Source: Blautia sp.
Lineage (GTDB): Bacteria > Bacillota > Clostridia > Lachnospirales > Lachnospiraceae
Direction of reading: 5' to 3'
Assembly (NCBI GenBank): GCA_051880075.1
Contig: JBJENG010000013.1
Coordinates: forward strand, 7,176 to 71,175
DNA: 64,000 nucleotides
A program made the translations under genes and the position numbers. This document shows positions 1 to 64,000 of this stretch, piece by piece; within the stretch, counting starts at the first letter, position 1, and each line of letters begins with the position of its first letter. The notes under the pieces are model-generated. The model was not told the origin of the DNA. It ran no database searches and worked only from the letters and a program-made list of their open reading frames with translations.

Positions 1-2
1 CA

Positions 3-668
3 GGAGCAGGATTGAAAAGAAATGACATCCTTCTGAATGATAAGCACCATGTAGCAATGTACTGTGGAAACGGAAAAGAAGTGGAAGCATCCATCAACGA
101 GAAAGGAACCGCAACAGGAGGTCAGCCGGGAGACCAGACAGGAAAAGAGTTTCTGATCCGCTCATACCGAAACTACCCTTGGACACATGTTTTCAGACTT
201 GAAGAAAGTGGTACATCCGGTACATCTGAAAAGAAAACTGTTTCAGAAGTTGCCAAGGAAGTAATTGCCGGAAAATGGGGAAACGGAGATGACAGAAAAA
301 CTGCACTTACCAATGCAGGTTACAATTATTCGGAAGTACAGGCAGAAGTAAATAAGCTGCTTAGCGGACAAAGTTCTGTACCGAAGAAAACCGTAGAGGA
401 GATAGCAAAAGAGGTTATCGCCGGAAAGTGGGGAAACGGTGATGCAAGAAAGACTGCCCTCACAAAAGCTGGATACGATGCTTCAGCTGTCCAGAAAAAG
501 GTCAATGAACTCTTGTCTGGAACTTCCGGAAAGAAATCAATCACAGAGATTGCAAAAGAAGTAATCGCTGGTAAATGGGGAAATGGAGAAACAAGAAAGA
601 AAAAGCTGACAGCGGCAGGGTATGATGCCTCTGCGGTACAGAAGAAAGTAAATGAATTGCTGAAATAA
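3..668 (+). CDS. Phage endolysin, 3' part (NlpC/P60/amidase_5-type catalytic domain end plus three CW_7 repeats); truncated by window start
   Basis: DILLNDKHHVAMYCGNG motif; three copies of KTxxExAKEVIAGKWGNGxxRKxxLTxAGY; frame open to window edge. Confidence 0.9.
   Translation, partial: GAGLKRNDILLNDKHHVAMYCGNGKEVEASINEKGTATGGQPGDQTGKEFLIRSYRNYPWTHVFRLEESGTSGTSEKKTVSEVAKEVIAGKWGNGDDRKTALTNAGYNYSEVQAEVNKLLSGQSSVPKKTVEEIAKEVIAGKWGNGDARKTALTKAGYDASAVQKKVNELLSGTSGKKSITEIAKEVIAGKWGNGETRKKKLTAAGYDASAVQKKVNELLK
234..665 (+). repeat. Three CW_7 (Cpl-7) cell-wall-binding repeats
   Basis: Units start at about 234, 387 and 534. Confidence 0.9.
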
Positions 669-675
669 GCAGTAT

Positions 676-706
676 GCCTCGGTCCTTAAAAGACCGGGGC
701 TTTTTC
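676..706 (+). terminator. Intrinsic terminator after endolysin
   Basis: gcctcggtc-cttaaaa-gaccggggc followed by ttttt. Confidence 0.8.
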
Positions 707-940
707 TGTTTTAGATAAGTTTGGTGGTTCAGATAAAAGAATTTTTGTCAAGAAAAATAATGAACAAAATTGCAGAGTAATTTTTGACGAAAAGCGTCAC
801 AGCGGACAAATGAGAAAGTCTGCATACTCTCCTTCATTAAAAGCAAAAGAGTCCTAAAAAGAAAATTACAGCTTCCTACGGAATATCATGAAAAAGCAGG
901 ATGATGATTACAAATGTAATCAGTTTCTTCCTATTAAAAG

Positions 941-1200
941 ATGACTGTAAATGTGATGTCAGCAATGACATACACAATGATTGAAAAATGATTTTTTATC
1001 AAAGAATATCATCAGTAATTTGCTATGCCCCAAAATAAGAATGATACGAAAAATGTAAAGTAATATCTGGACAAAATGAACGAATGACTGGAAAAATGAT
1101 GTCACAATGACGGTGCTATATAATAAAATAAAAAATATAAATATTATATAAATATATATACGTGATACCTGTCACAAATGCCGTCACATTTTCAGTCATT
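941..1200. repeat. Iteron-like repeats flanking a 44-bp pure A/T tract (putative origin)
   Basis: ATGACTGTAAATGTGATGTCAGCAATGAC (941-969), ATGACTGGAAAAATGATGTCACAATGAC (1084-1111), inverted ATGACTGAAAATGTGACGGCATTTGTGAC (1199-1171); A/T only at 1117-1160. Confidence 0.6.
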
Positions 1201-1779
1201 CATTGATTCTCTTCTTATTGCTTCGTAAAGTCCGAAGTAATCTACTTTCTCCGGATGGAGATTCAGTAAAGATTGGAAGGTTATTGTTTTCTGGTTCGGG
1301 ACCTTCTGATCCAATGTCTTTGTTGAAATCACATAGAAATCCCACAACGATAAATCAAGTATATTTTGATCACGACTCATGGCAGTCCAAACGCAGAACA
1401 CGTATACGTCTGAGTGCCTGCAGTATTCTGATTTGTCAGAGTAGTTTCCAGTAGAGTCTAGTGATTTAGCTGGTGCTATACGAAAAGATATTCTCGCAGG
1501 ATGTTCGCTTTCCCAAGATTGTATGTATGCAGAAGATTTGACTTCCACTCTGATACCGTCCGGACTAAGTAAATCATATGAATCCATAGAAACTCGAAAA
1601 TTTGTTCGGGGGGGGGTATTATTACATTGAGTATTCATGGCTTCACGAACAATGAATTCTGCGAAAGCTCCTCGGTTTACATTCCGGATAATGTCAGAAT
1701 ATGCCCATGACCAGAAATCTAGCACAGAGCTGTCAAGCTCCTTGTCTCTAAAAGTAAGTTTTTCATTACCACTGTACAT
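1192..1779 (-). CDS. Hypothetical protein with PD-(D/E)xK nuclease-like motif
   Basis: RGAFAEFIV...YDLLSPDGIRVEVKSS; RBS gaggtg; internal C9 tract at 1608-1616. Confidence 0.6.
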   Translation of the reverse strand: MYSGNEKLTFRDKELDSSVLDFWSWAYSDIIRNVNRGAFAEFIVREAMNTQCNNTPPRTNFRVSMDSYDLLSPDGIRVEVKSSAYIQSWESEHPARISFRIAPAKSLDSTGNYSDKSEYCRHSDVYVFCVWTAMSRDQNILDLSLWDFYVISTKTLDQKVPNQKTITFQSLLNLHPEKVDYFGLYEAIRRESMND

Positions 1780-1840
1780 AGAATCACCTCAAATATGTTT
1801 CCTTTAGGATAACAAAGATGGTAACAAAAAACAATTACAC

Positions 1841-1901
1841 AATGTAAAAATAATGCTTGACAGTAGCGAACGCAAGAGTGCTACGATTACGCCACGATAA
1901 A
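1841..1901 (+). promoter_or_regulatory. Early promoter cassette P1
   Basis: TTGACA(1857)-19 nt-TACGAT(1882) with TG extension, followed by tACGccACGATAAA. Confidence 0.7.
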
Positions 1902-1949
1902 AACAAATTTAAAGTAGATTGCTGATTGATTTCATAAGGAGAAAAGCAT

Positions 1950-2189
1950 ATGACAAGAAGAAAAATGTTAGAACAGATTACCTATGAGCTTGAAGAGATT
2001 GCTGAAAAAGAAGCAATGTTTTTGTTTAGAACAGCAAGAAGAGCCGAGAAGCATGGATGTTCGTGGGAACTTATAGAAGGGCTCAGGGAAGAGGGATTCT
2101 GGTTGCATGACACAGCTGCTGCATATCCAGACAGATTGGTACATCCGGAAAGAGATTATAAAATGAAGTATGCATTTAAAGTAAAATAG
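1950..2189 (+). CDS. Hypothetical early protein
   Basis: ORF with RBS aaggag directly behind P1. Confidence 0.75.
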   Translation: MTRRKMLEQITYELEEIAEKEAMFLFRTARRAEKHGCSWELIEGLREEGFWLHDTAAAYPDRLVHPERDYKMKYAFKVK

Positions 2190-2198
2190 AGGAGGCGG

Positions 2199-2399
2199 AT
2201 GGATATGATAAAAATAAGAGTAACAAAGAAAAAAGTCAAAAATGAAGAAAGATTCTTTTTAGAGTATATTTACTACTTGGATGGAGGCAGAACAAAAGTA
2301 GTTCCTGTAAGATGTGAACCGAGAGGATGGAAAACTCTAAACGGAGCATTGAGGTTTGCGAAAAAATTAGGTTATGAAGTGATTCAGGGGGTGATGTGA
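2199..2399 (+). CDS. Hypothetical early protein
   Basis: RBS gaggagg; WKTLNGALRFAKKLGY motif. Confidence 0.7.
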   Translation: MDMIKIRVTKKKVKNEERFFLEYIYYLDGGRTKVVPVRCEPRGWKTLNGALRFAKKLGYEVIQGVM

Positions 2400-2590
2400 T
2401 GAAAAAAAGTTTAGAAGAAGCAATGAACAGGGCAAAACAGATGAGCGTTGAACATCCGGATATAGCATACGCTGTTATGGATAAGAAAAGAAAAAGAGCA
2501 GTTGTTACTTCGTGCGGTTTCGTCTTGAAAGAAAGAATACTTGAAGGATGGACGATGGTTGCGAAGTTTAAGAATGGAAAAGAAGTATAA
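2399..2590 (+). CDS. Hypothetical early protein
   Basis: Start overlaps upstream stop; RBS agggggtg. Confidence 0.7.
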   Translation: MKKSLEEAMNRAKQMSVEHPDIAYAVMDKKRKRAVVTSCGFVLKERILEGWTMVAKFKNGKEV

Positions 2591-2596
2591 CGTCAT

Positions 2597-2648
2597 AAAA
2601 CTGCTTGACTGCCAGCGAAACAGCCTGTTACGATGACGATACGATAAA
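2597..2648 (+). promoter_or_regulatory. Early promoter cassette P2
   Basis: TTGACT(2605)-18 nt-TACGAT(2629), then gACGatACGATAAA. Confidence 0.7.
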
Positions 2649-2693
2649 TCAATCCCCGTGATTTACCGAATAAACGGAAAGGAGGAAAGTCCG

Positions 2694-2855
2694 ATGGGGA
2701 AACGGAAGAAAAAGCCGGAAACGGACAAAGAAAAAGAACTGTTAGAAAAGCGGTTGCTTAAAGCACAAATTGCCGCCACCATTGCTGGAGTTATTGCTGG
2801 AACAATAACTGCTATATCAGCTCTGGTAACGGCAATCGCCACATGCTTCAAGTAA
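2694..2855 (+). CDS. Small basic-N-terminus, single-TM protein (type I toxin-like)
   Basis: RBS aaaggagg; MGKRKKKP... then hydrophobic AQIAATIAGVIAGTITAISALVTAIATCFK. Confidence 0.65.
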   Translation: MGKRKKKPETDKEKELLEKRLLKAQIAATIAGVIAGTITAISALVTAIATCFK

Positions 2856-2905
2856 ACTGTAAACAGTCCTCAAAGGCTTGGGAGTTTCTGCTCCCTTGCC
2901 ATTTG

Positions 2906-2934
2906 AGTTTAGCATAAAGGAGGATGAAAGTAAA
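2906..2934 (-). promoter_or_regulatory. Antisense sigma-A-type promoter pointing into the small TM gene
   Basis: Minus strand TTTACT-17 nt-TAAACT with TGn extension. Confidence 0.5.
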
Positions 2935-3128
2935 TGTTAAAAAAAGATAATAGAGTAAGCAGAACAGTACAGTACACAGCGTTATTACTCCTTGCCATAG
3001 AGATTATTGTTTGGACTATTAAGGGGATGAATGAATTTCTTCTGGTTGCAATCCTGGCAACGAGTTTTGTTGAAGTTTCTTCCTGTGTTATTTTACTTAG
3101 AAGAGCATTGGAACAGTTGGAAAAATAG
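2934..3128 (+). CDS. Small two-TM membrane protein
   Basis: RBS aaaggagg; two hydrophobic segments. Confidence 0.7.
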   Translation: MLKKDNRVSRTVQYTALLLLAIEIIVWTIKGMNEFLLVAILATSFVEVSSCVILLRRALEQLEK

Positions 3129-3133
3129 ATGTG

Positions 3134-3164
3134 AATTACAGCTGCTACGGTGGCTGTAATTTTA
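3134..3164 (+). terminator. Hairpin/terminator
   Basis: aattacagctgc-tacg-gtggctgtaatt followed by tt. Confidence 0.55.
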
Positions 3165-3194
3165 TGCCCGAAAACCGGGAGAAAGGATGAAAAG

Positions 3195-3962
3195 ATGGGA
3201 AGATTGAAACATTATCAGAATTGCGATGTAGTCATAGCTCAAGGAGATACTCCAGAATTAGTTGCGGATCAGGAAGACGGAATGGTCCATCAGGAGCTGA
3301 AGAATTGCAACACACATAACGGACTCAAGAAGCAGGACGGAGGAAAACGCTTCCTCACAGACAATGAGATTAAGATTCTTGTCGAGCAGTTTGTGAGAGA
3401 TGATGAAATAATCGCACAGACGTATGAAGAGATTTCAAAAAGAAGGAAAGATAAGAATTTCCAGTACAGCCTTGTGAAGCAGGGAGTTTCAATGACAATA
3501 GTTTCAAGATTTTGTGATATGGGAATTGCAAGACCGAGTGCAATGAAGCTGGCCATGGGAGTTGTCAATATCCTGTATGACCTGTATGTAGCTGAGTGTC
3601 AGGTTAAACAGAGAACAGAAAAGGAAGACGGTTCTCCGGTTGCTGAGATAGATGCTAATTTGGAAACTCCAGAAAACGATGAATCGGGTGAGTTGAAGAA
3701 AGAAGTTGAAGCAGACAACAAAGAAAAAATATCACAGAATATCAGAAAGATTATGGTTTCTCCGAAAAGTATCACATTAGAGAATGCAGTAATCGAAGCC
3801 GGGAAAATCAAGAGTCTCATGGAAATGATGGACAGCTATTATTATGATTATCTGTCTGCAGATGCCAGTGAAAAGATGCAGTCGTTCTACTGTGTGTTCG
3901 ATATCCTGAAGAAACGATATGAAGAATTTGAAGAAGGTTTACAGCACGTTATTTACGGATAA
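3195..3962 (+). CDS. Hypothetical protein
   Basis: Long ORF; RBS gaaagga before ATG 3195. Confidence 0.75.
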   Translation: MGRLKHYQNCDVVIAQGDTPELVADQEDGMVHQELKNCNTHNGLKKQDGGKRFLTDNEIKILVEQFVRDDEIIAQTYEEISKRRKDKNFQYSLVKQGVSMTIVSRFCDMGIARPSAMKLAMGVVNILYDLYVAECQVKQRTEKEDGSPVAEIDANLETPENDESGELKKEVEADNKEKISQNIRKIMVSPKSITLENAVIEAGKIKSLMEMMDSYYYDYLSADASEKMQSFYCVFDILKKRYEEFEEGLQHVIYG

Positions 3963-3992
3963 AAGTGTGGCTGTTATTTTTTTGACCGAAAT

Positions 3993-4071
3993 TGTAAAAA
4001 TATTGCTTGACACAGTACGCAGATGTAGACTACGATAACGTCACAATAAACAATTACAAATCAAATGGAGG
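3993..4071 (+). repeat. 79-bp promoter+RBS cassette P3 (direct repeat copy 1)
   Basis: Identical to 7578-7656 except one base; TTGACA(4007)-18-TACGAT(4031); ends in GGAGG. Confidence 0.95.
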
Positions 4072-4079
4072 AAAAGAAA

Positions 4080-4313
4080 GTGACAGTTAATGGTAGAAGA
4101 AGATTCGTAAGCAACACAGGGAAAAGATACTATGTAAGCAACATGTGCAAGCAGGATATCAAAGGAGAAGAAAAGTACAATCTGGAAGTCGAGAAAGACG
4201 GTAAGCAAAGATTGTGCTACGGTCCATTCCTTGAGCTGCTGAAATTCAAGACCATTAAAGAAGCACAGAGATACGTTCTCTACAACGAAATCACAATCGA
4301 AACAATGTGGTAG
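4080..4313 (+). CDS. Hypothetical early protein
   Basis: GTG start behind cassette RBS (ORF track starts at 4065). Confidence 0.7.
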   Translation: MTVNGRRRFVSNTGKRYYVSNMCKQDIKGEEKYNLEVEKDGKQRLCYGPFLELLKFKTIKEAQRYVLYNEITIETMW

Positions 4314-4326
4314 GAGGAAAGAGATC

Positions 4327-4533
4327 ATGATGAATAGAAGTAAGTCAGCAAAAAGAGAATTTTATTAGGACAGATACAATCCGGATAAGAAATGGGAAGT
4401 AGTAAAGATGGTCGGAGGATATTACCTCAGACAGTATGTGAAAGGTCAGCAGTTTGGAAACGGTCTCCGGACCACAAAGAAGTTCATTGAAAGCATCGGG
4501 ATATTTGACTTTGAAAGAGTTGAGTCGGCATAA
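4327..4533 (+). pseudogene. 68-codon gene interrupted by in-frame TAG
   Basis: RBS aggagg; MMNRSKSAKREFY*DRYNPDKKWEVVKMVGGYYLRQYVKG...; TAG at 4366-4368, frame continues to TAA abutting the next RBS. Confidence 0.7.
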
Positions 4534-4546
4534 GGAGGTGAGAGTG

Positions 4547-4726
4547 ATGGCATACACAAGGAAGACCATAGATGTTTGGGAGATGTATGTTGATTATGGA
4601 TGTGGATAGGAATATGAGCTGTCAGAGTACAGCTTGCAAGAAATCAAGAAGAGAAAGAAAGAGTACAAAGAGAATTGTCCTCAGTACCCGGTAAAAAATG
4701 TTAAGAAAAGAGAAAGGAAAAATTGA
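4547..4726 (+). pseudogene. 59-codon gene interrupted by in-frame TAG
   Basis: RBS aaggaggtg; MAYTRKTIDVWEMYVDYGCG*EYELSEYS...KKRERKN; TAG at 4607-4609. Confidence 0.7.
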
Positions 4727-4728
4727 TT

Positions 4729-5130
4729 ATGGCAACAAGAGAAGAAATGAAAGTTGAAGCATTGGATAGAATGAAAACTCTCAGCATCCAAGAAAATGCA
4801 ATTCGTGAGTTCAAAAATGAAGACAAGTTGAATAAGTCGGAAAAAGGGATCCTGTTTTGGATTTCGGATGAAGAAGAAAAGATGGTAAGAGACTGGGAGA
4901 AGTCTACCGGGAACATTGTTTACCATGCGATTTACAATGTGTTTGAGTTCGGAAGATGTCTGAGCCTGTTGTATGTTAGTGAGTATGATGAGGAATGGGA
5001 ATACGACAGAGAGGATATGAAAGAAGGAATTGCTATTGCACATTGCCTGAATCTTGATAATCCGCAGTGTTCGGAAAGTGGATCAATCGGTGTCAGACCG
5101 TGCTTCGGTGGAGTTGCAAGAATTTGGTAG
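4729..5130 (+). CDS. Hypothetical acidic protein
   Basis: ORF in operon, RBS aaagga. Confidence 0.8.
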   Translation: MATREEMKVEALDRMKTLSIQENAIREFKNEDKLNKSEKGILFWISDEEEKMVRDWEKSTGNIVYHAIYNVFEFGRCLSLLYVSEYDEEWEYDREDMKEGIAIAHCLNLDNPQCSESGSIGVRPCFGGVARIW

Positions 5131-5141
5131 GAGGTTTTCAG

Positions 5142-5603
5142 ATGGAACTGATTAAGTACAAGACAATTATGAAAGAAGAAGGAACAGTTGGGATAGTAAG
5201 AGAAAATGGATATGAAATCGAGTACAGGCAATTGGACAACGCAAGAAAGATAGAAACCGTAATGAAGGAAGCGTTCTCCATTCATAAAGAAACTGAAGAG
5301 TACCTGTACGAGATATGCTTTGATACGAAACTCAAACCGCTTGCAGTATTTGAAGTATCACACGGTACAGTAAATGGAACGATTGTATCGCCAAGAGAGT
5401 TTTTCCAAAAAGCATTGTTAGCTGGTGCGGTTGGAGTTGTAGCTGTTCATAATCATCCGACAGGATGCTGCGAACCGAGCAAACAAGATGACGAGACTGC
5501 TCGTAGCTTAAGAGAAGCCGGGAAACTTATCGGAATCGAACTTCTGGATTTTATGATTATTGGAAATGAAAGCTACAGCTATAGAGAATGCGGAAGATTG
5601 TAA
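5142..5603 (+). CDS. RadC-like JAB domain protein
   Basis: VSHGTVNGTIVSPREFF...HNHPTG...PSKQDD...LLDFMIIG. Confidence 0.9.
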   Translation: MELIKYKTIMKEEGTVGIVRENGYEIEYRQLDNARKIETVMKEAFSIHKETEEYLYEICFDTKLKPLAVFEVSHGTVNGTIVSPREFFQKALLAGAVGVVAVHNHPTGCCEPSKQDDETARSLREAGKLIGIELLDFMIIGNESYSYRECGRL

Positions 5604-5629
5604 AAATTTAGAGACAGGAGGGAAAGCGA

Positions 5630-5800
5630 ATGGCAGATAGAAGCAACCACAAACTGAATGAGGAAATTGAAAGACATATCCGGCAATGGGATGGAACAAT
5701 ACACGGTCAGTGTGTGAAGAATATGTACGAGAACGGAACCAGCTACGAAGGGATCTGTGAATATGCTGGAATCGACTATGAAGATTATGAAGATAGATGA
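5630..5800 (+). CDS. 56-aa acidic protein (not in ORF track)
   Basis: RBS aggaggg; MADRSNHKLNEEIERHIRQWDGTIHGQCVKNMYENGTSYEGICEYAGIDYEDYEDR. Confidence 0.7.
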   Translation: MADRSNHKLNEEIERHIRQWDGTIHGQCVKNMYENGTSYEGICEYAGIDYEDYEDR

Positions 5801-5894
5801 ATGTAAATACGTACAAAGTAGTTTGTGTGAAGAATTTGACATTCTATAGAATGTTGAAGATATAAATAATATTTAAGAATATGGAGGAAAAGAC

Positions 5895-6758
5895 ATGAGA
5901 GAAGAAATTTTAAGAGAATTAGTTGAAGAGGTAATGCAAGTAGCTGGGAAAGAGTATGAGGTTCGTAGTAATCTGGTAAAGAAGAATAACGATGTTGAAC
6001 TCAGGGCAATCATTGTGAGAATGCCGGACGAAGTAATATCTCCAACGATATATGTTGATAAGTACCTTGAAGGCATTGATAACGGACTGATGACAGCAGA
6101 GGAAGCTGCGAAGGAAGTGTTCAGTGTTTACGAGGACAGCAAGAACCAGATTTTAGGAATTGATATATCAAAGATGATGACCAAAGAATACATTCTGAAC
6201 CATGTGGAATATCAGATGGTTAATGCGGAACGTAATGCAGAGAGGATCCAGATAGTGCCTAATAAGAAGATTGCAGACCTTGCAGCACTCTACAGAACGG
6301 TCGTAAGTAATGATGAAAACAGAACAGCCAGTTACATTGTTACAAACGAAGCTATGGTTAATGCCGGTATCAACATCAAAGAACTTGATGAAGCAGCTGA
6401 ACGCAATACAGAAAAGAGTGGGTTTGTAATAGAGACCATTGCTGAAATGATGGGAATTCCGGAAATTAGCGAAGTTCCTCAGATGTTTGTATTGTCAAAT
6501 GCAAGAAAGACTAATGGAGCAAACATCATTCTGTACAAAAAAGAACTAGCAAAGCTTGCACAAAGAATTGGTGGAGACTTCTTCATCTTGCCATCCAGCA
6601 TTCACGAACTGCTTGCTATTCCTGTATCACAGGCTGAGACAGAACAGCTTAGACAGATGGTAAAAGAAGTGAACGATACTGAGGTTGCTCCAGATGAAAT
6701 TCTGGGATACGAAGTGTACCGATACAATAGTGAAACTGGAGAGGTTGAGATAACTTAG
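5895..6758 (+). CDS. DUF5688-family protein
   Basis: VKKNNDV...SPTIYV...MFVLSN...FFILPSSIHELL...MVKEVNDTEV motifs. Confidence 0.8.
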   Translation: MREEILRELVEEVMQVAGKEYEVRSNLVKKNNDVELRAIIVRMPDEVISPTIYVDKYLEGIDNGLMTAEEAAKEVFSVYEDSKNQILGIDISKMMTKEYILNHVEYQMVNAERNAERIQIVPNKKIADLAALYRTVVSNDENRTASYIVTNEAMVNAGINIKELDEAAERNTEKSGFVIETIAEMMGIPEISEVPQMFVLSNARKTNGANIILYKKELAKLAQRIGGDFFILPSSIHELLAIPVSQAETEQLRQMVKEVNDTEVAPDEILGYEVYRYNSETGEVEIT

Positions 6759-6800
6759 TAAGCAAATCAGTAGATGCAAATAGATTGGAGGAAGAACAGC

Positions 6801-7199
6801 ATGGAAGAAAAGTTAAGGATGGAGATGGAGATTGTGGTAACCCAAGAAGATATAGATGACATTATGTGTTCGGCTCTGGAAGGTGGAATCAATTACTGGT
6901 GTGATACAGCCAAGGTTCCGGAAGAAAAGAGAGTTGCCAGATGGGGACACGAACAGATAGCCAGAGATGGAGAGCTGCACATGCATCTGATTGAGCCATT
7001 CGATGACGATGATACGGAATGGTATATCTTGACAAAGGAACGGTTTATCGGTGGACTGGAGAAATATCTTAAAGAACCGAATCACGGATGCCTTGAAATG
7101 GACGGAAAGCATTTGGTAATTGACGCAGGAAACATTGATGCAAACGCAGCAGATATGATTGTCCAGTATGCTTTATTCGGAGAGATCGTCTTCGGATAA
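6801..7199 (+). CDS. Hypothetical acidic phage protein
   Basis: RBS ggagg; ALEGGINYWC...DANAADMIVQYALFGEIVFG. Confidence 0.8.
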   Translation: MEEKLRMEMEIVVTQEDIDDIMCSALEGGINYWCDTAKVPEEKRVARWGHEQIARDGELHMHLIEPFDDDDTEWYILTKERFIGGLEKYLKEPNHGCLEMDGKHLVIDAGNIDANAADMIVQYALFGEIVFG

Positions 7200-7212
7200 T
7201 TTTTTTAACAGA

Positions 7213-7232
7213 CAGTAAGCATATGCGTACTG
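7213..7232. promoter_or_regulatory. Palindromic operator-like site upstream of HTH gene
   Basis: CAGTAaGCATATGCgTACTG; reverse complement matches the P3/P4 spacer region at 15/20. Confidence 0.5.
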
Positions 7233-7352
7233 AAGGGAGATTTGAAGCTCTAATTGTTGCAAATACGGTTCAAAAGAAAGAATGGCATATATTTCTTCAG
7301 AACCGATTGCACATAGAAAATAAAAGCCTATATGGCAGAAAGGAGGTAGCGG

Positions 7353-7535
7353 ATGTCATTAAATGAGAATCTTAAAAAGCTGATTGAGGAAAACACCACG
7401 CAGGCAGAACTGGCAAAGAAGATGGGAATTCACAGACAGACTCTGAATGATTCACTCAGGAGAGATATGAGACTTACGAAGTTTGAAAAGATTGTAGATG
7501 CTCTGGGATATAAGGTTGTTTTCGTCAAAAAGTAA
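7353..7535 (+). CDS. Cro/XRE-family helix-turn-helix regulator
   Basis: TTQAELAKKMGIHRQTLNDSLRR; RBS aaaggaggt. Confidence 0.85.
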   Translation: MSLNENLKKLIEENTTQAELAKKMGIHRQTLNDSLRRDMRLTKFEKIVDALGYKVVFVKK

Positions 7536-7536
7536 T

Positions 7537-7568
7537 TTTTTGAGGTACATCCGGCAGTACCTCAAAAA
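7537..7568. terminator. Hairpin after HTH gene
   Basis: tttttgaggtac-atccggca-gtacctcaaaaa. Confidence 0.5.
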
Positions 7569-7577
7569 TGAAAATAA

Positions 7578-7656
7578 TGTAAAAATATTGCTTGACACAG
7601 TACGCAGATGTAGACTACGATAACGTCACGATAAACAATTACAAATCAAATGGAGG
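7578..7656 (+). repeat. 79-bp promoter+RBS cassette P4 (direct repeat copy 2)
   Basis: 78/79 identical to 3993-4071. Confidence 0.95.
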
Positions 7657-7664
7657 TAATCGTG

Positions 7665-7931
7665 ATGAGAAAAGAGTACAGAGAAATCAGAAAAATCAGA
7701 GCAGACAAACTTAGAATCTTATGTATCGAAGAAAACTGGTACACAAGAGGAGATTGCGAAGCATACAATCATCTGCTGTTTGATCTGGCAGGAAACAAAG
7801 AAAATATCACGACAGAAGATATCGTTGAGATTGCTCGGGATATTCTGGAACACAGTGAAACAGACATGGATATTGAAAGCATCTGCTACTACGTTGCAAG
7901 AATTTTAGATACATTCTTCGAAGAAGCATAG
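7665..7931 (+). CDS. Hypothetical acidic early protein
   Basis: ATG behind cassette RBS. Confidence 0.75.
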   Translation: MRKEYREIRKIRADKLRILCIEENWYTRGDCEAYNHLLFDLAGNKENITTEDIVEIARDILEHSETDMDIESICYYVARILDTFFEEA

Positions 7932-7947
7932 AGGAGGTACAGGGGAG

Positions 7948-8403
7948 ATGATGTATTCAGAATTTTTGAAGGGGACCGGAGCACCGGAAAACTCACAGAG
8001 CTATGAGCAGTTTCTGAAAATCGAACAGATTTATATGGACTGTGAGCATATGTCTAAAGAACAGGCATACAGGATTTGGAAGAATACATACGGGAAGGAA
8101 GTAAAAATGGCACGGAAGGCAAGAGAAGAAAGGATTAAGCTGCTTGCCATGCCGGAAGATCAGTACCGGAACCTTCCAGAGCATGACAGAGAGAGTATAG
8201 CGAATGAGCTCCATGAGCTTTTTTGGAACGCTTATTACAACCGGGATGATTCAACATGCAAGATAAGCAAAGACAATAGATGCTTTATCGACAGATTTGG
8301 GATTGTCTGGTTCGTGAAAAGAAGGGATGTCAGATGGTTCCACTACGATCTGTTCGCTTATAACGATGGAAAAGTAATTGATGCAAATTATTGTGAAAGA
8401 TGA
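7948..8403 (+). CDS. Hypothetical protein
   Basis: ORF with RBS, in operon. Confidence 0.75.
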   Translation: MMYSEFLKGTGAPENSQSYEQFLKIEQIYMDCEHMSKEQAYRIWKNTYGKEVKMARKAREERIKLLAMPEDQYRNLPEHDRESIANELHELFWNAYYNRDDSTCKISKDNRCFIDRFGIVWFVKRRDVRWFHYDLFAYNDGKVIDANYCER

Positions 8404-8417
8404 AAGGAGAATTCGAG

Positions 8418-8663
8418 ATGGAAGAAAAGAAAGTTTTAAGCTCTGAAGAATTTAAGGAGATTTGCAAAGAGGCTATGCCACACATAGAAGCACTGAAAGA
8501 TATTCTCGGAAAAAGAGATATCAAAAGTCTCGGAAGTTTGACTATTTGTGCAGATGGGTATTTGAACTTTGGAATCTACGATACAGGATGGGAAGTTGTA
8601 AGAGCCAGCAAAGATGACAAGGTACGCATCAGACACGAATATAAGATGGAGGTGGATATTTAA
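8418..8663 (+). CDS. Hypothetical protein
   Basis: RBS aaggag. Confidence 0.7.
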   Translation: MEEKKVLSSEEFKEICKEAMPHIEALKDILGKRDIKSLGSLTICADGYLNFGIYDTGWEVVRASKDDKVRIRHEYKMEVDI

Positions 8664-8857
8664 TGTTCCAGATGGAGATTTGCACTGACGGTGCAGCTTT
8701 CAAAGATCCATATACCGGAGAGGAGAACAAAGAATGTGAAGCATACGCAATTGCAGACATTCTCTTAAAGATATCAAAGTCTCTTAAAGTAGATGGAAGA
8801 AACTCCGGAGTTCTTATGGATGTCATCATTGCTGAAACAAAGAAAGGCAGAGTATGA
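8663..8857 (+). CDS. Hypothetical protein, possibly with scrambled C-terminus
   Basis: RBS ggaggt; stop/start overlap. Confidence 0.6.
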   Translation: MFQMEICTDGAAFKDPYTGEENKECEAYAIADILLKISKSLKVDGRNSGVLMDVIIAETKKGRV

Positions 8858-8981
8858 TGCAGAGAAATCAAGCGGATTATATGGCTATTTCAGGAGGAAA
8901 GAATGATAAGCACATATTTCTCCAGAAGAATGAAAACAAGCTGATAAATCGCCTATCAGGAGCTGAAAGGAGGTGGTATTT

Positions 8982-9053
8982 ATGAAGATTGCAAAGAAAT
9001 TCTTCAAGAGCACAAGAAAGCTGTTTAAGCAGATCATGAAGTTTGCGAATTAG
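8982..9053 (+). CDS. 23-aa cationic amphipathic peptide (not in ORF track)
   Basis: RBS aaaggaggtg; MKIAKKFFKSTRKLFKQIMKFAN; stop overlaps next RBS. Confidence 0.6.
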   Translation: MKIAKKFFKSTRKLFKQIMKFAN

Positions 9054-9065
9054 GAGGAATCAAAG

Positions 9066-9338
9066 TTGAACAGAGGAAAGAAAGTAATTCTGGAAGGAAG
9101 AAGCATACTGCGGAGAGAAGATTATAAGAGAGTAAAGAAGATGGACCGGCAGGAGATAGAGGAGTTCTGTAAGAATCTGTACATGAATGGATACAACGAT
9201 GGAAGAGAATCTGTTCCGGGAATTGATATTAATCAGGTCAAAGATGCTATTCTTGAGACAAAAGGTATCGGTCAGAACAGGCTGGCATCCATCATGGAAA
9301 GCATAGAGAAAAGATTCGGAGGGAAGAAAGATGAATAA
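9066..9338 (+). CDS. Hypothetical phage protein
   Basis: TTG start after aggagg; REDYKRVKKMDR...KGIG motif. Confidence 0.75.
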   Translation: MNRGKKVILEGRSILRREDYKRVKKMDRQEIEEFCKNLYMNGYNDGRESVPGIDINQVKDAILETKGIGQNRLASIMESIEKRFGGKKDE

Positions 9339-9555
9339 ACAGAGAAGAAAGAAATTGGAAAAAGCGTTCGAGATGATCGGAGAAGTCAAAGATATTCTGG
9401 AGGAAGTCAAAGGCGAAGAAGAGGAAGCTTACGAAAATCTGCCTGAGAGTTTCCAGAATGGAGAACGTGGAGAAGAGATGCAGGGTTACATTGAAATGAT
9501 TGACGAGGCATATGGATACCTGGAGGATGCAGAGAGTGTGGTAGAACAGATTTAG
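9331..9555 (+). CDS. Small acidic helical phage protein
   Basis: MNKQRRKKL...EEEEAYENLPESFQNGERGEEM. Confidence 0.8.
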   Translation: MNKQRRKKLEKAFEMIGEVKDILEEVKGEEEEAYENLPESFQNGERGEEMQGYIEMIDEAYGYLEDAESVVEQI

Positions 9556-9567
9556 GAGGAAAAGTAT

Positions 9568-10908
9568 ATGATACAGGAAATTGCATTGGACAAGCTGAAA
9601 GTCCATCCAAAGAATGTACGAAAGACGTACAATGATATTGATGAGCTTGCGGACAGCATTAAAGCTCAGGGGATTTTGCAGAATCTCACAGTAGTTCCAG
9701 ACACAGAAGATGAAGGAACATATCTGGTGGTTATTGGAAACAGAAGATTAACAGCAGCACGGAAAGCGGGGCTTAAAACAGCTCCGTGTTTCGTGGCTGA
9801 TATGGATGAAAAAGAACAGGCATCAATGATGTTGCTTGAAAATATGCAGAGAAGCGATCTTACAATACATGAGCAGGCATATGGAATTCAGATGGTTCTT
9901 GATCTTGGAGAAACGGAAGATGGTTTAGCGGAAAAGACTGGACTTAGCAAGAGTACAATCCGGCACAGATCAAATATTGCAAAGCTTAACCAAGATGTTC
10001 TAAAGGAGAAAGAAAAAGATGAGAGCTTCCAGCTGACACTTAGAGACTTATATGAACTGGAGAAGATTCCGGATATCAAGATGAGGGATAAGATTCTGAA
10101 AGAAGCAACGGATTCAAATAATTTAGCAAGTAAAGCGAAAAATTACGTTGAAGAGATGAAGAGAAAAGAGAACGAGAAGAAGTTCAAATCACTGTTCAAG
10201 AAGATGGGAATTCCTCCAGCTCCAAAAGGTACAGAGAATGAAATGTATTCTGGAAAGTGGGAAACGGTTAAGGAGTTTGAATTATCGAAGGAAGTTCCTA
10301 AGTCAATTAAGATTTCTAAAGAAGAATGCGAAAAATGTTTCCATATCACATACTGGAGAAGTATCAGAATCATCCGAAAGAAGGTTAAAGAAAAGAAAGA
10401 ACTTACTCCGGAGGAAAAAGCACAGAAAGAACGTGAGAAAAATAAGAGACAGCTGAAAGCTATTCAAAAAGAAATGGCTGCGGAAAGAGAAGATTTCATC
10501 CGTGTAGCTATTGAAAAGAAATTTAAGCCAGAGAAAATGAGTATGGAAAGTGTAGAGCGTAGATTGTTTAATCTTATGCTGGATTGCGAATGCTGGATGA
10601 ACCATAGTCCGATGTATAAGTTCCTGTTTGATAAGAAGTCATGGGAAGTCAAGGACGATGAAAGGGAAAAATTCAGAAAGACAATCGATGAGCTGCCTCT
10701 GTATAATCTGTACTTTGTTTATGCTGCAGGATCAGTAGCAGAAAAGGACACGACAGAATGGAACACGAAATACAACAAGAAGTCAGGAAGACTGTTGATG
10801 GAATTTGAGGACATTCTTTCAGACTTTGGATTCTCGTATAGCAAACAGGAATATAAGAAGGTTAGTGATGGAACGCACAAATTATATGCCAAGGAGGAAA
10901 GCAAGTAA
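9568..10908 (+). CDS. ParB/Spo0J-family protein
   Basis: HPKNVR...ELADSIKAQGILQNL...IGNRRLTAA...ENMQRSDL plus HTH. Confidence 0.9.
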   Translation: MIQEIALDKLKVHPKNVRKTYNDIDELADSIKAQGILQNLTVVPDTEDEGTYLVVIGNRRLTAARKAGLKTAPCFVADMDEKEQASMMLLENMQRSDLTIHEQAYGIQMVLDLGETEDGLAEKTGLSKSTIRHRSNIAKLNQDVLKEKEKDESFQLTLRDLYELEKIPDIKMRDKILKEATDSNNLASKAKNYVEEMKRKENEKKFKSLFKKMGIPPAPKGTENEMYSGKWETVKEFELSKEVPKSIKISKEECEKCFHITYWRSIRIIRKKVKEKKELTPEEKAQKEREKNKRQLKAIQKEMAAEREDFIRVAIEKKFKPEKMSMESVERRLFNLMLDCECWMNHSPMYKFLFDKKSWEVKDDEREKFRKTIDELPLYNLYFVYAAGSVAEKDTTEWNTKYNKKSGRLLMEFEDILSDFGFSYSKQEYKKVSDGTHKLYAKEESK

Positions 10909-11600
10909 TGAATGTAAAGATTATCAGCGATTATGGAGAGAACAGTTTTTCTGTCTCTCCAGAACAGGCAATGGACATTATCAAACACGCAATGGATTTC
11001 CACACAAGATATTCCAGAATGAACAAGATTAGTGATGAATTAGCTGAAGCTGAAATTCCGGGAAATGAAGGACCTGTTAATTGTAGGCATGAATTTGATC
11101 CACTGATTCAAAAAGAAGAAGATTATTCCGGAAACAAAAAGCACAGAAGAACAGACAGCTTGTTTGGAATGGACTGGGATAAAAAGAGTGAAGAATTTGA
11201 AAGTGAACCGGAAGTTGCAGAACCGTACTTTCACAGAGAAGAGTCATACAAAGGATTTTTACTGATTAAATGTGAAGAATGTGGAAAAATCAAAGGATTC
11301 TGCTCAAAGCACGAAATTACATATCATCAGTGCGAATGTGGTCACAGAACAGAGCTTCGTGACCTGAGACCTATGCATCTTAACTGCAAGTGCGGAAATC
11401 ATTACAAGTATATGACGAATATACAGGATGAGAATTTTGAATATACCTGTCTGAACTGTGGAAGTCCGGTAGATATGAAACTGAATGGAAGACGCAATGC
11501 TTTTGTAACTGTGGGGGGGGTAAAGACCCTGTTATGTCTGCCATTGCCAGAAAGTACGGAATGTCTATTTATTAAGGTGGAGGAAGAAACGTATGAATAA
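10908..11600 (+). CDS. Cys-rich zinc-ribbon phage protein
   Basis: CEECG, CECG, CKCG, CLNCG; G8 tract at 11513-11520. Confidence 0.75.
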   Translation: MNVKIISDYGENSFSVSPEQAMDIIKHAMDFHTRYSRMNKISDELAEAEIPGNEGPVNCRHEFDPLIQKEEDYSGNKKHRRTDSLFGMDWDKKSEEFESEPEVAEPYFHREESYKGFLLIKCEECGKIKGFCSKHEITYHQCECGHRTELRDLRPMHLNCKCGNHYKYMTNIQDENFEYTCLNCGSPVDMKLNGRRNAFVTVGGVKTLLCLPLPESTECLFIKVEEETYE

Positions 11601-12021
11601 AGTAATTTTGATGGGGAGGCTCACAAGGGATCCTGAAGTCAGGTATTCCCAAGGAGAAAATTCAACAGCGGTTGCCAGATATACTCTGGCAGTCGATAGA
11701 AAGTTTAAACGAGACGGAGAAGAGTCTGCGGATTTTATTGGTTGCGTAGCATTTGGACGACAAGGAGAGTTTGCAGAAAGGTATTTCCATCAGGGAATCA
11801 AGATTCTTGTAACCGGAAGGATACAGACCGGAAGCTACACAAATAAAGACGGAGTTAGAGTCTACACGACAGATGTTGTAGTTGAAGATCAGGAATTTGC
11901 AGAAAGCAAATCTACCAGTCAACAGAACTCTGGCCAGCAGAACAGTAGCGGATCAAGAAGCTCTTCTTCTGGAGATGGATTTATGAGTGTTCCGGATGAC
12001 AGCGAGCTTCCGTTCAACTAA
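11593..12021 (+). CDS. ssb: Single-stranded DNA-binding protein
   Basis: MNKVILMGRLTRDPEVRY...ELPFN. Confidence 0.95.
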   Translation: MNKVILMGRLTRDPEVRYSQGENSTAVARYTLAVDRKFKRDGEESADFIGCVAFGRQGEFAERYFHQGIKILVTGRIQTGSYTNKDGVRVYTTDVVVEDQEFAESKSTSQQNSGQQNSSGSRSSSSGDGFMSVPDDSELPFN

Positions 12022-12037
12022 AGGAGGAATTGTAGCT

Positions 12038-12238
12038 GTGGATATAAGAAAATGTCCGTTCTGTGGATGTAAAGACAGAAGAGTCGGAATCAGAAGAATG
12101 GGAAATAAAGGATACAGGGTGGTTTGTGGCAGATGCGGAAGCACTGGTCCACATGTAAGTATTTCTGATTATCAAACGAAAGCAGATGCTCAGGAAAATG
12201 CAATTGAAAGGTGGAATATGAGAGACAATGGAATTTGA
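12038..12238 (+). CDS. Lar-family restriction alleviation-like protein
   Basis: CPFCG...CGRCG...AIERWNMR; GTG after aaggagg. Confidence 0.75.
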   Translation: MDIRKCPFCGCKDRRVGIRRMGNKGYRVVCGRCGSTGPHVSISDYQTKADAQENAIERWNMRDNGI

Positions 12239-12488
12239 AAATTATGAATTAAAGCCATGTCCGTTCTGCGGAGGAACAGCAGATTTTGAAACAAAAGGAA
12301 ATATATCAAACCACACAGAGGTTGGATTTGATTTCGCGATTAAATGTAGTGAATGCGGAATCGAAATTCCGGGAAGGCATAAAGTTACGTTTATACTTGG
12401 AAAGCTTGGACAAATAAGTACAATTATTGACGAAAGGCAGATTGCAATGAACGACTGGAATAGGAGGGCTAAAAATGGATTATCATGA
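12228..12488 (+). CDS. Lar-family restriction alleviation-like protein
   Basis: LKPCPFCGG...CSECG...DWNRR. Confidence 0.8.
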   Translation: MEFENYELKPCPFCGGTADFETKGNISNHTEVGFDFAIKCSECGIEIPGRHKVTFILGKLGQISTIIDERQIAMNDWNRRAKNGLS

Positions 12489-12834
12489 AGCTATTGAGGT
12501 TTTAAAAGATTTCGATAGTCAGGTAAATGCAAAAGCAGATGGAGCTTATCAGACAAGAATAGAAAAGATGGCTTGCGATATCGGTATTTCTGTCATACAG
12601 GAATTTATTGAGTATAAGAAAATCGGAAATATAGATGACGTAAAATATGCTGTAGATAAGCAGCATCCAAGAAGTCCAACATACGAAGGAGATGGATACG
12701 CACCAAACGGAACTTTTGTGTGGGATGAATGGCTATGTCCAAATTGCGGACATAGATTTGAGGTCGAGTATGAAGAATACGATTACTGCCCTTATTGCGG
12801 TCAAGCGATAGACTGGAGCGAGAAAGATGATTGA
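12475..12834 (+). CDS. Phage zinc-ribbon protein
   Basis: CPNCG...YCPYCGQAIDWS. Confidence 0.8.
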   Translation: MDYHEAIEVLKDFDSQVNAKADGAYQTRIEKMACDIGISVIQEFIEYKKIGNIDDVKYAVDKQHPRSPTYEGDGYAPNGTFVWDEWLCPNCGHRFEVEYEEYDYCPYCGQAIDWSEKDD

Positions 12835-13270
12835 TGAGAAAAAGCTGATTGAAGAGCTTAGAGAAAAAGGAAAAGAATATGACAAAGAATGTGGATATTG
12901 GTTACAAAGAGGAGAACATGGAAGCAGATTGATTTGTGCCGGGAAATGCACTGGGATTGTCCAAGCAATGAAAATTGTTGAAAATCAGCCTCAAGTCGGA
13001 GTTTGGATTCCTTGTAGTCAGAGGATGCCAGAAGATGGAGATAACAGATTTTATATGTGCATTGTGGAGAACCATGAAGAAGAACCGCCTATGTTCTGCC
13101 AATATGAAGAAGGATATGGTTTTGGTTTCTGGAATGATATTTACGATGAACATACTTTAGGATTTGTTGATTCAGAGTTCAAAACCAATGAAGAACTTGG
13201 GTATGAAAAAGTTATCGCATGGCAACCACTTCCAGAACCGTACAAAGGAGAATGTTATGAAGAAGAATGA
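12827..13270 (+). CDS. DUF551-like phage protein
   Basis: WIPCSQRMPE...VIAWQPLPEPY. Confidence 0.8.
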   Translation: MIDEKKLIEELREKGKEYDKECGYWLQRGEHGSRLICAGKCTGIVQAMKIVENQPQVGVWIPCSQRMPEDGDNRFYMCIVENHEEEPPMFCQYEEGYGFGFWNDIYDEHTLGFVDSEFKTNEELGYEKVIAWQPLPEPYKGECYEEE

Positions 13271-13391
13271 AGCGTATAAGAGTTTCCGATGTATGCATTG
13301 TGCTTTCCTTGACAGAGATAGTGGTGTCTGTTTATGTGGTGATCCGGAAAGTGATGAATGTCCAAAAGATGAGGAGGTAAATGATGAATAA
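13257..13391 (+). CDS. 44-aa Cys-rich protein
   Basis: RBS aaggag; CMHC...CLC...CP; overlaps neighbours. Confidence 0.55.
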   Translation: MKKNEAYKSFRCMHCAFLDRDSGVCLCGDPESDECPKDEEVNDE

Positions 13392-13698
13392 GACGGACTA
13401 CAGATTAGTTAGAATTGCATGCCAATATGGGTACGATGCCCAGAGTAGACAGTGCATTGAAGAAATGTCCGAACTGACGAAAGCTATAAATAAGTTCTGG
13501 AGAAAACATCTTGACTGCGGGAGGAAGGAATTGTCCAGCGTTGATTTTCACAACAAAGAGTATGAAGATATTGTAGAAGAAATTGCAGATGTTCAGATTA
13601 TGCTGGACCAGATAAAGATGTTCATGGACTGCGAGGATTCTATCTATGATGTGATAGAAAAGAAAATTGATAGACAGCTGGAGAGAATAAGTAGTTGA
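13381..13698 (+). CDS. MazG-like nucleotide pyrophosphohydrolase domain protein
   Basis: IEEMSELTKAINK...EEIADVQIML. Confidence 0.8.
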   Translation: MMNKTDYRLVRIACQYGYDAQSRQCIEEMSELTKAINKFWRKHLDCGRKELSSVDFHNKEYEDIVEEIADVQIMLDQIKMFMDCEDSIYDVIEKKIDRQLERISS

Positions 13699-13832
13699 TC
13701 CGAGGATTGACTGAACAATGGTTTTGGGGTATCATGAATAAAAATCCCAGATTACAAAAGTATGATTTAGATGCGGTACTGTATCAATCGGGGATGCGAT
13801 GTTTATCCAGTAAAAGCTTCCGTATTTTAAAA

Positions 13833-13889
13833 ATAAGAAATCCCCGTTCATCTTATGATAGTATCACAGGATGAACGGGGATTTCTTAT
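13833..13889. terminator. Bidirectional terminator at 3' end of aroA
   Basis: 20-bp perfect inverted repeat ataagaaatccccgttcatc / gatgaacggggatttcttat. Confidence 0.8.
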
Positions 13890-15157
13890 CTCTGGAGCAG
13901 ATCTTTGTAAAAATCAGGATAAGAAATATTCACGCAGTCTGCATTTATGATTTCTGTTTCGCCTTCAGCTACCATCCCTGCTACTGCAAAAGACATGGCA
14001 ATTCTGTGATCCAGGTGACTTTCCAGAACCGCACCTTTCAGGGGATGTCCTCCGCGAATAATCATGCCGTCATCGGTTCCGGTTATATCACATCCCATCG
14101 CAGTCAGATGATGAACCAGAATTTCCAGACGATTAGATTCTTTTACTTTTAACTCCTGAGCATCTCTTATGATTGTTTCTCCATCTGCGCAGGCAGCCAT
14201 TACAGCAATTACAGGAAGTTCGTCGATTAGAGTCGGAATAATGTCTCCTTCAATCACAGTTCCTTTCAGCGGACTGTGTTTCACATAAAGATCGGATACC
14301 GGCTCCCCACATTGAATCCGTTGATTCAGAAGTTCTACGGAAGCCCCCATTTCTCTGCAGACACGAAGAATACCGTCGCGGGTAGGATTGATTCCTACGT
14401 TTTTGATTAACAGTTCAGATCCAGGAATAAGCAGAGCTGCTGCAATAAAATAAGCAGCAGAAGAAATATCTCCCGGTACCGCAACCTCCTGTCCCCGAAG
14501 AGTCGGTTCCGGACAAATAACGGAAGTTCTTCCTTCGCATTGAATGTCTGCACCGAAAGAACGCAGCATCAGTTCGGAATGATTTCTGGAAAGAGAGGGT
14601 TCCGTAACACTTGTCTTTCCATCTGCATACATACCGGCAAACAAAACACAAGATTTTACCTGTGCAGACGCAACCGGTGAATCATAGTGAATCCCTTTCA
14701 GTGAAGTTCCCTGTATTCGCAGGGGAGCACAACCATTTCCTCGGATACTTTCTATATTGGCTCCCATCATGGTGAGCGGTGTCATAATACGTTTCATGGG
14801 ACGTTTCTGTATGGAAGCATCCCCCGTAAGTTCACAGGAAAATTTCTGTCCGGCCAAAATACCGGAAATCAGTCTGGTTGTAGTTCCACTGTTTCCTGCA
14901 TCAAGAATCCCTTCCGGTGCCTGCAGTCCATGAAGACCTTTTCCGTGGACCAGAATCTCACTTTCATTTTCTTCGATTTCAATTCCCATTTTCCGAAAGC
15001 AGGAAATCGTGGAAAGGCAATCTGCTCCTTTCAGAAAATTCGTAATAGATGTAGTACCTTCTGCAATCGCTCCCAGCATAATTCCTCTGTGGGAGATGGA
15101 TTTATCACCAGGTACAGTGATTTCTCCTTTTAATGATTTTGATTGTTGAAATATCAT
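13886..15157 (-). CDS. aroA: 3-phosphoshikimate 1-carboxyvinyltransferase
   Basis: PGDKSISHR, GNSGTTTR, KESNRL, DHRIAM. Confidence 0.97.
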   Translation of the reverse strand: MIFQQSKSLKGEITVPGDKSISHRGIMLGAIAEGTTSITNFLKGADCLSTISCFRKMGIEIEENESEILVHGKGLHGLQAPEGILDAGNSGTTTRLISGILAGQKFSCELTGDASIQKRPMKRIMTPLTMMGANIESIRGNGCAPLRIQGTSLKGIHYDSPVASAQVKSCVLFAGMYADGKTSVTEPSLSRNHSELMLRSFGADIQCEGRTSVICPEPTLRGQEVAVPGDISSAAYFIAAALLIPGSELLIKNVGINPTRDGILRVCREMGASVELLNQRIQCGEPVSDLYVKHSPLKGTVIEGDIIPTLIDELPVIAVMAACADGETIIRDAQELKVKESNRLEILVHHLTAMGCDITGTDDGMIIRGGHPLKGAVLESHLDHRIAMSFAVAGMVAEGETEIINADCVNISYPDFYKDLLQR

Positions 15158-15165
15158 GTGTGCTC

Positions 15166-16263
15166 CTATCGTTCATAAATAATATAATTTCGTTTTCTCA
15201 GCTGCTCCGCAGCATTTTTCATAGCATTTTCATCATAAAAGTCAATTTTCAGTACACCTTCATCAAATTCCCGATTATGAATAATTCCGATATTTTTCAG
15301 GCTGATATTATTCATGGAAAGATTCGTTGCAATGGTAGCAATGGCGCCTGTTTCATCTATAATATCGCAATACAGAGAATAGTCCTTTTTGATGGGGCCA
15401 CTTGACATATCATCAAAGGAATCCCGGTAATTTCTGGAATTTGAAAACATATGATAGAGACCGTCTCCGTCTCTTTGATCAATCAGATACTTAGCCTGTA
15501 CGATCAGACGGATAAATTCATCCAGTACTTTTGATATATTCTCCGGATTTTCCAGACAGATCTGCTGCCACATATAGGGCGAGGAAGAAGCGATTCTTGT
15601 AATGTCTTTAAAACCTCCTGCAGCTATGGACTTCATATGTTCATCCGGTGAGTCCAATTTATTTACTAGGTTTACAAGGGATGCTGCAACCACATGAGGA
15701 AGATGGCTGACAGCCGCTGTAATATAATCATGTTCCTCCCAGGTAAGAATCATGGGGAGTGCACCGATAGAGCTGACAAGCTCCGTATATCTGCCGATTT
15801 TATCAAGTCCCGCTTCTTCGGAAGGAGTCAGAATATAATAGGCATTTTCAATGAGATGATCGGAAGAATAGGAATAACCGGTCTTTTCACTTCCTGCCAT
15901 GGGATGCCCTCCGATAAAATAGGAGGCCATGGAAAGCTTTGAGATTTCTTTATGGATTTCTCCTTTCACACTTCCCACATCCGTCAGGATACAACCGGGA
16001 CGGATCAAATCTTTCAGCCACTTCAGACATTCTATATTATAGTCTACAGTAGCACAGAGAAAAATATAGTCACACAATGCAAATTTACTGTCCTTTTCAT
16101 CGCATGCAATATCTACAATCCCGTCAAATATGGCATCCTCCAGTGTCTCTCTGGTCCGGTTATATGCAATAATCTGATAATCCGGATGAAATTTTTTTAT
16201 GGCTTTGGCTATGGAGCCACCGATCAACCCCAGGCCGATAAAGCCAATCGTAGTCGTTTCCAT
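15166..16263 (-). CDS. tyrA: Prephenate dehydrogenase with C-terminal ACT domain
   Basis: GLGLIGGS, TDVGSVK, GGHPMAGSE, SHLPH, DITRIASS. Confidence 0.93.
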   Translation of the reverse strand: METTTIGFIGLGLIGGSIAKAIKKFHPDYQIIAYNRTRETLEDAIFDGIVDIACDEKDSKFALCDYIFLCATVDYNIECLKWLKDLIRPGCILTDVGSVKGEIHKEISKLSMASYFIGGHPMAGSEKTGYSYSSDHLIENAYYILTPSEEAGLDKIGRYTELVSSIGALPMILTWEEHDYITAAVSHLPHVVAASLVNLVNKLDSPDEHMKSIAAGGFKDITRIASSSPYMWQQICLENPENISKVLDEFIRLIVQAKYLIDQRDGDGLYHMFSNSRNYRDSFDDMSSGPIKKDYSLYCDIIDETGAIATIATNLSMNNISLKNIGIIHNREFDEGVLKIDFYDENAMKNAAEQLRKRNYIIYER

Positions 16264-16442
16264 TCGTATCTCCTTCTTCTAAACGGTAATAAAACACAGG
16301 AAAAAACCTGCAAACATTATTATTTTATGACATGTTGCTGTAAATGTCAACGATTTCATACTTTAAAGTATTGAACTGTTAATTTTAACCAAAGGAAACT
16401 AAGAAACGAGCGAAAAATACTTGTTAAACATGAATAAAATAC

Positions 16443-16471
16443 TTGAAATAATTCGATTTTTTTAGTAAAAT
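16443..16471 (+). promoter_or_regulatory. Sigma-A promoter of EF-G paralogue
   Basis: TTGAAA-17-TAAAAT. Confidence 0.6.
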
Positions 16472-16503
16472 ATATACATATTAAATTTTGGGAGGTATTA
16501 CAT

Positions 16504-18591
16504 ATGGACGTTTTTAGAAGTGACAGAATAAGAAATGTGGTCCTGCTCGGTCACGGCGGCGCTGGTAAAACAAGTCTGGTTGAGGCAATGGCTTTTTTAT
16601 CAGGTATTACAAACCGTTTGGGAAAGGTTACAGATGGAAACACAATCAGTGATTATGATAAAGAGGAGATTAAAAGGAAATTCTCAATTACAACATCTGT
16701 AGTTCCGATTGTCTGGGGAAAAGTGAAAATTAATGTATTGGACACACCAGGATATTTCGATTTCGTCGGTGAAGTGGAAGAGGCCGTTGCAGCAGCAGAT
16801 GCCGCCATCATCGTTGTTTCCGGAAAATCCGGTGTACAGGTCGGTACTCAGAAAGCGTGGGAAATGTGCGAAAAATATAATCTTCCACGCATGTTCTTTG
16901 TAACGGAAATGGATGTTGACAATGTAAGTTATCGTAAAGTCGTAGAAGACCTGACTGAATTATACGGTAAAAAGATCGCACCGATTCATATGCCTATTCG
17001 TGAAAATGAACAGTTTGTCGGTTATGTAAATATCGTAAAACAGGCCGGAAGACGATATGTGGAAAGAGGACAGAAAAAAGAATGTCCGGTTCCGGAATAT
17101 CTGGAAGAATACCTGGAAAAATATCATGAAATTCTCATGGAATCCGTTGCGGAAATCAGTGAAGAATTTATGGATCGTTATTTCTCCGGAGAAGAGTTCT
17201 CTGTAGCAGAAGTTTCTGCCGCATTAAAAATGAATATTTCTGAGGGAAGTATTATTCCTGTATGTATGGGATCTACGGTTAATATTCAAGGTGTTGCAAA
17301 CCTTCTGGATGATATCTGTGGATATTTCCCGAGTCCGGATCAGAAAAAATGCGCAGGAATGAATGCAAAAACAAACGGCATTTATGAAGCAGATTATGAT
17401 TTTGCAAAGGCAAAATCTGCTTATGTATTTAAAACGATTGTTGACCCGTTTATTGGAAAATACTCTCTTGTTAAGGTTTGCTCCGGTGTTATCAAAGGTG
17501 ATGACACACTGTACAATGTAGCAAAGGATGCCGAAGAAAAACCAGGTAAACTGTATGTTCTGGAAGGCTCCAAACCAATTGAAGTTCCGGAACTTCATGC
17601 CGGTGACATCGGTGCCATCGCAAAACTGAATACAGTTGTCACAGGGGACACCCTTGCAACAAAAGCCACACCGATTGTCTTTGGAAAAACAGAAATCTCC
17701 ACACCATATACCTGTAAACGTTATAAAACGGTGAATAAAGGAGATGAAGATAAAGTATCTCAGGCGCTCTCCAAAATGATGCAGGAAGATCTTACACTTC
17801 GTGTAGAAAATGATTCTGCAAATCGTCAGACACTGATGTATGGCATTGGGGAACAGCATCTGGACATTGTATGCAGCAAACTGAAAGAACGTTACAAAGT
17901 GGATATTGTTCTTTCTAAACCGAAAGTTCCATTCCGTGAGACACTCCGTAAAAAAGCAGACGTGGATGCAAAATATAAAAAACAGTCCGGTGGTCATGGT
18001 CAGTACGGTCATGTTAAGATGACCTTCGAACCATCCGGAGATCTGGAAACTCCTTATGTATTTGAACAGATTGTAGTTGGCGGTGCAGTACCGAAGAATT
18101 ATTTCCCGGCTGTAGAAAAAGGTATTCAGGAATCCGTTCTGAAAGGACCACTGGCTTCTTATCCGGTAGTCGGTGTAAAAGCAGTTCTTTACGATGGATC
18201 CTATCATCCGGTAGACTCTTCTGAAATGGCATTTAAAACTGCATCTATTCAGGCATTTAAGAAAGGTTTCATGGATGCTTCACCGGTTCTTCTTGAACCA
18301 ATCGTTTCCATGAAAGTGTCTGTTCCTGATAAATACACGGGTGATGTTATGGGTGATCTGAATAAACGTCGCGGCCGTGTACTTGGAATGAATCCGGATG
18401 CTGCACACAAAGGTAACACCGTCATTGAAGCAGATGTTCCGATGTTATCTATTTACGGATATTCCACCGATCTTCGTTCTATGACTGGCGGAAGCGGCAA
18501 CTTCTCTTACGAATTTGCACGTTATGAACAGGCTCCATCTGATATTCAGGAACAGGAAATCAAAGCCCGTCAGGAAGAAACAGAAGCCTGA
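16504..18591 (+). CDS. Elongation factor G paralogue (EF-G II type)
   Basis: GHGGAGKTS, DTPGY, KQSGGHGQY, GSYHPVDSSE; outside the str operon. Confidence 0.92.
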   Translation: MDVFRSDRIRNVVLLGHGGAGKTSLVEAMAFLSGITNRLGKVTDGNTISDYDKEEIKRKFSITTSVVPIVWGKVKINVLDTPGYFDFVGEVEEAVAAADAAIIVVSGKSGVQVGTQKAWEMCEKYNLPRMFFVTEMDVDNVSYRKVVEDLTELYGKKIAPIHMPIRENEQFVGYVNIVKQAGRRYVERGQKKECPVPEYLEEYLEKYHEILMESVAEISEEFMDRYFSGEEFSVAEVSAALKMNISEGSIIPVCMGSTVNIQGVANLLDDICGYFPSPDQKKCAGMNAKTNGIYEADYDFAKAKSAYVFKTIVDPFIGKYSLVKVCSGVIKGDDTLYNVAKDAEEKPGKLYVLEGSKPIEVPELHAGDIGAIAKLNTVVTGDTLATKATPIVFGKTEISTPYTCKRYKTVNKGDEDKVSQALSKMMQEDLTLRVENDSANRQTLMYGIGEQHLDIVCSKLKERYKVDIVLSKPKVPFRETLRKKADVDAKYKKQSGGHGQYGHVKMTFEPSGDLETPYVFEQIVVGGAVPKNYFPAVEKGIQESVLKGPLASYPVVGVKAVLYDGSYHPVDSSEMAFKTASIQAFKKGFMDASPVLLEPIVSMKVSVPDKYTGDVMGDLNKRRGRVLGMNPDAAHKGNTVIEADVPMLSIYGYSTDLRSMTGGSGNFSYEFARYEQAPSDIQEQEIKARQEETEA

Positions 18592-18628
18592 ACAGGAAAT
18601 ATTATGAAAAAGAAAATATAATACACAT

Positions 18629-18670
18629 AAAATACCTTCGGAGACCGGCGAAATCTTCGAGGGTATTTTT
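18629..18670 (+). terminator. Intrinsic terminator
   Basis: aaaataccttcgg...tcgagggtattttt. Confidence 0.7.
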
Positions 18671-18744
18671 GTAGAGTTTTCGGTTGTACCTGGAAATCTT
18701 TCGTGTTAAACTAAAACAATATCAAAAAAGAAAGGAAGATATTT

Positions 18745-20340
18745 ATGAAGAAAAAGATTCTGGCAGGGTTTGCTGTGATTTTACTGGCTTTTCTCTATTA
18801 TTACATCGAATTGCCTGCAATCAACATTCATGAAAGCGGATTCTGGTTCTTTCTGATTGCAGTAGTCCTGACAATCCTGGTTGTTTACATCATAAGAAAG
18901 CGGATTCACATTCATAAAATCGGGGATTTAAAATCAGATAAAATACTGAAAACAGGCGGCATAGTGATTCTTGCCATTTTGATTGTCTATGGAATCGGTA
19001 CCCTTCTTTCCTCGCCTATTATCAACGCCAACAAATATCAGAAACTGGTAACACCGGAGGAAAGAGATTTTACTACTGATATCAAGGAAATCAGTTTTAA
19101 TCAGATCCCTCTTCTGGACAAAGACTCTGCAGTACTTCTTGGAAACCGTAAAATGGGAAGTATGGTGGATATGGTGTCTCAGTTCGAGGTAAGCGACATT
19201 TACTCTCAGATTAATTATCAGGGACAGCCTTACCGTGTAACGCCTCTTGTCTATGCCAATGGAATTAAATGGCTCACGAACCAGAAAAATGGAATTCCTG
19301 CCTATATCCGAATCGATATGGCGACCCAGAATACGGAACTGGTGAAGCTGGAAAAAGGTATCCGCTACTCACAATCCGAATTTTTTAATCGGAATATTTA
19401 CCGGCATCTGCGTTTCCGGTATCCTACTTACATGTTTGATCAGTTAAGCTTTGAAATCAATGATGAAGGGGTTCCCTACTGGATCTGTCCGGTTAAGAAG
19501 TTTAATATTGGATTATTCGGAGGCCAGACCATTGGAAAAGTAGTACTTTGTAACGCCATTACTGGTAAAACAGAAGAATATAAAATTGCAGATTGCCCTC
19601 AATGGGTAGACCGGGCTTATCCTGCGGATCTGCTGATTCAACTTTACAATTATCATGGAACTTTGAAAAATGGATTTTTCAACAGCATCCTTGGACAGAA
19701 AGGCTGTCTGAAGACAACCGAAGGATATAATTATCTGGCACTGAACGATGATGTATGGGTATACACAGGGATCACTTCTGTAAGCGGTGACCGTTCCAAT
19801 GTAGGATTTGTACTTATGAATCAGAGAACTATGGAAACCAGATATTACTCCTGCGCAGGAGCAGAAGAGTACTCAGCTATGGCATCGGCGGAAGGGCAGG
19901 TACAGAATCTGAAATACACAGCAGCTTTTCCTCTGCTTATGAATATTTCTAACGAACCTACTTATTTTATGGCCCTGAAAGACGGCGCCGGTCTGGTTAA
20001 GAAATATGCAATGGTCAATATTCAGAAATACCAGAATGTGGCAATCGGAGATACGGTTGCAGAGTGTGAAAAGGCTTATGTAAAACTCCTGGCTGCCAAC
20101 GGCATTTCTTCCGGAGAAAGCAATGCTGTTTCAAAGAACGTTACCGGAACCATTCAACGCATGGCACAGGCAGTCATTGATGGAAATTCACATTTTTATG
20201 TAGTACTGGAAAACAAAGACCTGATCTTTGATGTACCGGTAGTGGAATATCCTGAAATTGTAGCTTATAAAGAAGGCGATTCTATTACTTTTGCTTATAC
20301 AGAAGGAACACCCACCTGCAGTGTACTTGCACTGGAATAG
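18745..20340 (+). CDS. Conserved membrane protein (three N-terminal TM segments, large soluble domain)
   Basis: 531-aa ORF with hydrophobic N-terminus. Confidence 0.85.
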   Translation: MKKKILAGFAVILLAFLYYYIELPAINIHESGFWFFLIAVVLTILVVYIIRKRIHIHKIGDLKSDKILKTGGIVILAILIVYGIGTLLSSPIINANKYQKLVTPEERDFTTDIKEISFNQIPLLDKDSAVLLGNRKMGSMVDMVSQFEVSDIYSQINYQGQPYRVTPLVYANGIKWLTNQKNGIPAYIRIDMATQNTELVKLEKGIRYSQSEFFNRNIYRHLRFRYPTYMFDQLSFEINDEGVPYWICPVKKFNIGLFGGQTIGKVVLCNAITGKTEEYKIADCPQWVDRAYPADLLIQLYNYHGTLKNGFFNSILGQKGCLKTTEGYNYLALNDDVWVYTGITSVSGDRSNVGFVLMNQRTMETRYYSCAGAEEYSAMASAEGQVQNLKYTAAFPLLMNISNEPTYFMALKDGAGLVKKYAMVNIQKYQNVAIGDTVAECEKAYVKLLAANGISSGESNAVSKNVTGTIQRMAQAVIDGNSHFYVVLENKDLIFDVPVVEYPEIVAYKEGDSITFAYTEGTPTCSVLALE

Positions 20341-20356
20341 GGAAGAAAGATTTCCC

Positions 20357-20385
20357 TTGACAAATTCAGGTGATATAGGTAGAAT
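20357..20385 (+). promoter_or_regulatory. Sigma-A promoter of leuS leader
   Basis: TTGACA-17-TAGAAT. Confidence 0.75.
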
Positions 20386-20418
20386 ACAAATAGTTTATAA
20401 CATATCATAATGAAAGAA

Positions 20419-20676
20419 AAACTATGACAAGGAATAGTAGGAGAATGACCGGTATCCAGAGAGCTGTCGGATGGTGCGAGACAGATACAGGAATCTTTGA
20501 ACTGACCTTTGAGTTCCTTCTCCCAACAAACAGCAAGTCTGTTTCAGTAAGAGCAGGCGGGAGTTCCCGTTACAGAATCAATGAGTGTATCTGTCATAAT
20601 GGCAGATAAATTAGAGTGGTACCACGGAATCCAAGCCCTTTCGTCTCTAAATGATTAGTGACAGAAGGGCTTTTTA
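20419..20676 (+). ncRNA. T-box riboswitch, Leu specifier
   Basis: AGTAG, AGAGA and GGTG-GA stem I motifs; GAA-CTG-A specifier (20502-20504); AGAGTGGTACCACG at 20613-20626; terminator aagccctt...aagggctttt. Confidence 0.92.
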
Positions 20677-20712
20677 GATGTTACCTATAAATTTTGTGGA
20701 GGATTCACAGAG

Positions 20713-23115
20713 ATGAAATACAATTTTAAAATGATTGAACCAAAATGGCAGGCAAAATGGGAAGAAAGCAAAATCTTCGATGCCAAAGACAACAGCGATA
20801 AGCCGAAATTTTACGGTCTGGTAGAATTTCCTTATCCAAGCGGTGCAGGTATGCACGTGGGTCATATCAAAGCGTATTCCAGTCTGGAAGTTATTTCCAG
20901 AAAACGCCGTATGGAAGGATACAATGTACTGTTCCCCATCGGTTTTGACGCATTCGGCCTTCCTACAGAAAACTACGCAGTAAAGACAGGCACCCATCCC
21001 CGTATCATCACAGATGAGAATATCAAAAGATTCTCCAACCAGTTAAAACGTGTGGGATTTTCTTTTGACTGGAGCCGTGTGATTGATACTACAGATGAAG
21101 ATTATTACAAATGGACCCAGTGGATTTTCCTGAAAATGTTTGAAAAAGGACTGGTATTCCGTGACAGAACACTGGTAAATTACTGTCCACATTGTAAAGT
21201 TGTTCTTTCAAACGAAGACAGCCAGGGTGGAAAATGTGATATCTGTCACAGTGATGTTGTCCAGAAATCCAAAGATGTATGGTATCTGCGCATTACCCAG
21301 TATGCGGATAAGCTGCTTGAGGGTCTGAATGAAGTGGATTACCCGGAAAATGTAAAGCAGCAGCAGATCAACTGGATCGGTAAATCAAAAGGTGCTTTTG
21401 TCAACTTTACCATTGACGGAATTGATGAAAAACTGAAGATTTATACAACCAGACCGGACACCCTGTTCGGCGTTACTTTCATGGTAATTGCACCGGAACA
21501 TCCGATCATTGACAAATATGCAGATAAAATTTCAAACATGGATGAAATTCTGGCATACCGCAATGAATGCGCAAAGAAAACAGAATTTGAACGTACTCAG
21601 CTTGTAAAAGACAAGACCGGTGTCTGCATTCAGGGACTGGAAGCAGTAAATCCTGTAAACGGGAAAAAGATTCCTGTTTATATCGCAGATTATGTAATGA
21701 TGGGCTATGGTACCGGAGCAATCATGGCAGTTCCCGCTCATGATCAGCGTGATTATGATTTTGCAAAGAAGTTCGGCATTGACATTATTGAAGTTATCAA
21801 AGGCGGAGATATCGCTAAAGAAGCTTATACCGGTGATGGAGAGATGGTGAATTCCTGTTTCCTGAACGGCTATACCAATAAAAAGGACTCTATTGAACGT
21901 ATGCTGGAAGAGCTGGAGAAAACCGGCGTAGGAGAGGCTGGTGTTCAGTATAAGATGAAAGACTGGGCATTTAACCGTCAGAGATACTGGGGCGAACCGA
22001 TTCCGCTGATTCACTGCCCAAACTGCGGTGTAGTAGCAGTTCCTTATGAAGAACTTCCATTGCGTCTTCCGGATGTAAAAGATTTTGAACCGGGAGAAGA
22101 CGGACAGTCTCCACTGGCCAAGATTGACTCCTTTGTAAATTGTACCTGCCCGAAATGTGGTGCAGCTGCAAAACGCGAAACAGATACTATGCCTCAGTGG
22201 GCAGGATCTTCCTGGTACTTCTTAAGATACATTGATCCGCACAATGATCAGGCGTTGGCTGATCCGGAGAAAATGCAATACTGGATGCCGGTAGACTGGT
22301 ACAATGGCGGTATGGAGCATGTTACCAGACATATGATCTACTCCAGATTCTGGCATCACTTCCTGTATGATCTGGGTGTTGTGAATACTCCGGAACCTTA
22401 TGCAAAACGTTCCATTCAGGGACTGATTCTGGGACCGGACGGAGAAAAGATGAGTAAATCCAAAGGAAACGTAGTCGATCCTCTGGATATCGTAGAAGCA
22501 TATGGTGCTGATACTCTGCGTACTTATGTACTGTTTATGGGTGACTACGGTGCTGCTACACCATGGAATGACAGTTCTGTAAAAGGCTGTAAGAAATTCC
22601 TGGATCGTGTAGCTGCTCTGACCGATTTGATTTCTGATGAACCGGTATCTTCTGAACTGGAAATGAAAATACATCGTACGATCAAAAAAGTGTCTTCCGA
22701 TATTGAAAATCTGAAGTTTAATACAGCTATTGCCAGCCTGATGACACTGATCAACGATATTTCCGCAGAAGGTCATATAAGAAAAGACGAACTGGTAGTC
22801 TTCATTAAATTACTCAGCCCATTTGCTCCGCATCTGTGTGAAGAAATATGGGAAAATCTTGGTGGAGAAGGTTTCCTTGCCGTTTCACCGTGGCCGGAAT
22901 TTGATGAAGCCAAGACCATTGCCAAAACGATAGAAATCGGTGTTCAGGTAAACGGAAAGGTAAGAGGAACTGTTGTAGTTCCTACGGACTGCCAGAAAGA
23001 AGATGCCTTTGCTATTGCGAAAGCAGATGCAAGAATTGCTGCTCTCCTGGAAGGAAAAAATCTTGTAAAAGAAATTTATGTTCCGAACAAAATCATTAAC
23101 TTTGTTGCAAAATAG
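20713..23115 (+). CDS. leuS: Leucyl-tRNA synthetase
   Basis: FPYPSGAGMHVGH, TTRPDT, KMSKS; Leu T-box. Confidence 0.97.
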   Translation: MKYNFKMIEPKWQAKWEESKIFDAKDNSDKPKFYGLVEFPYPSGAGMHVGHIKAYSSLEVISRKRRMEGYNVLFPIGFDAFGLPTENYAVKTGTHPRIITDENIKRFSNQLKRVGFSFDWSRVIDTTDEDYYKWTQWIFLKMFEKGLVFRDRTLVNYCPHCKVVLSNEDSQGGKCDICHSDVVQKSKDVWYLRITQYADKLLEGLNEVDYPENVKQQQINWIGKSKGAFVNFTIDGIDEKLKIYTTRPDTLFGVTFMVIAPEHPIIDKYADKISNMDEILAYRNECAKKTEFERTQLVKDKTGVCIQGLEAVNPVNGKKIPVYIADYVMMGYGTGAIMAVPAHDQRDYDFAKKFGIDIIEVIKGGDIAKEAYTGDGEMVNSCFLNGYTNKKDSIERMLEELEKTGVGEAGVQYKMKDWAFNRQRYWGEPIPLIHCPNCGVVAVPYEELPLRLPDVKDFEPGEDGQSPLAKIDSFVNCTCPKCGAAAKRETDTMPQWAGSSWYFLRYIDPHNDQALADPEKMQYWMPVDWYNGGMEHVTRHMIYSRFWHHFLYDLGVVNTPEPYAKRSIQGLILGPDGEKMSKSKGNVVDPLDIVEAYGADTLRTYVLFMGDYGAATPWNDSSVKGCKKFLDRVAALTDLISDEPVSSELEMKIHRTIKKVSSDIENLKFNTAIASLMTLINDISAEGHIRKDELVVFIKLLSPFAPHLCEEIWENLGGEGFLAVSPWPEFDEAKTIAKTIEIGVQVNGKVRGTVVVPTDCQKEDAFAIAKADARIAALLEGKNLVKEIYVPNKIINFVAK

Positions 23116-23261
23116 AAAAAGGAATTGATAAGCTATGAAAGGGCTGCCGTAAAATCGATGCAATTGAATTTACTGTGGCTCTTTTTTTATCGAACTTGCG
23201 TCAGATATGGTTTATAATAGTATTATAGTTAAGCCAGACGGTAAAGGGGGATGAACGCATA

Positions 23262-23786
23262 ATGAAAATTTATCATTCTGATAAAGAACTGACAATCAGA
23301 AGTATGAGGATAGAGGATGCAAAAGAAATATATGAAACATATTTGTCATATGGCTGGCACCCTTCAATAGAAACATATGTAAATTATTACCAGGAACAGG
23401 AACGGAGACAGAGGATGGTTTTTATTGCAGAATACGAGGGTAAAGTTGCCGGTATCTGCACTCTTGTTCTGAATCCTGCGGAAGGCCCATGGGCCGGTCA
23501 GGGGTATCCTGAAATTGTTGACTTGTCAGTATTTTCCCATATCCATAAGAAAGGAATAGGAAATAAGTTGTTGGATATAGTGGAGAACGAAGCTGCAAAA
23601 ATATCGGATATGGTATATTTGGCGGTTGGCATTCATTCAGGGTATGGAGCGGCACAAAGAATATATGTAAAAAGAGGATATATTCCGGACGGAAATGGGG
23701 TCTGGTATCAGGGGAAAATTCTGGATCAATATGCGCCCTGTTGTAATGATGATGATTTACTGCTTTTTCTGTCTAAGGAACTTTAA
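23262..23786 (+). CDS. GNAT-family acetyltransferase
   Basis: HKKGIGNKLL...AAQRIYVKRGY. Confidence 0.85.
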   Translation: MKIYHSDKELTIRSMRIEDAKEIYETYLSYGWHPSIETYVNYYQEQERRQRMVFIAEYEGKVAGICTLVLNPAEGPWAGQGYPEIVDLSVFSHIHKKGIGNKLLDIVENEAAKISDMVYLAVGIHSGYGAAQRIYVKRGYIPDGNGVWYQGKILDQYAPCCNDDDLLLFLSKEL

Positions 23787-23836
23787 TAAACAGTAACAAC
23801 ATTTTAAAACTAATGTTAAAATAATAGGAGATAAGG

Positions 23837-25336
23837 ATGGAACAAAATTTATACCGCAAAACACCTCTGATGGGGTGGGCGTCCTGGAATTGTTTCCGAA
23901 CAAATGTAAATGAAGCACGTATCAAAGAACAGATGGATGCTCTGGTAGATACAGGTCTGGCAGAGTGTGGATATGTATACGCCAACCTGGATGACGGTTT
24001 TTTCGGAGGAAGAGAAGCAGGTGGAAGATTACAAATACATAAAGAGCGTTTTCCAAATGGTATCAAGGTTCTGGCAGATTACGCCCATGAAAAAGGGCTG
24101 AAAGCCGGGATTTATTCAGAGGGAGGCGATAAAACCTGTGGATTTTATTATGACAATGAAGGAGCCAATGGTACAGACGCAGGTCTTTATAGTCATGAGG
24201 AAGAGGATCTGAATATGTTTCTTGATGAATTCGGATTCGATTTCATCAAGGTTGACTGGTGCGGAGGCGTCCGTCTGGGACTGGACGAAGAGACCCAATA
24301 TACAAAAATAGGAAAAATCATTGACGAAATCCGCCACCGTACCAACCGATGTCTTGTATACAATATCTGCCGCTGGCAGTTTCCGGGACCCTGGGCAGCA
24401 AAGGTTGCCGATTCATGGAGAACCGGCGCCGATATTACCCCTGATTTTGACTCGGTTATGCTCCAGATCGACAATATCAAACATCTGGCCAGATATTGCA
24501 GCCCCGGACATGTGAATGACCTTGATATGATGCAGATTGGAAATGGTCTGAGTCCGGAAGAAGAAAAAACCCATTTTGCCATGTGGTGTATGATGTCCAC
24601 ACCTTTGATGCTTGGATGTGATCTTACAAAGATTTCTCCGGAAACGCTGGAAATTGTGAAAAATAAAGAATTGATAGCCATCAATCAGGATCCGGCCTGT
24701 CTGCAGGCTTATCCGATCCGGGAAATCCGTTTGGAAAATGGAGGTCTGTCAGGAGAAATCTGGATTAAAAATCTTGGTAAACAGCATTCCAACAAAAAAG
24801 CCCTTGCCTTTTTAAATCGTTCCCAAAAACCATTGCATATGAGATTGAAATGGACGGAGGCCGGACTGACCGGAAAGATTTTAAGCGTTCGGAATTTGTG
24901 GAAACATGAAGAATATCCCTGCACCGAGGAGATCGATCTGATTGTAGCACCTCATACCGCTGAAATTTTCAAAGTCTGCAGTGAAGATTCACAGGAAGTG
25001 GCAAATCCCTGGGACAAAGGGGAAGTGGAATCAAAACCTCTCGAAAAAATCAGTTTCGAAAAGGCTGAGATACTGATAAAAGGAGGGGCAGTTCTTGTGG
25101 ATGTTCGAAGTGAAGAAGAGTACCGGAAAGGACATCTGGAAGGTGCCATGAATCTGCCTTATTCTGATATCCATGGAATTTGCAGACGATATTTAAAAGA
25201 TAAAAGTCAACCGGTGATTCTTTACTGCACAACAGGGAAACGCAGTAATCAGGCAAAAAACAGTTTGGAATGTCTGGGCTATCAGGCAATTTATTTTCTG
25301 GGCGGTGTAGAAGCAGAAAAACTGAAATATAGATAA
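23837..25336 (+). CDS. GH27 alpha-galactosidase fused to a C-terminal rhodanese domain
   Basis: TPLMGWASWN, NLDDG, FIKVDWC, WRTGADI, DLDMM; C-terminal LVDVRSEEEY..GHLEGA..YCTTGKRS. Confidence 0.88.
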   Translation: MEQNLYRKTPLMGWASWNCFRTNVNEARIKEQMDALVDTGLAECGYVYANLDDGFFGGREAGGRLQIHKERFPNGIKVLADYAHEKGLKAGIYSEGGDKTCGFYYDNEGANGTDAGLYSHEEEDLNMFLDEFGFDFIKVDWCGGVRLGLDEETQYTKIGKIIDEIRHRTNRCLVYNICRWQFPGPWAAKVADSWRTGADITPDFDSVMLQIDNIKHLARYCSPGHVNDLDMMQIGNGLSPEEEKTHFAMWCMMSTPLMLGCDLTKISPETLEIVKNKELIAINQDPACLQAYPIREIRLENGGLSGEIWIKNLGKQHSNKKALAFLNRSQKPLHMRLKWTEAGLTGKILSVRNLWKHEEYPCTEEIDLIVAPHTAEIFKVCSEDSQEVANPWDKGEVESKPLEKISFEKAEILIKGGAVLVDVRSEEEYRKGHLEGAMNLPYSDIHGICRRYLKDKSQPVILYCTTGKRSNQAKNSLECLGYQAIYFLGGVEAEKLKYR

Positions 25337-25340
25337 GCAG

Positions 25341-25372
25341 AAAAGCCATGGGAAACGATTTCCATGGCTTTT
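25341..25372. terminator. Bidirectional terminator
   Basis: aaaagccatgg...ccatggctttt. Confidence 0.75.
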
Positions 25373-25385
25373 GTTTCAGAAGTTT

Positions 25386-27134
25386 CTATTCACTTACCAG
25401 CCGGATTCTGCTGATATCCGGTTCGATAATCAGAGAATAATTGGTATAATATACTACAAATCCCGGCTTGGAACCATTTGGTTTTTTTACATGTTTTTTC
25501 TGAATATAATCAATTTCCACTTTCGGAGCGGTTCGTCCGCTTGAATAATACCCAGCAAGACGGCCTGCTTCTTCAAAGGTCCTGTCTGGAAGTTCCTCAT
25601 TGTTTGCTTTTACGATCACATGGGAACCTGCCATCTTCTTGGCATGAAACCACCAGTCGTTTCCTGTGGCAAATTTAAAGGTCAGTTCTTCGTTCTGATA
25701 ATTATTTTTTCCCACATAAATATCGTATCCGTCACTGGAAATGTAATGAAGGGGTTTGGATTTTCCCTGCATTTTCTTTTTGGGATTGGAAGAATGTTTC
25801 TTAATATATCCATACTCGGTAAGTTCCTCTTTAATCTGTGAGAGATCATTTTCCTGCTGGGCAATATCAAGAGCAGCCTGAATGGATTCCAGATGGAGAA
25901 TTTCCGTATCGGTATCGGCAATCTGTTCTTCAAGAGCCTGGGCAGTCCGTTTCAGTTTATTGTATCGCTCAAAATATTTCTTTGCATTTTCCTGCGGTGT
26001 CATAGTAGGATCCAGAGGAATGGTAATCTCTTCATTGGTATAGTAATTCAGGGCCTGAAAGGATTTACATCCTTCTTCCAGATTGTATCCGTAAGTATTG
26101 ATCAGTTCCCCGTAAACTTTATACTTATCCATTTTTCCGGTATCTTTCATCTGTTTGGTCTGAAGATCCAGTTTTTTTCTGTTTCGATCCAATGCAGTCT
26201 GTACAATTTTCCGCAGATCCGCAGATTTCTGACGGATGCGGGTAATCTGATTTTTTTCTGCATAGTACTGTTCCAGAACAGAAGAAACAGAATCATAGCT
26301 TTTCACAGGAAATCCTTTGTATTTCCACAAAGAAAATGCTGCATATTCCAGCGGTTCCCCTTCTTCACTATATACGATGTTCGGAGTAAACGCTCCGTTT
26401 TTCACATCTTCCATCATCCGTGAAAATGTATGGTACAGATGAAGCTTTGCCTCTTCGGAGAGAGCTGCAACCGGTTCACTTCCGTCCACAGAGCTTCTGC
26501 AGCAGATTTCTTCTGCAGCAGCGGGACTGAATCCAGTCAGAGAATTATAGATTGCCTTAGCTATATTGGTTGGTTTTGCGTATACTGTATCATAAAATTC
26601 CTGTTCCGTAATCTCCAGAGGATTTTTCTTTTCCTGTGTCTGCGGAATAAAATACTGCCGTCCAGGAAGAACCTCTCTGACAGAACTCATATTCAGAGAT
26701 ACATGCTTAATGCTGTCCAGAATCATGCGTTCTTCATTCAGAAAAATAATATTGCTGTGTTTTCCCATAATCTCCACTACAAGAATCTTATGACAAAGAT
26801 CTCCAAGCTCATTGAGATGTTCGATTTTAAATTCTATGACTCGCTCAAGACCAGGCTGAAGAACGGACATAATTTTTCCGCTTCCAATATGTTTTCGTAA
26901 AAGCATACAGAAGTTGGGGGCTGTAAGAGGACCCGGTTTATTTTTTTCGGTAAAATAAATCAAGGGCAGAGAAGCACTGGCTGAGATCAGAAGCCGATAC
27001 TGGGTCCGGTTATTTTTTATGGTCAACAACAGTTCATCCGCCTCCGGCTGGGCAATTTTATTGATTTTCCCACCTACAATGGTATCATTTAATTCTTTTA
27101 CTATATTTGCAATTGTAATTCCGTCAAATGCCAT
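25386..27134 (-). CDS. rqcH: RqcH/FbpA (NFACT) ribosome quality control factor
   Basis: MAFDG, FCMLLRKH, EIMGKHSN, VGKNNYQNE, WFHAK...GSHV. Confidence 0.93.
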   Translation of the reverse strand: MAFDGITIANIVKELNDTIVGGKINKIAQPEADELLLTIKNNRTQYRLLISASASLPLIYFTEKNKPGPLTAPNFCMLLRKHIGSGKIMSVLQPGLERVIEFKIEHLNELGDLCHKILVVEIMGKHSNIIFLNEERMILDSIKHVSLNMSSVREVLPGRQYFIPQTQEKKNPLEITEQEFYDTVYAKPTNIAKAIYNSLTGFSPAAAEEICCRSSVDGSEPVAALSEEAKLHLYHTFSRMMEDVKNGAFTPNIVYSEEGEPLEYAAFSLWKYKGFPVKSYDSVSSVLEQYYAEKNQITRIRQKSADLRKIVQTALDRNRKKLDLQTKQMKDTGKMDKYKVYGELINTYGYNLEEGCKSFQALNYYTNEEITIPLDPTMTPQENAKKYFERYNKLKRTAQALEEQIADTDTEILHLESIQAALDIAQQENDLSQIKEELTEYGYIKKHSSNPKKKMQGKSKPLHYISSDGYDIYVGKNNYQNEELTFKFATGNDWWFHAKKMAGSHVIVKANNEELPDRTFEEAGRLAGYYSSGRTAPKVEIDYIQKKHVKKPNGSKPGFVVYYTNYSLIIEPDISRIRLVSE

Positions 27135-27318
27135 AATAATCGCTCCATTCTGCTGCCGTAGAAGCAGCTCACTCTATTATATCGGAAAGAGAGGAACAAC
27201 GCAAGTTGAAGAAAGTGAAGAAAGTAAAAAAAGATTTGACTGTACTTTCTGATTGCTTTATAATAACCATGTATGTTTATGCCATGAGCAAATATGAAAC
27301 AACAGAAAAGAGTAAAAC

Positions 27319-28197
27319 ATGATAAAAAGCATGACCGGCTTCGGAAGAGCCGAGATGATTGATGAGGAAAAAAAGATTACGGTAGAAATGAAATCCGTAA
27401 ATCACCGTTATCTGGATGTCAATATGCGGATACCCAAAAAGTTAAGCAGCTTTGAGGCCGGAATCCGCAGTCTGCTGAAGCGTTACATTCAACGTGGAAA
27501 GATAGACCTCTTTATTACCTATGAGGACTATACACAAAGTCGGGTATCTGTAAAATATAACAGAGAAATCGCAGAACAATATCTGCAATATGCAGAACAG
27601 ATTTCCGATGCGTTTCATCTGGATAATAATGTAACTGTATCACATGTTATGCGTCTACCGGAAGTATTTACGATGGAAGAACAGGCTGTGGATGAAACAG
27701 AACTCTGGTCTTCTCTGGAAAAAGTACTGAGAGAGGCAGTAGAACGTTTTGTGGATACAAGAATTCAGGAAGGGAGCAATCTGAGCAGAGACCTTCTGGA
27801 AAAACTGGATGCCATGTATCTTAAGGTAGAACTGGTGGAAAAACGTTCCCCGGAAATCTTACAGGAATACAGAGAAAAACTGGAAAATAAATTAAAAGAA
27901 CTTCTTTCAGATGTGCAGATGGAAGAAAGTCGTATTGCTGCAGAAGTGATCCTTTTTGCTGATAAGATCTGTACAGATGAAGAAACCGTCCGTCTGAAAA
28001 GTCACATTGATCATATGAAAAAGGTTCTTACAGAGGAAGAGGGAGCAGGAAGAAAACTTGATTTTATTGCCCAGGAAATGAACCGGGAAGCAAATACGAT
28101 TCTTTCAAAGGCAAATGATCTGGAAACCTCTAATCTGGCTATTGATCTGAAAACAGAAATTGAAAAAATACGTGAGCAGATTCAGAACATTGAATAG
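27319..28197 (+). CDS. YicC/YloC-family endoribonuclease
   Basis: [42 protein letters not shown]. Confidence 0.95.
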
Positions 28198-28207
28198 AGG
28201 CAGAAAT

Positions 28208-28480
28208 ATGTCAAAATTAATTAATATCGGATTTGGAAATGCGGTAAATACGGATAAAATCGTAGCGGTTGTAAGTCCGGATGCAGCCCCTGTGAAACGT
28301 ATGGTACAATCTGCTAAGGAAAACGGAAAAGCTATTGACGCCACACAGGGCCGAAAGACCAAGGCGGTAATTATTACTGACAGTGATATGCTGGTACTGT
28401 CTGCCCTGCAGCCGGAAACGATTGCGAAAAGATTCGGCGTATTTTCAGGAAATGATATGAAAGGGGAACAAGATGAGTAA
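28208..28480 (+). CDS. remA: RemA/DUF370-family protein
   Basis: LINIGFGN...[13 protein letters not shown]...LSALQPET. Confidence 0.9.
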
Positions 28481-29105
28481 CAGGGGAATTTTAGCCATTG
28501 TATCCGGTTTTTCCGGTGCAGGAAAAGGCACATTAATGAAAAGACTTCTGGAGAAATATGACTGCTATGCCCTTTCCGTTTCGGCAACCACGAGAGCACC
28601 TCGTGAGGGCGAGGAACATGGCAGAGAATACTTTTTTCATACGAAAGAAGAGTTTGAAGAATTGATTCTTCAGGATGCATTGATTGAATATGCCCGGTAT
28701 GTAGATAATTATTACGGAACTCCAAAAGCCTATGTGGAAAAACAGCTGGAGGCCGGAAAAGATGTAATTCTGGAAATTGAGATTCAGGGTGCCTTGAAAG
28801 TAAAAGAAAAACTGCCGGATACCCTTCTTCTTTTTGTAACACCGCCTTCAGCAGAAGAACTGAAAAGGCGTCTGGAAGGAAGAGGAACAGAAACACCGGA
28901 AGTGATCGCATCCAGACTCAGCCGTGCTTCTGAAGAGGCAAAGGGTATGCCTCTTTATGATTATATTCTGGTAAATGATGATCTGGAAACATGTGTGGAT
29001 CAGATGCATGAAATCATTCAGAGCCAGCATAATACTGTTGCCAACAATACTTCATTTATAGAAAAAATTACGGACGAAGTAGCCGTATTTGCGAAAGGAG
29101 AATAA
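28473..29105 (+). CDS. gmk: Guanylate kinase
   Basis: [26 protein letters not shown]. Confidence 0.96.
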
Positions 29106-29106
29106 T

Positions 29107-29370
29107 ATGATACATCCATCTTACACAGAACTGATGCAGGCAATCAATAATGGAGCCGATGTTGAGGATGAACCGCTGGTAACCAGCCGCTATTCCATTG
29201 TACTTGCTACAAGCAAAAGAGCAAGACAGCTGATTGCCGGAAAAGATGCCATGGTTCATTCAAATGGGAAAAAACCACTTTCTACTGCTGTAGAGGAATT
29301 CTACAAAGGGAAAGTTCATATTCTTCCGGATTCCGACGAAGAAGAAACATCAGAAACTGAAAACGAATAA
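29107..29370 (+). CDS. rpoZ: RNA polymerase omega subunit
   Basis: SRYSIVLATSKRARQL...KPLSTAVEE; follows gmk. Confidence 0.93.
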   Translation: MIHPSYTELMQAINNGADVEDEPLVTSRYSIVLATSKRARQLIAGKDAMVHSNGKKPLSTAVEEFYKGKVHILPDSDEEETSETENE

Positions 29371-29445
29371 AAACGGGGGACTGCATGCACCTTGCTGCAG
29401 TCCTTTCTACCATTCATTTCATTATGCAAACAGACAAGGAGAAAT

Positions 29446-30786
29446 ATGAGAAAAGTATTATTTGTATCTCTTGGCTGCGACAAAAATCTTGCAGATTCCG
29501 AGGAAATGCTGGGATTACTGGTTGCTCACGGATATACCATAACCAATGATGAAACAGAAGCAGATGTGGCGGTGGTAAATACCTGTGCATTTATTCATGA
29601 CGCAAAGGAAGAGAGTATCTCTAATATTCTTGAAATGGCCCGCTATAAAGAAGAAGGTGTGCTGAAAGTACTGGCAGTCACAGGGTGTCTGGCTCAGCGA
29701 TATAAAGATGAAATTATCAAAGAAATTCCGGAAGTGGATGTGGTATTAGGAACTACCAGTTTTGATGCTTTGCTGGAAGCTCTGGACAAAGCCTTTGGCG
29801 GTGAAAAATATCTGGAATTTAAAGATATTTCCTACATGCCTGAATTTGAATCAAAACGTATGATCACCACCGGAGGACATTTTGAGTATCTGAAAATCGC
29901 AGAGGGATGCGACAAACATTGTACCTATTGTATCATACCGAAGCTGCGGGGAAAATATCGCAGTGTTCCTATGGAAAAACTCATCCGTCAGGCAGAATAT
30001 CTTGCAGAACAGGGTGTAAAAGAATTAATTCTGGTAGCGCAGGAGACCACCATTTACGGTATGGATCTTTACGGAGAAAAATCCCTTCATAAGCTGCTGA
30101 AAGAGTTATGCCGGATTCCCGGTATTTGCTGGATCCGTATCCTTTATTGTTATCCGGAGGAAATTTATCCGGAGCTGATTCAGGTTATGAAAGAAGAGAA
30201 AAAAATCTGCAATTATTTGGATCTTCCTGTTCAGCATGCCAGCAACAGAATCCTGAAACGGATGGGAAGACGCACCACCAAAGAAGAATTGAAGCAGATT
30301 GTATCCGATTTAAGAACTGCGATTCCGGATATCATCCTGCGCACGACTCTGATTACCGGATTTCCCGGGGAGACACCGGAAGATCATGAAGAACTGATGG
30401 ATTTCATTGATGAAATGGAATTTGACAGACTTGGCGTTTTCACTTATTCACCGGAAGAAGATACACCGGCTGCTGCCATGCCGGATCAGATACCAGAAGA
30501 AGTAAAAAAAGATCGACAGGCAGAGCTGATGGAGCTGCAGCAGGAAATCTCTCTGGATAAAGGAAATGAGAGAATCGGAAAGAACGTCCTGGTTATGGTA
30601 GAGGGAAAAGTCGCTGACGAAAATGCCTACGTGGGACGTACTTATGGAGATGCTCCCAATGTGGATGGTTATATTTTTATAAATACAGATACTGAACTGA
30701 TGTCCGGTGATTTGTGTGAAGTACATATTACCGGTGCACTGGAATATGATTTGATAGGAGAATTAAAAGATGAATACACCGAATAA
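29446..30786 (+). CDS. rimO: Ribosomal protein S12 methylthiotransferase
   Basis: SLGCDKN, NTCAFI, CDKHCTYC, DAPNVDG TRAM domain. Confidence 0.93.
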   Translation: MRKVLFVSLGCDKNLADSEEMLGLLVAHGYTITNDETEADVAVVNTCAFIHDAKEESISNILEMARYKEEGVLKVLAVTGCLAQRYKDEIIKEIPEVDVVLGTTSFDALLEALDKAFGGEKYLEFKDISYMPEFESKRMITTGGHFEYLKIAEGCDKHCTYCIIPKLRGKYRSVPMEKLIRQAEYLAEQGVKELILVAQETTIYGMDLYGEKSLHKLLKELCRIPGICWIRILYCYPEEIYPELIQVMKEEKKICNYLDLPVQHASNRILKRMGRRTTKEELKQIVSDLRTAIPDIILRTTLITGFPGETPEDHEELMDFIDEMEFDRLGVFTYSPEEDTPAAAMPDQIPEEVKKDRQAELMELQQEISLDKGNERIGKNVLVMVEGKVADENAYVGRTYGDAPNVDGYIFINTDTELMSGDLCEVHITGALEYDLIGELKDEYTE

Positions 30787-31312
30787 ACTTACAATTGCAC
30801 GTGTGATAATGATTCCATTTTTTGTAGCTTTTTTAATGTATGATATTGCAGGAAATGCAGGGAAATGGATTGCCCTTGCAATCTTTATTGTTGCCAGTCT
30901 TACCGATACTCTGGACGGTTATCTGGCAAGAAGAGACAATCTGGTCACCAACTTTGGAAAGTTTATGGATCCTCTTGCAGATAAACTTCTGGTCTGCTCT
31001 GCTTTGATCTGCTTTACAGCCCTTGGAAAACTGCCGGCATGGATCACCATCGTAATTATTGCAAGAGAATTTATTATCAGCGGATTCCGTCTGGTAGCTG
31101 CTGATAACGGGATTGTAATTGCAGCAAGCTATTGGGGAAAATTTAAAACAGTATCCCAGATGATTATGATCATTCTTATGATCATGGATATTCAGAATAC
31201 CGTATTCCAGACGCTGATCACTGTTTTTGTTGTAATTGCAGTTGCATTGACTTTGATTTCACTGATTGACTATATTGTTAAAAACAAACAGGTTTTAAGT
31301 ATGCAGGACTGA
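30770..31312 (+). CDS. pgsA: Phosphatidylglycerophosphate synthase
   Basis: DTLDGYLAR...FGKFMDPLADK. Confidence 0.95.
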   Translation: MNTPNKLTIARVIMIPFFVAFLMYDIAGNAGKWIALAIFIVASLTDTLDGYLARRDNLVTNFGKFMDPLADKLLVCSALICFTALGKLPAWITIVIIAREFIISGFRLVAADNGIVIAASYWGKFKTVSQMIMIILMIMDIQNTVFQTLITVFVVIAVALTLISLIDYIVKNKQVLSMQD

Positions 31313-31336
31313 TTTGTCTGAAAGGAGCGTTTACCT

Positions 31337-32602
31337 ATGACAACGGAGCTGATTTTTGTAGGAACAGAATTACTTCTGGGAGATATTGTTAACACCAATG
31401 GTGCTTATCTTGCTAAAAAATGTGCTGCTCTCGGTCTTTCTCTTTATTACCAGAGTGTGGTAGGAGATAATGAAGAACGTCTGGGGAAGATGATAAAAAC
31501 CGCATCAGAACGTTCGGATATTGTAATTTTATGCGGCGGTCTCGGACCTACCGAAGATGATCTTACGAAAGAGACTGCAGCAAAAGTAATGGGAAGAGAG
31601 CTTATCGAAAACAAACATTCCAGAAAACGCATCTCCGCATACATGGAGAATTATGTAAAAGGACATGAAGACAGAACGATTACTGATAACAACTGGAAAC
31701 AAGCTATGATTCCGGAAGGGGCCATTGTGATTGACAATGAAAACGGAACAGCTCCCGGTGTGATAATGGAAGAAGATCATTGCACACTCATTCTTCTTCC
31801 CGGTCCTCCCGATGAACTGATTCCCATGTTTGAAGATAAGATATTTCCCTATCTGCGCGGCCGTCTTCCTGAAATTATCTGTTCTGAGGTAATAAAAATC
31901 TGCGGAATCGGAGAGAGTCAGGCAGAAGACCGGATTCAGGATCTGATTCAGGCACAGTCCAACCCGACCATTGCTACTTATGCAAAGACCGGAGAAGTGC
32001 ATATTCGTGTAACTGCCAAAGCTTCCGATGAAAAGGAAGCACGCAAGTTGATGAAACCCATCGTGCGGGAATTGAAAGTCCGGTTCGGAGCCGGTATCTA
32101 TACGACTGATGAAGAGAAAACTCTGGAAGCAGCAGTAGTAGAACTTCTTCACAATCAGAATCTTACATTGACAACGGTAGAGTCCTGTACAGGCGGCGCC
32201 CTCTCTGCCAGAATCATCAATGTACCCGGAGCCTCCGATGTTCTCAAACAGGGTTTTGTTACCTATTCAAATCGCGCAAAAAAGAAATTTATTATGGTGA
32301 AAAAAAGCACCTTAAAAGAACATGGAGCAGTCAGTGAAAAATGTGCAAAAGAAATGGCAAAAGGAGGTTGTTTTATTACAGGCTCCGATGCCGCCTTATC
32401 CGTTACAGGGCTTGCAGGTCCCGATGGAGGAACAGAAACCACGCCGGTAGGAACCGTATTTATCGGCTGCTGCCTGAAAGGCAAGACCATCGTGAAAGAG
32501 TTCCATTTTAATGGTTCCAGAAATAAAGTACGTGACCAGGCAGTCACGTATTCTCTGATTTTACTCCGGGAATGTATACTGGAAAATTATCAGAACCGCT
32601 AA
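31337..32602 (+). CDS. cinA: Competence/damage-inducible protein CinA (NMN deamidase)
   Basis: VGTELLLG, GGLGPTEDD, ESCTGG. Confidence 0.94.
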   Translation: MTTELIFVGTELLLGDIVNTNGAYLAKKCAALGLSLYYQSVVGDNEERLGKMIKTASERSDIVILCGGLGPTEDDLTKETAAKVMGRELIENKHSRKRISAYMENYVKGHEDRTITDNNWKQAMIPEGAIVIDNENGTAPGVIMEEDHCTLILLPGPPDELIPMFEDKIFPYLRGRLPEIICSEVIKICGIGESQAEDRIQDLIQAQSNPTIATYAKTGEVHIRVTAKASDEKEARKLMKPIVRELKVRFGAGIYTTDEEKTLEAAVVELLHNQNLTLTTVESCTGGALSARIINVPGASDVLKQGFVTYSNRAKKKFIMVKKSTLKEHGAVSEKCAKEMAKGGCFITGSDAALSVTGLAGPDGGTETTPVGTVFIGCCLKGKTIVKEFHFNGSRNKVRDQAVTYSLILLRECILENYQNR

Positions 32603-32619
32603 TCGCTAAAACAGACAGT

Positions 32620-32666
32620 CAAAAACTGCTGCCCACTGTATGATTTCAGACGGGCAGCAGTTTTTG
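32620..32666. terminator. Bidirectional terminator
   Basis: caaaaactgctgccc / gggcagcagtttttg. Confidence 0.8.
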
Positions 32667-32668
32667 TA

Positions 32669-32992
32669 TTAGCGGAGTGTTTTGATCAACTGAAGCATAC
32701 GTTCCATTCTGGCAGTTTCTTCCGGTGATTTTCCCGTTTTCAGCACCTGGATTATGGCATCCACTTCCGGTTGCGTAAAATGCATTCCCCCTGGTTTATT
32801 CTGATTCTGTGAGACGGCTGACATAAGAAAGGGAAGAAGTTCCTGTATCCCTTTCCGACTGCCCTGCGCAGCAATGGAATTCAGAAGCTGAAGTTTTACC
32901 GGGTCAATTCCTCTGAGACTTCTGTCCTGTGTCCAGTCTTTTTCTCTGTCTTTCTCCTGCTCCTGCGGCTGATTTTTTCTGGTTCCGGTCAT
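32669..32992 (-). CDS. Hypothetical protein (probably sporulation-related)
   Basis: IDPVKLQLL...LLPFLM; coupled to upstream gene. Confidence 0.7.
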   Translation of the reverse strand: MTGTRKNQPQEQEKDREKDWTQDRSLRGIDPVKLQLLNSIAAQGSRKGIQELLPFLMSAVSQNQNKPGGMHFTQPEVDAIIQVLKTGKSPEETARMERMLQLIKTLR

Positions 32993-33327
32993 ACTTTATG
33001 ATTCTCTCTTTCCTGGGAAAGTTCAAAAATCTGAAACATGGCAAGTGTGTTCAGCATAGCGTCTATTTTTTCTTTTACAGGGCCATGGCAGACTTTACTG
33101 CAGGCTGCAAGCATTTCCACAGGATCTGATGCCGTACTTTCTCTGGATTGAATCTTCAGATCTGTAGACGGCTGGGAAAACAACTTTATGGTTCCCTGCA
33201 ATTCCAGAACTTTGGCATAAACAGAAGCAAACCTCTGCCCGTTTTTTGGAAGATAGGGCATAGCAGCTTTCAGAATTTCAATCGGATCATCCGCAATCAT
33301 TTCATCCAGAATATTCTGGGGCTCCAC
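32989..33327 (-). CDS. Hypothetical protein (probably sporulation-related)
   Basis: GTG after ggagggg; LKAAMPYLP; upstream gcATA...CATATGGT sigma-E-like promoter. Confidence 0.7.
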   Translation of the reverse strand: MEPQNILDEMIADDPIEILKAAMPYLPKNGQRFASVYAKVLELQGTIKLFSQPSTDLKIQSRESTASDPVEMLAACSKVCHGPVKEKIDAMLNTLAMFQIFELSQERENHKV

Positions 33328-33510
33328 AGGTATCCCCTCCCATTGGATATATTTTCTAAACCATATGCATAAAAGTCTGCTTTTATGCATGTTCCATATA
33401 ATTAACCGTTCATCCTCCAGATTCCAATCCCTGAACAGTTATATAGAAGCGTCATATGATAAAACAGAAACAGAAATTACAGATATCTCTGTGTCCGGAG
33501 GATGAAGCTT

Positions 33511-33648
33511 ATGGAAAAGGAAAAAACAAAACTTGTGGAAGAAGAAAATACGATTTATGAAATAGATTTGGAATGTCTGAAGAAAAAAGAAGAGGAAAAA
33601 AACAGACAACGAAAAGAAATTAAAAAGAAATCAGGCTGCCGCAAGTAA
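33511..33648 (+). CDS. 45-aa charged protein (not in ORF track)
   Basis: RBS ggagg; MEKEKTKLVEEENTIYEIDLECLKKK...; upstream CATATGAT. Confidence 0.55.
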   Translation: MEKEKTKLVEEENTIYEIDLECLKKKEEEKNRQRKEIKKKSGCRK

Positions 33649-33666
33649 GCGGCAGCCTTTCTTTTT
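33633..33666. terminator. Terminator
   Basis: aggctgccgc-aagtaa-gcggcagcct followed by ttcttttt. Confidence 0.75.
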
Positions 33667-33700
33667 GGTCTCTTTTGGTCTCTTTTTTGTTTAGAAAATA

Positions 33701-33934
33701 TCAGCAGAATCCATGATTACCGCATCCGCACAGAAGCAGCAGAATGATGATAATGCAGCTGCAGTCTCCATGTCTGTCATCTCTGTCACAGTCAAATCCG
33801 TTTCCGCAGAAACAAAGAAGTAACAGAATCCAGATGATACTGCTGCAGTCTCCTCCAAAAAATCCCCGTGATAATCCGCCTCCGCAAGAATCCTCACATC
33901 CGCAGCCACAATTTGTAGCAGCTAAATCACTCAT
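33701..33934 (-). CDS. Small Cys/Gly-rich protein (spore coat-like)
   Basis: MSDLAATNCGCGC...IIWILLLLCFCG; RBS ggagg; sigma-K-like ACA...CATATGAT upstream. Confidence 0.8.
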   Translation of the reverse strand: MSDLAATNCGCGCEDSCGGGLSRGFFGGDCSSIIWILLLLCFCGNGFDCDRDDRHGDCSCIIIILLLLCGCGNHGFC

Positions 33935-34010
33935 AGTTATTCCTCCATGGATTTTCATTACAGTTTCATCATATGTGAAAAACACAAAAGTGTGCATTCT
34001 ACTCTGAAAC

Positions 34011-35705
34011 TTATAAAGAAATCAGATTTTTAAAAATCTGATAGATATCCAGTATCCCATATCCCCACTCCCGGTTTGGATACATGCGATCATTGCCTCT
34101 TCTTGCACCACGAACAAGAAGCGCGGATAGTTCCGCTATATTAAATATTTTCTGGGGACGTCTTTTTGTACCCCATTCTACCAGCAAAGCGCAGGCTCCT
34201 GCAGTGATGGCTGCTGCTGCAGAAGTACCGGTAGCTGTAGAATATCCCCCGTTGGGAACAGGGCCGAATACGTTCACACCAGGAGCTGTGATCTGGGGCT
34301 TAACCCCGCCGGTAATGGTAAAGCCTCTGCTGGAATGAATGAATAAACTGTTATTATAGGCATTATAGGCAGCAGTGGTAATTGCATCTCCTGACACACC
34401 GGGAATCGTGATGGTAGTATCCGGATCCGGACGCAGAAAAATCACATCCGGATTGGAAAATCCGGTTACCGGAAGCCAGATATGAAACCCTCCCATATTC
34501 TGATTTCTGGCATAGACCCGGATTTTCCATACCCCCGGAGACGGTTTGATAAACCGCATAAAAATAAGCTGAGAGCCGGAAATTGTATGGATCACTTCAG
34601 AAACCACAAAAATCCGGGAATCTTCCAGAATAAAATTCAGTGTATCTCTATAATTTACTTTTACCGGTCTTCGCTGAATCACTTCCCCCAGTGGCGATTC
34701 AAATTCCACTTCATAGATTTCCGGTGGATTGCCCCATAATTCTGCCGTAAATCCCAGAGTACCCTGTGTAACCAGAATTTCTGCTTCTACTGATGCAGAC
34801 GCTGCAGGAGCCTGGTTAAAAAAGTGATGTGCCCTTCCTCCTTCGTTCCCTCCTGCTGTAATCACATAAGCCCCCCAGTAATTGGATATTTCACTAATCA
34901 TTTTTGATAAAAAAGCGTCTCCGGAATGTGGTCCCTGATTGGTTCCAAGGCCAATGCAGATAATTACCGGAAGATTTTGTTGTCTTGCAAGCAAAAGAAG
35001 ATAACGGATTCCCATCATAATATCGGTTTCCTGATAGACCGGTCCCGAACCTGTATAAAAAAATAATTCTTTCAGATATTCTTTGGCTTCTTTTAATTTT
35101 ACAACAGCAATGGCAGATTCCGGAGCAGCTCCGGAAAATTCATTTTCTGAAAGTGCACTTCCGGAAGCGACTCCTGCAAGAAAAGTTCCATGCCCCACCG
35201 CATCAACAGAGGGAACGATTGCATAGGGATCTTCCGACTGAATGGCCCTGTCAATATCTTCCTGCGAATAAGCACTTCCGTAGGGAATATCAAACGGTGT
35301 TGTTCCGGTCTGAATGGTCTGGTCCCATATACCAAGAATCCGACTGCTTCCGTCTGCTCTTCGGAATGCAGGATGCGTATAATCAATTCCCGTGTCAATG
35401 AATCCGATCAGTGTATTTTGTCCTTTTAATTCCAGAGCCGGCAGATTCTGCACTTGTGTAATACCGGAAGCTTCCAGACTAACTGTATCCATAAGAGAAT
35501 AGAGCTTTGGTATCAAAGCATAATACAGGCCATTTCTATAATAATCTTCAATCTGCTGGAATTGTCGCTTCCTGTGAAACATTCCAATATGAGCATTGAA
35601 CAGCTGCACCTGATCAGAAGAATAATCCTGTTCATATCCCGTATATACAGGAATAATAAAGTCCAGATAAGCATTGGACAGAATCATTTCACGTATATCA
35701 GCCAT
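34011..35705 (-). CDS. Csp-type subtilisin-like (S8) germination protease
   Basis: IDTGID, GHGTFLAG, GTSAAAA with long insert; YPNREWGYG. Confidence 0.85.
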   Translation of the reverse strand: MADIREMILSNAYLDFIIPVYTGYEQDYSSDQVQLFNAHIGMFHRKRQFQQIEDYYRNGLYYALIPKLYSLMDTVSLEASGITQVQNLPALELKGQNTLIGFIDTGIDYTHPAFRRADGSSRILGIWDQTIQTGTTPFDIPYGSAYSQEDIDRAIQSEDPYAIVPSVDAVGHGTFLAGVASGSALSENEFSGAAPESAIAVVKLKEAKEYLKELFFYTGSGPVYQETDIMMGIRYLLLLARQQNLPVIICIGLGTNQGPHSGDAFLSKMISEISNYWGAYVITAGGNEGGRAHHFFNQAPAASASVEAEILVTQGTLGFTAELWGNPPEIYEVEFESPLGEVIQRRPVKVNYRDTLNFILEDSRIFVVSEVIHTISGSQLIFMRFIKPSPGVWKIRVYARNQNMGGFHIWLPVTGFSNPDVIFLRPDPDTTITIPGVSGDAITTAAYNAYNNSLFIHSSRGFTITGGVKPQITAPGVNVFGPVPNGGYSTATGTSAAAAITAGACALLVEWGTKRRPQKIFNIAELSALLVRGARRGNDRMYPNREWGYGILDIYQIFKNLISL

Positions 35706-35853
35706 AAAAATTCCTTCCTTTCTTTTTTATATTTATATCGAACACATGGAAAAACATGATATAAAAAATTCTGCACGTATATGAAAACACCGGCTTCGTA
35801 CACATTCAAAAAGAAGAAGAATATCATAAAAGAAACGGGGTCTGGTATGAATT

Positions 35854-36699
35854 ATGAAAAATAAAATGTTTACGGGAAAACATATCGGAATTGCCATACT
35901 GGATACCGGAATTTTTCCTCACCGGGATTTTTATGGCAGAATCCGTGGCTTTGCAGACTTTATCAATGGCAGACAAACACCTTATGATGATAACGGACAC
36001 GGAACACATGTTGCAGGAATTGCAGGGGGAAATGGTGCTGCCTGGAGAGGAAAATACTGTGGAATTGCTCCGGAATGTGATCTGATTGCCTGTAAGGTAC
36101 TGGATGAAAACGGAAGCGGAGATGCCCGACAGGTCATTTCGGCTCTGGAATGGATCAAAAAAAACCGAGAACGCTATGGCATTCGAATTATAAATATTTC
36201 TGTGGGAACTACACAGAAAAGTGCCCATGAAGATTTGATTCTGGCTGTGGAAGAAGCCTGGGATGCCGGACTGATCGTTGTCGCTGCAGCAGGAAATATG
36301 GGACCGGGTCAGGGGACCATTACAGCTCCGGGCAGCAGCCGAAAAATCATCACAGTGGGGTCTTCCGATATGCTGATACAAAATCAGGGAATCAGCGGAA
36401 GAGGACCTACAAATGCATGCATTGTAAAACCGGATATTGTAGCTCCCGGCAATCGAATCGTATCCTGTGCCAATCGAATGGACCGTATGCCTTATATGAT
36501 CAAAAGCGGCACTTCCATGTCTACCCCGGTAGTCTCCGGAGGTATTGCACTTTTACTGGAAAAAACCCCGTATCTGACAAATCTGGATATTAAAAAAAGA
36601 CTGCGCAGTACAGCAAAAGATCTTGGATATCCTCATAATCTTCAGGGATGGGGGCTTTTTTGTCTGGAAAATTTTCTTGAGTGGAAAAATAGTAGTTGA
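35854..36699 (+). CDS. S8 serine protease (AprX-like, catalytic domain only)
   Basis: LDTG, GHGTHVAG, AAGN, SGTSMSTP. Confidence 0.9.
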   Translation: MKNKMFTGKHIGIAILDTGIFPHRDFYGRIRGFADFINGRQTPYDDNGHGTHVAGIAGGNGAAWRGKYCGIAPECDLIACKVLDENGSGDARQVISALEWIKKNRERYGIRIINISVGTTQKSAHEDLILAVEEAWDAGLIVVAAAGNMGPGQGTITAPGSSRKIITVGSSDMLIQNQGISGRGPTNACIVKPDIVAPGNRIVSCANRMDRMPYMIKSGTSMSTPVVSGGIALLLEKTPYLTNLDIKKRLRSTAKDLGYPHNLQGWGLFCLENFLEWKNSS

Positions 36700-36730
36700 C
36701 AATTTCTGTATCATTGTATACAATGATACA
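36696..36730 (+). promoter_or_regulatory. Sigma-A promoter overlapped by a perfect 24-bp palindrome (GntR-type operator)
   Basis: TTGACA(36696)-17-TACAAT(36719); TGTATCATTGTATACAATGATACA at 36707-36730. Confidence 0.8.
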
Positions 36731-36817
36731 AGAAATTCATTTTGTTATTACTTTAACACAGTGAATCCTTTTTGACGCAAATACCGGAAATTTTAGAATA
36801 AACGAGGAGTGATAAAT

Positions 36818-38215
36818 ATGATTAATCGAAGTGTCCGTATGAACTATCACACAAATCTTCTGGAACTGGAAGAGCATATGTATCCGTTGGTAGATGTGGA
36901 AACACCAAATGTCTTCCATAATCTTTTTCCTTACACAGAAATTCCGAAAATAGCATTCAATGACCGTATTGTTCCCCATCATATGCCGGATGATATCTGG
37001 ATTACAGATACTACATTCCGTGACGGACAACAGTCAAGAGCTCCCTACAATACCGAACAGATCGTTACCATATATGACTACCTTCATAGACTGGGTGGAC
37101 CTGCCGGAAAAATCCGTCAGAGTGAATTTTTCCTTTACAGTAAAAAAGACCGGGATGCCGTATATAAATGCCTGGAAAGAGGTTATCAGTTTCCGGAAGT
37201 TACCAGCTGGATCCGTGCAAGTAAAAAAGATTTTGAACTTGTAAAAGATATCGGTTTGAAAGAAACAGGTATTCTTGTCAGCTGTTCGGACTATCATATT
37301 TTCTATAAAATGAAAATGACCAGAAAACAGGCCATGGAGCATTATCTTAGTGTAATACGTGAATGTCTGGAAACAGGAATCAGCCCAAGATGTCATCTGG
37401 AAGATATTACCCGTGCAGATATTTACGGTTATGTAATTCCGTTCTGTCTGGAACTTACAAAACTCATGGAGGAATATGCAATTCCCATTAAAGTACGTTG
37501 CTGCGACACTATGGGATATGGAGTAAACTATCCGGGTGCTGTGATTCCACGTTCCATTCCCGGAATCATATACGGTATTATGACGCATGCAGGATTCCCT
37601 TCTGAACTGATCGAATTCCATGGACATAATGATTTCTATAAAGCAGTAAGCAATTCTACAACAGCCTGGTTGTATGGAGCCAGTGGTGTAAACTGTTCTC
37701 TGTTTGGAATCGGAGAGAGAACCGGAAATACACCGTTGGAAGCAATGGTATTTGAATATGCGCAATTAAAAGGGACCCTGGATGGCATGGACACCACAGT
37801 GATTACAGAACTGGCGGAATATTATAAAAAAGAGATCGGCTATACCGTTCCGTCCCAGACACCTTTTGTAGGAAGTGCCTTCAATGTGACACGGGCCGGA
37901 ATCCATGCAGACGGATTATTAAAGAACGAGGAAATTTATAATATTTTTGATACGAAAAAATTCCTCAATAAAGCACCTCAGGTGGCAGTATCCAATACTT
38001 CCGGTCTTGCAGGCATTGCACACTGGATCAATAATCATTATCAGCTGGAAGGAGAAAAAGCAGTTGACAAAAACTGTGAACTGGTAAAAATGGTGAAAGC
38101 ATGGGTTGATAAAGAATATGAAGACGGCCGTGTAACAGTACTTACCGATGATGAACTCATCGCCGTAATCGAAGAAAGCTGCCAGCGCCTGAATATCCAA
38201 TTACAGGAAAAGTAG
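36818..38215 (+). CDS. Re-citrate synthase (DRE-TIM, isopropylmalate synthase-like)
   Basis: DTTFRDGQQ, FHGHND, GERTGN, RAGIHADG; no LeuA regulatory domain; next to icd. Confidence 0.8.
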   Translation: MINRSVRMNYHTNLLELEEHMYPLVDVETPNVFHNLFPYTEIPKIAFNDRIVPHHMPDDIWITDTTFRDGQQSRAPYNTEQIVTIYDYLHRLGGPAGKIRQSEFFLYSKKDRDAVYKCLERGYQFPEVTSWIRASKKDFELVKDIGLKETGILVSCSDYHIFYKMKMTRKQAMEHYLSVIRECLETGISPRCHLEDITRADIYGYVIPFCLELTKLMEEYAIPIKVRCCDTMGYGVNYPGAVIPRSIPGIIYGIMTHAGFPSELIEFHGHNDFYKAVSNSTTAWLYGASGVNCSLFGIGERTGNTPLEAMVFEYAQLKGTLDGMDTTVITELAEYYKKEIGYTVPSQTPFVGSAFNVTRAGIHADGLLKNEEIYNIFDTKKFLNKAPQVAVSNTSGLAGIAHWINNHYQLEGEKAVDKNCELVKMVKAWVDKEYEDGRVTVLTDDELIAVIEESCQRLNIQLQEK

Positions 38216-38232
38216 GAGAGAAGGAAAAAGAA

Positions 38233-38901
38233 ATGACAGCAAATGGAAAATCCCTCAGAGGACAGGTTTTTGATAAAATCCGTTCCGATATTCTGAAAGG
38301 CAGATATCAGAACGGAGACGAACTTGTGGAGTGTACCATAGGGAAAGAACTTGGCGTCAGCCGCACACCTGTACGGGAAGCCATTCGTCAGCTGGAACTG
38401 GAAGGTCTGGTTCAGTTGATTCCTAATAAGGGAGCCTTTGTTACAGGTATTTCTGCAAATGATGTAAGAGATATTTATCTAATCCGTTCCAGACTGGAAG
38501 GTCTTGCGGCACGTATGGCCGCCGAACATATTTCCCCTGAACAACTGGCGGAAATGGAGGAAACCATTGTTCTGTCAGACTATCATGTAAAGAAAGAACA
38601 CTTTGAACAGGTTTGCGAAATGGATGGGAAATTCCACAAATTACTTTATGCAGCCTCCGGAAGCAGAATTCTGGAACATACCCTTACGGATTTTCATCAA
38701 TATGTGCAGAGGGTTCGCATGGCATCCATTATGAATCGTATGCGGATGCAGAAATCCAATCATGAACACGAAGAGATTCTGGAAGCAATCCGAAACAGAA
38801 ATGGAGACCAGGCTGAAAAAGTTGCTGCAGAACATATTTCCAATACAGTGGAAAATCTGAAGCAATATGATTTAAACAGTATTTTACGAGAAAACAAATG
38901 A
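38233..38901 (+). CDS. GntR/FadR-family regulator (FCD domain)
   Basis: LGVSRTPVREA...PNKGAFV. Confidence 0.92.
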   Translation: MTANGKSLRGQVFDKIRSDILKGRYQNGDELVECTIGKELGVSRTPVREAIRQLELEGLVQLIPNKGAFVTGISANDVRDIYLIRSRLEGLAARMAAEHISPEQLAEMEETIVLSDYHVKKEHFEQVCEMDGKFHKLLYAASGSRILEHTLTDFHQYVQRVRMASIMNRMRMQKSNHEHEEILEAIRNRNGDQAEKVAAEHISNTVENLKQYDLNSILRENK

Positions 38902-38938
38902 CTGAAAAACAGATTTAAGTAGAAGGGAGAACGACAAA

Positions 38939-40150
38939 ATGGAAAAAATCAGGATGACAACTCCTCTGGTGGAAATGGACGGAGATGAAATGACAAGAAT
39001 CCTCTGGCAAATGATTAAAGAGGAACTTCTGGAGCCCTATATCGATCTGAATACCGAATATTATGACCTGGGCCTGGAATGCAGAAACGAGACCGGTGAT
39101 CAGGTAACCATAGATGCAGCAAATGCCACCAAGAAATACAAGGTTGCCGTGAAATGTGCAACCATCACTCCAAATGCCGCACGTATGGACGAATATAATC
39201 TGAAAGAAATGTATAAAAGTCCAAACGGAACCATTCGTTCCATGCTGGACGGAACCGTATTTCGCACCCCGATCGTAGTAAAAGGCATTGAGCCTTGTGT
39301 AACAAACTGGAAAAAGCCGATTACGCTTGCAAGACATGCCTATGGTGATGTTTACAAAAATACCGAAATGATTATTCCGGGACCTGGAAAAGTAGAACTG
39401 GTTTACACTGCGGAAGATGGAACAGAAACAAGAGAACTGGTACATAATTTTACCGGTGCAGGTGTTGCACAGGGGATGCATAACTTAAATGATTCCATTG
39501 AAAGTTTTGCAAGAAGCTGCTTTAATTATGCGCTTTCTATAAAACAGGATTTGTGGTTTTCTACAAAAGACACCATTTCAAAAAAATACGATCATACATT
39601 TAAAGATATTTTCCAGGAAATCTATGATGCAGAATATAAAGAAGCATTTGAAAAATCAGGCATTACTTATTTCTACACACTCATTGACGATGCAGTTGCC
39701 CGTGTCATGAAAGCAGAAGGCGGATTTATCTGGGCCTGCAAAAATTACGATGGTGATGTTATGAGTGATATGGTATCCTCCGCATTTGGCTCTCTTGCCA
39801 TGATGACTTCTGTTCTGGTATCTCCGCATGGATATTTCGAATACGAAGCTGCACATGGAACCGTACAGCGTCATTATTATAAACATCTCAAAGGCGAGGA
39901 GACTTCTACGAACTCCGTAGCAACTATTTTTGCATGGACAGGTGCTCTGAGAAAACGAGGGGAACTGGATGATAATCAGGATCTTCAGAAATTTGCTGAT
40001 TATCTGGAGCAGGCGACACTTGCAGTAATTGAAGAGGGTAAGATGACAAAAGATCTGGCTTTGATCACTTCCATCGAAAAACCAACCGTATTAAACAGCC
40101 GCGATTTCATTCTTGCAATCCGGGAAAAACTGGACAGCCTAAACAATTAA
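38939..40150 (+). CDS. icd: NADP-dependent isocitrate dehydrogenase (type II)
   Basis: [35 protein letters not shown]. Confidence 0.96.
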
Positions 40151-40166
40151 ACAAATGGGAAGAGCC

Positions 40167-42074
40167 TTAAGCCAGCTCTTCCCATTTTTCATATAATTCC
40201 TCCAGCTGTTGTGCGATTTCTGATTTTTCATTGGAAAGTTTCACACATTGCGCTACATTAACAGCTACTTCCGGATTTGACATTTCTTCATCAATTTCTT
40301 TGTCCCTTGTTTCCAGTTTTTCAATTTCCGCTTCTGTTTTTTTCAGATCATTTTCTCTTTTTCGCAGTCTTGCCTGTTCTTCTTTCTGCTGTTTCCAGTC
40401 CAGTTTTGTGGCAGATTCTTTCTGCTCTGTCTTTTCCACTTCCTGTCCCGGTGCATAAATTTGTGTCAGTTCTTCTCTTTTTTCCAGATAATAATCGTAA
40501 TTTCCTATGTAATTTACCATATTCTGATTGGTCAGTTCCAGAATTCTGGTAGCTGTTTTGTTAATGAAATAACGGTCGTGAGACACATAAAGTACCGTAC
40601 CGGTATAGTTGTTCAAAGCTTCCTCCAGAATTTCCTTTGACATAATATCCAGGTGGTTGGTAGGTTCATCCAGAATCAGGAAATTCGCTTCTGACAACAT
40701 CAGTTTTGCAAGAGATACTCGTCCTCTTTCGCCACCGCTTAAAGAAGAAATCTTTTTGAATACATCATCACCTGTAAACAGAAAAGCAGCCAGAAGGTTT
40801 CGGATTTCCGTATTGGTCAGTTTCGGATAATCATCCGATATCTCGTCAAATATGGTTTTTTCCATATGCAGCACATGATGTTCCTGATCGTAATAACCGA
40901 TATGCACTTTACTTCCCAGAGAAAATGTTCCTGCATCTGCAGGCAATACCCGGTTCAGTATCTTTAATATAGTGGTTTTACCGGTACCGTTGCTGCCAAT
41001 GATCGCAACACGTTCTCCTCTTTTAATTGAAAAATTCAAATCAGAAAACAAGGGAAGTCCGGGAAATGATTTGCTTAGATGTTCCACTTCCAGTACGTCA
41101 TTTCCACTAATGACTCTTGGCTCCAGACGGATGCGCATGGAAGCGTTTAATTCCGTTGGTTTTTCAAGTACTTCCATTTTTTCCAGCATTTTTTCCCGGC
41201 TTTCTGCTCTTCGTATGGACTTTTCCCGATTGAATTGTTTCAGGCGTGTGATTACTTCTTCCTGATGACGGATTTCCTGCTGCTGATTCAAATAAGCCTG
41301 ATAAGCTTCTTTTCGCAGCATGGCCTTCTTTTCACTATATGCGGAATAATTTCCTGTGAAAGAGGACACCTTTCCATTGTCGATTTCAATGACTTTTGAA
41401 ACAATTTTATCCAGAAAATACCGGTCATGGGACACAATCAGCACAGCTCCCGGATAATTTAAAAGATAAGTTTCCAGCCATGCGATAGAATCCATATCCA
41501 AATGGTTGGTGGGCTCATCCAGTAAGATAATATCCGGTTTGGAAAGCAACAGTCGTCCAAGAGCCACACGGGTTTTCTGACCTCCGGACAGGGTGGATAC
41601 GGGTTTCTCAAATTCACTTTCCGGAAAGCCCAGACCTTTCAGAACACCCGTCAGTTCACTTTTGTACGCATAGCCGTTTTCCATTTCAAACTCATGGGTC
41701 AGCCGGGAATACAAATCCATAAGATGTTCCAGTTCTTCTCCCTTTGCGTGCTTCATCTGTTTTTCTGTTTCACGCATATGCAGTTCCAGATCCAGAATAT
41801 GCTGTTTTACCTCAAGCAGCGAATCATAAATGGTCCGTTCACTATTAAGCTCCTGATGCTGAGCCAGATATCCCATCGTCTTTCCTCTGGAAAGGATCAC
41901 CTCCCCTTGATCTGCCGGTATTTCCTGCATAATAATGCGAAGAAGCGTTGTCTTTCCTGCTCCGTTAATTCCAACCATTGCTGCTTTTTCTCTATCCTCT
42001 ATATGAAAAGAGGCCTCCTGAATCAGAGTTACCCCTCCAAATGATTTTTCAATATCCTGACATGCCAGTATCAT
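40167..42074 (-). CDS. ABC-F family ATPase (YdiF-like)
   Basis: Two NBDs with LSGG and LDEPTNHLD, no TM segments; divergent from rex. Confidence 0.92.
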   Translation of the reverse strand: MILACQDIEKSFGGVTLIQEASFHIEDREKAAMVGINGAGKTTLLRIIMQEIPADQGEVILSRGKTMGYLAQHQELNSERTIYDSLLEVKQHILDLELHMRETEKQMKHAKGEELEHLMDLYSRLTHEFEMENGYAYKSELTGVLKGLGFPESEFEKPVSTLSGGQKTRVALGRLLLSKPDIILLDEPTNHLDMDSIAWLETYLLNYPGAVLIVSHDRYFLDKIVSKVIEIDNGKVSSFTGNYSAYSEKKAMLRKEAYQAYLNQQQEIRHQEEVITRLKQFNREKSIRRAESREKMLEKMEVLEKPTELNASMRIRLEPRVISGNDVLEVEHLSKSFPGLPLFSDLNFSIKRGERVAIIGSNGTGKTTILKILNRVLPADAGTFSLGSKVHIGYYDQEHHVLHMEKTIFDEISDDYPKLTNTEIRNLLAAFLFTGDDVFKKISSLSGGERGRVSLAKLMLSEANFLILDEPTNHLDIMSKEILEEALNNYTGTVLYVSHDRYFINKTATRILELTNQNMVNYIGNYDYYLEKREELTQIYAPGQEVEKTEQKESATKLDWKQQKEEQARLRKRENDLKKTEAEIEKLETRDKEIDEEMSNPEVAVNVAQCVKLSNEKSEIAQQLEELYEKWEELA

Positions 42075-42247
42075 AACATTCTCCTTTTATTTCTCTTTCT
42101 TAAAACAATTATATCGAAAAATTCAGATTTGACAACAGATAATTCCTACAATTTCATGAATTGTATTTGACTTTATTTTAACAATTATATATAATAAGAA
42201 TAGATTGTGTTGTTCTTGAATTTATGGGGAACAAGGAGGGTAAAGTC

Positions 42248-42892
42248 GTGGACGAAAAAAATATTTCAAGAGCTGTAATCAGAAGACTTCCCCGTTATTA
42301 TCGGTATCTGGGAGAACTTCTGGAAGAAGGTGTCGAGAGAATTTCTTCCAATGAGTTAAGTTCAAAAATGCATGTGACTGCATCACAGATTCGTCAGGAT
42401 TTAAACAATTTCGGGGGTTTCGGACAACAGGGCTATGGATATAATGTCCCTTATCTGTATGCGGAGATTGGAAAGATCCTCGGTCTTGACCATATGCATC
42501 ATATGATTATCATCGGTGCAGGAAATCTTGGACAGGCACTAGCCAATTATGTGCAATTTGAAAAAAGAGGATTTATGGTCGTGGGAATTTTTGACATTAA
42601 TCCTGTATTAAAAGGAATTTCTATCCGTGGAAATGAAATTCGTATGATGGATGAGCTTCCTGAATTTCTGCGGACCAATGACGTACAGATTGCCGCTCTG
42701 ACTCTGCCAAAGTCCAACGCGGCAGAGACAGCCAAAATTCTTGTAGAAAATGGCATCAAAGCCATCTGGAATTTCGCACATCTGGACCTTTCTGTTCCGG
42801 AAGATGTCATTGTGGAAAATGTACACCTGTCGGAAAGTTTAATGCGTTTATCTTATAATCTGAACCGGTATGTAACAGAACATAAGAAATAA
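42248..42892 (+). CDS. rex: Redox-sensing repressor Rex
   Basis: RRLPRYYR, QIRQD, GYGYNV, IGAGNLG, IWNFA. Confidence 0.96.
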   Translation: MDEKNISRAVIRRLPRYYRYLGELLEEGVERISSNELSSKMHVTASQIRQDLNNFGGFGQQGYGYNVPYLYAEIGKILGLDHMHHMIIIGAGNLGQALANYVQFEKRGFMVVGIFDINPVLKGISIRGNEIRMMDELPEFLRTNDVQIAALTLPKSNAAETAKILVENGIKAIWNFAHLDLSVPEDVIVENVHLSESLMRLSYNLNRYVTEHKK

Positions 42893-42964
42893 GAAAAAGC
42901 TGCTGCGAAAGTAATTTTGCGGCAGCTTTTTGCCGGTTTTTCAGATCAAGGAGGAAAGGAAAAA

Positions 42965-44467
42965 ATGAAACAGCTAGTAACAGGCAGTCAAATGCAACAA
43001 CTGGACCGTTATACCATCAATGAAATAGGAATTCCTTCTCTTGTACTTATGGAACGGGCAGCCAGAAGTGTCTATGATGCACTGTATTCGGAACATTTCC
43101 CGTTGAAAAAAGTCCTGATTCTGTGTGGGAGCGGAAATAACGGTGCAGATGGAGTGGCACTGGCCAGAATGCTCCATCTGGACGGTATTCCCGTTCATGT
43201 ATGGATACTGGGGCAGGAATCTCACTTTACCGAAGAAATGGAGCAGCAGATAAAAATAGCGGAAAAATATCAGATATCCTTTGTCAAAAATGTGTGCTTG
43301 TCTGAATATACTACTATCGTAGATGCTATATTCGGAGTAGGGCTTTCAAGAGAAGTAACCGGTATCTATCAGAAAATCATAGAAGAGGTCAACCAGACAG
43401 CTGCCTCGGTTGTCTCTGTGGATATCCCTTCCGGAATCCACGCAGACACGGGAGCAGTTATGGGATGCGCCATCCATGCCTGTCTTACCGTTACTTTTGC
43501 ATATGAAAAGGCGGGAATGCTTCTGTATCCGGGAGCGCTCTGTTCAGGGAAAATCATAACTGCAGATATCGGAATCCGGAAAATGCCGGAAACGGTTTTT
43601 GATTTTTCCATCCATGCCTGCGAAGAATCCGATCTTCTGAATATTCCGGATAGAAGGCAAGACGGAAACAAAGGGACATTTGGAAAAGTACTGTTGATCG
43701 CCGGCAATGCGGATACCAGCGGTGCTCCATACTTATGCGCCTGTGCCGCCATGCATACCGGCGCAGGTATGATAAAGATTCATACAAGAGAAGAAAACCG
43801 TTCCATCCTGCCTGTTATGCTTCCGGAATCAATGTATTCTTTTTATGGAGAAAATAAAATAGAACAAGAGGCACTGACAGCAGCCATGGAATGGGCCGAT
43901 GTCATAGGAATCGGCCCCGGTCTCGGAACCGGGGCGCAGGCTGCAGAATTATTGGATTTTGTCATGTATCAAGGCAGGAAACCTCTTGTCATAGATGCAG
44001 ACGGACTGAATCTGATAAAAGACCGAATGGAACTCCTGGAAAATTATAAAGAACCTGTAATTGTAACCCCTCATCTGGGGGAATTTTCCCGCATATCCGG
44101 TCTTTCCATCCGCAAATGGAAAGAATCTCCGCTGATGAGCACCCGGAATTTTGCAGAAAACCACCATCTGACCGTGGTATGTAAAGATGCCAGAACGATC
44201 ATCTCCGACGGCAGCAGAGAAATTTATATCAATCCTTCCGGTAATTGCGGAATGGCAACTGCCGGAAGCGGAGATGTACTGACCGGAATCATCCTCGGAC
44301 TTCTGGCCCAGGGCAGCACACCATTAAATGCTGCTGTGACAGGCACCTGGATTCACGGGCTTGCCGGAGATCAGGCTGCTGCTGAAAAGGGATCTTACAG
44401 TATGCTTGCCGGAGATTTGATTACCGGTGTGGAAACTATTCTAAAGAAAAGAGGAAAACTTTCATGA
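42965..44467 (+). CDS. nnr: Bifunctional NAD(P)HX epimerase/dehydratase (NnrE-NnrD)
   Basis: LMERA, GSGNNGADG, DIPSG, GPGLG, TPHLGE, AGSGDVLTG. Confidence 0.92.
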   Translation: MKQLVTGSQMQQLDRYTINEIGIPSLVLMERAARSVYDALYSEHFPLKKVLILCGSGNNGADGVALARMLHLDGIPVHVWILGQESHFTEEMEQQIKIAEKYQISFVKNVCLSEYTTIVDAIFGVGLSREVTGIYQKIIEEVNQTAASVVSVDIPSGIHADTGAVMGCAIHACLTVTFAYEKAGMLLYPGALCSGKIITADIGIRKMPETVFDFSIHACEESDLLNIPDRRQDGNKGTFGKVLLIAGNADTSGAPYLCACAAMHTGAGMIKIHTREENRSILPVMLPESMYSFYGENKIEQEALTAAMEWADVIGIGPGLGTGAQAAELLDFVMYQGRKPLVIDADGLNLIKDRMELLENYKEPVIVTPHLGEFSRISGLSIRKWKESPLMSTRNFAENHHLTVVCKDARTIISDGSREIYINPSGNCGMATAGSGDVLTGIILGLLAQGSTPLNAAVTGTWIHGLAGDQAAAEKGSYSMLAGDLITGVETILKKRGKLS

Positions 44468-45591
44468 ATGCAAAGAACAGAGTTTATGCATCCGTAAATC
44501 TGGATGCAATTGTCACAAATCTGGAAAATATGAAAAAAAATATTGCGGAAGATACAAAAATCATTGCGGTTTTAAAAGCGGACGGGTACGGTCACGGTGC
44601 AGTACCCATAGCAAAACACATTGAAAGTCTCCCTTATCTGTGGGGCATCGCAGTAGCAACCGTGGAAGAGGGCATGATTCTACGTGAAAACGGAATTGCA
44701 AAACCCATTCTCATACTGGGATATACTTTTTCCGATGATTATGAAACCATTATTGAACAGGAAATGCGACCGGCTGTGTTTACTTTAAAAATGGCCCGGG
44801 AACTTTCCCAGGCAGCTGTCCGGTTAAAGAAAACTGCCAAAATACATATTAAAATTGACACAGGCATGAGTAGAATCGGCTATCGGAATCCGGAAAAAGA
44901 TGTTCCTGAAATTCTGGAGATTTCCGCATTGGATGGAATTGAAACAGAAGGCATCTTTACCCATTTTGCAAGGGCGGATGAGACCGATCCGGCTCCTGCT
45001 TACAAACAAATGGACTCTTTTGAGAAATTTTTGCATGCTCTGGAAGAACAGGGACTTTCCATACCGATCAAACACTGTTCCAACAGTGCGGGAATCATCC
45101 GCATAAAAGAGGCCAATATGAATGCCGTCCGTGCGGGAATTATTCTTTATGGTTTGTATCCTTCCAATGAAGTGGAAAAGGATCCGGTTCCTCTTAAACC
45201 TGCCATGGAACTGAAGAGTCACATTGCATATATCAAAACACTGGAACCAGGTGTTCCTGTCAGCTACGGCGGTACGTATGTAACCTCCCGTAATACCCGT
45301 GTGGCAACCATTCCTGTAGGATATGCAGACGGATACTGCCGCGGTCTCTCCAACAAAGGCTTTGTACTTATACATGGAAAGAAGGCCCCGATCATTGGCC
45401 GGATCTGTATGGATCAGTTTATGGCAGATGTAACGGATATACCGGAGGCACAGGAACTGGATGAGGTTACTCTTCTTGGCCGGGATCAGAAAGAACAGAT
45501 CACAATGGAAGAACTGGGAGACTTAAGCGGGAGATTCAACTATGAATTCGCCTGCTGCATCAGCAAACGTGTTCCCAGAATTTACCGGTAA
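44464..45591 (+). CDS. alr: Alanine racemase
   Basis: [29 protein letters not shown]. Confidence 0.96.
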
Positions 45592-45670
45592 AATTTTTGA
45601 AACCATAGAATACACACGAGAGAATTGGGAAGAATTATATCTGAACATAAAAAATCGGAGTGTGAAATGT

Positions 45671-46018
45671 GTGGTTATTAAACGTGGTGATATATTTTAT
45701 GCAGATTTAAGACCTGTCGTAGGCAGCGAGCAAGGCGGAATCCGTCCTGTCCTGATCATACAGAATGATATTGGAAACAAACATAGCCCTACGGTAATCT
45801 GTGCTGCCATTACTTCAAAAATGAATAAAGCAAAACTGCCTACACATATTGAGATTGATGCATCCTCCTACGCAATTGTAAAAGATTCCGTGATTCTTCT
45901 GGAGCAGCTTCGGACAATCGACAAAAGGAGATTGAAAGACAAAGTCTGTCATCTGGATGGAGAAATTCTGAAAAAGGTAAATCATGCCCTTTGTATCAGT
46001 CTGGAACTGCCTACATAG
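45671..46018 (+). CDS. mazF: MazF/NdoA endoribonuclease
   Basis: [33 protein letters not shown]...LEQLRTIDK; GTG start after ggag. Confidence 0.93.
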
Positions 46019-46119
46019 CGAAAAATTCTTGACTAGCAAAACGGAAAATGGTATCTTATTGTAGAATAGCTCTGTAAAAGAGTAAATCTGAAACAAGAAA
46101 GAGGGAATAAATTAAGTAT

Positions 46120-47499
46120 ATGGACGACGGGAGTAGTCCTTTATGGACGGCAATGGTTTTTGCTTTATTCATTATCATGAATGGAATCCTGTATGGATTT
46201 GGTTCTGCCATACAGAGGGCCAGCCAGAGTGAACTGGAAAAAAAAGCACAAGAAGGAGATAAAAAAGCCCCGTGGCTTCTGCAGGTTATGGATGAGCCAA
46301 CCGGTATTATCAATACAACTCTGACAGTCGGAACACTGTTCAGTATTCTGACCGGTTATGTGGGTATCCGCAGAATCGTTCCTGTTTTATACAACGGGCT
46401 GAAGAAATTGTCTTTTATCTCTTACATACCTGATCCAGTCACTGCTTTTATCAGTATCATCCTTGTGATGCTTGTTACGGTAATCATTCTTGTAGCATTC
46501 GGTATGATTTCATCAAAAAAACTGTCTGCCTCAAATCCTACCGAATGGGCATTGAGCAGTGCCGGTTTTGTAAAACTGACTGTTACACTTTTTGCACCGG
46601 TTACCTTTCTGGTCGTGAAACTGTCCAATGGTTTTGTGCATTTATTTGGAGTGGATCCTCACAAAACAGAAGAGGATGTGACAGAAGAGGAAATTATTTC
46701 CATGGTGGACGATGCACATGAGCAGGGTGTAATTGAAGAAAGCGAAGCGGAAATGATACAGAATATTATGGAATTCTCAGATAAAGAGGCACAGGATATT
46801 ATGACACACAGGAAAAATATCAATGCTGTTTCTGAGAAGACTTCTCTGAAAGAAGCATTGGAATATATGCTCAACGGAAGCAATTCCAGATACCCTGTTT
46901 ACAGAGAGGATATTGATGACATCATTGGAATCATTCACCTGAAAGATGCCATGAAAGAAATCACTTTCCATCATAACGGAGAGATTCCCATAAGCAAGAT
47001 TCCCGATCTGATTCGTGATGCTTCCTATATACCGGAAACCAGAAGTATCAATGATTTATTTAAGCGGATGCAGGCCAAAAAAATCCATATGGCAATCGTG
47101 GTAGATGAATATGGACAAACCTCCGGAATTGTAACTATGGAGGATATTCTTGAGGAAATCGTCGGAAATATTTTAGATGAATACGATGAAGACGACCATT
47201 TTATTATAGAACAGCTGGATCATACTTTTCTTATGAAAGGACTCACCCCCCTGGAAGAAGTGGAGGATGTCCTTTCCATAGACCTGAAAGAAGAAGCGTT
47301 TGATACACTGAACGGATATCTTACTTCTTTACTCGGTCATATTCCGAATATGGAAGAAGATAAAGAAATCCGCACAAATGGTTACCTTTTTACCATCCTT
47401 GGGGTGGAAAACAATACAATACAAAGAGTGAGGGTGGAGAAGCTGCCCGCGGAAGAAGGAGATTTAACATGTCAGGACATTCAAAATTCGCAAATATAA
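46120..47499 (+). CDS. Hemolysin/CNNM-CBS-CorC family protein
   Basis: TM region, CBS pair (SRYPVY, VVDEYG...EDILEEIVG), CorC domain. Confidence 0.9.
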
Positions 47500-48197
47500 A
47501 ACACAAAAAAGAAAAAAACGATGCTAAAAAAGGAAAGATTTTTACCGTTATCGGACGTGAAATCGTAATCGCCGTAAAAGAGGGCGGTCCGGATCCAAAT
47601 AATAACAGCAAGCTTCGTGATGTCATTGCGAAAGCAAAAGCAAATAATATGCCAAATGACACAATTGAACGTGGAATCAAAAAAGCAGCCGGTGACAGCA
47701 ATGCAGACAACTATGAGCGCATTACTTATGAAGGATATGGACCAAGCGGTGTAGCGATTATTGTTGAAACACTGACGGATAATAAAAACCGTACAGCAGG
47801 AAATGTGAGAAGTTATTTTACAAAAGGAAGCGGCAATATCGGAACTCCTGGATGTGTATCTTTCATGTTTGACAGAAAAGGCCAGATTATTATTGATAAA
47901 GAAGAATGTGAAATGGATGCAGATGATCTGATGATGATTGCCCTGGATGCAGGTGCGGAAGATTTTTCCGAAGAAGAAGACAGCTTTGAAGTGCTTACGG
48001 ATCCGGACGAATTCAGTACGGTTCGTGAAGCTCTGGAAAAAGAAGGCATTCCGATGCTGGAAGCAGAAGTAGCCATGATTCCTCAGACTTACGTGGAATT
48101 GTCTGATGAACAGGATATAAAAAATCTGCAGAGAACTCTGGATCTTCTGGAAGACGATGACGATGTTCAGTATGTATGGCATAACTGGGACGAATAA
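47469..48197 (+). CDS. yebC: YebC/PmpR family protein
   Basis: [29 protein letters not shown]. Confidence 0.95.
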
Positions 48198-48254
48198 AAA
48201 CAGAATAAATGAACACATAATACCTTCAGGAATGAATTCTTGGAGGTATTATTT

Positions 48255-48950
48255 ATGTCTGAAGAAAATAAAAAAAAGCTGGAAACAGATTCTGAGCAAA
48301 ATGAGCAGATTAAAGAAATGGGACAGGTGGTTTTGCAGGAGAATGAAAACAATTATCACATCCATCTGCTCAGTATTATCGGGGAAGTGGAAGGGCATGA
48401 ATCCCTTCCGAATAACAGCAAAACAACCAAATATGAGCATGTACTCCCAAAACTGGCAGTCATCGAAGACAGCAAAGAAATTGACGGTCTTCTCATTCTT
48501 CTGAATACAGTAGGCGGTGATGTGGAAGCAGGTCTGGCCATTGCGGAAATGATCGCTTCCATGAAAAAGCCTACCGTATCGCTGGTTCTTGGAGGAGGAC
48601 ATTCCATCGGAGTTCCTATGGCCGTTTCCGCAGATTATTCTTTTATCGTCCCATCTGCGACGATGGTTATCCATCCCGTGAGAAGCAACGGTATGTTCAT
48701 CGGCGTTATGCAATCGTACCGCAATATAGAAAAGATTCAGGACCGCATCACAGGATTTATCTCTTCCCATTCCAAAATGCCACAAAAACGGATTGAAGAA
48801 CTGATGCTGGATACATCGCAGCTTGTAAAAGATGTGGGAACCATGCTGGAAGGAGAAGAAGCCGTAAAAGAAGGACTGATCGATGAAGTAGGAGGGATTT
48901 CCCAATCGCTTGAAAAGCTTTATGAATTAATTCGGCAGCAGAAATTTTGA
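48255..48950 (+). CDS. tepA: TepA (ClpP-like protein)
   Basis: KTTKYEHVLP, LNTVGGDVEAGLA, GGGHSIGVP; upstream of ftsK. Confidence 0.88.
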   Translation: MSEENKKKLETDSEQNEQIKEMGQVVLQENENNYHIHLLSIIGEVEGHESLPNNSKTTKYEHVLPKLAVIEDSKEIDGLLILLNTVGGDVEAGLAIAEMIASMKKPTVSLVLGGGHSIGVPMAVSADYSFIVPSATMVIHPVRSNGMFIGVMQSYRNIEKIQDRITGFISSHSKMPQKRIEELMLDTSQLVKDVGTMLEGEEAVKEGLIDEVGGISQSLEKLYELIRQQKF

Positions 48951-49043
48951 ATAATTTCCGTTGTGTGATTTTCAATTTTATGATAAAATAGACATCTGAT
49001 AAAGGGAAACAGATAGGAAAATACAAAAGATGAGGTTATTAAT

Positions 49044-49919
49044 ATGTCACTGATACAGGTACTATTTTTTAGTTTACTGCAGGGAATCACTGAATTTCTC
49101 CCTGTAAGCAGTTCCGGTCATCTGGCCATAGTACAGAACATCTGGAATATTGACGGGGATACGGGGCTCTTGTTGGATACAATCCTTCATATGGGTACTT
49201 TAATTGCCGTATTTCTGGCATTCTGGACAGATATAAGAAGACTGTTCCTGGAATTTTTCCGGATTTTATATGACTTATATTATAATGTGAAAACAGTGAT
49301 TTATAATAGAAAACAATCTGAAGTAAAGCGTTACAGAAAACTGATTTCCAATAATTATCGTAAGATGATTTTATTGATTTTTCTTTCTACTATACCTACT
49401 GGTATTTTAGGATATTTACTCAGAGACTCCGTTGTCCTTGCGGATGACAGTCTTCTGGCACCGGGAATCGGATTTTTGGTAACAGCAGTTTTACTTTTTA
49501 TTGTGGATTTCTTTCCGGCAGGAAACCGAATCCCCAATAATACACGCTACAGTACCGCATTGATTATTGGACTATTTCAGGGAATTTCCGTGTTTCCTGG
49601 TATTTCCCGTCTGGGTATGACACTTACTGCATGCCTGCTTTGCGGATTTAACCGGAAATTTGCAATGAAATATTCTTTTCTTATATCAATACCAGCCGTT
49701 ATGGGAGCAATGATTCTGGAACTGGGACAACTTCCGGAAAATACCCTTTCTCTGTCCTTTGCAGGCAATTATGCTGCAGCCGCAATTGTGGCCACAGTGA
49801 CAGGAGTTTTTTGTATAAGGTTCATGCTCCGTCTTATCCGGCGTATAAAATTCCGTTATTTCAGTATTTACTGTTTTTTTGCAGGAATCGTGGCTGTAGC
49901 ATGTAATTTCCTTCTGTAA
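49044..49919 (+). CDS. uppP: Undecaprenyl-diphosphatase
   Basis: QGITEFLPVSSSGHL, PGISR. Confidence 0.9.
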   Translation: MSLIQVLFFSLLQGITEFLPVSSSGHLAIVQNIWNIDGDTGLLLDTILHMGTLIAVFLAFWTDIRRLFLEFFRILYDLYYNVKTVIYNRKQSEVKRYRKLISNNYRKMILLIFLSTIPTGILGYLLRDSVVLADDSLLAPGIGFLVTAVLLFIVDFFPAGNRIPNNTRYSTALIIGLFQGISVFPGISRLGMTLTACLLCGFNRKFAMKYSFLISIPAVMGAMILELGQLPENTLSLSFAGNYAAAAIVATVTGVFCIRFMLRLIRRIKFRYFSIYCFFAGIVAVACNFLL

Positions 49920-49955
49920 GACTGTCTGCAGTATTATAAAAAGGGAGTAATTATT

Positions 49956-52472
49956 ATGGCAGCAGCAAAAAAAACAACTTCAAAAAAGAATGCAGCAACC
50001 AAAACTGCAGCAATGAAAAAAACAGGCACTGCCACCAGAAGAAACACAAAAAAAGGTGGGAATGCCGGAAAAAAACGAGCCGTACCGGAAAAGACCGAAA
50101 CCGGTCTTTCCACCGAAATCTTTCTCTGGTTTCTTCTGGCGGTTTCCATATTGCTGTTCCTGAGCAATTTTGGGCTTGGCGGTATGGTGGGGAACCAGAT
50201 AAGTAAAATATTCTTTGGCCTGTTCGGCCTTATTTCCTATATTTTTCCAGTATTTTTGTTTCTGGATGCAGCTTTCGTAATTTCTAACAGCAACAATCCA
50301 AAAGCTTACCGAAAAATGGCAGGCTTTCTTTTGCTGTTTATTTCTCTGTGTGCGCTCATGCAGATGGTTACAGGAGGTTATTTTCAGGGCACTACCCTGT
50401 CTGAATATTATAAAACCTCTTCCCGTTATCAGACAGGCGGCGGTATTCTGGGAGGAATCGTGTGCAACGGAATGGCACTGGCTTTCGGAACGGTGGGTAC
50501 CTATGTACTGATTGTTGCAGCGATTGTGATCTCTCTGGTACTGATTACACAGAAATCCATGTTCCGTCTTCTGAAAAAGGGAAGTGAAAAAGTCTATACC
50601 AGTGCCAAAACGGAACATGAGAAACGGATTCAGAAAAAAGAACAGGCAGAATCGTTTCAGGAAAACCGGCGAACCGGCAGACGAGCCCGGACTGCAGCCG
50701 GTATTACTCGGATGACAGCTCTGAAAGAGCAGACCACCGAAGAAGAGACTGCCTTTGAGCCTCAGAAAGCCTTTCCTATTCATCGTTCCGAATCCCCGTC
50801 TTCTGAAGATAATGGTAACATGGAGGAAATCAAACCGAATCCGGAAAAGACTTCTGAGAGAACCACCAGAAAAACTACCGAACCAGAAGCTCAGGAAGAA
50901 AAAAATCAGAAAGCAAAACAGCCCCGCTCTTCAAAATCGGAAATTGAAAGCGGTAGCCATAATATTAAAGGTGAAATCGCAGATAAAGAACAGGAGCAGA
51001 AAAAGGAATATAAATTTCCTCCTGTCTCCCTTCTGAAAAAGGGAAATGATGCAGTAGGAGATTCTGATACACATCTGCGGAATACTGCTCAGAAATTACA
51101 GAAAACCTTACATAATTTTGGCGTAGATGTAACCATAACAAATGTAAGCTGCGGACCTACTGTGACCCGTTATGAACTGCAGCCGGAACAGGGCGTAAAA
51201 GTCAGTAAAATTGTAAGTCTTACCGATGATATCAAACTGAATCTGGCAGCTACAGATATCCGTATCGAAGCGCCCATTCCCGGAAAGGCAGCGGTTGGCA
51301 TAGAAGTGCCCAACACTCACAATAGTGCGGTCATGCTTCGGGAACTGATTCAATCCGATTCTTTTATGAAATGTAAATCAAAGCTGGCTTTTGCAGCAGG
51401 AAAAGATATTGCAGGTCAGCCGGTAATTGCAGATATCGGAAAAATGCCTCATCTGCTTATCGCAGGTGCCACCGGATCCGGAAAATCTGTCTGTATTAAT
51501 ACTTTGATTGTCAGTATTCTGTACAAGGCAAAACCAGAAGAAGTAAAGCTGATTATGATAGATCCGAAAGTAGTGGAATTAAGTGTATACAATGGCATTC
51601 CACATCTTCTCATCCCTGTGGTTACCGATCCGAAAAAGGCAGCCGGTGCGCTCAACTGGGCTGTAGCGGAAATGACTGACCGCTATAATAAATTTGCAGA
51701 ATATAATGTGCGTGATATAAAAGGATACAACGCAAAAGTAGAAAAAATAAAAGATATAGACGCAGAAGATAAACCTCAGAAAATGCCGCAGATCGTAATT
51801 ATTGTAGACGAGTTGGCTGATCTTATGATGGTAGCGCCCGGTGAAGTGGAAGATGCAATCTGCCGCCTGGCTCAGCTTGCCCGTGCAGCAGGCATTCATT
51901 TGATTATTGCCACCCAGCGTCCATCCGTAAATGTTATTACCGGTCTTATTAAAGCAAATATGCCCTCCAGAATTGCTTTTTCCGTATCTTCCGGAGTAGA
52001 TTCCCGGACAATCATTGATATGAACGGAGCCGAAAAACTTCTTGGAAAAGGTGATATGTTGTTTTATCCCCAGGGTTATCAGAAACCTGCACGTGTGCAG
52101 GGCGCTTTGGTCAGTGATCAGGAGGTAGCAGAGGTTGTGAAGTTCCTTTCTGCCCAGTCCTCAGATCGTGTTTATGACAATGCCATTCAGGAACAAATCA
52201 ATACCATGAAAGATGTAGCAGCCGGAAGCAGCGGAACGAACGGTGATACGCGGGATGCTTATTTCGCAGATGCAGGTAAATTTATTATAGAAAAGGATAA
52301 AGCGTCTATAGGCATGCTTCAGCGTGTATTCAAAATAGGATTTAATCGTGCGGCCAGAATCATGGACCAATTGTGCGAGGCCGGCGTAGTAGGTGAGGAA
52401 GAAGGCACCAAACCGCGAAAAGTCCTTATGTCTATGGAACAATTTGAACAATATATAGAAGAATATTTGTAA
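49956..52472 (+). CDS. ftsK: DNA translocase FtsK/SpoIIIE
   Basis: N-terminal TMs, AGATGSGKS, IDPK, VDELADLMM, ATQRPS, gamma domain. Confidence 0.95.
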   Translation: MAAAKKTTSKKNAATKTAAMKKTGTATRRNTKKGGNAGKKRAVPEKTETGLSTEIFLWFLLAVSILLFLSNFGLGGMVGNQISKIFFGLFGLISYIFPVFLFLDAAFVISNSNNPKAYRKMAGFLLLFISLCALMQMVTGGYFQGTTLSEYYKTSSRYQTGGGILGGIVCNGMALAFGTVGTYVLIVAAIVISLVLITQKSMFRLLKKGSEKVYTSAKTEHEKRIQKKEQAESFQENRRTGRRARTAAGITRMTALKEQTTEEETAFEPQKAFPIHRSESPSSEDNGNMEEIKPNPEKTSERTTRKTTEPEAQEEKNQKAKQPRSSKSEIESGSHNIKGEIADKEQEQKKEYKFPPVSLLKKGNDAVGDSDTHLRNTAQKLQKTLHNFGVDVTITNVSCGPTVTRYELQPEQGVKVSKIVSLTDDIKLNLAATDIRIEAPIPGKAAVGIEVPNTHNSAVMLRELIQSDSFMKCKSKLAFAAGKDIAGQPVIADIGKMPHLLIAGATGSGKSVCINTLIVSILYKAKPEEVKLIMIDPKVVELSVYNGIPHLLIPVVTDPKKAAGALNWAVAEMTDRYNKFAEYNVRDIKGYNAKVEKIKDIDAEDKPQKMPQIVIIVDELADLMMVAPGEVEDAICRLAQLARAAGIHLIIATQRPSVNVITGLIKANMPSRIAFSVSSGVDSRTIIDMNGAEKLLGKGDMLFYPQGYQKPARVQGALVSDQEVAEVVKFLSAQSSDRVYDNAIQEQINTMKDVAAGSSGTNGDTRDAYFADAGKFIIEKDKASIGMLQRVFKIGFNRAARIMDQLCEAGVVGEEEGTKPRKVLMSMEQFEQYIEEYL

Positions 52473-52491
52473 AGAAATGAGGTTATCTCAA

Positions 52492-53628
52492 ATGAAATGT
52501 ACGAACTGCGGTACAGAATTTAAGGATGGGAAACTATTCTGCCCCGTATGCGGCAAAGAAGTCCAATGGGTGCCGGAATATAATACTGTTGAAACAATTA
52601 TCCGTCAGAAAGAATTACAGGAAAAAGCTTTAAAAGAAAAAAAGAAAAAAGAAGAACAGGCCCAGCGCGAAAGGCAGCGCCAGGAAATGGCCAGGAAAAA
52701 GAAAAAGCGGAAAAAAATGATTCTTACCGGTTTTCTGGGTGCAGCTACCGTATTGTGTGCAGTGACCTGGTTTGCCATTTATCAGACCCAGTACAATTCT
52801 TTTGATGTACAGATGGCCCAGGCAGAATCCGAATTCAGCAACAAAGATTATAAAAATGCGATGAAATATCTGGAACGTGCACTGGAACTGCAGCCGGATA
52901 ATGCAGAAGCCAACATTCTGCAGGCAAAAATCTATATTGTGGATGGAGAAGAAACAAAAGCACTTTCTACTTTGCTTGCAGCCATTGAAACTTCTCCTGA
53001 CAGCGTCAGTGCTTATGGAGAGCTGCTCCGATTGTATGAGAAACAGAAAAATTATCAGGCAATCAAAGAGCTGCTGGATTCCTGTATGTATCAGAACATC
53101 AAAGAGCGCTATTCCCAATATATCTGTCCTCTTCCGGTAGTTTCTCTGGATGGAGGTGTTTACGACAAAAAACAGACGGTCAATTTTACAGCAATGGAAA
53201 AGGGAACCCGCGTTTATTACACTCTTGACGGTACAATTCCGGATCAGAACAGTACCCTGTACAACGAAGACAAGGGAATTTCTCTGGATGAAGAAGGCGA
53301 CTATCTGCTCAAATACATTGCCTACAACGCAAAGGGAATCCCAAGTGATACAGGAATTGAACACTATACCATTGCTTTTAAAGAACCGGATGCTCCGCGT
53401 ATCACTCCCGATTCCGGTCAATATGAATACGCAAGAACCATTCATGTGTTTGTCCCGTCCGGATGTACGGCATATTATGCTTTCGATGAAACTGTTACAC
53501 CAGAAAGTACCAAATATACAGGGCCCGTGCAGATGCAGAGCGGAGAACATATTTTTTCTGCTATCTTAGTAGATGAAAACGGAAAAGTAAGTAGTCCTGC
53601 CAGTGCTACTTATGTATTGTATGAATAG
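52492..53628 (+). CDS. Zinc-ribbon/TM/TPR protein with Fn3-associated (chitobiase C-terminal-like) domains
   Basis: CTNC...FCPVCG, one TM, ALELQPDNAEA, YYTLDGTIP. Confidence 0.8.
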   Translation: MKCTNCGTEFKDGKLFCPVCGKEVQWVPEYNTVETIIRQKELQEKALKEKKKKEEQAQRERQRQEMARKKKKRKKMILTGFLGAATVLCAVTWFAIYQTQYNSFDVQMAQAESEFSNKDYKNAMKYLERALELQPDNAEANILQAKIYIVDGEETKALSTLLAAIETSPDSVSAYGELLRLYEKQKNYQAIKELLDSCMYQNIKERYSQYICPLPVVSLDGGVYDKKQTVNFTAMEKGTRVYYTLDGTIPDQNSTLYNEDKGISLDEEGDYLLKYIAYNAKGIPSDTGIEHYTIAFKEPDAPRITPDSGQYEYARTIHVFVPSGCTAYYAFDETVTPESTKYTGPVQMQSGEHIFSAILVDENGKVSSPASATYVLYE

Positions 53629-53781
53629 CCTTAAGGAAACAGCATTCCTGGCTTTATCACAGAAAAGTATTATTTTTTTGCAAAAGTCAATTGAATTTTG
53701 GCTAAATTTGCATTATACTTGTTCTTAGCAATCATAGCAATAAATTATTTTCCCTCTAAGGGATTTTGTGAGGAGGACAAT

Positions 53782-54669
53782 ATGTACAAGATACTGAAAG
53801 CAGAAAAGCTGAATGAGGTTGTATACCTCATGGTAGTGGAAGCACCCCGTGTTGCACAGCATTGTGAACCGGGTCAGTTCATCATTGTAAAAAAAGATGA
53901 TGCAGGCGAAAGAATTCCGCTGACCATCTGCGATTATGACAGAGAAGCAGGAACTATTACCATCGTGTTCCAGCCAATTGGTGCTTCAACTGAAAAATTC
54001 GCTGCAATGAAAGAAGGAGATGCCTTCGAAGATTTTGTAGGTCCGTTAGGATGTCCGTCAGAATTTGTAAACGAAGATATTGAAGAACTGAAAAAAGAAA
54101 AAATCCTGTTTGTTGCCGGCGGTGTTGGTACCGCACCTGTATATCCACAGGTAAAATGGCTCCATGAGCATGGCATCGATGCAGATGTTATCGTAGGTGC
54201 CAAAACAAAAGATCTGATTATTCTTGAAAAAGAAATGGAAGCAGTTGCAGGTAATTTATATATTACAACCGATGATGGTTCTTATGGACGTCATGGTATG
54301 GTTACAAAAGTAATTGAAGATCTGGTTGCAGAAGGAAAGACCTATACAAAATGTGTTGCTATCGGTCCTATGATCATGATGAAATTCTGCTGCCTTACAA
54401 CACAGAAACTGAATATTCCTACAATCGTATCCATGAACCCGATCATGGTTGACGGTACCGGTATGTGTGGTGCCTGTCGTGTAATTGTAGGCGATGAAGT
54501 AAAATTCGCATGTGTAGACGGTCCGGAATTTGACGGACATCTGATTGACTGGAATCTTGCTATGCAGAGACAGCAGATGTACAAGACAGAAGAAGGCCGT
54601 GCTTTATTAAAACTCCGTGAAGGTGATACTCACCATGGCGGATGCGGAAACTGTGGAGGTGACGAATAA
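53782..54669 (+). CDS. nfnA: NADH-dependent reduced ferredoxin:NADP oxidoreductase subunit A
   Basis: PGQF, ERIPLTI, GGVGTAP, MVDGTGMCGACRV, CVDGPEF. Confidence 0.88.
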   Translation: MYKILKAEKLNEVVYLMVVEAPRVAQHCEPGQFIIVKKDDAGERIPLTICDYDREAGTITIVFQPIGASTEKFAAMKEGDAFEDFVGPLGCPSEFVNEDIEELKKEKILFVAGGVGTAPVYPQVKWLHEHGIDADVIVGAKTKDLIILEKEMEAVAGNLYITTDDGSYGRHGMVTKVIEDLVAEGKTYTKCVAIGPMIMMKFCCLTTQKLNIPTIVSMNPIMVDGTGMCGACRVIVGDEVKFACVDGPEFDGHLIDWNLAMQRQQMYKTEEGRALLKLREGDTHHGGCGNCGGDE

Positions 54670-56063
54670 TGGGTGACGTATTAAAGAAAGTACCGGTCAG
54701 AGAACAGGATGCAAAAGTCAGAGCAACTAATTTTGAAGAAGTATGTTTGGGATACAATAAAGAAGAGGCTGTAGAAGAAGCAAATCGCTGCCTTACCTGT
54801 AAAAATGCAAAATGTGTAAAAGGATGTCCTGTAAATATTGATATTCCTGGCTTCATTAAGGAAGTAAAAGAAGGCAATTTTGCTGAAGCTTATAAAGTAA
54901 TCGGAAAATCCAGTTCCCTTCCTGCAGTCTGCGGACGTGTTTGTCCTCAGGAAAGCCAGTGTGAAGGACAGTGTATCCGCGGTATAAAAGGAGAAGCTGT
55001 TTCCATCGGTAAACTGGAACGTTTTGTTGCTGACTGGGCAAAAGAAAACGGAATCAAACCGGAAGTTGCTGCTGAGAAAAACGGTCATAAGATTGCTGTA
55101 ATCGGTTCCGGTCCTGCCGGCCTCACCTGTGCAGGTGACCTGGCAAAACTTGGTTACGATGTAACCATCTTTGAAGCACTTCATCAGCCGGGCGGAGTTC
55201 TTGTATACGGTATTCCGGAATTCCGTCTTCCAAAAGATAAAGTTGTAAAAGAAGAAATTGAAAATGTAAAATCACTGGGCGTTAAAATCGAAACAAACGT
55301 AATTATCGGTAAATCTACAACCATCGATGAACTTCTTGAAAAAGAAGGATTCGAAGCAGTATTTATCGGTTCCGGTGCAGGTCTTCCTATGTTCATGGGA
55401 ATCCCTGGCGAAGTAAGCAACGGCGTATTTTCTGCAAACGAATACCTGACAAGAAGCAACCTGATGAAAGCTTTCCGTGAGGATCACGATACACCGATCA
55501 AGACCGGAAAGAAAGTTGCTGTTATCGGTGGCGGTAACGTGGCAATGGATGCTGCAAGAACTGCTCTCCGTCTTGGAGCAGAAGTTCACATTGTATACAG
55601 AAGAAGTGAATCCGAACTTCCTGCACGAGTAGAAGAAGTACATCATGCAAAAGAAGAAGGCGTTATCTTTGACCTGCTCACAAATCCTGTTGAAATCCTT
55701 GCTGACGAAAACGGCTGGGTAAAAGGTATGAAATGTGTTCGCATGGAACTTGGAGAACCGGACGCTTCCGGAAGAAGACGCCCTGTAGTAATTCCGGATT
55801 CTGAATTTGTACTGGATGTAGATACTGTAATCATGTCTCTCGGTACTTCTCCAAATCCGCTGATTTCTTCCACTACAATCGGGCTGGATACAAACAAGAG
55901 AAAATGTATCGTAGCAGATGAAGAAACAGGAAAGACAACAAAAGAGGCTGTCTATGCTGGAGGTGACGCAGTTACCGGTGCTGCAACTGTTATTCTTGCT
56001 ATGGGTGCAGGAAAAGCTGCTGCAAAAGGTATTGATGAATTTATCAAAGGCAAAGCAGAATAA
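54669..56063 (+). CDS. nfnB: NfnB (glutamate synthase small-chain-like)
   Basis: RCLTC...CVKGCP, CGRVCPQESQCE, GSGPAG, YGIPEFRL; coupled to nfnA. Confidence 0.88.
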   Translation: MGDVLKKVPVREQDAKVRATNFEEVCLGYNKEEAVEEANRCLTCKNAKCVKGCPVNIDIPGFIKEVKEGNFAEAYKVIGKSSSLPAVCGRVCPQESQCEGQCIRGIKGEAVSIGKLERFVADWAKENGIKPEVAAEKNGHKIAVIGSGPAGLTCAGDLAKLGYDVTIFEALHQPGGVLVYGIPEFRLPKDKVVKEEIENVKSLGVKIETNVIIGKSTTIDELLEKEGFEAVFIGSGAGLPMFMGIPGEVSNGVFSANEYLTRSNLMKAFREDHDTPIKTGKKVAVIGGGNVAMDAARTALRLGAEVHIVYRRSESELPARVEEVHHAKEEGVIFDLLTNPVEILADENGWVKGMKCVRMELGEPDASGRRRPVVIPDSEFVLDVDTVIMSLGTSPNPLISSTTIGLDTNKRKCIVADEETGKTTKEAVYAGGDAVTGAATVILAMGAGKAAAKGIDEFIKGKAE

Positions 56064-56201
56064 TTGGTTTCATATAAAAAGTGACAGTTCTTAAACGGAT
56101 TATTCCAAATGGGGAAGGTTGTGACTCACATGAAGTTATAACCTTCCCTGTATTTTTGCTGCAATAAAAGAAATAAAAAAACAGAAGGACAAATAAACCG
56201 A

Positions 56202-56909
56202 ATGGAAGAAAAGCAGGAAATTGTTTCATGGATACGAATGGAATTAAAAAAACATACAGATGAAGCCTACAAAGCTTTCCATCGTTCCCTGGTTCCGGGA
56301 CTGGAAAATATGATGGGAGTAAGAATTCCAGATATAAGAAAAATTGCAAAAACAGCAGCAAAAGAAGACTATTATGGATTCGTTGCGCATGCAGATGTAC
56401 GCATTTATGAAGAACAGATGATCCGTGGAATGATGATCGGATATGCACGACTTACAATAGAAGAGCAGAAAAAAGAGCTGGAAAAGTTTGTTCCTTTCAT
56501 TGATAATTGGGCAGTCTGTGACAGCTGCTGCACCACATACAAATTTATGAAAAAGAATCAGGAAGAATGGTTTGCATTTCTTCTTCCTTATCTATCCAGT
56601 GAAAAAGAATATGAAATTCGTTTTGCAGCTGTATGTATGCTTGATTTCTTTATGAATGATATATTTGTTGACCGGCTCCTGGATGTCTTTTCCTCTGTTC
56701 ATCATGAAGGATATTATGCTAAAATGGCTATCGCCTGGGCAGTATCGGTATGTTATGTGAAATTTCCGGGAAAAACAGAAGTTTTTCTTCTGAAAAATAC
56801 ACTGGATCCTTTTACTCATAACAAAGCTATTCAGAAAATCCGGGAATCTTACCGGGTTTCAAAAGAAAAAAAAGAGCACCTAAATCAATTAAAAAGGGGA
56901 ACCAAATGA
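56202..56909 (+). CDS. DNA alkylation repair protein (AlkD-like)
   Basis: GVRIP, IDNWAVCD, YYAKMAIAWA. Confidence 0.85.
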   Translation: MEEKQEIVSWIRMELKKHTDEAYKAFHRSLVPGLENMMGVRIPDIRKIAKTAAKEDYYGFVAHADVRIYEEQMIRGMMIGYARLTIEEQKKELEKFVPFIDNWAVCDSCCTTYKFMKKNQEEWFAFLLPYLSSEKEYEIRFAAVCMLDFFMNDIFVDRLLDVFSSVHHEGYYAKMAIAWAVSVCYVKFPGKTEVFLLKNTLDPFTHNKAIQKIRESYRVSKEKKEHLNQLKRGTK

Positions 56910-57754
56910 AACTTACCGTATTAATCGAAAATCAATCTTCGGACAATCTTTGCGGAGAACACGGTCTTTCTCTTGCAATTGACTACAAGAAGAAACATTA
57001 TCTTCTGGATACAGGAGCCTCCGGCACTTTTACAGCAAATGCAGAAAAACTCGGGATTTCTCTTTCAGAAGTAGATACCGCCTTTCTTTCTCATGGTCAT
57101 TATGATCATTCCGGCGGTTATGAAGCATTTTTTGAAATCAATAAAAAAGCAAACGTTTATGCAAAAGAACAGGTTCAGGAAGCCTGTTATTCCGGTTCCG
57201 ATTCCTCCCGACATTACATAGGAATCCCGGAAGATCTCATACAAAAGTATGGAAACCGATTTGTATTTGTAAAAGAAGACTGTGAAATCCAACCGGGCAT
57301 CTGGCTCATTTCCCACAAATCAACGGATCTTTCCAAAAGAGGAATGCGGGTCCACATGTACCGAAAAAAAAACAATACCTTCTTTCCGGATGATTTTGCT
57401 CACGAACAAAGTCTTGTCTTTGAAGCAGAAGAAGGTCTGATTCTTCTGAACAGTTGTTCTCATGGAGGAATTGAAACCATTGTAAAGGACGTAAATCAAG
57501 CACTTTATCCGAAAAAAGTATTTGCAGTCATAGGGGGTTTTCACCTGAAAGGGGCATCCGGTCTGGATTCTCTCGGAGTACCGGAAGAAGAGGTCTTACA
57601 AATGGGGACCTCCCTACTTGAAATGGGTGTAAAACAGATTTATACCGGTCACTGCACCGGATTTCCGGCATACGAACTTCTAAAAGAATCTTGCGGCAGC
57701 TGTGTTCATTACCTGAGAACGGGAACCGTAATCGAATTTACAGAGAAAGGATAA
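56906..57754 (+). CDS. MBL-fold metallohydrolase
   Basis: LDTG, SHGHYDHSGG, CSHGG, GGFH, GHCTG. Confidence 0.88.
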   Translation: MKLTVLIENQSSDNLCGEHGLSLAIDYKKKHYLLDTGASGTFTANAEKLGISLSEVDTAFLSHGHYDHSGGYEAFFEINKKANVYAKEQVQEACYSGSDSSRHYIGIPEDLIQKYGNRFVFVKEDCEIQPGIWLISHKSTDLSKRGMRVHMYRKKNNTFFPDDFAHEQSLVFEAEEGLILLNSCSHGGIETIVKDVNQALYPKKVFAVIGGFHLKGASGLDSLGVPEEEVLQMGTSLLEMGVKQIYTGHCTGFPAYELLKESCGSCVHYLRTGTVIEFTEKG

Positions 57755-57761
57755 ACGGATT

Positions 57762-58241
57762 ATGAAAATCACCCTGATTACCGTAGGGAAAATCAAAGAG
57801 AAATATCTAAAAGATGCCATTGCAGAATACAGCAAGCGCCTGAGTAAGTATTGCAAACTGGAAATCATAGAAGTATCCGACGAGAAAACGCCGGATTCTG
57901 CCAGTGCAGTTGTGGAAGAACAGATTCGTCAGAAAGAAGGAGAGCGAATCCTGAAGTATGTAAAAGAAGATGCTTATGTAATTACCCTGGAAATCGGAGG
58001 AAAGATGATGGATTCCGTAGAATTCTCCAGAAAAATAGAAACCCTTGGCATTCAGGGAGTCAGCCATATTACATTTGTTATCGGCGGTTCCATCGGACTG
58101 GGAAAAGAAGTTCTTCAAAAATCAGACTTTGCCCTGAGCTTTTCAAAAATGACCTTTCCCCATCAGCTTATGCGGGTGATTCTTCTGGAACAGATTTATC
58201 GTGGATATCGCATTATGGCAGGAGAACCCTATCACAAGTAG
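57762..58241 (+). CDS. rlmH: 23S rRNA m3psi1915 methyltransferase
   Basis: VGKIKE, FVIGGS, MTFPHQLMR, EQIYR, PYHK. Confidence 0.96.
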   Translation: MKITLITVGKIKEKYLKDAIAEYSKRLSKYCKLEIIEVSDEKTPDSASAVVEEQIRQKEGERILKYVKEDAYVITLEIGGKMMDSVEFSRKIETLGIQGVSHITFVIGGSIGLGKEVLQKSDFALSFSKMTFPHQLMRVILLEQIYRGYRIMAGEPYHK

Positions 58242-58249
58242 AGGAGGAA

Positions 58250-59305
58250 ATGAAAGTGGAACAACAGGAACCAAAACATCAGCGAAGGGTTCGATACAAA
58301 GGAACCCATCCAAGAACGTTTAAAGAAAAATATAAAGAACACCAGCCGGAGAAGTATGCAGATACCATAGAAAAAGTCATCCGAAAAGGAGGTACTCCAG
58401 CAGGGATGCATATTTCTATCTGTGTCAATGAAATTCTGGATTTTCTTCAGATTCAGCCAGGTCAGAAAGGTCTGGATGCCACCCTTGGGTACGGAGGACA
58501 TACTTCCAAAATGTTGGAATGTCTGAAAGGGGAGGGCCATATGTACGGACTGGACGTAGATCCTATTGAAATCCAGAAAACCCAAAAACGTCTGGAAGAC
58601 AAGGGATATGGTCCGGAGATTCTTACCATTCGACAGCTAAATTTTGCAGATGTGGATCAGCTTCTCCCAGAATCCGGTACCTTTGATTTTGCACTGGCTG
58701 ATCTGGGTGTTTCCTCTATGCAGATTGACAATCCGGAACGTGGATTCACTTATAAATTTGAAGGACCTCTGGATCTTCGCCTGAATCCGGAAAAAGGAAT
58801 TTCCGCAGCAGAACGTCTGAGGCATATTTCTCAGCCGGAACTGGAAGGGATGCTTCTGGAAAATTCTGATGAACCTTACGCCACAGAAATTTCAAAAACC
58901 ATTACTTCCATGATTCGCAAAGGCAATCCTATCTCTACTACTACTCAATTAAGAGAAGCAGTTGAAAAAGCCCTTGTGCGGGTACCGGAAAAAGAAAGAA
59001 AAGATGCAGTGAAAAAATCCTGTGCAAGAACGTTTCAGGCTTTGCGCATTGATGTGAATAATGAATTTGAAGTACTGGAGACATTCCTGGAAAAACTGCC
59101 TCAGGTTGTGAGCAGCGGCGGCCGGATTGCCATCCTGACCTTCCACTCCGGAGAAGACAGGCTGGTAAAAAAATCCTTCCAGCGTTTTTATAGGGAAGGG
59201 ATTTACCGCGAAATCGCAAAAGATGTGATCCGTCCTTCCGCAGAAGAATGTATCCGGAACAGCCGGGCCCGTTCAACCAAAATGCGGTGGGCTATTAAGG
59301 CATAA
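58250..59305 (+). CDS. RsmH-family 16S rRNA methyltransferase (paralogue with N-terminal extension)
   Basis: DATLGYGGH, ADLGVSSMQ, TFQALRI, TFHSGEDR, NSRARS. Confidence 0.88.
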   Translation: MKVEQQEPKHQRRVRYKGTHPRTFKEKYKEHQPEKYADTIEKVIRKGGTPAGMHISICVNEILDFLQIQPGQKGLDATLGYGGHTSKMLECLKGEGHMYGLDVDPIEIQKTQKRLEDKGYGPEILTIRQLNFADVDQLLPESGTFDFALADLGVSSMQIDNPERGFTYKFEGPLDLRLNPEKGISAAERLRHISQPELEGMLLENSDEPYATEISKTITSMIRKGNPISTTTQLREAVEKALVRVPEKERKDAVKKSCARTFQALRIDVNNEFEVLETFLEKLPQVVSSGGRIAILTFHSGEDRLVKKSFQRFYREGIYREIAKDVIRPSAEECIRNSRARSTKMRWAIKA

Positions 59306-59425
59306 TCACTGTATAGCCTGGAATAAGAGATAAAAATTGATCATACAGAAAACTTTAATTTTTTGCAAGACATATGGGAAATTTTGTTGTATAATAATGA
59401 AAAAAGAAGAAGGGGAAAAGAACCA

Positions 59426-59851
59426 ATGAAAAAGTTCATAAAAGAATTTAAAGAATTCATCAGCCGGGGCAATGTGATGGACATGGCAGTCGGTATTATT
59501 ATTGGCGGTGCTTTTACCAGCATTGTATCTTCACTGGTAGAAGACATCATCAATCCAATCCTTGGTCTCTTCGGAGGTATGAATTTCGACCAGCTTCACT
59601 GGAACATTCTCGGAGAAGTTACACTGAACTACGGAAAATTCCTGACTGCTGTCATCAATTTCCTGATTATGGCACTGATCATCTTTATTATGATGAAAAT
59701 TATGAACGGTGCAGCATCCAAACTGACACCAAAACAGGAAGAAGAACCGACTACAAAGACCTGCCCTTACTGCAAAAGCGAAATCAGCATTGAGGCAGTA
59801 AGATGTCCGCATTGCACTTCCATGCTGGAAGAAACCATTGAAACAAAATAA
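59426..59851 (+). CDS. mscL: Large-conductance mechanosensitive channel with C-terminal zinc ribbon
   Basis: EFKEFISRGNVMDMAVGIIIG; CPYC...CPHCTS. Confidence 0.93.
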   Translation: MKKFIKEFKEFISRGNVMDMAVGIIIGGAFTSIVSSLVEDIINPILGLFGGMNFDQLHWNILGEVTLNYGKFLTAVINFLIMALIIFIMMKIMNGAASKLTPKQEEEPTTKTCPYCKSEISIEAVRCPHCTSMLEETIETK

Positions 59852-59853
59852 AG

Positions 59854-59892
59854 AAAAGGGATGCTTCTTTCTTGGTAAGCATCCCTTTTTTC
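59854..59892. terminator. Bidirectional terminator
   Basis: aaaagggatgctt...aagcatccctttt. Confidence 0.75.
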
Positions 59893-59906
59893 ATACGATT
59901 CGCCAT

Positions 59907-60098
59907 TTACAGATAATTTTGCTGACATTTCACGCATTTCGAATCACGGTTACAATGGAAATTCAAAACAATATCATCCACCCTTGTGCAGGTTGCTTTT
60001 TTGTAAGTCACAGTGTGAATGACATCGCTGGCATCGGTCAGACATTTGGTTTGATAAGTTTTTGTATATTCTTCGGCTTCGTTTGATTCGCGGTGCAT
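59907..60098 (-). CDS. Small Cys-containing hypothetical protein
   Basis: RBS aggagg; converges on mscL terminator. Confidence 0.6.
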   Translation of the reverse strand: MHRESNEAEEYTKTYQTKCLTDASDVIHTVTYKKATCTRVDDIVLNFHCNRDSKCVKCQQNYL

Positions 60099-60262
60099 AA
60101 GAATCCTCCTGATCTTTTCTGTTTCCGACGTTTTTGTGTCGGAATGAGCATGTTCCTTTGCATATTATAGCGGACTTCTCAAAAAAAGAAAAGCCTGGAA
60201 AGAAAAAATGTAAAAAGCAGCAAAAAAATACTGTATTATAAAGAAAAAGAGAGGAATTTACT

Positions 60263-60799
60263 ATGATCTCACATGAAAAACTGGAAGCATTTATCTGTCA
60301 GTATCCCGTCTATCAATATGCCTTCTTCAAACCGGAGGATATTGAATTTTCTTACCGTGTCCGTTGGATCTGTGAACAGGAATGTCAGCGTTTTAACACG
60401 ACCTGGGCCTGTCCTCCTGCAGTCGGTACCGTAGACGAATGTAAAAAACGATGTCTGCAATACAAAGAATGTTTTCTTTTTTCTACCATTGCAGAAGTTT
60501 CCGATGTGATCAATTTTGAAGAGACCCTGAAAACAAGGAGAGCCCATGAAGAAATTACGGCGGCCATTGAAAATTTTATAAAAGAACAGGGGTCTGCATG
60601 TATGGCTCTTTCCACAGAGTCCTGTGACATCTGTCCGGAATGCGCTTATCCCAATGCACCTTGCCGCTTTCCGGAAAAGATGCATCCTTGTGTAGAAAGC
60701 CATGGAATCATCGTATGTGAACTGGCAGAAAAATTTAATATGGAATTCACCTTAAGTCCCAATGAAATTCTCTGGTTTGGAATCGTGTTTATCGCATAA
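60263..60799 (+). CDS. DUF2284 metal-binding protein
   Basis: WACPPAVG, CDICPEC, PCRFP, ESHGI. Confidence 0.85.
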   Translation: MISHEKLEAFICQYPVYQYAFFKPEDIEFSYRVRWICEQECQRFNTTWACPPAVGTVDECKKRCLQYKECFLFSTIAEVSDVINFEETLKTRRAHEEITAAIENFIKEQGSACMALSTESCDICPECAYPNAPCRFPEKMHPCVESHGIIVCELAEKFNMEFTLSPNEILWFGIVFIA

Positions 60800-60853
60800 A
60801 AAATTTTGACCGGCATATTCATATTAATGAGAAATTGCCCCGGAGGGGTTTTT

Positions 60854-61129
60854 ATGTCCGGAAAAACAGATACCCTTGCGGGCAGGATTGCTGAGTCTCT
60901 GCAGATTCCAAAGGATCTGGCCTACCGGGAGCCGATTCTTACAATGACAGGACAAAGAGAACTGTTTATTGAGAATTATAAATGTATCCGTCAATATCGG
61001 GATACCTGTATTGTAATTCTTATGAAACATAGCACAGTGAAAATAGAAGGAACCTGTCTGACCATTGAATACTATAACCGGGAAGAAATGAAAATAACCG
61101 GTCGAATCTGCAGTGTAACTTTCCTGTGA
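60854..61129 (+). CDS. yqfC: Sporulation protein YqfC/YabP family
   Basis: ELFIENYK...ITGRI; upstream of yqfD; sigma-E-like cATA...CATATTCAT. Confidence 0.85.
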   Translation: MSGKTDTLAGRIAESLQIPKDLAYREPILTMTGQRELFIENYKCIRQYRDTCIVILMKHSTVKIEGTCLTIEYYNREEMKITGRICSVTFL

Positions 61130-61151
61130 GCCAGAATCCGGAGGAAAACAG

Positions 61152-62387
61152 TTGAAATCTTGGAGATATTTTTTCAAAGGATATTTAAAGCTTTTTCTGA
61201 AAGGTACTCATCCGGAACGATTCCTGAATTTGTGCGCCCATCACCAGATTCCAATCTGGAATCTTTGCCAGCAGGGAGGCTGCTATGAACTGTATACCAC
61301 AATTTCCGGCTTTCATCGAATGAAGCCCATTTGTCAGAAAACCAAATCCAGAATCCGCATCATAAAAAAATACGGAATGCCCTTCTTTTTTTACAGAAAT
61401 AAAAAAAGAAAGGCATTTTTTGCAGGAATCTTTCTGGCAGGTACACTTCTTATCCTTTTATCCGGTCATATCTGGAATATTCATATTGAAGGAAATCTTT
61501 ACAACAGTACACCGGTGATTTTGGATTATCTGGAAGAAATCAACATTTATCATGGAATCCCCAAAAACCAGGTCGACTGTGCGTTCATTGCAGAGCAGCT
61601 GCGAAAAGAATTTCCTGATATGACCTGGGTCTCAGCCAGAATCTCCGGTTCCCGTCTGCTTCTTGAGATTCGGGAGAATCAGACTTACCAGAAACAGATG
61701 ATGCCGGATGCAAACACCTCCCCATGTAATCTGTATGCAAAAAAATCCGGCAGAATCCTTTCCATGATTACACGAAAGGGAATACCCCTGAAAAAACCAG
61801 GAGATACTTGTGAAAAAGGGGAACTTCTGGTCAGCGGTCAGATTCCTGTCACAAATGACAGCCAGGAAATCATCCGATATGAATATACCCAGGCAGATGC
61901 CGATATTTCTATTGCATATTCCATTGCATATTATCAGGAATTTCCCATGACTTTTCAGAAAGCAGTCTATACAGGAAAATATAAAACCGGTTATGTTCTG
62001 CAGGCAGGACCGTATTGCCTGTTATGGAAACGAACGCCCAAATGGAAACAGTTTGAAACGGTAACAACACTTCATCAGCTTCGACTTACAGAAAATTTTT
62101 CCCTTCCGTTTTTTTATGGAACAAGCACCGATTATGAAGCAAAGACCAGGACCTTCCGTTATTCACAAACAGGTGCAAAAAAGAAAGCGCAGCAGCACCT
62201 GCAGCTTCTTTTGGAAACTTTATCGGAAAAAGGGGTTCAAATATCTGCAAATCATGTTAGAATAGAACTAAATGAATCCTCCTGTACGGCAAAAGGAACC
62301 CTCACAATTGTAGAAAAAAACACTGCCGTAACACCGGTGGAAATTACGGAACAACCGACAGAAAGGAATAACAGCATAGATGAGTAA
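61152..62387 (+). CDS. yqfD: Sporulation protein YqfD
   Basis: ERFLNLC, IWNIHIEGN, GELLVSG; between yqfC and phoH. Confidence 0.88.
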   Translation: MKSWRYFFKGYLKLFLKGTHPERFLNLCAHHQIPIWNLCQQGGCYELYTTISGFHRMKPICQKTKSRIRIIKKYGMPFFFYRNKKRKAFFAGIFLAGTLLILLSGHIWNIHIEGNLYNSTPVILDYLEEINIYHGIPKNQVDCAFIAEQLRKEFPDMTWVSARISGSRLLLEIRENQTYQKQMMPDANTSPCNLYAKKSGRILSMITRKGIPLKKPGDTCEKGELLVSGQIPVTNDSQEIIRYEYTQADADISIAYSIAYYQEFPMTFQKAVYTGKYKTGYVLQAGPYCLLWKRTPKWKQFETVTTLHQLRLTENFSLPFFYGTSTDYEAKTRTFRYSQTGAKKKAQQHLQLLLETLSEKGVQISANHVRIELNESSCTAKGTLTIVEKNTAVTPVEITEQPTERNNSIDE

Positions 62388-63393
62388 CATAATCGAAAAG
62401 CGCCTGGATTTTCCGGCAGACCATGAAAAAAATGTATTCGGTCCGTTTGATGAATATGTAAAGAAAATCGAAAGGACTTTAAATGTGACAATTATTTCCA
62501 GAGATGGTCAGCTGAAAATACTGGGAAACGAGGTATCTTCAAAACAGGCAGAAGGAATTATCAAGCAGCTTCTGGCACTTTCCAAAAGAGGAAATACCAT
62601 TACCGAACAGAATGTGGATTATGCCCTTTCTCTTTCTTTTGAAGAAAAAGAAAATAATCTTGTAGAAATTGACCGGGACTGTATCTGTCATACCATCAAC
62701 GGACGTCCCATCAAGCCCAAAACCCTTGGTCAGAAAGAATATGTGGATGAAATCCGCAGAAAAATGGTAGTATTCGGAGTAGGACCGGCCGGAACCGGAA
62801 AAACCTATCTGGCCATTGCCATGGCTGTCACCGCATTCAAAAATGATGAGGTAGGAAAAATCATTCTGACCCGTCCGGCTATAGAAGCCGGTGAGAAGCT
62901 TGGATTTCTTCCCGGTGACCTTCAAAGTAAAGTAGACCCCTATCTTCGTCCTTTATATGATGCACTTTATCAGATTATGGGACCGGAAAGCTTTGCAAAA
63001 AATATGGAAAAAGGCCTGATTGAAGTAGCACCCCTTGCCTATATGAGGGGACGTACCCTTGATAATGCTTTTATTATCCTGGATGAAGCACAAAATACTA
63101 CCCCGGCTCAGATGAAAATGTTTCTTACACGAATCGGATTCGGATCAAAAGTAATCGTTACAGGGGACAAAACCCAGAAGGACCTTCCATCCGGTGTCCG
63201 GTCCGGCCTGGATGTTGCGATGCAGGTTCTGAAAAAAGTGGAAGGCATCGCATTCTGTCAGCTGACAAACAAAGACGTTGTGCGCCATCCACTGGTTCAG
63301 AAAATCGTGCAGGCTTATGACGAATATGAGAAAAAACAGAAACCGGAAAAAGAGATACAAAAAACCGGCCGCAGGGAACGCAGACGGCAGTAG
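62380..63393 (+). CDS. phoH: PhoH-family protein
   Basis: GPAGTGKTYLA, LGFLPGD, YMRGRT, LDEAQN. Confidence 0.95.
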   Translation: MSNIIEKRLDFPADHEKNVFGPFDEYVKKIERTLNVTIISRDGQLKILGNEVSSKQAEGIIKQLLALSKRGNTITEQNVDYALSLSFEEKENNLVEIDRDCICHTINGRPIKPKTLGQKEYVDEIRRKMVVFGVGPAGTGKTYLAIAMAVTAFKNDEVGKIILTRPAIEAGEKLGFLPGDLQSKVDPYLRPLYDALYQIMGPESFAKNMEKGLIEVAPLAYMRGRTLDNAFIILDEAQNTTPAQMKMFLTRIGFGSKVIVTGDKTQKDLPSGVRSGLDVAMQVLKKVEGIAFCQLTNKDVVRHPLVQKIVQAYDEYEKKQKPEKEIQKTGRRERRRQ

Positions 63394-63404
63394 GAGGAAA
63401 AAAC

Positions 63405-63899
63405 ATGACATTGAATCTGGATAAAGAATTTCCTGGAGAAATTTTTTTTGATTATGAAAAAACAGCAGAACGGGTAATCAATGCAGCGCTGGATTGGGAA
63501 GCGTGCCCTTATGAAGCAGAGGTAAGTCTTGTCCTTACCACAGACGAAGATATCCGCAGTGCCAATGCACAGTTTCGTAATATTGATCGTGTAACAGATG
63601 TCCTTTCTTTTCCTATGGTGGATTTTGAAACACCGGGAGATTTCTCAATTCTGGAAGATATGGAGAATGCGTTTGATCCGGATTCAGGAGAACTGGTACT
63701 GGGCGATATTATGATTGCAATCCCGCGGATGCGTGAACAGGCAGAAAGTTATGGACATGGAGAAATACGGGAGTATGCGTTTCTGATTGCACACAGTATG
63801 CTCCATCTGATGGGATATGACCATATGACAGAGGCAGAAGCCTCTGTTATGGAGGAAAAGCAGGAAGCGATTCTGGAACAACTTGGAATCAGACGCTGA
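63405..63899 (+). CDS. ybeY: rRNA maturation endoribonuclease YbeY
   Basis: TDVLSFP, LGDI, HSMLHLMGYDH. Confidence 0.95.
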   Translation: MTLNLDKEFPGEIFFDYEKTAERVINAALDWEACPYEAEVSLVLTTDEDIRSANAQFRNIDRVTDVLSFPMVDFETPGDFSILEDMENAFDPDSGELVLGDIMIAIPRMREQAESYGHGEIREYAFLIAHSMLHLMGYDHMTEAEASVMEEKQEAILEQLGIRR

Positions 63900-64000
63900 A
63901 TGCGTATACACTCCCCTATATATTCATTTGAATTGCGCTTTTATTTGAATAAAATGGAAAAGAAAGCCGATACTATTTCATGAACAGAAATAAAAAAGGA

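Follow-up and report, generated by a model that had tools for sequence, protein, structure and literature searches.

The presence of four similar promoter cassettes (P1-P4) within a 64,000-nucleotide stretch of Blautia sp. DNA, hereafter the window, raises the question of whether they form a single co-regulated early regulon, as a first-pass annotation had claimed, and whether the triple ACG repeat found in each of them is its shared operator. The common core described there, a -35 element followed by 18-19 nt and TACGAT, was recovered by our search, in which TTGACW-N17-20-TACGAT matched exactly four times in the window (-35 positions 1857, 2605, 4007 and 7592, all four on the + strand) against 0.05 matches expected from shuffles. 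The full cassette form, TGCTTGAC(A/T)-18/19 nt-TACGAT-nACGnnAC(G/A)ATAAA, was observed at only four sites in the 2.34-Mb assembly, all of them in the prophage, and the ACGnnAC(G/A)ATAAA continuation had 0 mismatches in each. The four cassettes were also the top-scoring sigma-70-like sites within 600-14000, and a gene with a ribosome-binding site starts 30-60 nt downstream of every one. Host promoters with TTGACW have TATAAT as their -10, and a half-motif search of 185,579 species genomes found promoter context in one of 50 matches, the other 49 being chance matches without a -35. A host-wide promoter feature was thus ruled out. Extending the scan to phage collections, as the annotation had suggested, returned about 20 uncultured phage contigs (IMG/VR) bearing 1-4 cassettes each, with a layout of lysin, minus-strand gene and arm up to the contig end, and no nucleotide match in the annotated phage collection.

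The cassettes sit at one end of a temperate siphovirus-type prophage. Past the endolysin gene come a single minus-strand gene of nuclease-like type, four operons that all run on the + strand and make up an 11.4-kb arm, and finally the host aroA (13886-15157, minus strand). The lone gene (1192-1779), divergent from P1 and 76-89% conserved in relatives, was considered as a divergent repressor and ruled out; its 195-aa product carries a D...EVK (PD-(D/E)xK-like) nuclease-type motif and had no HTH and no family or PDB match. Operon 1 (1950-2590) contains three small ORFs of 79, 64 and 63 aa without family, and operon 2 (2658-3962) two small membrane-type ORFs and a ~255-aa protein without family. 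Operon 3 (4065-7535) begins with a small basic ORF, includes a RadC-like JAB protein (5067-5603), a DUF5688 protein (5895-6758) and a phrog_2355 protein (6774-7199), and closes with a 60-aa XRE/Cro-type HTH gene (7353-7535). All four phage lineages that we examined retain this HTH gene, and in each it immediately precedes a cassette; it is a candidate Aca-like regulator. Operon 4 (7650-13270) starts with small ORFs, continues with a ParB/Noc-like protein (9568-10908), an SSB (11593-12021), two Lar restriction-alleviation genes (11987-12238 and 12228-12488), a Zn-ribbon protein and DUF551, and ends at the prophage/host junction before aroA.

RadC/JAB, ParB (as ParB_N), SSB and Lar had all been named in the first-pass annotation and were confirmed here, the last in two copies, while its MazG-like gene had no match in Pfam, NCBIfam or PHROGs. 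As for the small, often acidic ORFs that it described, about half of the arm proteins have a pI < 5.5. PADLOC and family searches of the arm gave no defence-system match except weak ParB-domain matches, and gene content was mosaic across this lineage of uncultured gut Firmicute phages. No strong + strand terminators were found between operons; a 12-bp perfect hairpin (7537-7568) between the HTH stop codon and P4 has a T-run on its minus-strand side only.

All four cassettes lie on the + strand. Cassette P1 (1841-1901) has its -35 TTGACA at 1857-1862, preceded by TGC and an A-rich upstream tract, and its -10 TACGAT at 1882-1887, with a 19-nt spacer containing TGn, the discriminator TACGCC and a predicted +1 at A1894 (ACGATAAA). 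The other three spacers are 18 nt; primary-sigma promoters typically have 17 +/- 1 nt. Cassette P2 (2589-2668; -35 TTGACT at 2605-2610, -10 TACGAT at 2629-2634, predicted +1 at A2641) also has TGn in its spacer, and its leader carries a dyad at 2639-2671 (ACGATAAATCA-N7-TGATTTACCG) that is kept in relatives. Cassettes P3 (3993-4074; -35 TTGACA at 4007-4012, -10 TACGAT at 4031-4036, predicted +1 at A4043) and P4 (7578-7659; -35 at 7592-7597, -10 at 7616-7621, predicted +1 at A7628) are 98% identical over 82 nt, and each has a predicted immunity-type operator half-site within the spacer (AGTACGCAGATG at 4014-4025 in P3; 7599-7610 in P4). The P3 leader is A-rich and, like those of P1 and P4, lacks structure (z from +0.4 to +0.9 for the three). 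With a conserved 5' dyad in type-B (P2) cassettes only, a shared 5' RNA element was ruled out. An antisense RNA partner of ACGAUAAA was sought and none was found.

The explanation that we favour, and which we hold as a whole to be moderately probable, is that P1-P4 are host primary-sigma (sigma-A-type) promoters, paralogues derived from the phage PR, with P3 and P4 under XRE-type control and the ACG block a core-promoter signature. T-12, A-11 and T-7 of the -10 are kept in all four cassettes, the -35 is TTGACA or TTGACT, an A-rich upstream tract precedes each of the four, the -10 of P1 and P2 is extended (TGn), and the Y-1/A+1 start context lies exactly 7 nt past the hexamer throughout. PR itself was located on contig C65 (C65:11587, minus strand) as TGCTTGAC-A AATAAGCTTTTGTTGAC-TATGAT, adjoining an XRE repressor and a serine integrase; it has a 17-nt spacer and a TATGAT -10, and aligns with P3 and P4 through the spacer. 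C65:1-13952 is colinear with the left arm of a complete relative (G003), and the assignment of C65 and the window, which are separate contigs, to one prophage rests on this colinearity with relatives. A phage-encoded sigma factor was ruled out, since sigma region 2 (Sigma70_r2) went unmatched in the genomes of four related phages, of which three have a completeness of at least 91%. Region-4-like HTH matches were observed in these genomes, all of them sub-threshold.

A palindrome, AGTAMGCAWATG..TAC, appears to be a better-supported operator than the ACG repeat. A 20-bp palindrome (CAGTAAGCATATGCGTACTG) at 7213-7232, upstream of the 60-aa HTH gene, is of the operator family also present in the P3/P4 spacers and at PR on C65, and was kept in relatives with symmetric changes (GGTAAGC..GCGTACC). 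The 12-mer AGTAMGCADATG matched four times in the window, against 0.06 expected, once in each of the P3 and P4 spacers and once in each arm of the 7213-7232 palindrome; five of its six matches genome-wide were at these window sites and the PR operator (C65:11598). The operators at PR and in the cassette spacer change together, since the variant ATGTACGCAT is found at both places in G003 (there in the type-A cassette) and AGTACGCA at both in the window phage. Another lineage, G004, has a different palindrome (CTTACTNNNNAGTAAG) three times in 57 kb, all within cassettes. In the P3 and P4 spacers the left half-site is perfect and the right half degenerate (14/20 to the full palindrome), and part of the likeness to PR could perhaps have been inherited from it without function. 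An RNA hairpin could account for the palindrome at 7213-7232 just as well, the leader containing it having z = -2.6.

The operator in P3 and P4 is of the family that adjoins the repressor, so a pattern of repression in the lysogen and expression at entry is plausible for these two. The palindromic operator is absent from P1 and P2, and their spacers were ruled out as copies of another phage operator, since no other copies were found elsewhere in the phage. The claim of one co-regulated early regulon therefore stands only in part: the promoters are paralogous and element-specific, they head consecutive operons with early or anti-restriction-type genes (two Lar, SSB, ParB-like, RadC), and P3 and P4 have the operator, but a single regulon of all four is unproven because P1 and P2 lack it.

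The other element shared by the cassettes is the ACG block, which coincides with the -10 hexamer, discriminator and +1. It stays constant despite differing spacers, as the first-pass annotation had observed: in comparisons among P1, P2 and P3, identity is 19-31% in the spacers and 71-79% in the 14 nt after the hexamer. As TACGAT is also invariant across 44 distinct cassettes (in a search that permitted one mismatch), the block is under selection in this lineage. Homologues of the gene at 7650-7931 in more distant phages lie behind ordinary TTGACA-17-TATAAT-type promoters, and therefore the block is not tied to that gene family.

The annotation took the triple ACG for a shared operator, and on this reading a dedicated arm repressor would bind the tandem units over the -10/+1 region of all four promoters, giving a burst at entry followed by shut-off as with Reg576 on plasmid p576. 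We regard this as rather unlikely, although several features speak for it. The block spans -11 to +5, a classical repressor position, and is besides the -35 the only element common to all four cassettes; the non-consensus C and G of the hexamer never vary among the 44 cassettes, with TATGAT in the paralogous PR; and four p576 promoters with direct TTATCCC repeats offer a precedent (PMC6294495). The units (ACGAT-n-ACGnn-ACGAT) recur with a 5-6 bp period, and the outer two, separated by 11 bp, share a helix face. Against a shared operator, the third unit decays in relatives to ACGAAA, GCGAAA, ACAGAA or ATAGAA (ACGAAAAC, GCGAAAAC, AAGATAAA, ACAGAAAAC, ATAGAAAC), the middle CG is displaced by 1 nt in relatives, even between cassettes of one genome (G004), and no copy of the block was found outside promoters. 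No ribbon-helix-helix or other direct-repeat-binding protein was found among the arm ORFs in Pfam, NCBIfam or PHROGs, and the XRE HTH, of a type that normally reads palindromes, is the one DNA-binding protein conserved in the arm.

A broader version, in which some phage or host factor recognises tandem 5-6-bp ACG units across -10/+1, either as a new small arm repressor or as a read-out of base modification, seems doubtful to us, and yet the invariant C and G at -10/-9 are more specific than kinetic tuning alone needs and favour a sequence-specific reader. The phage encodes a sugar-aminotransferase, dehydratase and TAGT-like glycosyltransferase module, a putative source of modification. Cytosine hypermodification of the CGs by TET/C5-methylase enzymes was rejected, with no match to Tet_JBP or DNA_methylase; the negative is weak, as the Tet_JBP control likewise matched in no genome.

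That the cassettes are strong but unregulated promoters, serving cargo expressed in the lysogen (morons) and resembling one another through duplication and gene conversion only, is improbable. The arm does occupy the usual moron position, after the lysis genes and beside the attachment site, the 98% identity of P3 and P4 together with two identical cassettes in G003 points to ongoing conversion between copies, and P1 and P2 have no immunity-type operator. However, conserved blocks around unalignable spacers go beyond what conversion explains, P3 and P4 do have this operator, and SSB, ParB/Noc-like and Lar proteins are early-function types and not typical lysogen cargo. At lambda PR', AACGAT causes a sigma-dependent promoter-proximal pause, and the second ACGAT, (C/T)ACGAT at -1 to +5, could similarly act as a -10-like element in the initially transcribed region, perhaps for loading an antiterminator onto long terminator-poor operons, but this is very improbable: its A2 and T6 are kept 11 bp past the true -10 in P1-P4 and the operons have no strong terminators between them, yet many orthologous cassettes have lost T6 or A2 (ACGAAA, GCGAAA, ACAGAA, ACGGAA), no Q-like gene or spacer element common to all cassettes was seen, and the discriminator CG is left unexplained.

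Under the PR-derived explanation, P1-P4 would be duplicated relatives of the immediate-early PR, read by the host primary sigma factor, each starting one of the operons in the accessory arm that separates the lysis genes from the right end of the prophage. P3 and P4 would keep a half-palindromic immunity-type operator between -35 and -10 and the most likely agent of their shut-off would be a dimer of XRE type, whether the prophage repressor or the 60-aa HTH protein of the arm as an Aca-like autorepressor; they would fire without that protein, at entry or induction. P1 and P2, sharing only the core promoter and differing in spacers and leader dyad, may be differently controlled or expressed in the lysogen. 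The ACG block would consist of TACGAT, a discriminator that contains CG, and the start of the transcript (A+1 C G A), a lineage-specific signature kept by selection that, with the 18-19-nt spacer, probably tunes open-complex formation relative to PR. A dedicated ACG-binding protein is possible but not indicated by the data. We infer all of these regulatory steps from sequence.

Much of this arrangement has parallels. The immunity operators of lambda (OL/OR) and of phage P1 (C1, scattered over many operons) are reused at dispersed promoters, and here too a repressor-adjoining operator family recurs at distant promoters (P3, P4) and before the HTH gene, which would tie the accessory operons to the lysis/lysogeny switch. 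Unlike those systems, the predicted operator is in only two of four cassettes, half-degenerate and inside the -35/-10 spacer, and the promoters themselves appear to be duplicated PR copies. In acr-aca operons a strong promoter drives anti-defence genes and a terminal HTH autorepressor, and the Listeria AcrIIA1 loci sit after the lysin gene. Similarly, the P3 block of small uncharacterised genes ends with the gene for the 60-aa XRE HTH protein, next to which lies a dyad akin to the P3 spacer, and the locus follows the endolysin; in contrast, it has four promoters over 11 kb and not one short operon, and the operator is also at PR. Searches of the arm against Pfam, NCBIfam and PHROGs returned generic HTH_3 and PHROG regulator matches and no named anti-CRISPR or Aca family.

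Reg576 of the Bacillus plasmid p576 is a ribbon-helix-helix protein that binds as a dimer of dimers to dual TTATCCC heptamers with a 2-bp gap, upstream of the -35 or before the ribosome-binding site (PMC6294495). Its regulon shares with ours four similar promoters before establishment/anti-restriction genes and short repeats near the core promoter, whereas here the element is a phage and the ACG repeats lie over -10/+1; neither a ribbon-helix-helix family match among the arm ORFs nor dual TTATCCC heptamers were found in the arm. Conjugative-plasmid leading regions (PMC11541004) are likewise reported to be co-directional arrays of ssb, ParB-like and anti-restriction genes with many small ORFs of no assigned function, but the promoters here appear to be double-stranded sigma-A and not single-strand Frpo-type, and the locus is phage-borne and not oriT-proximal.

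With two of four promoters carrying a predicted phage-switch operator, the locus therefore looks like ordinary phage wiring plus one unexplained conserved stretch, and current concepts are unchanged unless the ACG block has its own reader. Such a reader would give all four operons of the 11-kb putative anti-defence island a common entry-specific burst, separate from the palindromic operator. PR (17 nt, TATGAT) and its four putative duplicated copies (18-19 nt, TACGAT and CG discriminator) offer a clean natural experiment on core-promoter tuning. With about 27 mostly uncharacterised genes, including restriction-alleviation and DNA-handling functions, the arm forms a compact set delimited by promoters, and its conserved cassettes serve as an inexpensive sequence tag for locating such arms in metagenomes and help in picking early-expressed candidate anti-defence genes.

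The pattern TTGACW-N17-20-TACGAT was observed four times in the window (C13:7176-71175 of a 2.34-Mb assembly in 89 contigs), compared with 0.05 expected from shuffles. All four copies (P1 to P4) lie on the + strand, with -35 elements at 1857, 2605, 4007 and 7592, and each is directly continued by ACGnnAC(G/A)ATAAA with no mismatches, bearing out the repeated cassette described in the first-pass annotation. These were also the top sigma-70-like sites within 600-14000. Aligned, the cassettes share a TGC immediately 5' of the -35 and, further 5', an A-rich tract (TGTAAAAATA). P1 has a -35/-10 spacer of 19 nt; in P2, P3 and P4 it measures 18 nt. Spacer identity among P1, P2 and P3 was only 19-31%, while the 14 nt after the hexamer were 71-79% identical among the same three. 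P3 and P4 are 98% identical across 82 nt; these two copies (3993-4074 and 7578-7659) flank the entire 3.6-kb P3 operon, including its HTH gene, and recombination of one with the other would remove that operon. In G003, a complete related phage record of 55.7 kb from IMG/VR, the identical cassettes are instead the first and fourth, and this difference in the identical pair points to within-genome homogenisation of the copies.

The cassettes are predicted to be promoters of the host primary sigma factor, since no sigma region-2 gene was found in the four related phage genomes searched. The TACGAT hexamer retains T-12, A-11 and T-7, and P1 and P2 have an extended -10 (TGn). An invariant A, the seventh base past the hexamer and preceded by a pyrimidine, is the expected start, which gives A1894, A2641, A4043 and A7628 as the predicted +1 positions of P1 to P4. 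The motif was not equally frequent in host promoters, as TTGACW promoters of the host mostly have TATAAT as their -10; TTGACW...TACGAT occurred seven times genome-wide, four times as the cassettes and three times in unrelated sequence. We found no host preference for TGC preceding TTGAC.

Gene order and the host flank place the cassettes in an arm of 11.4 kb that runs from the lysis module to the right end of the prophage, where each heads one of four co-directional operons. Positions 3-668 encode the C-terminus of an endolysin with CW_7 repeats; tail-size ORFs lie upstream on the contig, and host aroA and tyrA follow the arm from 13886. Every gene from 1950 to 13270 reads on the + strand, in a stretch of strongly positive GC skew. 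A lone 195-aa gene on the minus strand (1192-1779) follows the lysin and encodes a D...EVK nuclease-like motif; it had no family, PADLOC or PDB match, and was kept at the same place in related phages (76-89%). With 77 bp between its start and the P1 -35, the promoter of this gene must overlap P1. Arm products include a RadC-like JAB protein, DUF5688, a phrog_2355 protein, a 60-aa XRE HTH protein, a ParB/Noc-like protein, SSB, a Zn-ribbon protein, DUF551 and two Lar restriction-alleviation proteins, whose genes are adjacent and overlapping (11987-12238, 12228-12488; Pfam Lar_restr_allev 4e-10, NCBIfam anti_R_Lar 1.5e-10). A MazG-like gene, also named in the first-pass annotation, was supported by no library searched. 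From the first P3 gene to the ORF at 4723-5130, positions 4327-4726 hold only ORFs of 41-51 aa in an operon that is elsewhere tightly packed.

No full motif was found outside the four cassettes in the 2.34-Mb assembly. Scanning one genome per species (185,579 species) for a half-motif returned 50 places, one of which, in a Ruminococcus MAG, has a -35 in position; the other 49 lack it there and were set aside as chance matches. Phage collections, where a scan had been proposed, did contain the cassettes: the full motif was observed in 20 stretches from about 15 IMG/VR phage contigs, with 1-3 per stretch or contig, and a looser pattern recovered a fourth copy in most of these contigs. The order in G003 is serine integrase, XRE repressor, early/replication genes, terminase, head and tail, endolysin and the minus-strand nuclease-like gene, followed to the contig end by four cassettes with their operons. 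Gene order is the same in two further IMG/VR records, G001 and G004; this shared order indicates that the arm is part of a temperate siphovirus-type genome, and in the circular phage form it is predicted to lie between lysis and attP/int. An unrelated gut phage (G008) with a homologue of the gene at 7650-7931 has a duplicated promoter cassette of its own, TTGACAAAAAATTTTAAATATGTTATACT, at 33248 and 35522 (-). Repeated promoters seem to be common in the accessory arms of these phages, with the version differing per lineage.

The left 12.6 kb of G003 is colinear with C65:1-13952, on a second contig of the same assembly, and C65 and C13 are thus most likely arms of a single prophage. C65 carries the immunity region of the prophage: an XRE repressor (11627-11971), a serine integrase (12219-13952) and, in front of a Cro-like gene, the divergent promoter PR (TGCTTGAC-A AATAAGCTTTTGTTGAC-TATGAT). 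PR aligns with P3 and P4 across the -35, spacer and -10, differing in its 17-nt spacer, TATGAT and a discriminator without CG, an alignment which suggests that the cassettes are duplicated and modified copies of PR. The same 13,952 nt (locus L166 covers 1-11700) also encode RecT, a DUF3799 nuclease, a DnaC/IstB-like ATPase, RusA, and a module, conserved in G003, of a DegT aminotransferase, a PseB/CapD-like dehydratase and a methyltransferase-like gene. This module gave a marginal match to a TET-associated glycosyltransferase; no TET or C5-methylase was found to accompany it, the TET negative being weak, and its targets may be DNA, the cell surface or the virion.

A 20-bp palindrome, CAGTAAGCATATGCGTACTG, lies at 7213-7232 between the phrog_2355 and HTH genes. 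Its half-site pattern, AGTAMGCADATG, has four matches in the window, where 0.06 would be expected: in both palindrome arms and in the P3 and P4 spacers. Of six sites genome-wide, the fifth is directly 5' of the PR -35 and the sixth, within a coding region, was rejected as a chance match. In relatives the palindrome is retained in front of the HTH gene, its changes being symmetric (GGTAAGC...GCGTACC), and the spacers of type-A (P3/P4-like) cassettes carry AAGTAAGCAAATG. The G003 variant, ATGTACGCAT, occurs at three sites: at PR, in a type-A spacer and past the nuclease-like gene. Listed as this third site is an immunity-type operator copy, ACATATGCGTACAT, at reverse-complement 42633 between the endolysin and nuclease-like genes; it is far from recognisable promoters and could be a looping partner for PR or cassette operators. 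G004, a more distant relative, has a different palindrome, CTTACTNNNNAGTAAG, three times in 57 kb, each time within a cassette (spacer or +10 to +26), and a variant of it in the PR spacer. In each lineage some arm cassettes therefore appear to have a putative dyad operator in common with the immunity region. The P1 and P2 spacers are unrelated, with no further copies found, and P2 has a leader dyad of its own, CGATAAATCA-N7-TGATTTAYCG, kept in relatives. Candidate binders of the shared dyad are the prophage XRE repressor and the 60-aa HTH protein, which have no specific similarity to one another; the HTH gene was present in all four lineages, invariably directly before a cassette.

The first ACG unit lies inside the -10 hexamer, the second inside the 6-nt discriminator, and the third forms transcript positions +1 to +3. 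TACGAT was invariant across 44 distinct cassettes in a search tolerating one mismatch, and the discriminator CG was present in every cassette; together with conservation beside unalignable spacers, this favours selection on the block. In more distant phages, genes homologous to the first gene of P4 are preceded by ordinary TTGACA-17-TATAAT-like promoters, and the block therefore appears lineage-specific. It is probably a core-promoter signature which, with the 18-19-nt spacer, would detune the cassettes relative to PR. The third unit varies in relatives (ACGAAAAC, GCGAAAAC, AAGATAAA, ACAGAAAAC or ATAGAAAC) and the middle CG is displaced by 1 nt, even across the six G004 cassettes, which argues against a fixed 20-bp operator, as do the absence of block copies outside promoters and the failure of family searches of the arm ORFs to recognise a ribbon-helix-helix or other direct-repeat-binding protein. 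We consider a dedicated protein binding the block unlikely. One further idea, a pause element formed by (C/T)ACGAT at -1 to +5, fits the window cassettes but not many orthologues. An RNA-level explanation was rejected, with the P1, P3 and P4 leaders unstructured and no antisense partner found.

In function the cassettes may resemble the dispersed immunity operators of lambda, P1 and epsilon15, and acr-aca operons. The analogy to p576 made in the first-pass annotation holds only in form; Reg576 is a ribbon-helix-helix protein targeting dual TTATCCC heptamers (PMC6294495), and neither that regulator type nor that operator was found here. Arm gene content recalls plasmid leading regions as outlined in PMC11541004, from which the cassettes appear to differ in being ordinary double-stranded promoters. 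Within a lineage of uncultured gut phages, P1 to P4 with their conserved ACG block represent a genuine, clearly defined promoter family, and the putative operator suggests a partial coupling of this family to the immunity switch.

Follow-up and report, generated by a model that had tools for sequence, protein, structure and literature searches.

A 60-residue XRE/Cro-type protein and an operator-like palindrome recurring in two duplicated early promoters: a probable feedback circuit in a Blautia prophage

What does a 60-amino-acid XRE/Cro-type HTH protein, encoded at the end of one block of early genes in a Blautia prophage, control, and through which DNA sites? The right end of the prophage occupies bases 1 to ~13,800 of the window (the whole 64,000-nucleotide stretch that we analyzed). 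Its early region is bordered by the end of an endolysin gene at 668 and by the start of aroA at 13,886 on the minus strand, and every convincing gene but one between these borders is oriented rightward. Four kindred promoter cassettes, P1 to P4, lie at 1855, 2605, 4007 and 7592 and have the form TTGAC(A/T)-18/19-TACGAT-nACGnnAC(G/A)ATAAA; the genes that follow them are small and acidic for the most part. The HTH gene (7353..7535, plus strand, with the ribosome-binding site AAAGGAGG at ~7339-7346) is the last gene between P3 and P4, as a first-pass annotation of this DNA had placed it. That annotation proposed that the protein autoregulates and shuts off P3 and P4, in the manner of Aca repressors. 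We put at roughly 60% the probability that the protein is a dimeric repressor feeding back on P3, the promoter of its own operon, and on the duplicated promoter P4, a reading built on the sequence features described here.

The P3 core promoter (4007..4036, plus strand) consists of TTGACA at 4007-4012, an 18-bp spacer and TACGAT at 4031-4036, and the block downstream of it has the HTH gene as its last member. P4 (7592..7621, plus strand; -35 at 7592-7597, -10 at 7616-7621) is a duplicate of P3, the two sitting in an 82-bp repeat whose copies are 98% identical, and it heads the next block, a unit that encodes ParB_N, SSB and DUF551 proteins and a Lar-like restriction-alleviation protein. The element TACGAT-nACGnnACGATAAA is common to all four cassettes. 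P1-type spacers carry short palindromes of their own that are unlike the P3/P4 word (GCGAACGC, TTGCGCGCGCAA and TGTGCACA; window 1861-1879, L018:6214-6232 and L011:1239-1258, where L numbers denote related loci), and P2-type spacers have TGCCnnnGAnnCAGCCTG in common; there may be a separate regulator for each cassette class. In the farther phages G003, G004 and G007 (the IMG/VR records behind L066, L078 and L073), the frame TTGAC...TACGAT...ACGATAA encloses other spacers (GCTTGCGTTTTATCCTGC, GCCAGCGAAATAGCCTGA), and the sole HTH is a distantly related one within a 176-177-aa protein.

Upstream of the HTH gene, the 20-bp word CAGTAAGCATATGCGTACTG at 7213-7232 is self-complementary at 9 of 10 positions, and the word CAGTACGCAGATGTAGACTA occurs at both 4013-4032 and 7598-7617; both were read directly. 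The agreement that had drawn attention to the locus was reproduced, with 15/20 identities when the first word is compared as its reverse complement and 14/20 in the direct orientation. Of 3000 decoy 20-mers taken from the window, none reached 15/20 in the three distinct promoter cores, and of 3000 random palindromes one did. The consensus of the site is an 18-bp palindrome of 8-2-8 form, RGTAnGCA-NN-TGCnTACY, with half-site centers 10 bp apart. The strong operator candidate (7214..7231, unstranded) reads AGTAAGCA-TA-TGCGTACT and is flanked by the upstream gene's stop codon on one side and a leader hairpin on the other, 121 nt before the HTH start codon; it is the top site genome-wide under its own model. 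The operator-like pseudo-palindrome in P3 (4014..4031, unstranded), AGTACGCA-GA-TGTAGACT, has a perfect half-site on the left and a right half that matches 5 of the 7 defined positions. It fills the 18-bp spacer between the -35 and -10 elements, its final T doubling as the first base of TACGAT, and an identical copy lies in the P4 spacer (7599..7616, unstranded). A half-site matrix trained on the upstream palindromes only gives the P3/P4 spacers scores of 13.2-14.9, compared with 5-6.5 for the next site in the 14-kb phage part. The whole genome of 2.34 Mb holds 12 chance sites that score at least 13.2, and the chance that such a site falls in a promoter core or in early-region intergenic space is roughly 1e-3 to 1e-2. 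The match of P3 and P4 to the palindrome is beyond chance. A further sequence, GGGAYGCTTCTGCTTGCC, lies inside a gene of the P4 block (L001:5874-5891, and at the corresponding position in other loci of clade A) with matrix scores of 10-11, ranking fourth in several loci, and is probably conserved coding sequence.

From this geometry we infer that the 60-aa dimer would recognize RGTAnGCA-NN-TGCnTACY as two 8-bp half-sites. Bound to the P3/P4 word it would exclude RNA polymerase, because one good and one degenerate half-site exactly fill the TTGACA/TACGAT spacer, and it is this location between the -35 and -10 elements that implies repression. Since the HTH gene is distal in the P3 transcription unit, repression would amount to negative feedback on its own operon. 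P4, at the head of the next early/accessory block, would also be turned down by the HTH product, and P1 and P2, which have other spacers, would be untouched.

The arrangement recurs in relatives found in IMG/VR and in metagenomes of the human gut; deposited phages yielded no blastn match, and a scan of representative genomes returned nothing above 34-36% identity. One neighboring protein is named after a Coprococcus MAG. Gene order is constant among these relatives (a phrog_2355-like gene, then the HTH gene after a gap of ~150 nt, then a promoter cassette), and the other cargo is shuffled. All four clades at ≥80% identity retain the palindrome, which exists there in 11 distinct versions. Across 23 distinct upstream regions its fixed bases are GTA, GCA, TGC and TAC and its free positions are 1 (A/G), 5 (A/C/T) and the central two, and the bases just after it are hypervariable. 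The P3/P4-type spacers have the same fixed (GTA, GCA) and free (1, 5 and the central two) positions as the palindrome half-sites, and under the matrix they rank second and third both in the phage region of the window and in almost all of ~40 related loci. Among IMG/VR records of the cassette family, the HTH gene is present in 12 of the 13 that have a P3-type spacer and in none of the 6 that have only other spacer classes, a distribution that shared descent confounds. The relatives are all of one phage lineage, and so their conservation is only partly independent evidence.

The same data might be read to mean that the protein binds the perfect palindrome alone, for local self-control by a roadblock or from an unrecognized promoter, with the P3/P4 words too weak to be bound and left as relics of common origin or gene conversion. 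The promoter sites do score far below the palindrome (~12-15, their second half being degenerate, versus 22-27), the genome has chance sites of equal score, and one provirus, G008, retains the promoter word in the absence of the gene. We nevertheless regard this reading as unlikely: the word occupies a constant place in the spacer in all clades, and the positions it preserves are precisely those fixed in the palindrome. It has even improved in one relative (L027), where the P4 spacer is AGTAAGCG-TA-TGCATACT, a near-perfect palindrome shifted toward the consensus, and the one clade that lacks the upstream palindrome retains the P3 site as its top site.

That clade (64-67% identity; L018-20 and L040-44) has neither the T-run nor the palindrome upstream of the HTH gene, and its downstream promoter is a P1-type cassette with the different palindromic spacer TTGCGCGCGCAA. 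Its recognition helix is near-identical (RQSLND for RQTLND), and its P3-type promoter retains the word, which is the best site in those loci; in L040, there is no site inside 4.5 kb. Loss of the palindrome upstream of HTH homologues had been named in the first-pass annotation as an observation that would count against its proposal. What we find is divided, with the palindrome conserved at ≥80% identity and absent from the 64-67% clade.

The 60-aa protein itself matches the Pfam HTH_3 domain at 28.7 bits (cut-off 23), in agreement with its original assignment, and when the early-region ORFs from P1 to the end of the element were scanned with Pfam, it alone had a sequence-specific DNA-binding domain. 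Its family is narrow, with ~20 clusters at ≥80% identity followed by one at 64-67% and one at 48%. A phmmer search against all PDB chains, with E up to 1, returned weak matches to HipB, 434 repressor, Cro and C.BclI; Aca proteins of solved structure were absent from the matches. Likewise, the protein matched no Aca model in NCBIfam, and its score against the NCBIfam HipB model, 22.8 bits, is below the cut-off of 79. No HipA-like or other toxin gene lies beside the HTH gene, the neighbors being the gene for an acidic 132-aa protein and a promoter. When two copies of the protein were predicted together the score was 0.83, versus 0.19 for the best of three controls, a mark that 20 of 30 proteins with a solved structure of two identical chains attain, compared with 1 of 23 whose structure holds a single chain. 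Contact agreement between the homodimer runs was 100%, with a partner pLDDT of at least 92, and the predicted interface comprises residues 38-45 and the C-terminal strand 51-60, leaving the HTH free. The 60-aa protein is thus predicted to be a symmetric dimer; because similar XRE dimers (e.g., HipB) have been solved, this pass may partly reflect those known structures, and it indicates likeness rather than proof. A symmetric dimer of the predicted kind fits a palindrome whose half-site centers are one helical turn apart. The AF2 model of the monomer was of low confidence (pLDDT 68) and was left out of the fold search. Recognition-helix residue 27 (H/N/S) and operator position 1 (A/G) showed zero correlation.

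If the sites are genuine, they could be read by some protein other than the 60-aa one. Under this alternative the main lysogeny repressor or a host protein reads the word, and the 60-aa HTH protein has another target. Its attraction is that P1 to P4 need silencing in lysogeny, and that the TACGAT-containing element of all four cassettes could itself be read by another factor. The provirus G008 (L090:5150-5260, IMGVR_UViG_650377925_000001) manages this silencing without the HTH gene: there, the gene that precedes P3 is joined to a P4-block gene (MMYSEFLKG...) via a single P3/P4-type cassette, so that the whole P3 block, including the HTH gene, is missing and the promoter word is retained. The junction is either the exact product expected of recombination between the two 79-82-bp repeats or a locus that had yet to acquire the block (compare window 3900-4080 and 7578-8000). 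The persistence of the site without the protein means that silencing in lysogeny must rest on something else. Even so, we judge it quite improbable that another factor is the reader of the word. In a complete related phage genome (49.9 kb), the word is confined to the flank of the HTH gene and to P3 and P4, the palindrome and these two promoters ranking as the top three sites. The genome's one further HTH_3 gene, located beside a RusA-like gene among genes of a single orientation, has no site in its vicinity. In the clades at ≥80% identity, the strongest copy is always just upstream of the HTH gene.

The proposal of autoregulation fared unevenly at the level of the HTH gene's own upstream region. 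In its favor are the occurrence of the same motif in the P3/P4 spacers, its retention in relatives and the predicted dimer, but the palindrome overlaps no recognizable promoter of the HTH gene. Both a consensus scan and manual reading found no sigma-70-type promoter at 7200-7352 or beside the strong palindrome. Several candidates were tested by hand, namely TTAACA-17-TACTGA, which spans the palindrome, CATATT/CTAATT, which follows it, TAYATT within the loop of the hairpin, and TTGCAC-16-TATATG; they were rejected for want of a -35 element or of the key -10 bases, or for lack of conservation; a minus-strand candidate within the palindrome, TTCAAA-17-TATGCT, is unconserved in relatives. The palindrome is also not a decayed promoter cassette, as the bases upstream of the site fail to match TTGACA. 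At the end of the upstream gene there is a terminator-like hairpin with a T-run (7173..7206, plus strand; hairpin part 7173-7199). It was rejected as a conserved terminator because the hairpin is confined to the window lineage and clade A, and the T-run tracks the palindrome. A hairpin after the HTH gene (7537-7568) has an A-run behind it on the plus strand and no counterpart in relatives, and it too was discarded as a conserved terminator. With no credible promoter at 7200-7352 and a lineage-specific terminator hairpin, the HTH gene is most simply viewed as distal in the P3 unit, with the palindrome intra-operon. Autoregulation is more likely to operate via P3 than via the strong palindrome. 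We infer that the perfect palindrome, 121 nt upstream, would serve as a high-affinity site inside the operon rather than in a promoter, and that its role would most likely be auxiliary, whether by nucleating cooperative binding or by forming a loop with the weak promoter sites, which lie 385 bp downstream, as a roadblock, or via its transcribed copy.

The last of these options concerns RNA, and here a second element enters. The long imperfect hairpin noted earlier in the leader is present: the inverted repeat folds over 7255..7313 (plus strand) at -17.7 kcal/mol, with z = -4.5 versus shuffles. Its apical motif, GCATATATTTCT at 7285-7296, is near-invariant, and close relatives show compensatory changes at four pairs. 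The arms differ by clade and remain complementary (CGGTTC/GAACCG; CCGGTTCC/GGAACCGG; ATATCCGG/CCGGATAT; AGATTCTGGGGAAA/TTTCTCCGGAATCT). Wholly different though these arms are, the apical word GCATAYATTTCT hardly varies from clade to clade. RNAalifold gave no consensus on the divergent alignment, in which the arms misalign, and per-sequence folds were used instead; in these, L011 folds weakly.

It could be, then, that the palindrome and the leader hairpin act as RNA elements and affect how the transcript is processed, how stable it is or how the HTH gene is translated; the protein may or may not bind them, as in Aca2. Transcripts from P3 probably cover both elements, and the leader pairing is retained with clade-specific arms. 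The outer pairs of the palindrome shift from A-T to G-C to G-T, and Aca1 and Aca2 bind RNA motifs, with intercistronic RNA motifs predicted in acr-aca operons (PMC13551039). We think this unlikely to be the correct account, and the palindrome in particular makes a weak case as an RNA stem. Positions 5/14 of the palindrome are Watson-Crick in none of the clades examined; the Y/R pattern of its flanks is a composition effect, 10 of 12 pairs being expected at ~75%; and the promoter copies precede the start site, which bars them from acting as RNA. For the leader, there is no Rfam family match in the region, the plus strand is the more stable in only 7 of the 18 sequences (G-U pairs favoring it in clades C and D only), and L036 has lost the 5' arm. 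A bolder version, which we consider unlikely, is that a new cis-regulatory RNA module is made up of the leader repeat with its apical word and the transcribed copy of the palindrome, and that the HTH family uses it to control its own translation or transcript processing as well. If that were true, dual binding of DNA and RNA in the style of Aca2 would extend to a second HTH family, unrelated to the first and carried by gut-Firmicutes phages, and the strong intra-operon site would be an RNA operator, not a DNA one.

The remaining cargo of the P3 block (4080..6758, plus strand) consists of small, mostly acidic proteins, with a RadC-like JAB protein at 5142-5603 and a DUF5688 protein at 5895-6758. 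Two short reading frames in this block (window 4338-4726) are each interrupted by a TAG codon. The conserved partner gene upstream of the HTH gene (6801..7199, plus strand) encodes the acidic protein of 132 aa (pI 4.4, phrog_2355). Its AF2 model is confident (pLDDT 92.7), its fold search of the PDB was without a match and its sequence search of the PDB without a meaningful one; its many relatives are uncharacterized and occur in phages of Streptomyces, Burkholderia, Gordonia and Microbacterium. This gene adjoins the HTH gene throughout the lineage. An obligate pairing of the two was rejected, because in a Faecalibaculum-type prophage no HTH gene follows a homologue of 50% identity. In the P4-driven unit, the Lar-like gene at window 12228-12488 encodes an 86-aa protein that matches Pfam Lar_restr_allev past the cut-off (E 8e-11).

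How far the system deserves the name Aca-like can now be stated. The layout of operator and promoter and the HTH protein, predicted to be dimeric, agree with that description, but anti-CRISPR cargo is not recognized and there is no sequence link to solved Aca proteins. In silico, the locus has the Aca traits of a small HTH protein, as a predicted dimer, and of an inverted-repeat operator candidate overlapping P3; phmmer against the PDB, which covers families of solved structure, and NCBIfam linked the protein to no named family of the Aca1 to Aca14 series. Among the P3-block proteins, Pfam, PHROGs and NCBIfam gave no match to a known Acr, and Cas1 was not found in the host assembly (85% complete). 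The term Aca is therefore an analogy of design rather than a demonstrated membership. Some color is lent to a counter-defense role for the P3/P4 cargo by the Lar-like gene and by DarA_C and LPD29 near distant homologues, these two domains having been tied to inter-element conflict (PMC13551039).

By analogy, the closest known case is Aca11 of Streptococcus prophages, which binds inverted repeats in its own promoter and in the similar, probably duplicated, promoter of a downstream operon (PMC12658196). Like the predicted dimer described here, Aca11 is a small dimeric HTH protein of ~60-65 aa at the end of an accessory operon, and its targets, its own and a duplicated-type downstream promoter, parallel those proposed here (PMC12658196). 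The two differ in that no sequence similarity was detected (PDB sequence search, E up to 1), the operator is 18 bp here and 22 bp for Aca11, known Acr cargo is not recognized here, and the present locus has an extra, stronger site that is intra-operon, 121 nt before the gene. Control of several operons has been predicted for most Aca families by Feussner et al., together with RNA motifs between genes (PMC13551039). Aca1 and Aca2 resemble the circuit proposed here in their operon-final autorepressor, inverted-repeat operator in the promoter and structured leader or intergenic elements (PMC6765145, PMC13551039), but they belong to other HTH families, and the structured element here precedes the regulator gene, not the first gene of the operon. 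The Cro-type early repressors of lambda, P22 and 434 offer a further parallel, as small Cro/CI-type HTH dimers that turn down early promoters through palindromes of ~17-18 bp overlapping the polymerase site. Unlike in the lambdoid arrangement, the present locus lacks a divergent CI gene and a tripartite operator, its neighboring genes all share one direction, the HTH gene comes last rather than first, and the site is in only one class of early promoters. Finally, HipB and other XRE antitoxins with a C-terminal strand-swap dimer are the best, albeit weak, sequence matches, and the dimer predicted here also forms via the C-terminal strand, whereas a toxin neighbor is lacking and the score is far under the family cut-off.

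The sites at this locus are real and well conserved, and the proposed circuit is of a known design, the regulatory principle itself having been known previously; the HTH family is new and narrow. If the proposed binding is true, the protein and its palindrome would be a regulator-operator pair for a human-gut prophage family, probably of Coprococcus type, and the P3 and P4 blocks would be a co-regulated early accessory set. The members of this set (small acidic proteins, the RadC-like, DUF5688 and Lar-like proteins, and a widespread phage protein whose confidently modeled fold is unmatched) would then be reasonable counter-defense candidates. The design of the cassettes, in which a common core is combined with a class-specific spacer word, would show one promoter family splitting into separately controlled classes.
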